NCBI GenBank assembly: GCA_043228905.1
Contig: JBHGNT010000001.1
Location: forward strand, 7,440,001-7,504,000
Origin: Azolla caroliniana
Taxonomy: Eukaryota > Plantae > Polypodiophyta
Direction: 5' to 3'
DNA length: 64,000 bases
Shown piece by piece: positions 1 to 64,000 of the stretch; position 1 is the stretch's first letter, and every line of letters begins with the position of its first letter. The notes below the pieces were generated by a model, which saw only the letters and a program-made list of their open reading frames with translations, had not been told where the DNA came from and searched no databases. The position numbers and the translations under genes are program-made.

Positions 1-800
1 CTTTTCTAGTTTTATTGTGAGCTCTTTTTTGCATCAAAATCCATGTAAGGCATTGGGATGATTTTGTAGATCTGTATAAGACCTAGAGACCAAGAACATA
101 AAGAAGAATGTGAACATGTATATCTAATATGTCAACTCTTTTGCTGCTGTCACGTGTGTTGTTTGCTACCTCATTGATATAGAGTTTGAAGACGGTATGG
201 GAGAGTGGGCATTCTTGTTTCACACCAATGGTGCTTGTGATAACCTTCAAAGCCCCCTAGAAGCCTAACTTGTCCTGACACTTTCTCATATAATGGACAT
301 ATACCCCATGCCATGTTAGGATGAATTTTGGGTGCACAGAGTCTTTGTGGGAGATGTTCTCTTATGACATTATCAGATGCCTTGTAAAAATCTACAAAGC
401 ATCAATACAATCACATGTTTTGCACCTTTCTAGGATTTGGTTGGCGGTAGAGTACGCTCTCCTAAATCTTGCTTGGCTTTGTGCTCGTATCTCTATTGAC
501 CTGGGTGTAAGTGTTGACTACTTCTCTATAAAATTTGGCCAGTGTGTGGTCAATTGTGACAGTTAAATAATTCCTTGGTTGGAAGGGGTCCTCTCACTTA
601 TGAACATGCACGATCATGCACATGGTCCACTTATTGGAATGTCCTCAAACAAGGCCCTAGTGAAAATGTGTGCAAGGATTGGGAGAACTGTACTTACTGC
701 ATATATGAGGTGCTTGCATTGTAGTCCTGTGTAGTCAGAAAACCTTGTATGAGCTGAAGGTGGAGGAAGCAGGGCAAGTCTTTGAGGATTGTGGTAGAGG
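1..800 (-). mobile_element. Degenerate LINE (non-LTR) reverse transcriptase fragment, within an intron of the BRCT gene
   Basis: Minus-strand translation across stops and frameshifts gives RT motifs in the expected order: GLQCKHLIYA..PILAHIFTRAL, KWTMCMIVHVHK*EDP..PRNYLTVTIDHTLAKFY, RAQSQARFRRAYST, CFVDFYKASDNV, STIGVKQECPLSHTVFKLYINE, DLQNHPNALHGF*CKKELTIKLEK. These match the LINE consensus NYR.I / QAGFR / FVDFRKAFD / GVKQGCPLSP.LF. The YADD motif is eroded. Confidence 0.8.
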
Positions 801-1076
801 GGGCTGGTGAGGGACATTATACAATCTTTCTGCTTAAAAATGCCAGAATTGTGGTTCCTTGATTGGAGCCAGGTTATGGGGTTTTTTGATACGTTGTTAG
901 GTAGAGTCTGAGTGTTTGCTTATGAAGAGGTGGTATAAATTCCAATATTGTGCTTCCTCAAAAGAATGTCTTTTTTGCCTCATAATAGTTTGCACTTGCT
1001 TGTGAGCTATTTGTTGTGTAAACACATCTCTTTTGGTTCAGGCATATTTCCATGGAGGTTATGTGATAAAAAAAGC

Positions 1077-1077
<1 letters not shown>

Positions 1078-1141
<64 letters not shown>

Positions 1142-1305
1142 AGCCCAGATGGATGTAGCTCAGTTGGTAAGATTGTTCAATGGAGACCAGAAGAAGGTCA
1201 TGTTTTCAAAACCTACATTCCCCAGTGGCATCAACTAAATTAAGAGAATTTATATGGAGTGATAGAGGCGAGAAAGATAGACCTTGAACCCAAGGCTTAG
1301 GATTA

Positions 1306-1337
<32 letters not shown>
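1078..1337. repeat. Two (GA)n microsatellites (about 1078-1137 and 1307-1337)
   Basis: Perfect GA dinucleotide runs are directly visible. Confidence 0.95.
1151..1221 (+). mobile_element. tRNA-derived element (SINE head or pseudo-tRNA)
   Basis: A-box TAGCTCAGTTGG, degenerate B-box (GTTTTCAAAACC) and residual acceptor-stem pairing GGATGT...ACATTCC. No intact anticodon arm. Confidence 0.5.
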
Positions 1338-1342
<5 letters not shown>

Positions 1343-1351
1343 AAGCCACAG

Positions 1352-4300
1352 GTGCCAAGTTTTCTCTGGCGAAACAGATTGGGCTTAAATTGGTTAATCA
1401 TAAATGGCTCGAAGACTGGTAAAATTGCATAAAAGCAAGGTGCATTTGATTATCGGCATATGATGTTTTTATTTAACCGGAATTTCCTTGGATGGTTTGG
1501 CAGTTTGAAATCATGGTCAATCTTGTCTGAAGAGGATTATATGAAGAGGTATTTTTTCATTGTCGAAGATTTGTTTGCATTGATGATAATAGTGCTGATT
1601 CCAACTGATCTATGATGCCGTCTCTTTCAATTTTTGTAGTGGTGTGGAAGCTGAACTGCTGGAGGCAGAGGCTAAGGATTCTGAGGATAATGGAAGCAGT
1701 AGAGTTGAGGCAACAAGTGAGCATCGAATAAGCAATATAGCTGCTGGAGTTTGTGAATCCGGAAAACAGGAGTTTGTGTCCACTAATAGAGTGGCAGTTA
1801 ATGGAACTTTAAATTCATCTGGGGTTGAGGCCTCTAAGTCCATGCCTGCTCGATGTGTAGAAGTTCTGGTGCAGGATCTGATAAGTGATGCACAAACAGT
1901 CAAGTATGAGGTTGACACTACTGTTGCTGAAAATATGCTCATTGATGACGAAAGTGGAAACTTCCATAGAGGAGATCCAGCTAGGAGGCATCCTATTTCT
2001 AGAACAGAGGAGACACTAGCAAAAATTTCTCTAGATCATGTTGAGTGTACTAGTGGGGACATGAAGAATCATGAAAAACCATGTGGAGAAAGCACAAATT
2101 CAGTACAAATATTTATTACCAGGAAATCGGAAGCAGTTTCTTCCCCCAAGGCAAACAGAATTAAAACATACAGTAACCCAGTAACTACAGATAATGCTCA
2201 TTCCAAAGAAAACAATCAGAGTGAAAGTTCCCCAGCTAAAGTTGTGTCAGTAGTGGTAGTGAATAATTCTAAGATATGTTCTCCGTGCAGTGATAACTTG
2301 CTAGCCAATGAGCATACTGATACCAGTGAGTTTAAATTAAGTGATTTAAACATAGTGAAGAATATAGATGTACAAGTCACTCCATGCTGTAACATTAACC
2401 TAAGAAAGGAAATCTCAGGTCACATGCAAATAGAGGAAAACTATGAGGCATCCTCATATCCTTCCTTTCTACACAAGCATGAACAGCTAAATAAAAGTAA
2501 TGTTGTGGCAAATGCAATATCTGTTGGTCAAAGTCAGTTAAAGGGTAACAAGAAACGAAAGAGTCTGACAGATAGTAGTTTGGAAACTGTGGTCGGCAAC
2601 CATCTAGAATGTATCGAGAACACCTCTTCTAGATTAGTAGATACAAACATTGCAATCATTTCTGATATTGATGCTGTTCCTCTAGGGCATCCTAATATTA
2701 TGACAAATGGTGCAGGATGTGTGACGCCTGTGGATAGAAGTGAAATAAAAGGTAACAGAAAATGTAAAAGTAGGGAAACTAGTATTGTAAAAGATCTAGA
2801 TGACACAAGCCATACAGAATGTATGATATCTACTCCTTTATCTGTGGTTATATCCAAGTCTACAAGACATTCTTCTGGCTCAAAAGGAAACTTATCTGAA
2901 GATGTGCAAGCAGACCACAGTTCTACAGTTACAATGAAACATTCTAAAAGGAAACAGAGGGCAGCCTCACAGCAAGGCCATGAAAAGGATGTTGATCCAA
3001 TAAATTCATTGTCTTTGGAAAAGTTAGTCTCTTTTGATGCAACTTTTCCTCATAGTACATCAAAGAAGAGTTCAGTTCAAACAACTAAAATCAACGAAAA
3101 TGTTCATGACGCAATCATTAAAGATTGTGAGAAGGAAGAGGATGAGAATGAAGTTCATGCTGACAACAAAAAATACAATGGCAAAAAAAATGACAGAGAT
3201 ATGTTAGTTGAACGTGCAGAAAACTATACAAAGGTCAGTAAGAAACAGGCAATAGTTAGTGCAAATTGGCTTCAGCATGCTGAGTCGAATTTCCATGAAA
3301 GGGAGGAGCTAGTAAAGAAGGGTACAGTAATAAGCAATAGGAGAAAGAAGACACGACTGAATGATAATCAGGATGACTGTATAGTAAAAAAAAATCAGGT
3401 GAAAAATAGCAAGGCTGTAGCTCCAAAGAGGCGTAATGCTAAAAATTACATGGCTGTTGATGCCACATTTTGTGATAAAGAAAATGTTGTTACTAGTCAA
3501 GGTTGTGAAACAAAGTCTTTGTCCAAAATCTCTAAAACTAGTTCTGTACTGAAAGACTCAACAAAAGTTATTACTTTCCCCAGCAAATGTATGCTTCCAA
3601 ACATTGCAAAAGAAACATGTTTTGCTCTGAGTGGACGTAAAAGTGAAGTAAAACCTTTTCAAGCTATTGTGAAAAGGCTTGGAGGTAAGCTTTGTAGAGA
3701 TTCTCACCAATGGTCTCATCAAACAACACATTTAATAACAGTAGGGCAGCTTCGACGAACTGAAAAATTCTTTGCAGCTGCAGCAGCTGGAAGGTGAACT
3801 TTGTTATTTGAGTTAACTTAACTTTGTGCAGTCATTTTACGTGTTGACCTTGTTTTCTGCATAATGCCAATTGACAATGGCAGGTGGATTCTCCAAGATG
3901 ATTATTTGAAAGATAGTGCTGATGCAGGCGTTTTTCTAGATGAGAAGAAGTATGAATGGTATGGATCAGGGATGACAGAGGATGGTTCTATCTGCCTTGA
4001 GGCTCCAAGGAAGTGGCGAGAACAGAGAGAAAATTCAGGTTGCTGCGCTCTAGAAGGTTTGCGCATTCTTCTTTATGGGGAGTGCATAATACCATCATTG
4101 GTAAGCTTGGTTCAAGGATGCACTGTCCTAAGTTGATTGTTATTAATCTCATCTTTTCTACGTGGGTTCATATTCACCTTATGTTTTTACATCAGGACAC
4201 ATTGAAACGTGCAATTAGAGCAGGTGGAGCTGAGCTTTTGGCAACATCCCCACCCTACACACGCTTTCTGGGGTCTGGAGTTCATGTTGCTATTGTTAGC

Positions 4301-4738
4301 CCTGGAACTCCCAAGGCTGATTTCTGGGTCCAGGAGTTTCTCAACCATAACCTTGCTTGTGTAACCACAGATTTCTTTGTGAGTTTTGTATGCAAGCCGA
4401 ACTTGTCTCTAGATCAGCATGTATTGTATGATTCATTTAGTGCAGTTGAGAAGGTAGTGGCACAGCTGAAGAGCAATGAAAGAGCTGAGAAGAAATGGAC
4501 TGATGCGGAAGCCTGTGATGGTGAAGAGATCCGATGTTCTGTATGTGGCTCATCTGATCGAGAGGATGTAATGCTTCTCTGTGGAGATGATATTGGAAAT
4601 GGATGTGGCATTGCAATGCACACGGATTGTTGCAAGCCTCCTCTTGCTGAAGTACCCGTGAATGACTGGTTCTGTGTGCAATGCACGAAGCCAGCCTTGC
4701 TTCAGCCGAAAAAGAAACCGAAAAGAAAAGTTGTTTAG
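1352..4738 (+). CDS. BRCT-domain protein with C-terminal PHD finger (At4g02110-like), 5' end outside the window
   Basis: Exons 1352-1418, 1504-1548, 1640-3793, 3884-4100 and 4196-4738, all GT-AG and phase-consistent. They give the BRCT end GAKFSLAKQIGLKLVNHKWLEDCLKSWSIL, a long low-complexity linker, the BRCT region THLITVGQLRRTEKFFAAAAAGRWILQDDYL, and the PHD finger CSVC..MLLCGD..GCGIAMHTDCCKPPLAEVPVNDWFCVQC, followed by a basic KKKPKRK tail. Confidence 0.88.
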
Positions 4739-5653
4739 CCTTTTTATCGCAAGCCATGATTGATTGTTCAACAGAAAATCATCATCAAAGAAATTTTAGC
4801 TAGTCCTTTCATCTCATAAGCTATGCTTGATCCAGAATAAAAACAAAATGATAAGAAATGCATGCTAGCTGTTCCTCTCATAAACCTGTCTGCCTATTAA
4901 TATATAATGAACATGTTCAGTGTAAGGCAGTATAAATTGCTGAGGAACCATCTAGAAAATTTCTAGCTGTTATGTCATTGATGAGTGAACATGAGATATA
5001 ATTGCCATGCTTGTAGCTCTTTCCATGTGGCCCACTTAATGAATTCCTTCAAATATGTTAGTAAATTGTATTTGGAGCAGCTCATTGTCAAAGCTGCAGT
5101 ATTACATGATTTTTATCTGCTGTAATGGAATGATGTCTACAATCAAGAATGTATAAATAAATTCTCATGATAAATTGATGGCAAAATAAGTGGTCCAATG
5201 ATAGGGCATCAATGGCAGTTGAAATTAGAGCATTTTGTTGTGCATTTTGACTGGTTGCCTGCACTACCATGTAGATTTAGATTTGTGATTTTTACCAAAG
5301 TCTATATAATATAACATCCTTTGCAATATAACATGACCTTGCTGGGGTAAATATCATATTGCTGACTCAAATATGACAAGAAAGTCAGTAGGTATATCAG
5401 AATAATGTAACCATAATTTTCTCAATGCAAACATAAAATCTGGTGTGCTTTGCATCTGAGCTAAACCTGGTTTTTTGCTGGATTTGGTAAAATATATGAA
5501 GTCAATCAAAGTAGAATGATGCAACTTCTTTTAAATCTATTAATGTTAGTATCAGTCTCAAAATTCCCTTAATTTTTTCAACACTAAGTCAAGCCAGACT
5601 TTGAGATTCTCGTGTTATAGCAGTTGCAGCAATGTCCAAAGCCCAAGTTTGAA

Positions 5654-8125
5654 TTACTGAATTTTTAATCTTAAACTTTTGATAATATTGGACATCAAAA
5701 CATAGGGTCCTGACTCCTTTTCAATAGATCTAATTGCTTGGGAAAAGGCATCGTCGGCGAGCTCCATATTTCCCCACTTTTGACAAGCGCCTAACATCAT
5801 GATCCATGTAACAAGGCTAGGCTCATGTGGCATGCTTTCAAGTAAGGTTAATGCTTCATCAAGTTGACCTGCCCTGCAAAGAACATCAAGCAAACTATTA
5901 TGATGTTTCCTGGATAAATTAATTCCACACTCCTTGTTCATAAGATTCACATAGTTCTGGACATTTCCCACAAGGCCAGCATGGCTGCATGCTGTGAGAA
6001 TACAGTGAAGTGAGTACTCATCTGGCTTTATTCCTTCATTCTCCATAACCTTGAATAAACTTGAAACCTTTTTGATATCGCCTAGGCGAGCATATCCCAT
6101 ACTTAATGCGCTCCATCCAACAAGATCTTTTCTTGGCATTGAATCAAATATTTTTTGGGCGTCAAACATACTACCACATTTGGAATACATGTCAACAAGA
6201 GAAGTCTGCACCGTTAAATCCGTTATCTTAAGTTGGTTAGGTTTGTAGACTTGAACATGTATCTTTTTCCCGGCCTCAATAATTGCTGCATCACCAGCTG
6301 TTGTAAGAATACTGGCAAATACCACATCATCTGGCAATATACCTTGCTCTTGCATCTGTGAAAAAAGTCTAAAAACCTTCTCAGTTTCGCCTTCCTGAGC
6401 TTGGTAAAGAATCACAGTATTCCATGACACACCATTTGTGAACACGCCTTCTGATTGCATTCGTCCCAAACAATATTCTGCTTCCTCTGGAAATCCATTA
6501 TGAATGTATGCAGCGATAAGTGCATTCCAGGAGACTACATCACGGGTTTGAATTTCATCAAATAATACTTGAGATTCTAGCAAAAACCCAGATTTCCCAT
6601 ACATATCTATGAGGACGTTTCCAATAAAAAGATCATTTTCATATCCCTCCTTTACAACTTTTGCATGTATTACACGGCCCTTATCAACAGCACCTGCTTT
6701 ACAACAAGCTTTCACGCAACAAAGAAACATAACACGATCCGGAGACATCCCTTCCAATATCATTTGCTCTATACAAGACATTGCTTCATCCACAAGTCCA
6801 TGCTCTGAATACCCATCAATAATTGCTGTCCACGCAACAACATCTCTGTGAGGTATCTCATTAAATAATTCTCTTGCCTCCATTATCAAACCACATTTAG
6901 CATACATAGCTACTAAGGTGCTAGCGGCACAAGAGGCTACCTCAAGTCCCTCTGTAATAATATCTGCATGTAATTGCAAACCCTTATCTATGGCACCTAT
7001 ACTGGCACAAGCTTTAAGGCTGCATATATAAGTGACTGCATTTGGAGAGATGCCATCACATTGCATTTTTCTTATACAATCAAGGGCCTCCTCAAAAAGC
7101 CCTTGCTCGGTATAGCCCGATATAAGTGCAGTCCATGAGACCACATCTCTAACTTGAAATTCATTAAACACTTCTTTAGCTTCTACAAGTAAGCCACACT
7201 TGGCATACATATCCACCAGTGTGCTACCAATGAATGCCTCAGCTTCATATCCTTCTTTAACTATATCACAATGTATTTTCTGGCCTAATTGTATTGCTCT
7301 TATGCTACTACAAGCTTTCACACCACAAATAAATGTGATAAGTGTAGGAATGATGTCTTCATATTGCATTTGTTCAAAATGATTTAGAGCCTCTTCCCCT
7401 TCCCCATGTTCAACATAACCTGCAATTAATGCATTCCATGCAACAGCATCCCGAGATGGCATCCTATCAAGCACTTCCTCTGCTTCTGCAAGAAATCCAT
7501 TCTTGGCATATAAATCTATGAGACCACTACACACAAAAGGATGCCATTCAAATCCAAGTTTAACAATATCTCCATATATATACTGCCCAGTTTCCATCTT
7601 CTTTAACTTTGTACATGCTTTGAGCAAGGAAACTAATGCATGGACATCAAGTTTCATCAGATGTCCTTGCATTTTTGCGAACAAATCAAGGGCTTGTTCG
7701 AAATCTCCACATTGGACGTATCCTTGTATCAAAGAGGACCAAGAATACTCGTTCCGATAACAAAGCTTAAAAAATAGCTTTTCTGCTTCAAATAAATCCC
7801 CACACTCTACAAACATTGGAACAAGATAATTCCCATATAACCTGTGCGTTTCCAGCCCATACTTAGCAATGTGCATATACAATTGTTTGGCATGCGAATT
7901 CTTCTTTGCGTTCCTGAAATTGTGAGTAATATCGATCAAGTCATCCAAAGAAGGTGGCTCTGATGTGTTTTTGAGCCATGAAAGCGTCTCCTTAAGAGTT
8001 ATACTGTCCCAAGAAGCCATTTGTGAAGGATTAAAAGCATCCTCGACAATTTTTTCATTGGAGATGGTTTCATCAATACCACGCCTGAATTGATATGGTA
8101 CGGGGAAGGTCGAGATTCCTTCCAT
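5654..8125 (-). CDS. PLS-class pentatricopeptide repeat protein, E-type (organellar RNA-editing factor family), 823 aa
   Basis: Intronless ORF with repeated P-L-S triplets (DVVSWTALISGY / TYICSLKAC / LVDMYAKCG). It ends in E1 and a partial E2 (LGACQKWGNMELA..YVLMSNI). No DYW domain. Confidence 0.93.
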   Translation of the reverse strand: MEGISTFPVPYQFRRGIDETISNEKIVEDAFNPSQMASWDSITLKETLSWLKNTSEPPSLDDLIDITHNFRNAKKNSHAKQLYMHIAKYGLETHRLYGNYLVPMFVECGDLFEAEKLFFKLCYRNEYSWSSLIQGYVQCGDFEQALDLFAKMQGHLMKLDVHALVSLLKACTKLKKMETGQYIYGDIVKLGFEWHPFVCSGLIDLYAKNGFLAEAEEVLDRMPSRDAVAWNALIAGYVEHGEGEEALNHFEQMQYEDIIPTLITFICGVKACSSIRAIQLGQKIHCDIVKEGYEAEAFIGSTLVDMYAKCGLLVEAKEVFNEFQVRDVVSWTALISGYTEQGLFEEALDCIRKMQCDGISPNAVTYICSLKACASIGAIDKGLQLHADIITEGLEVASCAASTLVAMYAKCGLIMEARELFNEIPHRDVVAWTAIIDGYSEHGLVDEAMSCIEQMILEGMSPDRVMFLCCVKACCKAGAVDKGRVIHAKVVKEGYENDLFIGNVLIDMYGKSGFLLESQVLFDEIQTRDVVSWNALIAAYIHNGFPEEAEYCLGRMQSEGVFTNGVSWNTVILYQAQEGETEKVFRLFSQMQEQGILPDDVVFASILTTAGDAAIIEAGKKIHVQVYKPNQLKITDLTVQTSLVDMYSKCGSMFDAQKIFDSMPRKDLVGWSALSMGYARLGDIKKVSSLFKVMENEGIKPDEYSLHCILTACSHAGLVGNVQNYVNLMNKECGINLSRKHHNSLLDVLCRAGQLDEALTLLESMPHEPSLVTWIMMLGACQKWGNMELADDAFSQAIRSIEKESGPYVLMSNIIKSLRLKIQ

Positions 8126-8154
8126 GTGTATCTTAAATCATAGAGTCTAATGCT

Positions 8155-8265
8155 ATGAAACCATCATAATTGAACATAGAGCATATGATCTGAAGCGATG
8201 AAACCATCATAATTGGACATAGAGCATATAATCTCAGGCGATGAAACTATCATAAACTCAACATA
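8155..8265. repeat. 43-bp tandem repeat, about 2.5 copies, just upstream of the PPR start
   Basis: ATGAAACCATCATAATTG(A/G)ACATAGAGCATAT unit at 8155 and 8198, with a degenerate copy at 8241. Confidence 0.85.
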
Positions 8266-9684
8266 AAACAGAGAATTTCAAGCTATGAAATGATGCATCA
8301 TTTTTCTCGCATATAACTACAGTCCTCTGTTTCCTCTCGGAAAAGACATGGTGAGCAATCCTATATCATTATCTTTTTAACTACAATAACTTAAGAGGAA
8401 TCATGAACACTTGTGAACGAAGTTTAGGGAAATCTTCAAATATAGCCTTCGAGGCTCCTCATGCTTTGAGAAATATCACTACATTACCCTCCTAGCCCAA
8501 AATGTGAAGTTAATATTCTGCGCACATGATCATAAACCGTAAAATAGTTTCAATGCACATATTTCGGCGAACTACCGTGCTGATTTTTACATACCATGCT
8601 CATCACCATGTTGATAATCACATAAATAATCTTAGTGGCCATTGTATGAGTTGTTCGTAAAACAAGTATATATCACCCTAACATGAGTATATATTATCAT
8701 TATGCTAGAGTCACATCAAGATTTACAATCAAGGTGTACTTTATCAATGATTAATATCTGTAACTAGAATTAGAGACAAATAAGAGTGTTGATAGATTTT
8801 GCCAATAAAGGTCAATTAATATTTGTTGGCTTTGCTATTATCTAACCTTTCCAAGTGATACAATTTTAACTTTATTTAGAGGATAAATTAGTTCTTTTTA
8901 TTTACCAAGGGTACGTCGACAAAGTACAAGGGGTAATTTGATATTACCCCAAAGATGAGACCTATCTTTGACATTTTTAACATAGAAAAAGCACTATATA
9001 CAATATCACAAATATTTCTAGGATTTAGTAATGGAGACAAGGTCTACATGATACTCTCGCAAATATTCCCCATCAATTTGATTCAATGAAGTTATGAATT
9101 GTATGTTCGCGATCTTATTTTTTCAAAGTGTTTCAAACATTAAAGAGTGGTCGAGTGTGTGCTTTCGGATGTTCAAGTTGAAAGCAATGTGTTTGGTGTT
9201 GTATCCATTATAGCAAACCTTACATGCTTGTTTGAGGTCATGTAATTAACCAATTTGTCTTACGAATATATCTATGGCTTTACAAATACAACCCAATGGA
9301 TAAAAACAATCGAAAGGACCAAAGGCTAAAGGCATCTATAGAAAAGAAACAGTGTGGTCTACTTTGCCATAACTCTCATCGTGGTCATGCTTGGACACAA
9401 CAATTATGTAATTAGAATTGTTTGCACATGGAGATTGACAAAGGTTGAAGCAATGCCTTTTAAAGGCAGTTGATTAGTTGGTATACATGACATGCCACAC
9501 AAAGAATAATTATAGGAAAATATATTGACACAAGATAGTGATGAAATTGATCAAAAGTTACCTTTCTTCTTTCTTCGTTAAAAGATGGTGTGTTAATATA
9601 CAGCACTACTAATACATGGTCATGATCACTGGCAAAACATCGAAGACACTAGACAAGTGGCAATTTGGTAAGTCTGACATTGGG

Positions 9685-9976
9685 AAATGCAAGTGTTGGA
9701 TATCAAATGGCTGGACCCCTAGTGTCAAAACCCCAGGTGACTCCAATGCGAACTAATAACAAACACAATAAGACCCCTTCCAAACAAGAAATATGATCCA
9801 CAATACCATCATAGAGAGAAGCAATTTGTGAAATGCAAGTGTTGGATATCAAATGGCTGCACCCCTAGTGTCAAAACCCCAGGTGACTCCAATGCGAACT
9901 AATAACAAATACAATAAGACCCCTTCCAAACAAGAAATATGATCCACAATACCATCATAGAGAGAAGCAATTTGTG
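9685..9976. repeat. 146-bp near-perfect tandem duplication
   Basis: 9685-9830 and 9831-9976 (AAATGCAAGTGTTGGATATC...GCAATTTGTG); I saw about 2 mismatches. Confidence 0.95.
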
Positions 9977-10063
9977 TCTTACAATTGTACCATATTAAGA
10001 CCTGGCACCCTAGTTCTAAACCATAATCTTTATTAACCTAGAGGCAAAAAGGTTCATGATTTA

Positions 10064-12319
10064 CTATGCTTTATTTTTCACTCTCAAAGCTTCAACACTA
10101 TCTACTCCTGTTTGCATGTGAGCTTCAGCATATATATTCTTCATGCAGACATATGCAGCAGCACAAGTTTTGTCCAACTGTATCGATTGCTCAAATGCCC
10201 ATAATCCAAGCTCCACATTTACCCACTTGCGACAAGCACCCAGTACAGCCAGGAACAGTGGAAGATGGTCAGAAGTTGACACCTTTTGTAACAAAGCTTT
10301 GGCCTTGTCAAAATGTCCAGCCCTTCCAAATAGATCAATCATACACGTATAGTGCTCTTGAGATGGAGTGAGACAATAAACATCACGCATTTCACTGAAC
10401 AACTTTTCTCCCTCCCTTAAGAGCCCTGCATGACTACATGCAGTCAGCAAGACAAGGAAAGATACAGGATTTGGCACAATGCCTTCTATAGTCATTGCTC
10501 TATATAGATCCAAAACGATATTAATTTGGCCTAAGTGAGAATATCCGGTGATAAGGGCATTCCAAGACACAATATCTCGTTCCGGAAGTTGTTCAAATAC
10601 TTCTTGTGCTTTCTCCAAGGCACCACACTTTGCATACATGTCTAACAATGCGTTACCAAGCACAATATCTTTCTGCAATAGCCCTTGCTTTCTGATCTCA
10701 ACATCCATGTCTTCCCCAATCTCAAGAGATCCTACCATGCCACAAGATTTCATTGCACAAATATAAGTTACTGAATTTGGGCGTATGCCCCCATCTTGCA
10801 TCTTCTTGAAGCATTTAAGGCCTTCATTAGCAAGTCCATGCTTGGTATATCCAGCAATTAGGGTTGTCCAAGACACGACATCCGGCACCAGAATCCTTTT
10901 GAACACTTCCGATGCTTTGTCAAGCATACCACACTTAACATACATGCCTAGCAGAGCATTGGCAATCATAATATCTTTCTGCAATAATCCTTTCTTTCTG
11001 ATCTCAGCATCTATGTCTTCCCCAATTTCTAGAGATCGTACAATGCCACAGGCTTTCAAAACACATATATAAGTTGATGTATTTGGTAAAACCCCCTCAT
11101 CTTGCATCTGGCTGAAGCATTTTAGAGCTTCATCCCCAAGTCCATGCTCAGTATATCCAGCTATCAAGGTAGTCCAAGAGGACACGTGTTTTATTTGAAG
11201 TTGATTAAATATTTTCCGCGCCTTCCCTAATGCACCACATTTTATATACATGTCTATCAATGCAGTGCACAGTGCAGTGTCTTTTTGCAATAACCCTTGT
11301 TTTTGGACCTCAATCTCTATGTCTTCTCCGATCTCTATACATCCTGTAATGCCACAAGCTCTCAAAATGCAAATATAAGTTATTGAATTTGGAAAGATTC
11401 CCTCATTTCGCATCTGCTTGCTGCATCTCAAGGCCTCAACATTGAACCCATGCTCAACATATCCAGAAATTAAGGCAGTCCAAGACACAACATTTCGTAC
11501 TGGAAACTGTTCGAATACTTCTCGTGCTTTCTCCAGTGCCCCACACTTGGCATACATATCTACCAAAGCAGTGTTGAGCATAACATCTTTCTGCAATAAC
11601 CCTTGCTTTCTGACCTCAGCATCTATGGCCTCCCCAATATCTAGAGAGCCGATAACACCACATGCTTTCAAAATGCACATATAAGTCACTACATTTGGGC
11701 ACACTCCCTCACCTTGCATTTGTCTAAAGCAGCTAATAGCATCATCACCTAGTCCATGTTGGACATACCCATCAATGAGGGCAGTCCAAGAAACAACATT
11801 TCGAATGGGGAGTTGTTCAAATACTCCTTTTGCTTTCTCAAATGCACCACACTTAGCGTACATGGCTACTACTGCAGTGCTCAGCACAATGTGCTCAGGT
11901 AATAGCCCCAACTTTCTGACCTCTACATCTATACATTCTCCAACCTCGAGTGACCTTTCAAGTCCAGAAGCTTTCAAAACACATATGTAGGTTTCTAAAT
12001 TAGGTAATACTCCTTCATCTTGCATATTTTTAAAGCATTGTAAGGCTTCTTTACCAAGCCCATGTTGTGTATATCCACCTATAAGGGCTGTAAAAGAAAT
12101 CACATCCCGCTTCAGAAGGTGATCAAACACTTCTTGTGCTTCTCTCAATGCACCACATTTGGCATATGTTTTAATCAGGGCAGTCGCAATATAAATATCC
12201 TTACTAATCAAGTTTTTCCTTAGCAAATCGCCATGTATTTCTCTCACTTTCCACAATTGTTTGTCCTTTCCCAAGGATTTTATGAGCTTCAAGAGCGAAG
12301 ATCGGTCCTGGAATTTCAA
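10064..12319 (-). CDS. PLS-class PPR protein, E-type; true start probably in an upstream exon
   Basis: Very regular ~103-aa PLS triplets and E1/E2 (LGACRKWVNVELG..AAAYVCMKNIY). The ORF call begins at TTG. The frame stays open to about 12460 without an ATG and is preceded on the minus strand by a T-rich tract, suggesting an intron. Confidence 0.9.
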   Translation of the reverse strand: MKFQDRSSLLKLIKSLGKDKQLWKVREIHGDLLRKNLISKDIYIATALIKTYAKCGALREAQEVFDHLLKRDVISFTALIGGYTQHGLGKEALQCFKNMQDEGVLPNLETYICVLKASGLERSLEVGECIDVEVRKLGLLPEHIVLSTAVVAMYAKCGAFEKAKGVFEQLPIRNVVSWTALIDGYVQHGLGDDAISCFRQMQGEGVCPNVVTYMCILKACGVIGSLDIGEAIDAEVRKQGLLQKDVMLNTALVDMYAKCGALEKAREVFEQFPVRNVVSWTALISGYVEHGFNVEALRCSKQMRNEGIFPNSITYICILRACGITGCIEIGEDIEIEVQKQGLLQKDTALCTALIDMYIKCGALGKARKIFNQLQIKHVSSWTTLIAGYTEHGLGDEALKCFSQMQDEGVLPNTSTYICVLKACGIVRSLEIGEDIDAEIRKKGLLQKDIMIANALLGMYVKCGMLDKASEVFKRILVPDVVSWTTLIAGYTKHGLANEGLKCFKKMQDGGIRPNSVTYICAMKSCGMVGSLEIGEDMDVEIRKQGLLQKDIVLGNALLDMYAKCGALEKAQEVFEQLPERDIVSWNALITGYSHLGQINIVLDLYRAMTIEGIVPNPVSFLVLLTACSHAGLLREGEKLFSEMRDVYCLTPSQEHYTCMIDLFGRAGHFDKAKALLQKVSTSDHLPLFLAVLGACRKWVNVELGLWAFEQSIQLDKTCAAAYVCMKNIYAEAHMQTGVDSVEALRVKNKA

Positions 12320-12959
12320 TTCAATGGATGCATTCTCTTTGAGCTCGGTTAACTTGAGCTTAAACAGAGGTGGGTTATCCCATCCCTCTATCCATAAGGG
12401 CTTTCTTGTTTGTTTGTCTCTGAAGTCTGTAGATTTTGGGCTTCTCTGTGATGGAAAGCTTTAGGTTCACAAAGTAAAACAAAAACAATGCAAAAACATA
12501 AAAGACAAGATAAATGAAATAAAAAACACAAGATAAATGAAATAAAAAACACAAGAATAATTTATAAAATACAAAAGAAAAACTTGGATTTCTTGGTGAT
12601 GAGAAATTTAACGGTGAAACAAAAACAATTGGGCTTCTGAATAATGAAAAGATTTAGAGCTCAAAAAAGAAGTCTTTAGAATCAAAATTGAAGAAATGAC
12701 AGGGGATTGTTTGATTCTTTGTTTGCTTTATGTACCTTTTGTTGTCGATGATCCCAGAAAGCAGAGGGGTCTTCGAAGAACACATTCCGTAGGAGGTTTG
12801 TGACTATGAAAGATATGATTGATTGCAACAGAGGGCAGTATTTTCTAATCAATGATAAATGAAAAGATAAATGATCATTAATATTTCCAATTAAGATTCT
12901 TTGTCTGCAATCCTAAGCTTCTGGTGGAGATGGATATGATATTGTCAGAAATGTCCGTA

Positions 12960-13033
12960 GGCCCATTAGCTCAGTTGGTTAGAGCGTCGTGCTAATAACG
13001 CGAAGGTCGCAGGTTCGAGACCTGCATGGGCCA
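12960..13033 (+). tRNA. tRNA-Ile(AAT): tRNA-Ile (anticodon AAT), copy 1
   Basis: 74-nt cloverleaf: acceptor stem GGCCCAT/ATGGGCC plus discriminator A, D-arm TAGCTCAGTTGGTTAGAGC, anticodon arm TCGTG-CTAATAA-CGCGA, T-loop GGTTCGAGACC. Confidence 0.97.
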
Positions 13034-13600
13034 TGAGCTCTGTAAACATTTCAGTATGATTACATTTATTTAACTCATGATTAAAAATGTTCGTCCTTTT
13101 GTGAAAAGAACCCATATTCTCTATGCTATCAAAAATGGGAAATGGGTCTTTTTTACATAACTCATGTCTTCTTGCTCATCTTTCTCTTCTTCGTATCTCA
13201 TTTCCGTCTTATTTGAAATAATTTCCTTCGTTCATGCTTTTCGAAAAGAACACATGTTCTAATGCCATCAAAAACACTCAGCCAAGGGAAGAACAAACCT
13301 CGTCAATTTGTCTTCTAGGGATCTCTGTGATAATGGAGGTTGGGTATACAATGGTTATGGAGAGAGTATTAGAGAAATGCTAGTCATATGCAAGTGTTTT
13401 GTATGAGGTACTTAGTTAAAAATGATGTATTGCTTTAATTCCTCCCATACACTACTATTCCATTGTGTATCTATCCACAAAGTGGTAACTACGGGTCATT
13501 TTTTTTTACTACCAATAATGCAAAACAAATAGAAAGGTCATGTATAAGAAGCATGCATTGACAAAATCTTAATATAAAATGTGAAAGACTAGTTATATCG

Positions 13601-13674
13601 GGCCTATTAGCTCAGTTGGTTAGAGCGTCGTGCTAATAACGCGAAGGTCGCAGGTTCGAGACCTGCATAGGCCA
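13601..13674 (+). tRNA. tRNA-Ile(AAT): tRNA-Ile (anticodon AAT), copy 2
   Basis: Same cloverleaf with acceptor stem GGCCTAT/ATAGGCC, followed immediately by a T-rich Pol III terminator (TTTCTTTT). Confidence 0.97.
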
Positions 13675-14643
13675 TTTCTTTTACTTTATCCACAATTATT
13701 CTCTTCTCCTAACTGATAACGAATTCCAGTCGGATTGGCATGTCATTTATGTATGAGCAAAAAAAGCTTAAGCAGAGCAGGCAAGCTTTTTTGAAAGCTT
13801 CTTTACTTTTATTTTTATCCTTCCTACACTCAAAACTCTAATTCACCAATGAGCATTCCCCCAGTGAATAAAGTAGTCTTTTTTTGAAACCCTAATAAAC
13901 CAAAAAGAAAGGAGACGTAGAACAAATCCAAGGTATGTGAGTAAGGTGTCTTTTGAAACCCTAATAACCAAAACGAAAGGATACGCAGAACAAATCCAAG
14001 GTATATCATGTATGTATATGTATGTATGTGTATACATCACTGATCAGTGCTAAATTGTTGCGGGGCTACATGATTTGTGTACATACACCAACACGAGAAG
14101 AGCTGGTGCGTAGCTCATACATATCACCAGTCCTTCCTTCATCCCTCAAATCTTGCATTCATTCTTCTTCCACAAGTATCTTCTCCCTGCCCCTCTTCTG
14201 TGTCTCTGATTCGTACACACTACTATGTCTGTATGTAATTGGCATGTGCACGCAGATATGTAAGTATGTGTGTATGTATATATAAATTGTATGTATCTCA
14301 ATTGTATGTATGTATGTAAATGTATGTATATGTGTACGTATGTACGCTTTTATGTATTTCAAACCCCCCTCTGTCATATGTATACATATACATATATAAT
14401 TGATTACTAGTTTCTGACCATTGCATTTTCAATTCTACTCCATTCCTGTCCCTGTCTTTTTGAAAGTTTGTATATATCTCCTGTCTTTATGAATTTCAAC
14501 CCCCCCCCCCCCACCTTTTCCCTTTTTTGCAAACTATTGATTACCTGTACTTACATTGCAAAATTAACCTTCAAACATTTCTGAAAGTGATGTCACATAA
14601 CCATAGGCAAGCTGTGAAGTTTTGTGACATATATCTATGTCTA

Positions 14644-14689
<46 letters not shown>

Positions 14690-14956
14690 GAGAGAGAGAG
14701 AGAGACCATTCACTTAGGCACCACCAGCGCTGATGCTTTTTCTCTTTCTTAATTTATCGCCTAGTTTACTTTTAATGCATAACCTAATAAGAGATTATGA
14801 AAGAATACCACAAATTTGATGCCATACATATAATTTGTACATCACATACATACACATATTATGACAGATACATGTGCAATGGGTAGGGTAGATATATACA
14901 TATATTATATATCATAGCCAAATTCATGGGCTGATCTTAGTGGGCATGCTTCTTGG

Positions 14957-17888
14957 ATGTCTCGGCATCATCGGAAGTCCCGGAGGTCATTTATATGGCT
15001 TCCCTATTCTCTGTTATGTCTCTTTGTTTTGATTGCACTGAGTTGGTCAGTTTGGAATATTGGTCTAAAAGTTTTATTGAGCCAAACATTGATGCATGAA
15101 GAAAACAAAATTTCAATACCCATTTTGCAAATCAAGAGTGTGGATTTGGAGGATTTTCAAGCTGATCATTATAATGACCCATGGAAATCACAGAACAGAA
15201 CATCTGTTTCGTCCATAAACCAGGAGTTTATTTCTCCAATTTTCCAAAATGAAGATAAATCTGATGAAAATATGATCTCCCCCATTGGTTTTGTAAAGGA
15301 ATTAGAACTGAGTGTAGATTTGGAAAGAGAGATTGTCTCCAATAAAAATCAGTCATCGAGTGTTTTGATAAAGGAATTAACCTCACCACAACCCAAGGCT
15401 TCATCACGCCATTTGGATAGAGATCTGGTTCCTAATGCATCGCATCATGTATCAACTTATACAACTCACCAAGGTTTCTCTAATGGTATGCCTCACAAGT
15501 GAGTTTTGCAATCTATATGAAACAATGGAAATAATAATCACCAAATCTCGTAATTTATATTGTAAGCTACTCAAATTAATCTTTAGTCTAATAAAATATG
15601 TTTTGAGCTACTTAAATTAATCTTTAGTCTTGCAATTTATATTGTAAGCTACTCAAATTAATCTTTAGTCTTGTAATTTATATTGTAAGCTACTGAAATT
15701 AATCTTTAGACTTGTAATTTATATTGTAAGCTCTGTCATGACACATGAGTGATTTCCAATTAATTACTTCATTTTGAGTTCATAATTGTATTTCTTGTTA
15801 AGATCACTTCTGGGGAGTAACCTAATTTTGCTCCCTCTTGTAGTAGTAGATCATGGAAAGGTGGTCAACATCAGAATCAATGGCATCGATGATCCTTACC
15901 ATGATCAAACAACTTTTAAAGAGGATTTCAACAAGATGCTGCCCACATTCAAGATATTTGTCTATCCTCATAATATGCGAAATGATCCATTCTCTAACAT
16001 TTTTGCACCGATGGATGGGGAACCTAGTGGCAATTATGCCAGTGAATACTATTTCAAAAAGTCCCTTTTCAACAGTGGTTTTATTACCAAAAATGCATCC
16101 GAGGCCGACATGTTTTATCTCCCATTCTCGATTACAAAGTTAAGACATGACAAACGAGTCGGGGTTCAAAAGCTGGATAAGTTTGTGTCATCATACATGG
16201 AAACAGTAAGGCAAAAGTGGCCATATTGGAATAGAACATCTGGGGCAGATCATTTCTTTGTTTCCTGTCATTCTATCACTAAATTGGTATCAGACAAAGT
16301 TGTGCACCTTAGGAGAAACGCCATTCAAGTGGTTTGCTCTTCAAACGTATTTGTGCAAGGGTATGTGCCTCATAAAGATATCTCAATGCCTCAAGTGTGG
16401 CCAAGGAAAGGCACACCATCAAATGCAAAGCTTATAGAGGAAAGGTTAGTACTACCAAACTATGTTAAATTTGCCTTATTAATTTCCGCATTCTGTTCAT
16501 CGCCTCTCTCTCAATGATTTGGGTCAAGAAAAGGTACTAATGACCAATTGGGTAAATATTCCTTGTTCTCACATCCCCTTTTTCCTTAGTAAAAGCATTA
16601 TGTGTAGTAGATGAACGTGTATGTGGAATTTGAGATATGTATATGCAGTTTTCTCATACTGAGCAATTAACTTTATCTAGTATAATCATTGATTGATTGA
16701 TTGATTAATCATGCCACCATCTCAACTCTATATCCCACTTACCTGTATCTAGTATAGTGATTGATTAATCATGGCACAATCTCAACTCTAGATCTAACTT
16801 AACTATATCTAGTATAGTGATTGATTAATCATGCCACAATCTCAGGTCTAGATCTAACTTAACTATATCTAGTATAGTGATTGATTAATCATACCACAAT
16901 CTCAATCTAGATCTAACTTTTATCTCTCGATAATGAAGCTTGGCAATTGCATTAGTGGTGACTACTTGATTTAATTCTTTCATCCCCTTGGAAGGTTAGC
17001 TTCCTAATTGTACTTATTTCATATAAAAAAAGTTTAGCACCTAATTGTTGCTACATATTTCATATAAATTTTTTTTAGCTTCCTAATTGTTACTACTTAT
17101 TTCATTTCATATAAAAAAAGTTTAGCTTCCTAATTGTTACTGCTTATTTCATATAAAAAAATTTAGCTTCCTAATTGTTACTAATTTCATATAAAAAAGT
17201 TTGGCCACTATTTATTTCATATTCATTTCTCTTAATTGGGGGGAAGGGGGGGGAGAGGGTTGAACTACTAAGTCTAAGGCTTCACAAGGCACCAATCCAA
17301 CCCACTAGGCCCAACTTATTTGACACTTGATATCAAAACCATTATTTAGAAAGACCCCAAATGTAGCTTTATGTCCTTGTATGTTTTTTTCTCTTTTGTT
17401 TCAGAAAAGTTTTGGCATTCTTTGCCGGAGCTGCAAATTCACCCACACGAGCAGAATTAGTCAAGGTGTGGTCACGCGATAAAGACATTTTAGTCTATTC
17501 AAAGCGTATCTCGACACCATACTCGCGGGCGTTGCTTACAAGCAAGTTTTGTCTCCATGTGAAAGGTTACGAGGTGAATACCGCCAGAATAGCCGATGCG
17601 ATGCATTTTGGATGTGTCCCTGTCATCCTAGCTAATCACTACGACCTTCCTTACTCGAATATCTTGGATTGGGAAGCTTTCTCTCTTGTTGTAGAAGCCT
17701 CCAACATTCCATTGTTGAAACAAATCCTCCAAGAGGTGTCGTCAGCTCGATACAAGCAATTGCAAAAGAATGTAATGATGATACGAAAACACTTCCAATG
17801 GAACTCTCCACCACGTGAATATGATGCTTTTTACATGGTGATGTATGAACTATGGACAAGAAGGCATGTTTTAAGACCCTTAATCTAA
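14957..17888 (+). CDS. Exostosin-like GT47 glycosyltransferase (type II membrane), about 537 aa
   Basis: Exons 14957-15485, 15844-16444 and 17405-17888 are phase-consistent. N-terminal TM helix, then FKIFVYP, GNYASEYYF, ADMFYLPFS, PYWNRTSGADHFFVSCH, SKFCLHVKGYEVNTARIADAMHFGCVPVI and YDAFYMVMYELW. The exon-1 donor and exon-2 acceptor have alternatives. Confidence 0.9.
15550..15732. repeat. 41-bp minisatellite in GT47 intron 1
   Basis: GTAATTTATATTGTAAGCTACTCAAATTAATCTTTAGTCTT unit at about 15550, 15632, 15673 and 15714. Confidence 0.9.
16668..17200. repeat. Two minisatellite arrays in GT47 intron 2 (60-bp unit at about 16668-16925; ~43-bp unit at about 16996-17200)
   Basis: Repeated ATCTAGTATAGTGATTGATTAATCATGCCACAATCTC and TTAGCTTCCTAATTGTTACTACTTATTTCATATAAAAAAA. 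Confidence 0.9.
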
Positions 17889-20636
17889 AGACTCCTAATG
17901 ATTAGGCTATGAGGAATGTTAGGAAATGTCCACTTTTGTGAGCTACTTGTGGGTGTCCACATCGCCCATTACGTTATGAGAATATCTAGATGCTATTGTA
18001 TTTTTACATCCAAATGGAATGTATCGACATTAGTGTATTTTACATGTAAAGTGTGCATTCTAATCCTTACATTTGCGTAATGTTGTATGCAATGGACTTT
18101 GCCTTCCTGTGAGTTAATAAAATTTGTCGTCTCAACAATAAGCTTCCTTTCTTGCTTTCAAAGTAATTCACATGTATATGTTGGTAATCAAGTGTCATGA
18201 TGCTATAATAATATATAATTATTAGGGATTTGATGAAATAATTGGTGTGAGATTGTAAATTGTCATTGACCTAGAAATAACCCATGTTCACTAGTATATA
18301 TGAGTATCACAAGATTGGGTATGTGGATCTCATTTATAAAGATTAAAGGGTTTGGAGATCATGTTAGTTATTTTTCTTTGGTTTTGTAAAAACTTAAAAG
18401 TGTAGGGAGATTCGAGGATTGGAGTTTAAGATACTTTAGGTGACCAAAGACGGCACATCATGATAAATGTTCACCTAAAGTTCGGTTATCGATATTTGTT
18501 TTAATGTTTGTGATTAGAAACCGCCCAATTTCAATAAAAAAAGATTGATGTTACTCTAATATTTTGTTCATTGGAATGTGTGCTCAAATTTCATGAAATA
18601 AAAAATATACATATAACTAAATAGATATACTTGCTTGTATTTCAAAATGGTTTGCTACCACTATTCTCCATCGTAAATAATTACAAATATTATGGTGGCT
18701 GTTTTTTCTAAGCGATTATTTATTAGTCTCTTCATTTTATTGGATCCAAAGCTCGCCTATTTCAACATGTTGTTATAAGTTTGAATTTCCTTATAAAATA
18801 GCATGTTGTTTTCATCATTTGTATGTTTACTCAGAAACAAGTGAGGTATTTTGAACTATGGTTTCAATGCATCTATATAGGTTGAAGCAAAATACATAGA
18901 CAAATAGTGGTGCACACATAATTTGTTGGTCATGAGAGACCAAATGTTTGTCATCTAAAATGATATGAAGTTGGATACTAGGAAATTAGTTTTTGGGAGA
19001 CACAAAAGACGTAAATGAATTATGTATTCTACATTCAAGAGGTCTATGTAAAGTTAAAACCTTTTTGGAATCATGATTGGGTAACTTTGAATGATATATT
19101 GACCAACTAGTCCTTGAAGTTGGTAAACAATAAAAGGTATAAATTCCCTTAATATAAAAGTTGAGAAAACATTTATACACCCAAAATCTATCTTTTATCC
19201 ATGATTTCCTTTTGCAATGCAACCATGTGATGTCAATGATAGTTTAATGTAATTGAGATTTAACATTAATGTATCGATGCGAATGGAATAATTGGTGGTG
19301 AAGATTAATAGTGCACATTTCGTTAAGATTAAGGGTGGTCTCAAACTAAAAATAGGAAACAAGTTTAAAAATCATTTATTCAAGAAAACAACCCACACAT
19401 TTTAGGTTACGATGTAAACATTTATCATTTCATTTTGAAAGTTAGGTGATACTCGTGTATTGGATTGAATGTTTGAACACTTTCATGTGATGTATAAAGG
19501 CATCAATGCCATTACTATCACATACAAAATAAATCACTCGTGATAGATGAATTGCAATTGGTGGAAGATTTTCTAATTAGCACGGAAATGAAAAACCACT
19601 AGCGACCTTGACTAGTTAGCAACTATAACTATTATGAATTGAACTCATGATGAGCGATATAATAAGATATTAAGAGAAAGAAAGAATGAAGGGTGTTTAA
19701 CACATCGATAATTCCCCGAGCAAAGGACACGAGACAAACATAAAGTATCATTGGTGTTCCATACCATTGATTCACTGAATATTACCTTATGTTATACCTT
19801 GGTATTTGAATAATGGATCATAGGAATATAGCTTTGCCTAACCTATATAACCTCAACAATGTATTAAGATGTTGTAATAAAAGGGGTAGCAAGTTCCCTT
19901 TACATAGTCCAACACCTAAGGCTCCCATACCACCACGTGTTCCCATACCACTTTAAGGGTTTGCCCTAGTTCCTAGGATAACTAACTAGTTTCCCAAGTA
20001 TCGCACCTTCTTAACACGTTACAATTCGCTATATAATTGGCCCTTAAGGCTATGCCCATAACAACAATCTTGTGGAAGTCGAATAGAATTACTAGATTTG
20101 GGTTACACAATGCATTACTAAAATTGACACGAAGACTCGAACTTATCGGCCAACGGAGTTTGTTTGCAACGTCTGAAAAGGACAAGCAACTCGGGGGATT
20201 GGTTGACGGTTAATAATAAATTTACACGATTGCCTCTCCTTTTTTTGTTTTTGGCTATCGATTGGAAGGCGGGTTTAATCCCCACAAGCGTTGATTTGCG
20301 ATGTAATCGGAGATCTCATGCCACCGGATGAGCTCTCGGGGTCTCATGTATGGTGCCAAAGGGCCCTTATAGAATTGCGGCAGTAGCTTGCTAAAAATAG
20401 TAAGTCGCCAAATTTGGAGATGGAGGGAGGTCTAAATCCCTCTCCTCCCCCCAAAATAAAGATTCAAAATGGAAGGGCATTTTCTGGAGGTTTGCTTTTG
20501 CTTTGTTTTTTAGATCGAAATTGTCCCCATTTTCATTAAGGAACCGAGATCATGAGTAACGAATAAGTTCATGGATTTCTCTCTGTCGTGAAAGAATTTA
20601 GTTTTGGAAGAGGAAGTAGACCAAAGACGAGGAAGG

Positions 20637-23600
20637 ATGGATTCCGAGCGCCCATGGCAATCTTATCATACTGTCTTCACCAATGCTAAAGCAGGTAAGA
20701 CGAAGAAGAAGAAGAGCCGCACTTTTCTTTTGAAAAAAAAAAATGTTAAACAAGATCTGAAGAGACAAAATGGGACTCTTCATTCTTGTTTCTTTGTATG
20801 CTAGGATTATATGCTGCTGTGTTCAGCATGTTTTTGGAGATTAAGCTTAGGAACAACCTACTTGTTGAGGAAATACTTGGAAGTAGTTGTCCTTCTTTCT
20901 GGCTGAATACATGGTTTTTATTGTTCCTTTTCGAATTTCTATAGACTCCAAAAACATGTTAAAAAATATAATCGATTTAATAAGACTGAATAGAATTGTT
21001 CTAATCTCGAACATACATTAATCAATGAGGAAATTAATCGATACAATTCTATTCAAATTCACGTTTTTTAAATAAGAGCTTCACATCCTCTTTGGGAGCC
21101 ATAGATTCAGTTACAAGGCCATTGTGACTAGTTTCAGAAGACGTTTGTCAATATGGAACATGGAAAAATCAACGAACAAATTAGAAATACAATTCTATTG
21201 AGTCTATTAAATCAATTATATTTTCTAACATTTTTTTGGAAGCCATAGAAATTTAGAAAGGAAGAATAAAAACCATGGATTTAATCAGGGAAAAGTGAAA
21301 CTACTGGCAACCATCAAAACCAATACTGAACATGCACCGAGATCTATATTATTTCCTAGATTTCTTACAAACGAAGGCGAAACAAAATGAGACTGATATA
21401 TGTATCAACTCCCATTTAAAAGAAAATATAATGCATGGGAGAAATAATTCAATCACGGTTATTAACTCAATTGTGATTGGCATTTTGAAGCCAATACCTC
21501 AATCTATATAGTACAATCAATCTCTTGGTGATAGTAGCTAGAAAATGGCTTTCTTAGAGCCCCAAACCGAAACCACGCATTCACACATTGTAAATTATCT
21601 ACAGGCGAAAATTTGAGCACACTTACCAAAGGATGAACAGATTCTGGGATCAACTTAAGGAAAAGATCATATTATGCTTCTCTTTATGCTGCTGCTGATG
21701 TGATAATTTCACCTGAAGTACATTCTCTTCCTATATGTTATTTAAACTTTTTGCAAAACAAGTGGTTTTGTTAGAAACACAAAAGTCATGATAGTAAGAA
21801 ACTGAGCAGCCAAAGGCCTACACATGATTCACCTGCAAGGGTGAAAACGTTGGAATAATGATCCCTTTCAACTATTTGAGCATTGATGCACCAGAAAATA
21901 ATGGGTAAAGTGCATGTATATGAACATGTTAAAGGCTGAACGGACCAGCAATAGCATGGAATAGACGGTGATAGAGATGAAAGCTGGAATTCAATTTTGG
22001 TTTATCAAGTAGAAATTTGGGGAGGAGCCATATCTCAATCTAGATGGACGACATCGAAATAGCATAATTTATTTTTGAAAGGTGACATTCAAGTGTCAAA
22101 CGAACTGCCCTGCACCTTATCTATTGGATAGAAATAGTATTCTTACATTTGTCAATGTGAATCTATATCAGCTCCCCAAAGAATAAAAAAAGGGAGAAAA
22201 ATGAAGACCACATATGCAGACCTTAGTTTAGGTATGTCATTGCATTGCTCAGTCTATTATGAGATCAGAAGAAGTTATTAATCTCTGTTTCGAGAAGGAA
22301 TCCGACCTCTCTGTGGGGCAAGGGAGTACAATAGTCAAAGATACTTATCTCTCTTATATCTAGAGATAAAGAGACATAGAGGGAACTTTCTTGAGGGAGA
22401 AGTCATACTCACAAATGCGCCTCAGCAGAGAACTTTTACAGATTTCTTCTACATGGATACTACTAGGGATGATCCTCATAATGTACAAAAAAACCTTCCA
22501 CCCAAAGTGGATTTAAGACTGAGAGGAGTCACAATGGCTAGAGACCATTGGTCTTTGTTGTAGATGTTGTGAATAGGAGCATGGATCTGGGAGCATCAGA
22601 TGGCATCCGAGACACCCTTCATGTATCACTGAACTTTCCATATTGGATCAACACATGACTTCCGCTTTCAATTGGCAGCAATTTCAGGTTCAATGATCAG
22701 CCACCAAATCTGATTGTTGGTTATTTGTGATAACAATTTCATGAAGGGAAACAGGGTAGGAAGCCATTTTGTTTCATTACTGACATTGAAAAATTAACAT
22801 AAATAGTTGTCATCTTTATCAGGTGCTATAGGTCTTTTGTAGATACTAATATATGTTACTTTTTTCTTTCTAAACTGATTTGGTCTTCACCAGGAGTTAA
22901 TATAACTTTCTTTTTATCTAATCCTCAGCACTTTGAAAGCTTTCTTCATGACTATGTGTTTTTTATATTTCCTTATCTAAAAAGCTTTATTTAACAATCT
23001 ACTAATTGCTTGCTAGAATTCTTAAACTATATAAGAGAGTCATAAATCTCGATAGTATGGTAAAAGAAATCTTAATACTTCTCAGTAATTTTCTTGCATT
23101 ATTCTGCAATATGCTCGAAATGCAGGAATGGATGGAGTGGACAAAGAGAAAGTTCAGAAGGTGGTTTATGAGATGACCAAAGGGTCAAAATACTTTGAAC
23201 ATGAACAGAGAAAAGAAGCCATAATATTGCAACGCATTAAACACATGGAAGCGCAAGCTGCTCTTTTAACGGAAGGTGAACTTGTAAACTACAAGAAGGT
23301 GGTTACTAAACATATTGTAAATATAAATATACATATCTGAGGAGTATGATCAATCTTCTTCCAAGCTCCAGCATGCAAATGCAGTTGACACCTTTGTTCA
23401 AATAGTGTGCTCATGTGCTCATATGCTTGGAGATTTAGAATACATGATACACATATGATTGGGTAAATGTGTTTGGTTTGGCATTCTCAGTTTCTCATTC
23501 ATATTCGTTTTGAATGTTACCATTTGGAAGTTAGATTGTCATAAAGGACTAGCCATATAAACAAATTGGAATTGTAAACATATAGGTCTTGTTCTAAGCT

Positions 23601-26600
23601 TAAAATGCAAATAATCTTAACACATTTTGTTCACATTGTGTGCTCATGGTTGGATATTTAGAATATAGATATATAGTTGGGTGGGGTTTAGGAACAAAAT
23701 TTGCAAGTGTCCTTGTCACTTGCGATTTCCAATTTGTACTTATTGGCTGGATGTTTAATATTTGGAAATTGGATTGCCAGTCATTTCTTCATCATATTCA
23801 ACATGCATATAAACTTTTACAAGCCTTGCCTTTTCAATTTATAGGTGTGTAAAACAGAAATGTTCTAGTAGTGAATTGTCAAATTGTTAAGTCAAAGCTG
23901 TCTCTTAAATTTTTGGCCTGCGGGATTGCTTTCCCATCTCAAAATTTCAGCATATCTGCTTAGTTTCAGTTAACCACATTGTTGTATTTTGGTTAATGTA
24001 GGCTGCAGATATGAAAATTACTGCTTTGGAGGCTGAAAGGAACCTCTCCCGTATTTGGATGCATGTGGATCTTGATGCATTCTATGCTGCTGTTGAAACA
24101 CTAGAAGATCCATCTCTTGCTGCCAAACCAATGGCTGTAGGAGGGATGTCAATGATATGTACAGCAAATTATGAGGTCTTAGATCTGATTCAATTGAATT
24201 TGGGTGGTAAATTATCTGATTTAATTCTTGGGCCCAACTAGTAAGCACATTCATGGACATTTGTATGTTCTGTGTATAGGCTCGCAAATTTGGTATCCGG
24301 GCAGCTATGCCAGGCTTCATTGCTTGTAAATTGTGCCCAGACTTGACATTTGTTTCTCCAAATTTTGAAAGATATACAGAGTATAGTGAGAAAGTGCGCC
24401 AAGGTATTGTCACCATTTAGTTACTGAGGAGGAAAATTAAGAAGCTTTGATGCTTAACTGTTATTGTTGTAACTTGTCAACATCATCATCATCATGAAGA
24501 AATTAAATTTTTTTATTAATTATGTGAATGGTGGCCTACTTCCATTGTTGTTATAGATTTTCATGCATTTTCGTGGGGATAGTGACAATCTCCTCTGTTT
24601 ATTAAATTTGGATTATGACAGTTTTTCGTCAATACGATCCTCATTTTGTTGCAAGGAGCTTAGATGAGGCATACTTGGATATTACTGAGCAATGCATGCA
24701 ACGCAATATGACTTCCGAAGCAGTAAGTGCGTGATAGAAATTTTCTACTAATACATCCTATAAATATTCAATGTGCAGACTGACACATTCATCTCAAGTT
24801 AGCAGAGGAACTTCGGACCCGTGTACGAGAGCAAACAGGATTAACATGCAGTGCTGGGGTGGGGCCCAATCGCATGATTGCTAAGGTATTTTCTCATGCC
24901 AAAGGTATCAGATTGATAGTATTTGAAATGGAATCGTATATATCAATGTTTTTGTGCTTTACATTTCTCACTCCTCTGACAATGCAAATAGAGATTTCAT
25001 AAGATTGACCATACTATGCATGAAGAAATCCAATTATCTTATACTTGCCAAGCTGTAAAGATTGGCATTTGCAGCTTGCATGCAAGTGTGTTGGATCTAT
25101 CTATTATTTATTTTTGTCTATTTTTTCATTCTTATTTTGACATTGGTCAAGAAGATACCATCATTAATGAGAATCCAGTGAAAGATACCTAAGGAAGATT
25201 TGTGTGGGGTACAAGAAAAGAATGCAGTTCATATAGATCCGGGGGGTTGGAACTAAAATTAGCTATGAGACTAAAAGACTCAAAATTCTGCCGTAAAAGC
25301 TGAACTGGAGGAGATAGAAATTCGGTTTAATATTTCTCTCTAGCAACTGTAGTGCTCGTTTTTTGGAGTTTAAGAGGGGTTTCGTAGCTCAATCATTTTT
25401 GGGAAAATATTCTTTGCCTCCAATCTATACTATATTTTGATTACTGAATTATTGTTTATTAACATGTCTTTTGAGTACAGGTGTGCTCTGATATCAATAA
25501 ACCAAATGGGCAGTATGTAGTTCCCAATCAAAGGGCAGCAGTCATGGCATTTGTGTCAACACTACCCATAAGAAAAGTGCAGTTGTTATCCTATTTCAAT
25601 ATGTGTTATCTTTTAAGAATGCTATATAAGATTTGAACTTCTTGCTGGCAGGTAAGTGGCATAGGCAAAGTAATGGAACGGTTATTGAAAGAAATCTGCA
25701 GTGTCTATGTGTGTGAAGATTTATTAAAGCAAAGAGCCCTCATTGTAGCTCTATTTTCTTCTATATCATCAGGTGTATTTGATTACTTCACACATACTTC
25801 AAACTTGTTTGGGTTGGAATCTATACTTAGCATGTACATATTCATAGTATATCTAATCAATTAAGAATTGGAGAAAGATGATAGATGGTAATTGGTTGGA
25901 CAACAACCTCAGAATCATATTTGAAATATTTTCCCAACACTAAATTTCTTGATAAGGCTGTGCACTACAGACTTCTTGATGTCCGTGGGTTTGGGCATTG
26001 GAGGATCTGATACCCCTCTGGAGGAATCACGGAAGAGCTTGAGTTGCGAGCGCACCTTTTCTGCGATCAGCAGTGAGGAAAAGCTATTTGCAAAATTAGG
26101 TATCTCTGCTCTATAAAGTAATGTGAATATATAGCATCAAACTTATATCAGAGTTGTGTTCCTGTGTTGATATTATGAACCACATTTTGTCATCTGCATA
26201 AGTAATTTCCAAGGATATGTATGATCCCTACTCCCCATCTCTCCTCTTTTTTCTGATAGATTTTACTGTTTTTTCATTCTTTTTCTATAAAAACTTCTCA
26301 TTCCGTACATAATGCCCAAAGCCACAGATGCTACCATAATGTGTGGCCACATTTGCTGACATGCAATAGAGAGCTGATTGAAATACCCAAATTTCTGGAC
26401 ATGATAAGATTTTTCATGCAGAAGAAAACAATAGTGCACAACCTTTATGCCTGGAGAGAGAACTTCAGGCATTGCACCAAGAAGCTCTTTAAGTCATAGC
26501 TCTGATAAGCTGAAAGAAAGGGCATCGAGTCTTTTGAGTGTAGACTTGAAAGTAGACTTACGAGCCGTCTTATTCCATATTGCATGCTGCATCACCATTC

Positions 26601-29600
26601 ATTACACAAATCTAAATTGCTTAGGCTCCAAGGAATGCACTATTCAATTATAACTTGCACCAAATTTCTTTTGGTAGAGATTTGAAAAACCATATCGATG
26701 TGCTACTGTTAAGAAAGCATAAAAGAAATCACCATCATCACCGCAGAAAGTGTTCGAATTGGATTGCACCAAACTACGAAATGGAAGAAAACTTGAGAGA
26801 GAAATAGCAGGTCTATGCTATGGTAAATCCACAACATAGACGTTTCCTCAAAAGATACAACTCCGAATTTGGGTTCATCTGGGACTTTAGGGAACTGGCT
26901 AATGGCTATAGTCAGTCTCCAAAATCTGTGGGAACTAATTCACCAAGTCCAAGAACAATTCTGTAAGGATTTGGATAAGAATGACAACTTAGCAGCGCAA
27001 CAACAAAGGATGCTCAAAACAGACATAAAGGAGGGGCTGCAGGCTTGGTAGTTGCTTAGGCAAATTTCCAAATCCAAAACGCTTGATAGTTTTGTAAGTG
27101 ATAAATTATCAGAATCCCCTCCACTATCTTATTGTCGAGTTTTGTAAACAAAAATCACGAGCTCTAGATAGTATTTTCCTTTTACTCTTGCAAATTAATC
27201 TCATGTACAGTAGAGATTCATTTATGTACTTTTAACACTTCATCCTACTTAACCTTTAGTTCATATAAGGTTATTGTCATCAGATCTATCAATGTGATCT
27301 GTTGTTTTTATGTAATACAGAAGAGCTTGCAGAAAGTCTCTCAAAAGACATGGCACTTGAAGGTCTGCAAGGTCGTACATTGACATTGAAGCTCAAGACA
27401 ACAAACTTTGAGGTAAAGTAAAAAATCATGTACCTTATTTATCATGTTCAAAGCAGTAAAGAGGATCATGCACTGTGAGATGAGAAGACTGATGCAAAAA
27501 ATTATGAAAATTCAGAGTGATAATGATGATATATTAACATCCGGGGTAAACATGAACCATAGAAGTAACTATGACTAAAAACACTCCGAAATGCGTTTAG
27601 ATGGGAGATTTTAAAATAGTAAAAAGAAAAAAATAAAACCTGAAATGAAGAACTAAGCTTGTTTTCTAATTTCACTGTTTGAACTTCCATGAGTTTGGTT
27701 CTGTTGTTTCATCCTTTTATGAGTTCTTGAAAGCTAGTGCAACCTTACGGGGATTCCTGAAAACTCTACCTGATGTGTTCACTATGTTGAGGCATTCTAA
27801 AGCAACAGCTTCTCTGTTTCCACTATGTTGAGCCAACATACATCACGTGTTCTCTTTTCTTGCTCAATATCCAGCCTATCATGGTTTCTATTTTCAATAT
27901 TTCTAGACATGGCCCAATCAATGCGATACCACAGCTCAGTTGATTCAGCATTGACCAACTGTCCTTGATAATTTTCCCAATATTTAATATTCAATTTGAG
28001 TGATTAAACATGGACTCAGGTTCGTATGTCCCTTTCTTTTCCTTTATGTGCACTCAGATATTCTTCAACATGCCATTGTTGTCCTGAACGTTTTTTATGC
28101 ACTTGATTAATGGATGAAGAAATTTTTTGTGATTTTTTGCGGTAAGCATCCAATTTCCCATTCGACATTGGTGACACAATTCTGGAGCATTGCCCTTACT
28201 TTCAGTATATACTTGTGCACTCTTCAAAGGGCATAAAACTCTATTGACCTTTGTCCAGTTTCTAGAAGCATTATGGATTATAGGGTTGTGTCCTTAACCC
28301 TTTTTTTGTGTATTCTCTATTTCATTGCAGGAGGTTGCTGAAAAACCTCCACAAACCTCAACTGGGAGAGGAACAGGGAGAGAGAATGAGAAAAAATGAA
28401 AGAAAATTATGGTAGCGTCTACTAGAGGCAGAAATCTGCCTATGAGACAAATTATGCTCACAAATATTGGTGAATTCAATTTATAATAAATGATGACTGA
28501 TGAAGTAACATACTAACATTGTAATAAGTTACAAAAAATAGTGTCACAAATCTGTGAATCACTCTAGACTCATATTCATCTCATGGTCACTCGGCACTTC
28601 TCTCACTCTCAAACTTGGAATGCTGACAAGGAATCCATTACCTCCACTGGCTTAATAAAATGTCATTTATTTGCAGCATAAAATGTTATCCATGTTCCTT
28701 GTACCTGTATTTTGGCTCTGAAGGTACCATGTATTTTTGCAGGTTCGGACAAGATCTGTATCATTGCCCTTCCTTGTCCACAAGAAAGAAGACGTAATGT
28801 TTCATGCTACAAAGCTTTTGAAAGCAGAGCTACCTATATCGTTGAGGTTGATGGGTAATGATGTAATGGATATAAATATAAATGCAATATTGAAATAGAT
28901 AGTTTAATGAGATGGTTTCGTTCTGTATTTGTGCTTGGATATAGAAAGAAAGAAAGATATATTAACATCTTCTAAGAACAAAATTGGCCCATGATACAAT
29001 TGGTTTACAACAAAAATAGGGTATTTACCCATTCATCGAAAGTAAAAATAAAAATAAAAATAAATAAAATAGAGAAAATGGGAAACTAACCAGCTTCAAA
29101 TGGATGATAGGTCTCCGTATATCTCAGTTTCATGGTGAATCAATTGACCCTAATCAAAGGACTTTGGCAGACTTCTTTATTAAACCAGTCTGTGGTATCA
29201 AAACGTACTGTGAGGACGAAGACCCTACGCAGAAAACAGATATGGAAATTACCAATACCAACATAGATGAAACTATGTGTAGCACTTTACCTTCTCTAAA
29301 CACTGAAAATGTGCTACAACCTTTTGACACACCATCGAGCTCAGCTTCTAATTTGTGTGTTTCAGCCAATGAGATTGATGAAATAGCAACTTCATCTAGG
29401 TTAGACTTTTCTGACACCATGACTTCATGGAAAGCATCATCAGAATTTGAGAATTGTAGGTTTCTGAGTTCTGTTACATGGACTGACGACCACTGCTCAA
29501 TTTGCAAACTAGAAATTCCATCTGACTTCACTTCTGAGAGGCAAGAGCATATGGATTTTCATGTTGCTGAAATGCTGCAGCAAACATATTCGAGTAGTGA

Positions 29601-30347
29601 TCACTTGATGGAGCTTCCTAAGAGCTTCCAAAAAAGCAAAAGACTTAGGTAAAATTAAATATACTAGATCAGTATAGTGTGTTTGTAACTTGGTGGCTTA
29701 TGTTGCGTATTGTTTTTTACCTAATGCAGCTTAAATACGAACATGGAAATTACCAATACCAACATAGATGAAACAATGTGTAGCACTTCACCTTTTCTAA
29801 ACACTGAAAATTTGCTACAACCTTTTGACACACCATCGAGCTCAGCTTCTAATTTGTGTGTTTCAGCCAATGAGATTGATGAAATAGCAACTTCATCTAG
29901 GTTAGACTTTTCTGACACCATGACTTCGTGGAAAGCATCATTAGAATTTGAGAATTGTAGGTTTCTGAGTTCAGTTACATGGATTGACGACCACTGCTCA
30001 GTCTGCAAACTAGAAATTCCTTCTTACTTCACTTCTGAGAGGCAAGAGCATATGGATTTTCATTTTGCTGAAATGCTGCAGCAAAAATATTCGAGTAGTG
30101 ATCACTCCATGGAGCTTCCTAAGAGCTTCCAAAAAAGCAAAAGACTTCATAGGTAAAATTAAATATACTAGATCAGTATAGTGTGTGTTTGCAACTTGGT
30201 GGCTTATGTTGCGTATTGTTTTTTCCCTAATGCAGCTTAAAGACGAACAAAGAGTTGGCCCCCAAAAAAGGGCGTATGCATAAGGCTGAGGAATTGAAAG
30301 AATCTTCCAAATGCCTTCCGATAGATGCTTTTTTCTCAAAAGCTTGA
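20637..30347 (+). CDS. POLK: DNA polymerase kappa (Y-family, DinB), about 779 aa including the duplicated exon
   Basis: Exons 20637-20694, 23126-23298, 24002-24175, 24280-24403, 24622-24722, 24799-24885, 25481-25576, 25652-25772, 25971-26099, 27321-27412, 28743-28854, 29111-29648, 29730-30152 and 30236-30347 sum to 2340 nt, in frame. Motifs: NAKAGMDGVDKEK..GSKYF (N-clasp), HVDLDAFYAAVE, ANYEARKFGIRAAMPGFIA, SLDEAYLDIT, TCSAGVGPNRMIAKVCSDINKPNGQ, RKSLSCERTF, LRLMGLRIS, zinc finger(s), and a C-terminal PIP-like IDAFF. Confidence 0.93.
20877..21310. mobile_element. Long imperfect inverted repeat (MITE/foldback-like) in POLK intron 1
   Basis: 20877-21005 (..CATGGTTTTTATTGTTCC..AATTTCTAT..AATAGAATTGT..CTAAT) is the reverse complement of about 21180-21310. 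Weaker similarity extends to about 20770 and 21420. Confidence 0.7.
26300..27130 (-). mobile_element. Probable degenerate L1-type LINE 3' fragment in POLK intron 9
   Basis: The minus strand shows GG..F followed by FWIWKFA and further Trp-rich remnants (WTW, EIWCK, AIWNK), typical of the post-RT region of plant L1 ORF2. Heavily disrupted. Confidence 0.4.
29242..30248 (+). repeat. ~500-bp tandem duplication inside POLK (29242-29742 / 29743-30248)
   Basis: Manual alignment gives about 19 substitutions, one 3-nt exonic indel and one 2-nt intronic indel. Confidence 0.97.
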
Positions 30348-31312
30348 GCTCATATGAACTCATTATCCATCCACCACAAAATTATACAGTTATAGAAAAG
30401 TTTAATAAATCTATTGTATAGAAAATTGAATGCTCCTCACATCTAGCCTATAATGAGCTTGAGCTCCATATGAACTTATGCTTTATTCTTTACAAAATTA
30501 TACATTCATAGAAAAGTTGAGGCAGGCTATTCTATCGAAAATTGAATACTAGTCACCCCTATCCTCACCTCAGTCTATAAAGATATGGCACAGTAGTGTT
30601 GAACATATTGTTATCTATAGCTGTGATTTGAATCCCTGGTATCTTTCCAAATGCTTTGGTTTTCAAGACCAAATTTGGTAACCATCAGTAATCAACAAGA
30701 AAGCATGCTAAGCGTTCAAGTCTTTGTAAATCACACACACCTTTAGAAAATGTAGGTTGTATTCACATCCTCTTTGGCCCAGCTGAAAGGTTGAGCATTG
30801 TAATTATTATTTCATTTTTGGATTGATAGGTTAAAATATATGAAAAATGGTGTACATAAATAAGGCATGATATCAACGTCCAACTTATCAAGCATAACAA
30901 CATAGTGTTTAGATTCTTTACAAAGCGGCTATCTAGGTAGTGATTGGTGTCTTGCCAAGTTTGTGACCAAATGTAAATGAACATTTGTGAACTAGTATTC
31001 TAATGTGAAATGGCAAAATGCATGTTTAGAGTTTTTGAATTTCTCTTGCAGACTATTTAGTTAAACTGGCCAAACAGCTCTTACACCCCTTTGATTTTAG
31101 CCCCCTACCATTGTAATGAAGTCATATACAGAGCAGACTAAAGATTAAGAGTAGTGGATGATCTCTAGGCAATAGTTTGAATTAAGAAACTCAAAATACA
31201 GTTATTTAGAAATTCAGACATGATACAATCTAATGCAGATATTTTATCCTTAGTGAACTGCATTGAGATAAATGTCCATGTAACATAGTTTTCTAGGTTT
31301 TAGTTGCTTTAT

Positions 31313-31745
31313 CTTCCAATATTTGTGCAAGACAAGCAGATGCCCTCTCTCAATATTTTATCACCAGTCTTTACTTTTTGTGCAAGATCTCTGCGATAAA
31401 ATAATCCATCTCAATGGTTCATTGTTCACTATAGATTACATAAAAGTTTATAGTATACCAAATAGTACTACAAGCCTAAAGATGGGGTTGTTCATTAAAG
31501 ATTAATAAGTCTGCACCCTCTTCCAATACTTCCAATATTTGTGCAAGACGAGCACATGCCTTCTCTCAAATATTGTATCACCACTCTTTACTTTTTATGC
31601 AAGATCTGTGATAATATAATCCATCTCAATCGTTTATTGTTCATTGTACATTACATACAAGTTTATAGTATACCAAATAGTACTAATAGTACTATAAGCC
31701 TAAACATGTGGCTGTTCATTAAAGATTAATAACTCTGCACCCTCT
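31313..31745. repeat. ~216-bp diverged tandem duplication
   Basis: CTTCCAATATTTGTGCAAGAC...TTCATTAAAGATTAATAA.TCTGCACCCTCTT at 31313 and 31529. Confidence 0.9.
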
Positions 31746-32417
31746 TACGAAATTCCAATTCAACAGTTTCTAGAAATTATAGATCAAGAACCAAAGAAAC
31801 CCTGAATAAGCTCAAAAGAATATCTATCCTTCGATTGTCCAGAATTGTGAAGTGACACAGATACATTAATGTATTTCACAATCAATATAAAATAAAGCCT
31901 AGGTAACTAGTATCTGACCAAGACGATCACCATACATAAAAACCACCACACAGAAATGATATCATATTTAGAGACTGCGAATTTCTGATTAAAAGTATGC
32001 ATGCTCACTATATTCCAAAGATAAGTTATCTACAACGCATACAAGGGGAAGTTGGATCCCAACATTGGAAGCAATAAAAAAATATCAGCAATGAATACAA
32101 CTGCAAAATTAGCAGAACACTAATGTGCTCACCATGAACAAACTACCTACAAGAGACATCACCCACACCATGATATTTGTATTACACTCTCAACGCCATG
32201 ATTTAGTACTACTATACTCACCTATGAATACTATAAACCTCTCCTTTTCGTTCATAGCATATATGCTACAGTTTGTACTCGCAAATGCTGATCCATCAAT
32301 GACAGCATATATTGAGGCCTTAGTACTAGGTAAGAGCTTGCATTTTTTTCACTATGGCAGATGGTACTCTCTCTGCAAGGTTGGGCGATGGCTTTGTTTC
32401 AACTGAAAAACGTGTAT

Positions 32418-35400
32418 TCACTCCTGTTGACCAACTTCAGGCAAAGAAAATTCATCAGGAATTAGCGACAAGGGAAAATCAGGCAGCTCTGGAACTTGAT
32501 CTGGGATCCTGCTTGTTAAGTAATGTCCATCAAGAATTTGCATACCCAATGCCCTTAATCACTCAAATACACAAAAAATAAACTTGTTAACGATGATCAC
32601 CTTTCCTGGCTGTACATCTCTTTCTGAATTCTCACTTTGCTTGCATAATCCCGTGGAACCTTCTCTGATAAATATTTCATAGCACCCCACAAAGGATGTG
32701 TCCTGCCAATAGGAGAATATGTATAAGCAAAACCTCACTCTGGTGTGCATCCTTCATTTATTTATTAACTTTAATTTGCATGCAGCAAAGAAATTGCAAC
32801 CTTGTTGCTGGAGTCTCTATGCAGAAAATTGCACAGAGTTTTTTACTCTCTTGTAGGCATGTATCCGCGGTCTTAAGGCAAAGGACAGCTTTAGCATGTG
32901 TGCCTTCTTCACTTCCTTCATCCAAAATGAGAGCATGGAAATAAAATGCAGAAGCCTGCAAAGAAGAATAGTAAGGGTTTGATGACAATTACATTGTCTC
33001 TACCTCTTCAGCCCGTGGTTTTATACCTTATTATGATCAATACTGATAATAAGCAAAGAATTCAAAGATTAAAGGAAAAATAATGGATTTAACGATGCTT
33101 AACCACACCAACCAACCCTAAGCAGAAGACAAAAGAAAAATACAAAATCCCATTGGTTCCCATACCACTGAATATGGCCTTGTATTAAACCTTAGTTGTT
33201 AGCCAATGATGGATCAGAAATAGGTGAGCTTTGCCTTACCAACTGTCTTAGCATCTCAAGGAGCCATCTCAAAGGAGGTAGTTAGTCCACTTTATATAGC
33301 TGAAATCCGTAAGTTCCCAAATTGTGATGAGTTCTCACATGTCCCAAGTCCTAGGATAACCCGTTTCCCACTTACCCTACCTTTAAATCCATTGAAATTA
33401 GCCTTTAGAATTTGTTCATCAGGCTATCCCCATAACCTGTGCCCTTTTGTATCACATGTTTTCACACAGTCCTCCTTGGACCAGAGCATTACTTCAACCA
33501 CTACACAAAATTCTAATTGTTCTAATTTCCTTTTATATAGTGGAACTCCTTAGGGTTCCAGACTGCAATGTGTTCTCACGTGTCTCAAGTTCCTATGATT
33601 TGTCCACAGTCTTAAGATAACAGTTTTCCACTTATCCTAACCTTAAATCGATTGAAATTAGCCTTTAGAAGTGGTTCATAAGGCTATACCTGCAGCATAC
33701 ATCCCTTCCTTTTGTATCATGTAAGATGTTCTTGCTTGGTTCTCCTTGGACCAGAGTGCATTACCTCAACTATAAGCAAAATTCTACAGATTCAATATAA
33801 GGAAGTTTTTTCTCAGTTCAGCTCCTGAATTATTTACTTTGTATTGTATTCTAATCATGATTTATACTTTTTTGGGCCTCCTAAGAAAATAGAAGGAGAG
33901 TTTATATGAAGATCCTTAAATAAGGGGAAATTGGCTAAGGTTTCAGTTCTCGTTGGATAATCCAAACCGACCTACTTACCAATGTGATCCATATCCACCA
34001 GATCTCTATAATGTGTCTCCTTATATACCAGTCAATTTGTTGGAATATGAGCAAGTCTGGTTACATATGATGCATTTTCAGGAGGATCTATGCTGAGGTA
34101 AGCTCATCTCAATATAACATAAGATCCATCCCCACCTGATTTCTACAATTTGATTCCTCTCTAATATTTCAAATATCAATGTCATTTGTGACACCTTCAT
34201 GCCTTCCAACAAAGAAAATCACAATGAACATAATTCTCACCTTGGCCTCAGCAAGCTTCCAATTCAGATAAAGTCGATGTTTCCCTCCCCAACCACCTCC
34301 TACATGAGCCTGTTCAATATTTTCATGTGCCTATTGCAGGGGAACTTGAGTTTGAGAACTGACACTGTTTATTGCAGGAATTTAATTCAAAATTCATGAA
34401 GGCATACAGTTAGGTGTAAACCTTTTGCCAATACTTGACTTGCTCACAGGCTAACCGGCGTTTCACAGCAAGTGTCGCCTTCATATTATCAACCGCCAGT
34501 CCTAGCTGAATCTCTACACACTGATATCAAAGAAGGCTTTTATGCATGGTTAATGGGTGCCAAAGTTGGCAGTATATGTATCATAGCTGAATAATTAGCT
34601 ACTAGCCTGTCCAAGAGCTTGCATTGACAGTGCATCAAGAACATCTTCTGCCAAATCCGCTGGAAGATTTTCCCTACCATGCAAGTGAAAGTTAACTTTA
34701 ACATCTGTGCATATTATCAACTAATGTTACACAAACCCATATAGCAGGGCATAATGCAGGATTTAAAACTAGTGCTTGGAAGGAGACTCATTGCATTGGG
34801 GACATCAGAGATTTGATCAAAACTAGATACAGTTTACCATTACATGCACTGGTAGGAAATCAATACTAGTAATCCTGCATTCTTCATACTAAAATATACC
34901 GCAAACAGACTCAATACAAAAATGGCTAACCCCATGCTGTAAACTAAACTACACCCAAGTCCGGGATAAGTTCTCACTTTGATTCCTGGGACAGCTTTGG
35001 CATAACAACCTTTACAGCACATTCCAAAATTCCAGCAGCTTTCAGAAACACATCAATAGCCTGCTTCCTTCTATCTGGAAAAATTAATAAAAATTATCCA
35101 TCCTCAAGCTCAAGATTGATAGTGATTATATGCATCTTCAAGAAACAAAAGAGACAGTCATGCAATGTACATAGTAAATCAAAATAATGAGTCCGGCTAC
35201 CTTATACCTACGGGGTTTACCACTTCGTATACATCATTTTCAGTAGTTTTTATTGACAGTAGTGCATTAGCTCTCATTAATTCAAGAACAGCCATGCTAT
35301 GAAGCACTGAAAGTACTTCATAATAATTGTCTGAAATCATTGTTTCCTGCATACAGAATATGTATTAAAGTCAATGGCAGCATGCATTTACAAGACCTGA

Positions 35401-38305
35401 ATGTCACACACTTACAAATTGAGAGAGAAATGGAGTAAACGAAATAAATTGTCTATGAGACCAAACCTGATGCAGTGCATTTGTCCTCTGGACATCATAA
35501 ATAAACTCAAGCTACAACTGGAAAGTAACAGCTAATCTGAAACAAACCAGGAATTCATCATGATGAGAGAAGTGACTACTTCTATCCAAAGACAGATCTT
35601 GGAGGATGTAATACATGAGATTTGAGGCCAAAGACTATTGCAATAAAAGCTGCTGGACCTGACATGAATCTCGCCTCCCTATCTTTGATTTCCTGTTTGT
35701 ATCTTTTCTGCATTTCTCATATATCTTAACGAATCAGATGTGGTGGGGACCTTAGATGTCTACTTTTGTGATAAAACCAGCTCCCTCTCTCAACCTAAAC
35801 CCCCTTCAAGATGTAATCTGCATCAGACTAGAGTAATCTAGGTCATTAACAGTTTAGGAGACTATTGGAGCAGACACGAGCATTACTGACATTAGTTTTA
35901 CATAGATACTCTGAAGGAGGTTGAAATAAATGTCTGTAAAGTAGATCCTATGATCTCTACATATAAGCACATCTTCAAACGCTATGCTCTTCAGACTCCA
36001 TGGTTCTCACATTCCAGGTCTTGTAATGTAAAATTTAATTACTCATGCTTTTCTAAGGATATGGCATATGATATGCCAAAAGTCTAAGTCTACTTCATGG
36101 GGGTTCACTTAGGAATAAGAACATTAACAACCATGTTTCATGTGCTATTTGTGATCTTATTAGTTTTTTATATATATCCTTCACTTTTAATGAGTAGTTC
36201 AGGCTGATTTGATTGCCACCCCTTAACGACAAAATAAAATCTGATAACAATCAAATTTTTAAAAATAATGCCAATGTCTTTACCCAAATTTCCAGAAATC
36301 TTTACATATATGTGTTTGCCAGAATGTCACTTATTTTGCTTTACTAATTGAGTTCTTACCATGTGCTGCTTAATTTAACCTACTTGTTAGTGTATATGGG
36401 TTAATTAATGTTCATTCATTAGTTGCAAGTAGGTTAACTACTGCAGAGTATTTCGTGGTACATTGCTTGATAGAAAAAATTTAATGAATAGAATTGCAGA
36501 TTCATCCTTTAATTTCGATTAATTTGTTGCACATTAGATAAATCTGGAATAAGTGGAAGCAACAACTAAATTAATTAAAAAATAATTAGTGCACTTTGGA
36601 TTAATTATTGACCTCTGCTTTCTGCTGGCTGGCCTAGCTATGGTTAGATATTTTTGGGCAGAAAAAAACTCACCTGCTTGATTCACGTATGCCATACAAA
36701 ACAGTGACATTTTGGAAAATATATAAATATTTGTGACATTATCGTAAATTTGTATTGGCATTTTTTAAACCAGACCATTATGAACTTCCATGCATGCTCA
36801 TATGTGAATGCTACAGTGAACCTCCTAGGGATCAATTTTAGTTTAAGATAGATGAGGGAAAAAATGCATTCAAAAATCTGCAAATCCAAGCCCCACACCT
36901 GTTCTGCATCCTCTTTATTCTTCCACGCAAATTTTACTCTAGCTGTTGACCCATCTCCTACAAGGAGAAGTAAACGTTTAGGAGAGAATTTTTTTACTAG
37001 CTGCTAAATAAGAATTTCAGTTATAGGAAACACCTTTTACCCAACCAAGGAATAAAGGTAGATATTCTTCCAATGTTTGCTGAAGATTCGTGACTGTTGT
37101 TCCAGCTGTAACAATTTAGATGTAAAAGGTTGTATATTAGATCAAACAAATACATACACTATATCACCTTATTAAAATGAACCCCAGTTTACATATGTTA
37201 ATAACACATAAACAGAATTTTCTTATGCATTGAGTTTGACGTATTTAACTCATCAAAGTAACAAAGAAAATTCATGAATCCAAGCATAGACACCACAGAA
37301 GACTCGCTACGTTTTGTACTGCATAGAGACAAGAGCAGTAGTCTCCTATCATGAGAGAATTAAACTCACGCAAACAATTGCAGCAGTTACAGTAGTGTCA
37401 TTGATATCGTTGAAACTCTCTCAATCATGTGCAATTCACAGATCAACAAAATAGTGATGCTCATTAAATATGATGTACCTTTTTCCTTCATAGATTTGTA
37501 TATCCTTTTCAAAATTGTTTTCAAATTCACTTTCTTATTAGTTTACCAAATCAGAAATGCATTGGCATTTTTGGACTAGCAATTGCACCTGAAATTATGA
37601 CTGAGTCGTATATTCACGTAGGAAAATGCATCATAAATGCACATGCACTAATGTTCTTCAGAATTTTATCGCAATCCAGAAAACTCCCAGATCAGAATTC
37701 AGGGAGTTTTTTTATTATTCTCTCGAGTTACCTTTTCATGCATGAAATAAAAATAAATCACGAGAAAATACAAAAAATATAAATTTGAAAGAAAATTTGT
37801 GTATTTTAGTCAATTATATTCCCATTACAGGTATTTGACATCTTTAGATATTAGTAGAAAATTCTTACAATTCTGTTGGATTTTGCTCCTTTTAGAGCTA
37901 ATCATTTCCAACCAGGAACTTCAAACACGTACATAAAATACATAGCTACACGCATGCACCTATACACACACATGTAAATACAAATATACACCAACATCCA
38001 TACACAATATAGTTATATAATGATTCAAAAAACATTGGATTGATGAGAAACTGGGAAATACCTGGCTGCGAAGCTGATTTGGAAGAATTGTCTGTGATCT
38101 CTGCATAAAGGGCATCTGCTGAGGTTCGAACTCGAGATCGGATCAAAAGAATCTGTTCAGGGACCTCTGTTTCTGAATCATTAGATATTTGCACCACAGA
38201 AGGGATCCTTAAACCAGGCCAAAACACAAGCATAGCCATGGAATCTGAATCTTCATCCAGACCTGAAGATCTACGGTTTCTCGATGAAGAGAATAAGCAA
38301 CCCAT
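32418..38305 (-). CDS. Endosomal-targeting BRO1-like domain protein (At1g73390/At1g17940-like), about 404 aa, with N-terminal MGC lipidation motif
   Basis: Minus-strand exons 38305-38062, 37105-37034, 36957-36899, 35346-35208, 35074-34978, 34673-34607, 34520-34422, 34330-34241, 32955-32801, 32702-32601 and 32508-32418 sum to 1215 nt. Family motifs: PGLRIP, LEEYLPLFLG, YEVLSVLH, AIDVFLKAAG, QALGQ.VEIQLG..KATLAVKRRLACE, GWGGKH, FHALILDEG, LWGAMKYLSEK, LPDFPLSLIPDEF. Confidence 0.92.
33330..33790. repeat. Older ~240-bp tandem duplication in a BRO1 intron
   Basis: Shared blocks GTTCTCAC.TGTC, ATTGAAATTAGCCTTTAGAA and CTCCTTGGACCAGAG each occur twice. Confidence 0.75.
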
Positions 38306-38436
38306 GAAGGATAATAATAATTAACCAACAAAAAACTATGCAGATCTGTTCAGGATATTCTCTCTGGTTCCTTCTTCTTGGTGATGTCAGATTAGGGTTA
38401 AGAGACGAACAGAGATCTCAACGCACACAGAGGGAC

Positions 38437-38471
<35 letters not shown>

Positions 38472-38472
<1 letters not shown>

Positions 38473-38533
38473 ACGTGCCTGTCATATACTGTGGCCACGT
38501 GATCAGCTTCCCGTTAGGGTCTGTTCACACGTG
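38472..38533. promoter_or_regulatory. Cluster of three G-boxes (CACGTG), one an ABRE (ACGTGGC on the minus strand), upstream of the BRO1 gene
   Basis: CACGTG at 38472, 38496 and 38528, 170-230 bp upstream of the ATG and next to a (GA)n tract. Confidence 0.55.
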
Positions 38534-38980
38534 CTTTTAAAATTTAGCTACATTGGGTGCGTTTAAAAGGCCAATCAATACAAATACATATATGTATGCT
38601 AATTCTTATGAGACGAGGCCGATAGATAGATAGCTCGGCTCGTAATCTCCTCCCGAGAGAGACCGATACTCCGCAACACTATCAATCCCATCATACGTAA
38701 TCTGTAGATTTCGATCCTGCGATGTATTATTCATAGTATACGTATTCCTACCTTTGGAAATGTACATGTGTGTCGACTTCACTATTCGTAGCTCGGAACC
38801 ATACATTTGGGTTGGCTCAACAGGTAAGGTTGTTGTCATGCCTTAAAAGTACATGCGATCCTACCTTGTATTATTCATGGCATATGTATTCCGAACTTTG
38901 AAAATGTACATGTGTGCCGGCTTCAGTGTCCGTAACTCAAAACCATACATTCGGGTTGGCTCTGCCATAAAAGGTTGGTG

Positions 38981-39042
38981 GCATGCATAGCTCAGCTAGT
39001 GAACTCGCTTGGTTGAGGGCCACATGTTCGACCCCTACATTC
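38981..39042 (+). mobile_element. Second tRNA-derived SINE-like head
   Basis: A-box-like TAGCTCAGCTAG and B-box-like GTTCGACCCC, followed by CTACATTC as in the element at 1151. Confidence 0.4.
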
Positions 39043-39298
39043 TACGGTACGCCACAATGGATCTCTCGATTCCAACACATGACATTCAGATTCTCGGCTG
39101 AAAGACACAGGGTGGATCGTGTGCCCCATTGGAGATTGGAATATCCAACTTGGCGATTAATCTCAGGAATATATTTTGGTACCAATTGGTGAAACAAAAG
39201 TGCCAATATCTAAAATGGGTAATTAGTTGTTAATATTGGGTTGGAAAAGCCACTAACACAAGGTGTCCCTTTGGAACACTTCACCAAAGGGGTGGTAC

Positions 39299-39705
39299 GG
39301 TAAGGAATGTGCAAACCGTAATACAAAACCAATCCTTCCCGGTTACTATCTAGAATGATTAACTCGATACACACATATGATAATCACATCAAGCACAGAA
39401 CGGTATTAACAAGATAAACAATACGTAAAGCCACATCACTTCTCTATTAATTATCCATTGTTAATTACATCGTCTCTGGATCCTTTTATAGGTATCCAGC
39501 TGTGTTACAAACTGCTACCAACCAGCAACCGGCTACGAACTAGTCCAGATCCGGATCAACATACCAATTCCGGGTCCGTTCGTCCGATCTTATAATTATC
39601 ATAATTTATCTAATTACAACTCCCAAAACCGGCTCCCCGTTCATACTCTGGCCTAACCGGCCAACATAATTTAACTAAAAACTAGTGATTAGAAACGAGC
39701 TTACA
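39299..39705 (-). mobile_element. Possible solo LTR (~407 bp)
   Basis: The minus strand begins TGTAAG and ends CTTACC (one mismatch from CTTACA), with an internal CCTATAAAAGG TATA box and several CCGG motifs. No clear target-site duplication. Confidence 0.35.
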
Positions 39706-42700
39706 GAATGGAGGTGAACAAATGACTCCACCATACGATTTGCAATAAACAACAGTCAATAATTGAGAGAGATCTATTGTTGTAAATGAGAAAAAGCATA
39801 CGTGAGTTGGGTTGTGCTTCACAATTCTTCACTTTGTTATTATGCGCAGTTATTGAATAGCAATTGGGATTGCTCCTCACCATTTGTTAATGTAACTCAC
39901 CCATGGGTATTATAGTTAGCTTATGTTGTGCATGGACTCTATTTGCACCGCATAAATAAAACCTTTAATTTAATCCAATCAATGAGCCCATCATTTTAGA
40001 CTATATTCATTTATAAGCTTATGGAAGGTAAACTTTTGGCTCGAGTTTATCGTGCAAGTGGGTTTAGTGAGTATGTGTAGGTTTTTTTTGTGTAAGAACA
40101 GGCACAACAAAGTCATTGTTGGTTGGTTTAGTGAAAAACAACAAAATACCCTTGATGTGCTTTTAGTTTTCTATAAGGATACTTGTGTTTTTTCTTTAAT
40201 TACCATGATACCCTTAGCGTTTTGATAAAAACAACAACAAATCAAAACAACACAAGTATTTACGTGTAAAACTATTAATTAAATTAATTTTAATAATAAT
40301 ACGATTATTATCGATGCTATCATTGGATCTAATTAGCATTATAATCATATTGGTTTTCTACAAGGATACTTGTATGCTTTCTTTAATTACCATAATACAG
40401 TTAGCTTTTAGATAAAAACAACATCAAATCAAAACCACACAAATATTTACGTGGAAAACTATTATTTTAGTAATAATAAGATTATCATCGATGCTTAATG
40501 CTTAGTGACAAAGATTGCACATGGTTAGCATTCCCAATTGCCATTTCGTACAAAGGTATTCATGTAGAGAGTCATGATTGGTGGGCTCCCATTAGGTTCA
40601 ACCTTAATGTCCAAGGAGACAAGGGCTAAGGTCAACTACAAGTTTTTTTTGTACCGTTCCATTCAAGGACACTACATATAGGTTCATTTAATGTTGTAGT
40701 GTTAAATGCCCCACAACACATATCATTGGAAGTACTTATTGATGATTTGGCAAGTCTTAACCCGTTGTTATTTGAGGCCTCAAACATGGGTTTTTGCTTG
40801 GTATTTTAAAAAATGGTCCGAATGACAAGTTGGAGACCTGTTCCAATTTCTACAATATTGGGGATTGCAACACAAATTGGAATATGTGGAATGCTTTAAG
40901 CAGGGGATGAAAGCCTATGTGACTAAGTTGGAAGGCATTCTCATGTGGAATTATTGGATGTTAGAGAGCATGCAGGGATCATTTCCTAATGAAGTGCACA
41001 TTCACATTTTCTAATGGCTTTCCAAGATACTCATCAAAGTCATATGATACAAGCAATATAATTAGTTATTACCAATGATATTATTATTGAAAACAATGAA
41101 ATAAACGAGGTTGTTATTCCTTCAGACCACCCCTAAGCAAGGGATTTGCGAGGATCCCTAAACACCATCGGCGTCCAATGCCATTGCATATGGTCCAGAT
41201 TGACGTACTTTGGCATAGATTAGACGATAGGCAACTTGACACAAGAACTTTGCCAAACCAGCAAGGTCTCATAGTCTCATAAAATGAGTATACATATATA
41301 TATCTTAAGCCTAAGGTGGGGGTATGTACAGTGTGATAAAAACACACACATTTGAGGTAAAAGGGGCTGCCTGCCAGGGGCATCTGGGGAAATAAGGAAA
41401 ACTGAAGGACTCACCCTGTATTAAAGTTACGAGGGAGACCATAGAGAGGGTTTTGGGTCAGCCAGGAGGAATATGGGGCTGTGAGAAGCGACTGAACAGA
41501 GTGATGGAAACAAATTCTCCAATGGACGATGCAGATTATCAGATGGACTGATAAGAGGTCTCTACTGATTCATGTAGATATATATATATATATATATATA
41601 TTGCTCTCTGTTGCATCGATGAGAGTCTCATCAAGTCCCTATTGTCGTCAATTGCGCGTTGCAAAATATGGTATACTATCAGATCAAACTAGCTGCACAT
41701 TGAATGTTTGTGATATATTTATGTACGCGTGTGTGTATATGTAGAAAGGGTTATCAATAACTTTGGGAACATATTCCAAATGTTGTGCAGTAGAGGTCAG
41801 TATTTGCATTGCAAAAGATAATTCAGCTTGATAAATTGCAAAGGTAAGGGTCTCTTTCCAAGCACAACGCAATTTCATCTTAAAGTCTCATTTGGATTCA
41901 AAGAATCAACGAAGAAAGGTAAGGGAAACTGCTCTCACTGTTACGCACATGTAAAGAGTAACCTAAAAAAACTCTTTGAAGAAAGGCAAGATGATTATTT
42001 GTTGAGATTATGGGAATAAATTTCTTTGATACTCAGTCAGGATGATCAGAATGAATTTCTAGGATTTTTTTAAGGTTATAAGAAAATGAATTGTATGCCA
42101 AACACAATATATTAATTGCATCTTACATTCTCATTTAAACTCACAGGATTCAACTTGACATTACCATCGAGATGATCAGAATGGGTCCTAAGAGATTGTT
42201 GTTGATGTAGGGTATTGTTAAGATTTCTAAATACAATATAATTACAACTTAAATTCTCATTTAAAATTATAGGTTCAAATTGAAGAAAGGAGCTTGAGAT
42301 TACCATCATGGGTTTCTGGGATATTGTTGAGGTTATGACAAAATAGGTTGTAGGATATGGTCGAGACATTATGATAGGCATGTCATATGATGTTGTTGAG
42401 TTTATCAGAATCGGTTTCTAGAATGCTGTTAATATTTTCAGAAAAAGATGTTTTGGGATGTATTTAGGATTATTTCTGGCATGGGATTCTGGGTAAAATG
42501 GTAAGCTATGTAGTATAGCTCACAATGACAATCTTCTTGTATCCCCAATGTATTTAGAGGCGTTGGGAAAGACAAAGAAACATGTGATAATTAGAAATTC
42601 CCAGTATCTAGATTCAAAAGAATGATGATCTTCATAATAGATAGATAGACATGAAGCTAAGCCTTATAGCTTCATCAATGGATCATTTTCATTTCCTAAC

Positions 42701-42813
42701 TGAAAGAGAACTATAGATGTGTGTGAGGGATATATCGCATTATTTATTACTTTTCTCATCTACTGCAGAATGGAGGGCCCAGACCTACAGGTAAATATGA
42801 CGACATATAAGAT

Positions 42814-45800
42814 ATGCAAGGGCAATGGAGGCAACAAAGGAATTGTTTTGGGATTGATGTTTTCTGTGGGCTCCGTGTTTACTCCATGGTGACTATGAAA
42901 GGAAGTGTGCGGCCTTCAATTACTTGTAAAGGTGTTCAGCTTTGCAAAGCGTTTAATACAGCTGATCATCAAGGACATATGAACCCTCCAGAGATGTACC
43001 ATAGTCTTCTCCAGAGTTGCATTAGGAAGAAGGATATAATAAAAGGTAGAAATCTACTTTCCTTGCTAACTTGTAATGGACTTGCTTCACACCCATCTTT
43101 TGGGGCCATTCTAATTAGCATGTTTGGCACATGTGGTAACTTGCAAGAAGCACAATGGTTGTTTTGCAGGTTGCCTCACCCTAATCTCTTTTCATGGACT
43201 GCAATAATATTGGCATATGCCAGGCTTGGCTATGGTGAACAAGCCATCAATATTTACCATCAAATGGATCATCTAAAACCCGATGAACATTTGTTCGTTT
43301 CTATACTCAAGGCGTGCATGGTTGGAGAGTATCTCATGGAAGGTATGCTCTTTCATGGTCATATCATTGAAGATGGGCTTGAACATCATACTGTTGTTGG
43401 AAACTCTGTAATTGAAATGTATGTTAAATATGGGATGCTTGAAGAGGCAGGCAATGTGTTTTCCTCTTTACCCAATCCATCTGTGGTCACATGGTCCATT
43501 GTAATAGTAGGTCTTGTAGAGCAAAGACAAAGTAGGGAAGCCATATGGCACTTCTGGCAGATGGAATTTGAGCCAGATAGTGTTGTCTTTGGCAATGCAT
43601 TGAAAGCATGCTCGTCACTACCAAGTCCAGATGAGGGTAGACTGATACATGCTAAAATCATTGAAGGTTGCCATGAAAAATCTTTACCAATCAATAACAG
43701 TCTTATTGAAATGTATGCCAATTCTGGCAGCCTGGAAGATGCACAAGGAGTTTTTATTAGAGCTCCTCAGCGCAGTATCATGGCATGGCATGCCCTTATT
43801 AGTGCAAATTTGCAACAAAGGGGCCGAGATGAGGATGCACTCTGTCTACTGCGGCAAATGGAATGGAATGACATTCAACCCACAAAATTAACATGGAATT
43901 TAGTCATTTCAGGACTTGTTCAACAAGACAAGGCTGACAAAGCTTTTCAACTATTCCTGGAGATGTTAAATAGAGGAATTAAACCTGACTCTGGTGTCCA
44001 CATAAGTACTCTGAAAGGTTGTACAAATATTAAGCTTGCGTGGATAGTTCATGCTCATATTGTTGAAACCTATCATGAAATGGATTCAACTATTAGGAAT
44101 ACTCTGATAGACATGTACGCAAGATGTAAAAGCTCACATGATGCATGCAGCATGTTCAACAGTTCATGGAAAAAAAATGTAGTCACGTGGACTGTGATGA
44201 TAAATTGCCATCTTTTGGAAAGAAACTATGATGAAGCATTTCTTTTGTTTGAGCACATGCATGAAAGTGGAGTGAAGCCCAATCATGTTACATTTCTTAG
44301 CATGCTCAAAGGATGTTCAACAGATGCATGCATAAGAAAGGGTGGAGCTGTACACCATTATATAGTTCGGTCTCATTTTGAGATGGATGAACTTATATGT
44401 AATAGTCTTATCGCCATGTACACAAGATGTGGGCTTTTGGATGATGCATATTGTGTGTTCAAGGGAATGTTGCAGAAAAGTGTGGTGACATGGACTGCGA
44501 TGATTGCAGGATATTCTCAGAATGGGTGTGTTTTAGAGGCTTCTACACTGTTTCAACAAATGCATGAGGATGGTGTACAACCTAACAATATTACTTGGAA
44601 TGCGATGGTTGCTGGGTTTGCTGAGCAAGGGCATAGTGAAGAAGCTATTGAAGTCTTTCAACACATGCAAAAGAAGGGCCATCAACCAGATGATGTCACA
44701 TTCATCGGCCTTTTGAAAGCATGTGGCAACTTAGCTCTACTGAGCCAGGGTGAGGCGATTCATTCATTGATAATTGAAGATGGCTATGATGGTGATGTCT
44801 TTGTTATAAACACGCTCATTGATATGTATGCAAAATGTGGCAGCATTGCGCATTCACGTAGAGCTTTTGATATCTTGCCAAAGCAAGATATAGGGACATG
44901 GAATGCAATGATTACTGGATATTCGTATTATGAAGAAGATGAGAAAGCTCTTTCGTTGTTGGAAAAGCTAGAGCAGGATGGCATATCCCCAGACCATACC
45001 ACCTTTCTGAGTGTATTATCATCATGTTCAAATATGCTGGCCGTAAGTGAAGGGAAACTAGTTCATTGTCTCATGGTTGAAAATAATCTCATCTCCGATA
45101 AGCTCTCCTGTAATGCACTTATAGACATGTATGCCAAATGTGGCAGTCTAAATGATGCTTATAGTGTGTTTGAAATGACCCTCCATCGTGATGTTATCAC
45201 TTGGAGTACAATGGCAGCAGGGTATACACAACAAAACAAATTTGCATCTGTGATTGAAGCTTTTGAGCAAATGAAACGTGAAGGCCTTGAACCAGATGAT
45301 GTGACGTTTCTCGGCCTTCTCTCAACATGTGCTCAGATGGGATTTCTACATGAAGGCTGTTGGTTGTTCTCATCAATGACTGAAATTTATGGTCTTACAC
45401 CAAAAATCTCTCATTTTAATTGTCTAGCTACGCTTATTGCCAATGCAGGTTGTTGGAATGAGGTTGATGATTTCCTACAAACGATGCCATTCCACCCTGA
45501 TATAATTGGCTGGACATCATTGTTATCGCGTTGTCGGTCACATGGAAATGTAGAGAAAGGAGAGCGATTCTTCAAACAAGTACTCACAACAAATCATAGG
45601 GATGCTGCTAGCCTACAACTGATGTCGAATATTTATTCCGAGGCTTGTATGCGAAGGAATGGAAATGAGATTGGAGAGCTAAAACAGTTTGTTAATTCAT
45701 GGAAGAAGCCAGGGAAGGCCTTCATAGAGGTTAATGAAATTGCCCATGCCTTTGTTGTGGGAGATACAACCCATGGTCAAAGTGATTTAATCTATTCAAA

Positions 45801-45864
45801 ACTTCATAGCTTGGCTATTAAAATGAAAAGTGAAGGTTACACACCTTATGATAACCAAATGTAA
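42814..45864 (+). CDS. PLS-class PPR protein, 1016 aa, with E1-E2 and the N-terminal part of a DYW:KP-type domain (truncated)
   Basis: Intronless ORF with more than 20 PPR motifs. The C-terminus reads PDIIGWTSLLSRCRSHGNVEKG..LMSNIY..NSWKKPGKAFIEVNEIAHAFVVGDTTH..MKSEGYTP and stops before the HxE/CxxC zinc site. Confidence 0.93.
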   Translation: MQGQWRQQRNCFGIDVFCGLRVYSMVTMKGSVRPSITCKGVQLCKAFNTADHQGHMNPPEMYHSLLQSCIRKKDIIKGRNLLSLLTCNGLASHPSFGAILISMFGTCGNLQEAQWLFCRLPHPNLFSWTAIILAYARLGYGEQAINIYHQMDHLKPDEHLFVSILKACMVGEYLMEGMLFHGHIIEDGLEHHTVVGNSVIEMYVKYGMLEEAGNVFSSLPNPSVVTWSIVIVGLVEQRQSREAIWHFWQMEFEPDSVVFGNALKACSSLPSPDEGRLIHAKIIEGCHEKSLPINNSLIEMYANSGSLEDAQGVFIRAPQRSIMAWHALISANLQQRGRDEDALCLLRQMEWNDIQPTKLTWNLVISGLVQQDKADKAFQLFLEMLNRGIKPDSGVHISTLKGCTNIKLAWIVHAHIVETYHEMDSTIRNTLIDMYARCKSSHDACSMFNSSWKKNVVTWTVMINCHLLERNYDEAFLLFEHMHESGVKPNHVTFLSMLKGCSTDACIRKGGAVHHYIVRSHFEMDELICNSLIAMYTRCGLLDDAYCVFKGMLQKSVVTWTAMIAGYSQNGCVLEASTLFQQMHEDGVQPNNITWNAMVAGFAEQGHSEEAIEVFQHMQKKGHQPDDVTFIGLLKACGNLALLSQGEAIHSLIIEDGYDGDVFVINTLIDMYAKCGSIAHSRRAFDILPKQDIGTWNAMITGYSYYEEDEKALSLLEKLEQDGISPDHTTFLSVLSSCSNMLAVSEGKLVHCLMVENNLISDKLSCNALIDMYAKCGSLNDAYSVFEMTLHRDVITWSTMAAGYTQQNKFASVIEAFEQMKREGLEPDDVTFLGLLSTCAQMGFLHEGCWLFSSMTEIYGLTPKISHFNCLATLIANAGCWNEVDDFLQTMPFHPDIIGWTSLLSRCRSHGNVEKGERFFKQVLTTNHRDAASLQLMSNIYSEACMRRNGNEIGELKQFVNSWKKPGKAFIEVNEIAHAFVVGDTTHGQSDLIYSKLHSLAIKMKSEGYTPYDNQM

Positions 45865-46382
45865 TGAAAATTAGTCACTAAGTAATTATTGTAAAAGACA
45901 ATGAAGATACCTAAACAAGCATTGTATACATGTGATGAATTCCCCAACCTACATTAACGGCCAAGGTTCACTTTGACACTGTGTAACAAAACCTTTGTTT
46001 AGTTTCTTATCTCCATCTCACTTTGCACACATAACAAATTGTCAAACAAAAACATGGACCTATCACATTGTAGTACTTTTTTAGTAAGTAGTGAAGACCT
46101 AAACTTTCATCTTATATACTCAAGGATTGGCTATTACTACATTCCATGTCATACTAAACAATTGGTCACACTTAAAATTGTTGGTATTGCCTTCTTTTAG
46201 TCATAGCAAATGGGCACCAAGTCATTGGCTTTAGTCATAGCTAGAAAAGTGTTGATTTAAATATGTAGATCAAAGCTTACCAATGAGCATTGGTAAGAGG
46301 CCTCGATCCTGGGCTTAAAATAACTAAACTCTTTTTCTTTTTTGCCAAGAAAGGGGAAGTTTAGTGTATATGATGATTGGAT

Positions 46383-46860
46383 GAGGTTTTGCTTGCATTT
46401 TGCTTCCAACTATGAGATGACCTTGATTGAATTTTGTGTCACATTGTTTACCTATTGTGTTTCTAAAGTTTGATGTATGTTACCATTCATACCATATTCC
46501 AAAAGAGAAACCAAAATCATTGTAATTTGCACTAACGATATTTTAGAATAGCCATTAAAATTCGAAAATTAAAGGTATGCATGCAAAATTTTAAGATATA
46601 TTATAATAAATCATTTGCAACGAGGTTTTGCTTGCATTTTGTTTCCAACTATGAGATGACCTTGATTGAATTTCATGTCACATTGTTTACCTATTGTGTT
46701 TCTAAAGTTTGATGCATGTTACCATTCATGCCATATTCCAAAAGAGAAACCAAAATCATTGGAATTTGCACTAACGATATTTTAGAATAGCCATTAAAAT
46801 TCGAAAATTAAAGGTATGCATACAAAATTTTAAGATATATTATAATAAATCATTTGCAAC
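46383..46860. repeat. 239-bp near-perfect tandem duplication
   Basis: GAGGTTTTGCTTGCATTTTG...ATAAATCATTTGCAAC at 46383 and 46622. Confidence 0.95.
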
Positions 46861-49800
46861 AAACACGAGGCAAAGGTTTGGTATCATGAGCTTCTCTTTC
46901 ATGTTTCATGTCAAAATTCTCCTAAGCAAGAAGGTATAAATAACAATGTATAAAGTAGTGGTAGAAGAAGAAGAAGAAATGTGTTAACGTCTCTAAAGAG
47001 TTCAATGTTGCCATGGAGGTTAACATGAAACACAACTTATAGCTTGTTCACGTGCTCAAAGAAAATGAGAATTAGCAAAACTTTGCATAAAAGATAATAA
47101 TAATAATAAGTGAGACGCTATATTGGTCATGTTTAACCTTTTGACTACTGCATCATCTTGCACAATTATGATTTACGAGTCTTAACATTGAGCTTTCGAT
47201 GCTTCCCAATGATGATGACGATTGTATGTTTGTGGAGATCTAGGTGTCTCCAAGGTTGTCTTATGTGTCTCCTAGACTTGAGTTTTATGGCTCTGCCTCT
47301 CTCTCTCTGGAGTAATGACCTATTTAGATGAGCTCATCTCTCTTTCTCTCTCATGTGGGTAGTGAGGGAATGTTAAGTTAGATGTCCCTATGTCTTTGTG
47401 TACACACTCACTATAGTAAGATAGATGCAATAAGAAGGGGGGGGGGGGGGGTAAAGTGTCTTGAAAGAAGAATTAAATGGGATTGGGTGATATGGGAGAA
47501 ATCCAATCAATATTTGAAATGGCACACTGCACAACCAACCCTAGAAAAAAACTTTTTTGGTTTTTTTTTGAAACTTTAAATGTTTTGACCCTCATCTAAT
47601 GAAAGCAAAAAAAGCTGCCACCTTTTTGGGCTGCTTTTTTGTTGCTGCTGTTGTTATTGTTCTTCTACCTTCATTCAATCAATGCCCAATAAGGGGGTGA
47701 GATGGAAATGTGTGTTCCCTATAAACTTAGATACACACATGGATAGGCTTATATTTCTGTCTATCTACATATGTATAAACTTGTATCGAGATTCTAATAG
47801 ATGGATGGATGGATGGATAGGTAAATATATCTAATACAATCCAATCAAATCAAATCAATCCTATCAATTATTCTAGCTCTTCCTCCACATGCCTTGAATG
47901 AATGAACACTCATTATGCCCCCCAATGACTACTACTACTCTTTGTCCATTCAATCAATCTAATCTTATTATATCATTCATTCCATTATTATGTATATATG
48001 CTTCCCCATCATGATCTCACCATCATATATGCAACAAGTGCTTCATAACCCCTCCCCACCTTTTGAGCTTTAACATTCAAAGTCTTCTTCTTCCTTTCTT
48101 TTTTTACCTTTCTAGAGTGTAGTGCCCCATGCTATGTTTACATTATCTATGTGTGTTAGATTATATAGATATTTGTGTGTATTCATTCCTTTATTCACTA
48201 CTCCTTTCATAATATTGTAAATGTGGACACAAACTCTTATGGGACACGAGGACTGTTTTTTCTCTTCTCTTTTGTTGTTGCTTAAGTTAGATTGGCTTAA
48301 GATTTGATTCTCTCGTTGCTTTCGATCACCCCCTCTCCCACACACCCGTGACAAACACACAGAAAATTGATATTCAGGTCATGTTTTGATGTCAAATATG
48401 AGAATTTGAGAATAAGAATCAAAGTTTTTATTGGTGGTGGTTTATATTTTGTCATGAACTTTTTTTATTCGGCGTCCTTCTCTTCATGGTAATTTGGATA
48501 AACCTCGTATTTGAGATCATATATTCACCTCCAAAGTTACAAAGTCAGTGTAAACTCTAAGTGTGTCCACTTATTCCATATATATTGTAGATAAATCTTT
48601 TGTTGGTTTCCTTTTATTGTAGCAAAAAATCTATTGAAAGGTGTTACCTCCTAGGTATGAACCACATATCATTCAAATCTTTTGCATGGTCTTATGGGTA
48701 TTATCTCAATCTTTTACATGGGCTTCAAGGATTGTGTGTCATCATCAAACTTATATCAAGAAAACACATACTCCTCTTCCTTTTGTTCTCATTTAATATC
48801 ATATTATTTATCTTTTCTTTTTTGGACTTTAAAATCGAAGATCTCAAGATGCAATTAATCATTCTTAAAAATGTTCAAGGGATTCATGTTGGCAATTGAT
48901 AAATAGAATTTAGGTTATGGTATGAGGTTCTAACGTGATAGTTTGTTAATCTATATTGGTACCATACATGATAATCGCTTTAGCAATTCTATATTTAAGT
49001 TCTAACCCAAAATTATTGCAATTGGATATCAAACAATTTGGAATGAATTCCACGTACATACCTCAAAACTCTTGAGTCTTTATTATGTGCAAAGGGTAAA
49101 TTCTTTGTTGCATTTGGGAGATTTACCCCTATTTGTTCACAAAATACTCACATATTTTCAAAATTCAAAAAATAACCTTCCAAAATCTCAATTTACTCAT
49201 TCTTCTCTCCACAAGCTCTCTCTCTCTCTCTCCTCCTTTCTTGCTAGAGAGTGGTATAGAAAGATACATTAGAACTTTCAAGAAATGAGGGGTATTATAG
49301 GAATTTCATCTAAATGTTAGGGTATTTTGGTAAAGTTCGGTAAAAATCAAATCCTCTTTACATGGCTTTTACTACATGGTATCCTCGTTTTCATGTTTGT
49401 GAAGAGAAATTTCATAAAAGTACCATAGCTCATAGTTTCGAATTTGGGATTAGGTTATTATACAAGGCAATTTGAATTGAACATTACACATGTATGATTT
49501 GATGATATTGTAATTATTGGTTTAGAAGGGAGGTTTTTTGGACACAAGTTAAATGATGTCTTAAATACTATGCTAGAGTCATGGAAGAATTAGAAGAAGT
49601 CTTCATATTACAATTTACAACACCATAAGCTAGGGTGGTTGACTAGGCCCCAATCGTGTGGCCTATAGTTTAGGAGTTAGCTTGCGGGTGAGCACAGCTT
49701 GTTCAACACAAACCATTATAGTCTATGGTCAAGCCTTCATTCAAAATTTGGTACATCCTTCACCATTGACCAAGGCCTAAAAATCATGATGACCTTTGTT

Positions 49801-52800
49801 TCGAGAAATGTGGAAAGCCTATTTTTAGTTTAGTGTGTATGGTATTCCGATTATGTGCCTATTTATATGCCAAACATATTAGTTCACAATTACACATTTC
49901 CTTCGATTATGTGTCCTAGTCTTGTTGACTCCATTGGTGTAAGATTTTGAAGGTTCGAGGTCCTTGATTGTTGGGAATTTTCTCCATCGATATGTTTGTC
50001 TTTTAAGGGATTAATTACACGCAAATACACGGGGTGTTCATATCTATGTGTAGGAAGATGGATGAATGAAAATGTCGTAATAAACCTTTTTGCGAGTATT
50101 ATACATTTGTCTTGGTGTATAGACACATTGAAAATGGTGAATCTAGCTCATCTACCACATGAGAATTAATGCATAAGGAAACAAGAACGATGAGAACTCG
50201 TGAACTAGAAGTTTAGGAAACGTTGCAATTATATCATAATTTTATGCATGATTATCCATTCAACGGGGAAAAACCGTATGGTAATTCTTGGAAGAAAGCA
50301 TATGAAGTAGACATTTGGTAAATCCTAAAGGTGATTGATTATGTAGTTATTTATAGTTGTGCAAATTTTACTCAAACTTCACGCCACATGTTGATCATGG
50401 CCAATTACCACAAGTAATGTGTGCAAATATCAATTACTTCAACGATATCCATAAAGTATACAATACATTTATCAGCATGTCTTGTTGAGTAAATATGTTC
50501 ATAAGGTTACTTTGTAAAATACATATTTATATACTCGAGACCTTATTCATGCATTTGTATAGTATGTACATTCGCACACATGTGTATGTGTATGTGATCA
50601 TCAACATTACACCGTCTTAGTACATTGTTACACTAAACATCACATAAAAAAAATCATAGCTCAATGTCATAAATTACATGATTATTACATTCCTACAGTA
50701 AAAATAAATGTTTATTAACGTTTATATCGAATCATTTGGAATATTATTGCAGTGATTGACGGCTTGAAACGTGGGAACAATTTCCCATATGCTTTTGATA
50801 TGTGCAATTAGTAATGATGCAACATGGAGCTAGTACAAATAAAATATATGAAGCATTCTAAATGTCGAGCCTTGTATTTGCATCAATAAGAACCTATAGC
50901 ACCTAATAAACCTCGACTTTGTGTTATACATCTCCTTTCATGATAGAAAGGAAATCCAAATGAGGGGATGGAAGTAATCTAAGGAGTAAGAGATGTAGTT
51001 TATTATTTCTCACTATAAATCCCATTTTAGGACACAATGACATGTGGGTTTTTCTAGTGACAATTTGAATGAATGACCAAAACATGTCATACTATGTAAT
51101 ATGATTAGGTTGGGATGACAATGATTACATATGTATGTTGATGATTTTGAGACTAAATAAGTTTGCCATGCCCATTTAGCAAAGTGCAATAACCACCACC
51201 ACAATATAAAGATAAATACATTTATTTCCCTTTTTGTTTGAAAATTCCTGTAGCGTTTGCACATACACAATTCACATCAATAACCCGATGATCAATGTTT
51301 CCTCTCCTACTATAACTAAAATAACGTTGGTATAATTTTAATTAGACAATGTCAGGTGGGAACGAAAGTTACATTACCTTATACAAATGGTATCCATCAG
51401 TAATGTGTAAATGTTATTTGGCGAACCTTGCTCTACAACACCGTGATAAGAACAACATATATACATGATTAAAATCATTGACCTTCATTTCTGATGGTTG
51501 TTCTAAAAATTTGCTGACCTAGGTAAACTCCCATATGGAGGATTGAAAGGTGTATGTTTGGAGTTCTAGTGTGAATCCAACTATTGTCTTACAAATGGAG
51601 ATACGGTAGAAAGAAACAAGAAAGAAGCCAAAAATCTACTCATATGCTGTCAAGTTCAAAAAAGCGATAACAACGAAACTTCAAAGTACATGTTTTTTTT
51701 TCGGTATATCATATGAATTACAAAGTTTATTTAACAATGAAAAATAACTTATCGAACAAATTGTTTTCTACCGTGTGGTAGGATATGTGAATGTTTTTGA
51801 ATATTTTAAACATTAACCAAAAACAATAATAATTCAAAATAACGCCTTTGCAAAGATGGTGGTCCATGTGACATGGTTCATGGCTCACAACATTCTCTCC
51901 TTCTCTCTCCCTCTCTCTCAACTTCTCTCTCTGTATGTCCCTATCCATCAACTTCTCATCAAGTTAGTTGTACCAAACTTCCATGTCTCTTTGAATTTAT
52001 GCATTAACAACTATTCATACATAATGCAATAATTTTACTTACTATAGTATTGTAAAAGCAATATGATGTGAGCATATTATTTACTAATTCGATTCTTACT
52101 TACTTACATTTTGCCCGTTTGTTGCCGCCCCATCCAGAAACCTTCACCATAACATTATGACAATTTGTTTCAAAAGCGCCATTCATTGTGATGAAACCTC
52201 CAAGATGTATCCATTCTCAGATAACGTATGAAGGGCTATGGCTATACAACATTTAATTTTAACATAAAGATTGTTTTAAATCAGGGCACAATATTTCTTG
52301 CTTTGCAAGTCAACCAATGTATTGAGGTCCATCGTTGCAAGGTACCAAAAACTCTCTATCATGCATGAATCTCCTTCTTTATTTGAAGATATGCAACTTG
52401 GAGAAACTCACATTTATTCTTGTAAGCAACGGGTCTTATAAAAGTTTCTATGTGTAAGTATCTTATTCGAAGCTTTAATAGGTGATGGAATATGAAACAA
52501 CTTATTGTATGACTATGGACAGTCAAGTTCTTTTAATGATTGATAAATGTATGATATGGAACAACTTTTCGCGTAGTATAGACCATATAAGATTGTTGAT
52601 AAGAAGTATGGAAAGAACTCATAGTATATGATAGATAGATTTTATGGTTCAATTTAGATTTATGGAGGTGTTAATGAAGTGTTCCCAATGTTTAGTTAAT
52701 GTACGCTACAAGGTTGCGACGATTTGAAAACAGGAAAAATGTGCATGACCTAAAGTGGTGCATAAGCAATGAATCTCGTCTCCACAATGCACTGCAAGAT

Positions 52801-53399
52801 ACCTAGGTCTAGTTCACAAAGGGGAAACATGATAATGTGGAGAGCTTAACATCAATATGCACTGACATTCACGCCATGTTTGAACAACCGAGCATCTAGA
52901 TAATGTCTCCTTCCAACATCGGCAAGAAATCAATACTCCCCCTACTCGAAGATCTCCAATTCTCTTCGATGTTTGCATAGAAATCCTCTACGCCACAATT
53001 TTAGATGTTGGTTGCATTTGCTATTAGAACTCAAATGCTTCTTGATCCCCCAAATCCAACTCAGTTTGAGAACCTCGTCAAGATCTGGCCAAGGGAGCTT
53101 GTTTCATGTGTTCACGCATTTCATGCACTTGTTACTTTTCGCACGCTCTATCACGGAAGAACCGGAGATGTCTTGTTTTGGATGGGGGCTAAAACCTGAT
53201 ACGAGTTCCGGGAGGGGGTTCATCGAACACTAGATATGAGAACCCGTCTTCTCGCTTGCGAGGTGAGGCAAATTTTTCGTCCCGATCATCAAATGCTATA
53301 AGAAACTAGGGTGAGTCTCAGCCTGGAACCCAAGTCCACCCCACAATAAGAGGACTCTTGGTGGTAAACGAGCGGAAGCAACCAGACTTTGGTTCGGGT

Positions 53400-53443
<44 letters not shown>

Positions 53444-53994
53444 CTACAAAACAAAACTTATGGTCTCTTAAGTGTCTACATAACAAACTTTTGTTGGATA
53501 TGAGCAGAGTTTTAAAGCATAGACAAAAGAACAAAAGAAAACAGAGGAGATTTTACACTACATACATATACATATGTATATGTTTTGTGAGTTTTGCCAA
53601 GCTAGCTATAGCCATAGCCATAGCCATAACCATAGCCATAGCCATAACCATAGCCAAAGCTAGTTAGTTAGATAGGCCTAACTGGTTATGAGTCTATACA
53701 TATGGTATTATTGTGTAGTTATTATTATTTTTTGTTTGTTTTGGTCCATCCCAAAGTTAAGCCAAATAGTTACATTCTGCTAAGTTTAGTAAGAACTCAT
53801 TTCTCTGTTTCTGCAGGGGTTTGCACAGTCTCTACTAAACCCCTGAAATGATAGTAAGCTATACTCAGCCCAGTTTTAATTGCAGTGACAGAAAGAAGGC
53901 TTCAAAATCAGAGAGAGATAGAGAAGCCATGTCTTTCTATTAAGAGTTCTCAGAATGTTTGTGAAATCTCAAATTGCTTCATCATAGCTTTGTC

Positions 53995-54510
53995 TGATGA
54001 AAATCAGGGTTCCCTGTGTAAAAATATCCTCTTGCTTCACCATAGCTTATCTGGCGGAATCAGGGTTTACTGTCAACTGGGCATGTAGGTATTGCTTTGC
54101 TTAGGTTCCAGTTGATGAAATTAAGATTTTCTGTCAATTGGGCTTTCTCTGCTGTAATTAGGGTTTACACGGATGAAATATTACCATTTCCGTTTACTGG
54201 GTTGTTTAGTATTTAGGCTTTCCTCTTACGAAACCAGGGTTTTCTGTCTACGGAGTTGTCTAGAGTTTAATGTTTCCACCGATGAAAATAGGGTTTTCGG
54301 TCAACAGGGTTAGTTAGGGTTTCTAAGATGAAATCAGAGTTTTCTGTGAAATTTGTTGTCTAAGACATAAGGATCCTTTTGATAAAATTAGGGTTTTCTA
54401 TCAAGTGGGTTAGCAAGGATTGGAGGATTTCTATTGAATAAAAGTAGGAGTTTCTATCAACCGGGTTGTCGAGGCTCTGGGTTCATCTGATGAAATTAGG
54501 ACTTCTGTCT
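53995..54510. repeat. Degenerate ~58-bp satellite containing telomere-like TAGGGTTT motifs
   Basis: GATGAAA(A)T(T/C)AGGGTTTTCTGTCAAC.GGGTT recurs about 8-9 times. Confidence 0.65.
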
Positions 54511-55299
54511 AGCCAGAGCCTGCGTTGCATTCAGCAATGGAGTATGTGTACTTTCAAAATCTTAGAGATTCAGATACTTGAATAGGAAAATAATTTCCTT
54601 TCAGAGAAAAGAGAAGAAGAAAAATATGATAAAATGGAAAAGTAGAGAGAGAGAGAGAGTGAGAGAAAGAAATAAGCCGTCTTTTCCTTGTCTTCTGACT
54701 ATTTGTCCACTCTTTCTTCAAGAAGGATTAGGGTTCAGTAAGGAATCAGAATAACACTCTTTTCATATATACACATTTATCTCTCTCATCCATCAATCCC
54801 TGTCAAAGCATTCAATTTGATTCAGAGAAAATGCTGAATACTACTTACAATCATGCCTTTTTTCAAATCCTTAAATGAACAGTAGAAAAAGAAAGCTTTC
54901 ATCTTCTTCTAACTATGTTTCTGTATTAGAGAAAGAAGAACATGGGATAAAGCTGAGTTTTTTCCATCTCTCTCGGTTTCTCTCTGTTTCTTACAGGCTC
55001 TGCACATGGATCATAGTGCATATTCATCTACTCGACAGAAAGCTTCATTTCTCAGAGGTAAGGTAATGATGGTGCATTTTTATTGTACTTTGCTCCGTTT
55101 CTAGTTCACATAGATATCATCTCTCTTCATTTCTTTTCTCTATCTTGATCTTCAGAGGTAATGATAGAGACGATAAGTCCTTTTCCCAAGTCCGAGGTAT
55201 ACTAGAGATCACTGTATGTTGATTGTGCTCAGAGAGAGATGGGTTATATGAATGAGCATGAAATGGGAAAGTAGAGCTTTGGTAGAAACCAAGGTATGC

Positions 55300-55340
<41 letters not shown>

Positions 55341-56045
55341 TCTATTAACATAAAATTGAAAGTAGAGCTTTGGAAGATACCAAGGTATGCCGCATAGCAC
55401 TGTATATTGAATTTAAAGAGAGAGAGAGAGATGCTTCAATTGTACGAAAATAAAGTAGAAAGTAGAATTTAGAGGCAGGGAAATGTGTTGTATTGCATAT
55501 GCATAAAACCGAAAGCAGAGCTTTGGAAGAAACCAAGATATGCTAGATAGCTCTGATTAAAGAGAGAGAATCTTGAGTTTTGGGAACATAATAAAATGGA
55601 AAGTAGAATTTAGAGAGAGATAGGTTATATCCATGAACATAAAGTGGAAAGTAGAGCTTTGGAAGAAACTAGAAGCCATTTAGAAACTGCCATAAGATCT
55701 TCTTGTTCAATCATAATCCACAATTGCCATGATACATCTTGGTGGTTGCTCAGTCTCCCAGAGATTTCCTCATCATGGAGGGTAATTGCGGTTGTTCTTC
55801 CAAGTAGTGTGAGAGATAGTGTTCAGCAATATATTAGCGCCATGAATCTGTGATCTTTCCTCATATCATTCTTGCTGCTCAACGGAGGGTAGCTAAATGC
55901 ATGTGTAAGGATCTTGATTATAGGTTTCCAGTAGAGAGAGAGAGAGAGAGAGAGAAGGGGGGGGGGGCAGAAATAACTTAGCTTCTTGATGGGTTCCAAT
56001 TAAATCTATTGTCTCTCTCTGCAGACTTCAAGTTAACAAAAAATT

Positions 56046-59000
56046 ATGGATAAGCCGAGCTTTCGTAATCCTATGGAAGACTTATACTCTGGGAACCATA
56101 CACGAACCTCATGGAGGGTATAATATTATTGCTTCACTAGTTCTATTCTCTTCCTCTTCTTTGAAGATGCAGTCAGCATGTCCATCATCTAGACTTTATT
56201 GTTTATTGCTCCCTTGATACATACGAAGCTGTATATTGGTAGCTCTTTTGGGCTGATAAGACCGAAGGGGACTTTATTTGGACTGATAAAACTAAAGAGA
56301 GCTTTGTTTGGGCTGAAGAGATGGCGCCCAGTGGCTTCTTCTGTATGTCTGGGCCTGTAGCACATGCAGATGATGATGATGAGAGCAAGTATGCAGACCA
56401 ACATATGGATAACCAAAGCACAATATCATTGCATTCATCACCTCTTCATTTCAAACCAAAGCAAGAAACACATAGTGGGTCTTTGATGAAAGACAATGAT
56501 GGCGTTAAAGGCATGGGTCAAGAAGGTTATATGAAATATATCTGCTCAGATGGCATGGGCAAAATCTTCTGGCCATCGGGTGCGTTCTACAACGGTGAGG
56601 TCATGGACGGTAATCTGCATGGGGTGGGTACTTATACCGGAGCAGATGGTACTGTTTACCAAGGAAATTGGATTCTGAATAAAAAACATGGATTTGGAAG
56701 GAAAATGTATGAGAATGGAGATGTATATGAAGGGTTTTGGAAACTGGATGTGCCTGAAGGTCAAGGGAGATACTTTTGGAGCAATGGAAGTGAATATATT
56801 GGTGATTGGAGGAGTGGAATGATGTGTGGAATTGGTGTTCTTAAGTGGGTTAGTGGAGATAGTTATGATGGGGAGTGGCTGAATGGGCTACCTCACGGGC
56901 ATGGTATTTACACCTGGGCAGATGGAAATATCTATGTAGGAGCCTGGATACAAGGTTCAAGATGTGGTGTGGGTAGGTTTTGTTCACCAGGAAGAAATCG
57001 TAAAGATATTACGAGTTTGCCTGGTGTTGCAGGCATAGATTGTAAAATGCCTTCAGTTGTTGGAGGAAATCGGCTAATGAGCTGTGATGTTTTCCCCATA
57101 CAAGAGACGATGACATCAAGCGAAAAGTCTTCATCTGAGAAGTTGATGATGGATATGCTTTCTTCCATTGGTGGATACAACCAAGAATACAACCTTGTTT
57201 GTGAGCGGCCGCGAATGTCTGATACATGTGGGGATGGTTTTTGTAAATCACCGTCAGAAGTTAATCTCTGTGATTCCTTTTTCGCTAGGCCAAGTAGCTT
57301 CCAGAATGAGTTTAGTTTAGGCATGATGTCTGAGTCAGAGAGTGAGAATAGCTCACAGCAAATGGAATGTGGAAGGCGAGTTGGAGAGTACATCAGGAAA
57401 GGCCACAGGAACTACAGTCTAGTCCTTGCTTTGCAGCTGGGAATCAGGTATCTATTTGGTTAGTCTGCCAGATTTGGCATCCATTGCAAGATTGGGACTT
57501 AAAATCTATATTTTGAGCTTTTCTCATTGTATTATCAGGTATTCCATCATGGAAGGTGCACATTGCAAGAACAATCAACTTTTTCCTTCCGACTTTGGGC
57601 CCAAAGCTGTGCGGAGTGTGGACTTTTGCAGAGATCATTCTCAGTCTTATTACGTTACATCTGGATTTGAATGGACTGACTATTGTCCTGCCGTTTTTAG
57701 GTTTGTCCTATGATTTTGTCTTGGAATGTTAATTTAGGGGTGACTAGTATTAAAAAGCTAATTACAAGATTCATCTTCTTCAGAAATTTGAGAAAGTTGT
57801 TCAAAGTGGAGTCAAAAGATTATATGTCATCCATTTGCGAAAGTGGTGACTTTAGAGAGCTTCCTTCTCCTGGGAAGAGTGGCTGTGTATTCTATTTATC
57901 ACAAGACGAGCTCTTTATGATAAAAACCTTGAGGAAGGCAGAAGTGAAGGTATATCTACTAGTGCAATTATCTAATTGTCAATTTCAGAATATTATAGAA
58001 TAAGATCCATATCATCATATTTCATGCTAGTTAGCAATGACTGAAATATGAGCCTGTAGCGACTGATGCGAATTCCATGTCTCCTCTGATAATTGTATAA
58101 CAAAAACTCATCATGCAGATGTTTCTCAAAATGTTACCAGAGTACTATAATCATGTCTGCATGTACAAAAATACTCTGCTTACAAAGTTTTTTGGCCTCC
58201 ATTGTGTCAAACTTTCAGGTGGTCAGAAGGTATGTGGATACTTACTGTGCAGTATATGCTCTTTTAAATTGCTGTATTTGAATGCCAAGAATGTTGGTTG
58301 TCAGGTTCGCTTTATGGTGATGGGCAATATTGTTTCTTCAGACTCACAAATTCATAAGATTTTTGATTTGAAGGGTTCTTCAGATGGCCGGACCACAAAT
58401 AAATCTGAGATTAGGGGGAGTACTATATTCAAGGATCTTGACTTGGATGTTGTATTCCACCTTGATCCATGCTCAAGGGAGAGAATGCTAGAGTAAGTAT
58501 TTTTCTTTTTTGTACCCTGAATAGCATGACTGCATCATGATAATGTGCTTGCTGCCAAGTCTGAACACCTGATCAGATTGTCAGGGAAAAAGAGTGATGT
58601 AAGACTTGTCTTTTTGCTAGCGTCCCAACTTTTGCTAACAACTCATATCTATCTTTATTTATGAGGGAACCATTTTTATGCATTACTCCACCATTCATCA
58701 TTTATTAGGGAACCTTGCATCCTCGAAAGATAACTGTTCTCACATATAACTCAGAATCTATATGTTCGATGCTACATTTTCCACTAACAACTCAAAATCT
58801 TCACTCAAACGGGAATGTTATAAGAGTTGCTTTTTATAGTCTCATTCATGTATTATTGTGTAGGCATTCTACTGGTTGCTCGTGCATGATTGCATCCTAT
58901 ATTAGTAATGCATTCTTGTGTATAAAAATAAATATAATGAGAGAAAGATTATGATGATATGTTAATGTCCAGGGCCCAGGGGGCCCAGCATGGCCCAGAG

Positions 59001-60128
59001 AGAGAGAGAGAGAGATTCTGTTTTACCAGGCAAATTCGAGTTGATTGCAAATTTCTTGAGTCTCAACATATCATGGACTACAGCCTGTTATTAGGAATTC
59101 ATTTCAAGGATCAGCCACCAAAAGGGTCATCTTATAGTCAAGGACTTGATCAGGCGGTTTGCTTGCGGGATGAAATGATAGTACCAACCACCATTTCTAA
59201 AACTGGTATGTTCTTTTAAATCCTTCAATTAAATTTATCAGATGATCAGGCGTTTTCATAGATAGAAGATTTTTATTAGATGAATCTGTACCCTTCTGCA
59301 TTTTTATGAATAGAAGAGTTTTATAATATGAATCTATGTCGGTCTTTCTTCCTCTTTGGTATGGTTCAATCCATTTTTCAATGCATTCAATGCTGTACAC
59401 AGTATTCATAATCTGTACCTGCTTTTCGATAGTAGAGGAAATTCCTTGGTTCTTGCATTTTATATGGTAATCTTATGTTATTAGATAGAAGCGTAATTTT
59501 CATGTCGATGTCCTATGTTTGTGGTGGGTATGGAAGTATGCCCACATTCATTTCAACACACAAATGGCAAGTTGGTGTGCCTTAAATTGAGCATTATATT
59601 ACCTTCTTTTATTAAAGTGTGGAGTTTCATTCCTTATTGTAGATTCATGTTCAGTTCAACAAACCGAGGAATCTACTGCTGTCCAAGGAAGAAAAAGCTC
59701 TGTGGAAGCAGATGCAAAGGAACATAAAGCTGTCGAAAGAACAACGTTAAGGTGATCATTTAATCAGGTTTTTTTATTACCAGTGAGGTAATTATAACAC
59801 GCACTGATTATTCTTCCCCTCAAGAAACAGCAGGAATGACATACAAATTGGCATGAAAATGCATGCAAAATCTTGTCAGAGCAATTGGAAATGTCATCAT
59901 AAGTCATGCACAACAGGCCATGAAGTTGTTCTTTACATGGGTATCATTGATATCTTACAGGAGTATGACTGGAGTAAAAAATTGGAACATGCATACAAAT
60001 CAATACAATCTAATCCCCTTGCCATTTCAGCTGTTGATCCAACTCTTTATTCAATGCGATTTCAACATTTCCTACATCAGATATTTGTATTGAATAATTC
60101 AAGCTTACAAGGTTTTGACGACACCTAG
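56046..60128 (+). CDS. PIP5K: Phosphatidylinositol-4-phosphate 5-kinase, plant subfamily B (MORN repeats), about 827 aa
   Basis: Exons 56046-56117 (tentative), 56243-57447, 57539-57700, 57784-57949, 58119-58229, 58305-58492, 59030-59205, 59643-59751 and 59834-60128 sum to 2484 nt. About 7 MORN repeats (YxGxW..G.GxxxWxxG), [75 protein letters not shown]. The minimum supported start is the ATG at 56321. Confidence 0.92.
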
Positions 60129-60909
60129 TTCCAGTTAGTAGTTGTAAATATCAGAGTTGTATGAATAGTGTGGATATCAGATTGAGCCATAGAGATGTTT
60201 TAAGAATATGGCATATCAAGGGGTATCACATTCTCTTAGGGATGTTCGACAAGATTATATATCAACTTATATCGTGAACATGATCATACAATGCTTCCAG
60301 TAGTACAGTGGCATCAACATACCTATGAGAACAGCGTAGAGTCGGAAGCTTACATGATCAGTTGCATGTATGGTCCATTCTCATTTGATGGGAATGATGT
60401 CTATGCACAATGCTCTTTTGCCTGACAGAAAAAGATTGAAAGAAAGATGTATCAGTTGACAAAAAAGGTTTTTTTATATAACCATTCCACTTGGCACAGG
60501 AAGTTGCAGGTTCCTGGTGATATGATCGATTCTTAGTTAGTATAGTAAAGATGGTTACTGGCAGCTGCAAAAACTTTCAGTGCCATTAATCCTTTGGAGA
60601 TGTTATAATATTCCACTATATATTTACACTAACCACACAGAAACCAGACTCCCAGTGTAAAGATGGCAGCTCCAATTCAGAGATTCTCTTGTAAAGATAT
60701 ATAAAGTTCTGTACTCATTCATACATGACACTGTTGCCCTCCATTGGGAATAAAGAAAAATGCAAAGTATACAAAAAAATTCACATGTTCTTGAATGATT
60801 TCAATTTCATATTTTGTTTCATGAATTGTTGTTGGTGATTTCCACAGTGACTTCCATATTTAATTGGAACTCTGGGATAGATTTAACATCACATTTCATC
60901 TCAATTCTG

Positions 60910-60954
<45 letters not shown>

Positions 60955-61016
60955 AGGTGTAATGCAGGGCACATCATAGAGTCTCTTTAAGTGTCTTTTC
61001 ACATGATGACCCGAAC

Positions 61017-61200
61017 AACCAATGAAAATAGAAGTTTGAATTCATCATTATATTTGCATTTTGTTGGAGGTTTTACAGTGGGCAACAAGAATGGGGAAAA
61101 GTTGCTTTAGTGGTCTTTGGCCCAAAAATGCCTTAGGGGGGTGTGTATAAGACACTTGTGTGTCGATGTCATTCATTTACTGTCTATTTTCATTGGTTCA
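61017..61200. repeat. Short inverted-repeat (MITE-like) element
   Basis: AACCAATGAAAATAGA at 61017 and its reverse complement TCTATTTTCATTGGTT near 61183. Confidence 0.5.
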
Positions 61201-63234
61201 AGTCAACAAGTAGAGATTTATCTGCTAATGTCTAGTAATAACAAGTTACTAACTTTTTAGATGTCTATTGTATTAATTAAATATCTAATAAAATATCAAT
61301 GATTTGATTTAGTATTAACTAACAATTAAATGTCTGTTATTTCATGTCTTAGTAGTTAATCATTACTCTTCAAGTAGTATAAATGATAGTGAAAGGCATT
61401 GAATAGTTGTCTTCTGTCATTGTGTTTAAGTCTCTTCCTTACTTTCTCTCTCTAATGCATTAAGACGAGAGTGAGGATGAGTACCTCGCATTACAAGGTG
61501 AAGGATTACAATCATTTGAAAATGTTTACCACAATTAATCATGCAATCCATCAAGGTCACAAAACTTCTTTGAGCTGGATATATTTACACCCATCTTTTA
61601 GGCATGCATATGCTCTCTACTTGAGGATAGGAGCAACCATAAGAAAAAGGTCACATATGCTTCCACCATATACACGAATAGAAGAAACTCTTTGTAAATT
61701 GTAACTCTCTTCTTGGGTCATGTAATTCTTGTTACCACCCTCACAAGAGTGATAAAACATCATGATTAGGAAAAACTTGGCAAAAATGGTCTCATAGTAA
61801 TGCAATGAGTTTACCCCAATCTTTCTATGATTTGTACCATTAATGGCGTCTCTCTAAATACATACAAGCTATGCTTGATCTATTGTATTGCCATTTTGGC
61901 CTTTGGATCTTTATTTTTTACACAGAAATAGTAATGTATTAATTATGAAATATTGAAGTACAATGAATAGGGATGCAATATCACGATCACCCACCACACA
62001 TACATGTTCTCTCATTTGGTGAGGTGCATCAAAATATTGTTGCAATATAATAGATGCACATAGTTATATACAATCAATGTTGATGTGTACATGTATTAAT
62101 AATTACAGCACTATGACATGGAATTTGTATCATTAAGTATATTATGAACACACTTCGTTTATAATATAGACATGGGCTTAACCTTCTTCAAATTGTTGTT
62201 TAAACCTCCAATTTTGAGTCAAACGATTCTATTATTCTACAATGGTTCAATTAGGTTTGACTCCCACCATATAGACCATAACAACCCTCATTTTTGGATA
62301 TCATGTATACCAACAAATGGGTGTTTTCAATATCTTGTAATGATAGACCTGATGGCCCGAACTCTTATTGTACCAACCTCTTGTAATTTTACAACAAGAA
62401 AGAAAGATTTATTAATGCCTTTTAAGAGGCCATAATGGCCTATAAGATTAAAGAAGGGATCATTCCTTAAAGTGTTGTCTCGTCTCTAAGAACAACAAAC
62501 CAAAGTAAATGTAAATGAATATAAAAGTGGTAAAAAATCGCATGTTGTCAAGTTAAATTATACTTTTTTTCTTTGAAAGATCTCTAACAAGAGTGGATCC
62601 ATAATGGAGAGACCTTTGAAGCAAGGAAGCCCTAGCAATAGTACTATATCTCCCATACAAGCAAAACTTACAATACCATTGTATATGTGCAAACCTCAAG
62701 TAGGTAGGTGGAAGCAACAATTTGCAATATAACTCTCTAAGATATCCTCTTTTGATTCATATCCACATATAACAAGCATTGAAATCCTTATACATAACAT
62801 GTACTCTATTATGGAGCTCTTGCTAATAATGTCATATCCCCATACTAAGAAAACTTACAATATCATCATGTAATGGTAGATATAGTGATTTCTCTAATAG
62901 GTGTAAACCTAGAGTAGGTAGGTGGAAAGTAGCGATTGCAGTTATATGGCTCTCTAAGATACTCCACATCTACATCATTATGCACAACACACACCCTATC
63001 ATGGAGCTCCTCTTTGTATGATACCACCATTCGAGCCTCTAGTGCTTCTTAGTATCCTAGGCAAAGAATGGCATTGAGTCCATCTATATCCTTGTACATC
63101 AGGGAGCTTACTATCGATGCATTGTTAAGCATTTATGTACATAGGAATGCCTATGTTCTTGAAGGCATCTTCAATATAATTAGTGTGTAACATGTATCCT
63201 TGTAGAGCAATTGTGATTCCACAAAGTCATGTGC

Positions 63235-63622
63235 AAGGTCTCATAGTTCATACATGATCATGCAACTCTCTTCTTTGTATAATGACCTTGTCATCCCCAT
63301 TGAAAACCCATGTTCCTTCCTTTCTTGTCTTGAGCACTTCTGGCATATTTTCTTGGTGACATGCCTAAGGTCTCATAGACCATACATGATCATGCAACTC
63401 TCTTCTTTGTAATAATGACCTTGTCATCCCCATTGAAAACCCATGTTCCTTCCTTTTTTTGTATTGAGCACTTGTGACATATTTTCTTGGTGACATGCGT
63501 AAGGTCTCATAGACCATACATGATCATGCAACTCTCTTCTTTGTAATAATGACTTTGTCATCCCAATTAAAAACCCATATTCCTTTCCTGTCTTGAGCAC
63601 TTGTGGCATATTTTCTTGGTGA
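63235..63622. repeat. ~133-bp tandem repeat, 3 copies
   Basis: AAGGTCTCATAG..CATACATGATCATGCAACTCTCTTCTTTGT...ATATTTTCTTGGTGA at 63235, 63367 and 63501. Confidence 0.95.
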
Positions 63623-64000
63623 TGTGATACTTGAGCCATAGTGAGCTTGTTATCTAAATATATTTTTCACCCTCAAGTGCCTTTCCCTTGTATAGGAAAT
63701 ATTTTTTCTCTTCCGTGTCCATTCTATGAATGATCATAGATTTAGGCCTATACTCTCATCTCTTTTCTCATTTGATGCTGAACCAATTGGAATATCTTAT
63801 GTCACGATTTTTGTTTTGATATTCCCGATATCTTCTTGCAAGTTTCCTTTTTTAGCCCAACCAACAACTTGGACATGTAATGCACATGCTTTGCTCTAGC
63901 TTCTTCTTCTAATGTGGCACTAATCCAATCCTCATTATCTATCCTTGTTCCTCTTTTCCTTTTCACTATCTCTATCTAGTGAGCGTGTGCATTAATCTCT

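What the first reader, a model, noticed from the sequence alone, without database searches (positions are those of the whole stretch)
29242..30347. Recent in-frame exon+intron duplication gives Pol kappa a second ubiquitin-binding zinc finger on a new cassette exon
Seen: a ~501-bp unit (3' part of exon 12, the intron and the first 13 nt of the last exon) is tandemly duplicated at about 96% identity. Splicing AG|gt at 29648 to cag|C at 29730 continues in frame (S-L-N-T-N-MEITN..), so a new 423-nt, phase-symmetric exon (29730-30152) and a new intron have arisen. Both copies keep C-x2-C-x14-H-x3-H and the Asp in EHMDFH(V/F)AEMLQ. There are no stops, the only exonic indel is 3 nt, and the PIP-like IDAFF tail is retained. 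Known: this motif resembles the UBZ3 finger of Pol eta (EHMDYHFALELQ), which binds ubiquitinated PCNA, and mammalian Pol kappa has two UBZ fingers. Inference: an independent, young origin of a tandem-UBZ Pol kappa, with exon skipping able to switch between one-finger (~638 aa) and two-finger (~779 aa) isoforms. It is also an intron gain by tandem duplication caught early. Caveat: about 11 amino-acid differences against about 5 silent ones do not show strong purifying selection.
Basis: partly seen in the sequence, partly recalled or inferred. Interest (0 to 1): 0.8.

Follow-up and report, generated by a model that had tools for sequence, protein, structure and literature searches.

The report
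Fern DNA polymerase with doubled finger
A 501-base tandem duplication in a fern's damage-bypass DNA polymerase kappa gene is real and spliced into mRNA, so the predicted protein carries two likely ubiquitin-binding zinc fingers where other plants have one, but the extra finger is likely a tolerated accident rather than a regulated switch.

Summary
A 501/506-nt unit (end of exon 12, the intron, 13 nt of the last exon) is duplicated head to tail in a fern POLK gene (19 substitutions, two small indels). It is not an allele mis-assembly: copy-specific contigs have about the depth of single-copy flanks in two DNA studies, and the chimeric junction occurs in an independent DNA run and in an RNA-like run. 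Both new splice junctions (29648>29730, 30152>30236) are seen in spliced contigs; the skip junction was not seen. The predicted 779-aa protein has two Pol eta-type (UBZ3, CCHH) fingers 140 aa apart; 120 of 120 plant homologues examined have one. The event postdates the split from a single-copy relative and is roughly half that old. Selection on the extra finger is not shown (pN/pS 0.49, p=0.11). Best reading: a lineage-restricted, mostly included, near-neutral domain duplication that offers a natural one- versus two-finger test.

The parts
20637..30347 (+). POLK (DNA polymerase kappa) gene, 14 coding exons, 779 aa (638 aa without exon 13)
   Evidence: Gene model; 60-68% identity of the one-finger form to the closest homologues, among them named fern Pol kappa proteins; junctions of exons 10>11 and 11>12 seen in run X6 (on a contig with a few differences from the window)
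29111..29648 (+). Exon 12: end of the little-finger domain, linker, finger 1
29242..29742 (+). Duplication unit 1 (407 nt exon 12 + 81 nt intron + 13 nt copied from the last exon); carries 14 of the 19 substitutions and both deletions
29494..29562 (+). Finger 1 core, C-x2-C-x14-H-x-D-x-H (aa 551-573), UBZ3 type
29649..29729 (+). Intron 12 (81 nt), copy of the ancestral last intron; its retention would stop the frame at once
   Evidence: spliced out in run X5 (joint skips 81, GT..AG)
29730..30152 (+). New chimeric exon 13 (423 nt, phase 2-2): 13 nt from the last exon joined to the 3' part of exon 12
   Evidence: junctions on both sides
29743..30248 (+). Duplication unit 2; closer to the ancestral state (5 derived substitutions); 1-nt microhomology at the breakpoint
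29995..30063 (+). Finger 2 core (aa 691-713), UBZ3 type
30153..30235 (+). Intron 13 (83 nt, ancestral length)
   Evidence: spliced out in run X10 (joint skips 83, GT..AG, 0 differences); L001 alignment
30236..30347 (+). Last exon: basic patch PKKGR (30261-30275, NLS-like, inferred) and PIP-like IDAFF (30321-30335), stop
   Evidence: a like [ILM]xx[FY][FY] tail in 113 of 120 homologues

Best explanation
A tandem duplication copied the last intron and the zinc-finger half of exon 12 of a fern Pol kappa gene in frame, both new splice junctions are used in mRNA, and the likely main product is a 779-aa polymerase with two predicted ubiquitin-binding fingers, the extra one likely tolerated as near-neutral redundancy. 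Shown: the duplication, its reading frame, both junctions, the one-finger ancestral state. Inferred: the duplication arose by end joining or replication slippage (1-nt microhomology, no inserted bases); it survived because the copied exonic length was a multiple of three and each intron copy kept its own splice sites, so the basic patch and PIP-like tail stay in frame; finger 2 keeps the ancestral distance to the PCNA-binding tail and finger 1 the ancestral distance to the catalytic core, on a linker predicted to be disordered; either finger would bind ubiquitin on modified PCNA through its D(-4)-A(0)-L(+3) helix, giving at most modest extra avidity.
For: DNA: in X1, copy-specific contigs at depth 50.5 and 52.6, flanks 51.8 and 49.7, a largely shared stretch 88.5; in X2 (another study, with its own SNPs) 13.7 and 14.2 vs flanks 17.6 and 19.5, plus a contig over the chimeric junction 29653-29772 with 0 differences. 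RNA: X5 joins 29648>29730 (45 nt on the short side), X10 joins 30152>30236 from copy-2 sequence with 0 differences; X6 has both copy-specific contigs at 4.6 and 4.2 and none in the two short introns. Ancestral state: 120 of 120 homologues have one finger; L001 runs exon 12 - intron - last exon once. Fingers intact: all 11 residues invariant in a 45-sequence alignment are kept in both copies; finger region modelled at pLDDT 88-97 with short strands and a helix, linker 51-66. Near-neutral: pN/pS between copies 0.49, not different from neutrality (p=0.11); the linker changes at pN/pS of 1 or more between relatives; 12 other short tandem duplications lie in the same 64 kb; in vertebrate Pol kappa the proximal finger was dispensable in extracts and in a screen (PMC11832425 passages).
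Against: No listed contig spans both copies; the junction contig in X2 has 30 letters past the breakpoint, one short of the tool's bridging rule, and X1 may be the source sample. Contig depth is a rough guide to copy number. The two junctions come from different runs (labelled organisms C and D), at depth 5.6 and 2.9, so a full two-finger mRNA is inferred, not read end to end. Neutrality is a failure to reject with 16 changes; the duplication is present in several samples and neither finger has lost a ligand, which selection would also give. No binding was tested.
Confidence: 0.62

Rival explanations
1. Adaptive tandem fingers: the second finger raises avidity for mono- or poly-ubiquitinated PCNA and has been kept by selection, converging on the vertebrate two-finger layout.
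For: Both fingers keep all invariant residues; spacing 140 aa is near the 155 aa of human UBZ1/UBZ2, both of which bind ubiquitin by NMR (PMC8526622 passages); pN/pS between copies is below 1 (0.49); found in several samples.
Against: Inside the finger, 4 replacement and 2 silent changes since duplication versus 2 and 5 on the outgroup branch (Fisher p=0.29): no sign of tighter constraint. Copy 1 has Thr at the W+1 position, seen in 0 of 120 homologues. Four random replacements would miss 11 invariant of 35 codons about one time in five (my estimate). An open frame is required anyway to keep the tail.
Confidence: 0.17
2. Regulated cassette exon: exon 13 is skipped in some tissues or after damage, switching between 638-aa and 779-aa forms.
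For: The exon is phase-symmetric and the skip is in frame; Arabidopsis POLK makes tissue-specific splice isoforms (PMC7042379 passage).
Against: Only inclusion junctions were listed; copy-specific contigs have like depth in X6 (4.6, 4.2) and X10 (3.5, 2.9); the two introns carry nearly the same splice signals. Contigs lose rare forms, so this bounds but does not exclude skipping.
Confidence: 0.1
3. One finger is already decaying: the proximal copy is losing function and acts as a spacer, the distal copy doing the work.
For: 14 substitutions and 2 deletions map to unit 1 versus 5 to unit 2 (exact p=0.064; with indels 0.027); 3 of the 4 finger replacements are in copy 1.
Against: The excess is strongest at silent and intron sites (7 vs 1) and weak at replacement sites (7 vs 4, p=0.55), so it does not point to relaxed protein constraint; Pfam scores are equal.
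Confidence: 0.09
4. Assembly artefact: two alleles or homoeologues joined in tandem.
For: No listed contig spans both copies; some runs hold two divergent haplotypes of this gene (X3, X5, X6).
Against: Copy-specific depth matches flank depth rather than half of it in X1, and is about three quarters of it in X2; the chimeric junction exists in X2 DNA and in X5 spliced contigs; the second haplotype in those runs differs from copy 2 at 29 sites, not at the copy-1 sites.
Confidence: 0.02

Closest known systems
Land-plant DNA polymerase kappa (AtPOLK type; IMS, IMS_HHH, IMS_C, one zf_UBZ PF18439)
   Same: Same catalytic core, same C-x2-C-x14-H-x-D-x-H finger, PIP-like tail; one-finger form aligns end to end with fern homologues.
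   Different: Two fingers 140 aa apart and one more exon and intron; 0 of 120 homologues have two.
Vertebrate Pol kappa with UBZ1 and UBZ2
   Same: Two fingers on a long flexible tail, similar spacing (140 vs 155 aa), PIP motif at the end.
   Different: Vertebrate fingers are RAD18-like (UBZ4, CCHC), these are Pol eta-like (UBZ3, CCHH); here the copies are 91% identical and young.
Pol eta UBZ3 finger (PDB 3WUP)
   Same: CCHH ligands and D(-4)-A(0)-L(+3) helix motif; same Pfam family; top sequence hit in the PDB, though weak (E=1.1).
   Different: Longer C..H spacer (three more residues in the alignment); plant Pol eta itself lacks a UBZ (PMC6794406, PMC8784325 passages).
Internal (intragenic) tandem duplication with exon and intron copying; intron gain by tandem genomic duplication
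   Same: A local duplication adds an exon and raises the intron count by one.
   Different: No new splice site was created; the intron-gain class requires novel sites (PMC3443670 Table 1 note and section 8).

Membership tests
DNA polymerase kappa (Y family, DinB branch) | IMS catalytic core with acidic motifs and end-to-end similarity to Pol kappa | tested here: met
   DLDAFY and SLDEAYLD motifs at aa ~100 and ~190; 60-68% identity to the seven closest homologues tested, including named Adiantum Pol kappa
DNA polymerase kappa (Y family, DinB branch) | Translesion or mismatch-extension activity | not testable with these tools
   No assay
UBZ3 ubiquitin-binding zinc finger | CCHH zinc ligands | tested here: met
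   Both copies; definition from PMC4267625
UBZ3 ubiquitin-binding zinc finger | D(-4)-A(0)-L(+3) on the helix and PF18439 above cut-off | tested here: met
   D-F-H-(V/F)-A-E-M-L in both; 30.2 and 30.0 bits vs 25.6
UBZ3 ubiquitin-binding zinc finger | beta-beta-alpha fold | tested here: inconclusive
   Copy-2 model has short strands then a long helix at pLDDT 88-97; Foldseek gave only weak zinc-finger rows, top TAX1BP1 UBZ at E=2.6; VIA-align gave only generic helices; copy 1 was not folded
UBZ3 ubiquitin-binding zinc finger | Binds ubiquitin | not tested
UBZ4 (RAD18/vertebrate Pol kappa type) finger | CCHC zinc ligands | tested here: not met
   Fourth ligand is His in both copies and in 120 of 120 plant homologues
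Cassette (alternatively skipped) exon | Both inclusion and skipping junctions in mRNA | tested here: inconclusive
   Inclusion junctions seen; skip not listed in 3 of 3 runs with spliced contigs; contigs drop rare forms
Intron gain by tandem genomic duplication (novel splice sites) | New donor or acceptor made from duplicated exonic or latent sites | tested here: not met
   Both sites of intron 12 are copies of the ancestral intron's sites; criterion from PMC3443670

The most novel reading that the evidence does not exclude
A fern has independently evolved a vertebrate-like two-finger Pol kappa from a different finger type; the second finger is selected because it raises avidity for ubiquitinated PCNA or ubiquitin chains, and damage-dependent skipping of exon 13 tunes how much error-prone polymerase reaches stalled forks.
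Probability: 0.12. Interest if true: 0.7.

Novelty: new variant of a known kind. Interest (0 to 1): 0.38.

Why it matters
No other two-finger plant Pol kappa was found among 120 homologues examined, and plant Pol kappa is barely characterised (PMC6801657 passage). The gene supplies a natural matched pair, a one-finger ancestral form in close relatives (and apparently in the same two-haplotype samples) and a two-finger form, for asking what a second ubiquitin-binding finger adds to translesion synthesis. It is also a cleanly polarised example of domain gain by exon-plus-intron duplication. If neutral, it is an ordinary structural variant with no new biology.

Tried and rejected
Own genome: none held, so no paralogue or genome-wide check. 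No listed run is on record as RNA; X5, X6 and X10 were taken as RNA because their contigs are spliced. The skip junction was not listed in any run; this is absence in contigs, not proof. X8 and X9 are low-depth, unspliced (X8 runs into the intron) and show pieces of both copies, no junction. X3 (organism B): I first read record 22 (copy-2 body, copy-1-like end) as an ancestral single copy, then dropped that because bubble removal in the assembly can make such mosaics; inconclusive. P0123 looks like the same kind of mosaic. Fold searches gave no significant match. Tandem Repeats Finder missed the unit because its longest period is 500. The representative search gave 63 hits: 60 with one stretch, 3 unrelated repeat proteins; many are single-exon fragments that could not show a second finger. 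The metagenome scan gave 1 locus from 202 pattern matches. Literature searches listed no paper on fern Pol kappa or this duplication (search 46: 15 of 170 listed, none of them on ferns by title or abstract start); one search gave nothing close; one search gave nothing I read, so error-prone copying as the cause of the copy-1 excess rests on recall only. Earlier scan findings: none by words or sequence. Supplements were not consulted.

Full report
Observation. The window holds a 14-exon gene (20637-30347, + strand) whose introns all have GT..AG ends and whose frame is open for 779 aa, or 638 aa without exon 29730-30152. The one-finger form aligns end to end with its closest homologues, named fern Pol kappa proteins among them, at 58-68% identity and with two seed-plant ones at about 50%, so this is a fern POLK; the genus was not determined. 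The duplicated unit is 29242-29742 and 29743-30248: 19 substitutions in 501 columns, one 3-nt exonic indel, one 2-nt intronic indel, and a single shared base at the breakpoint. Each copy encodes C-x2-C-x14-H-x-D-x-H and scores above the cut-off of Pfam zf_UBZ.

Is it real? I laid 8 of 24 listed runs, all as assembled contigs. In DNA run X1 the copy-1- and copy-2-specific contigs have depth 50.5 and 52.6, the flanks 51.8 and 49.7, and a stretch largely shared by both copies 88.5. In X2, from another study and with its own SNPs (10 substitutions and 2 gaps in 1771 nt of flank), the copy-specific contigs are 13.7 and 14.2 against flanks of 17.6 and 19.5, and a contig covers the chimeric junction (29653-29772, 0 differences, depth 11.2). 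Two alleles would give half depth and no such junction. Caveats: X1 may be the source sample, contig depth is rough, no listed contig spans both copies, and the X2 junction contig has 30 letters beyond the breakpoint, one short of the tool's bridging rule (30 is the overlap expected of 31-mer graph nodes; my inference).

Is it spliced? X5 has a 428-nt contig joining 29648 to 29730 (skips 81, GT..AG, 45 nt on the short side, 4 differences from copy 1, depth 5.6). X10 has a contig joining copy-2 sequence at 30152 to 30236 with 0 differences (depth 2.9) and a separate copy-1-specific piece (depth 3.5). X6 has exact copy-1- and copy-2-specific contigs at 4.6 and 4.2 and no cover in the two short introns. 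No 29648>30236 skip was listed in these three runs. So exon 13 is used and looks mostly included; rare skipping cannot be seen in contigs. None of these runs is on record as RNA, X5 and X10 bear other organism labels than X1 and X2, and X5 and X6 also hold a second, divergent transcript of the gene (29 differences over 385 nt) that shows no duplication junction.

Ancestral state and age. Of 163 homologues found, the 120 listed all have exactly one finger, by motif and by a profile built from them; lengths up to 1159 aa were searched, so a two-finger form could have appeared. Of 61 further proteins, 58 have one finger and 3 unrelated repeat proteins none, but many are fragments. A close relative's contig, L001, runs exon 12, intron, last exon once (a low-coverage contig, so collapse is not strictly excluded). 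The copies differ by 3.8%, each differs from L001 by 7.3-9.0%, and X2 differs from the window by about 0.6%. The duplication is thus younger than that split, about half as old, and older than the allelic divergence between samples.

Selection. Between copies pN/pS is 0.49 (10.5 replacement, 5.5 silent; p=0.11 against neutrality). Against L001 the finger is constrained (0.14-0.17) and the linker is not (1.1 or more). The divergent transcript in X5 gives a like picture (18 replacement, 10 silent among 28 listed sites, 3 and 6 in the finger; classed by hand). Since the duplication the fingers took 4 replacement and 2 silent changes, against 2 and 5 on the outgroup branch (p=0.29). All 11 invariant residues survive in both, which is weak evidence given so few changes. 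Polarised on L001, unit 1 carries 14 substitutions and both deletions, unit 2 five substitutions (exact p=0.064; 0.027 with indels); the excess is mainly silent or intronic (7 vs 1) and is unexplained. Twelve other short tandem duplications lie in the same 64 kb, so such events are common here.

How it likely works. The copied exonic length is a multiple of three and each intron copy keeps its splice sites, so splicing inserts 141 residues (linker plus finger) ahead of the basic patch and PIP-like tail. The model of exon 13 has a low-confidence linker and a confident finger of short strands and a long helix; fold searches were not significant. Both helices carry the D(-4)-A(0)-L(+3) motif that the Pol eta UBZ3 uses for ubiquitin (PMC4267625, passages), so both would be expected to bind ubiquitin; this is untested, and I found no test for any plant Pol kappa finger in the passages read (PMC6794406, PMC6801657). 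In vertebrates both fingers bind ubiquitin by NMR (PMC8526622, passages) but only the distal one mattered in extracts and a screen (PMC11832425, passages). The simplest reading is redundancy with at most modest avidity gain (0.62); adaptive avidity (0.17), a regulated cassette (0.10), a decaying proximal finger (0.09) and artefact (0.02) are the rivals.

Comparison with the known. It is a plant Pol kappa with a duplicated UBZ3-type finger. It resembles vertebrate Pol kappa in layout (140 vs 155 aa spacing) but not in finger type (CCHH vs RAD18-like CCHC). It raises the intron count, but by copying an existing intron, which the intron-gain review leaves out of its tally (PMC3443670, passages and section 8). 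Arabidopsis POLK is known to be alternatively spliced (PMC7042379, passage), which keeps the cassette idea worth a test. Searches listed no paper on this gene or event; the library lacks most subscription papers. PMC8784325 was read in passages only; papers listed in searches and not named above were seen as listings only.

Verdict. A real, expressed, lineage-restricted domain duplication: a new variant of a known kind. Interest 0.38: well supported and testable, but no evidence yet that it changes function.

Noticed in passing
window 29242-29742 vs 29743-30248: The upstream unit carries about three times as many derived changes as the downstream one (14 substitutions + 2 deletions vs 5), mostly at silent and intron sites; cause unknown.
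   Followed up: partly
runs X3, X5, X6 on window 29110-30634: Each holds a window-like and a divergent (about 7-8%) haplotype of POLK, as in hybrids, allopolyploids or mixed samples; in X5 and X6 both are spliced, so one- and two-finger transcripts appear to coexist.
   Followed up: partly
window 29479-29494 and 29980-29995; P0183, P0125: This lineage has one residue fewer between the invariant Trp and the first Cys of the finger than the other plant Pol kappa proteins aligned.
   Followed up: no
window 29242-29478 vs L001: The linker before the finger shows more replacement than silent change between relatives (18 vs 1 for copy 2, 16 vs 4 for copy 1).
   Followed up: no
window 30341-30565: Older 115-nt tandem duplication (76% identical) in the POLK 3' UTR, partly covered by L001 too.
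   Followed up: no
window 9680, 15546, 16698, 16992, 31313, 33340, 38712, 40163, 46383, 55349, 63228: Eleven more short tandem duplications (period 79-261 nt, 72-98% identical); coding status not checked.
   Followed up: no
window 28943-29016: A very high-copy short repeat in POLK intron 11 (summed depth over 100,000 in DNA runs), MITE- or SINE-like by guess.
   Followed up: no
window 1599-4738, 5654-8137, 10064-12460, 14918-17888, 42811-45864, 56243-58496: Neighbours: a BRCT plus PHD-finger gene, three PPR genes, an exostosin GT47 gene, a MORN-repeat PIP5 kinase.
   Followed up: no
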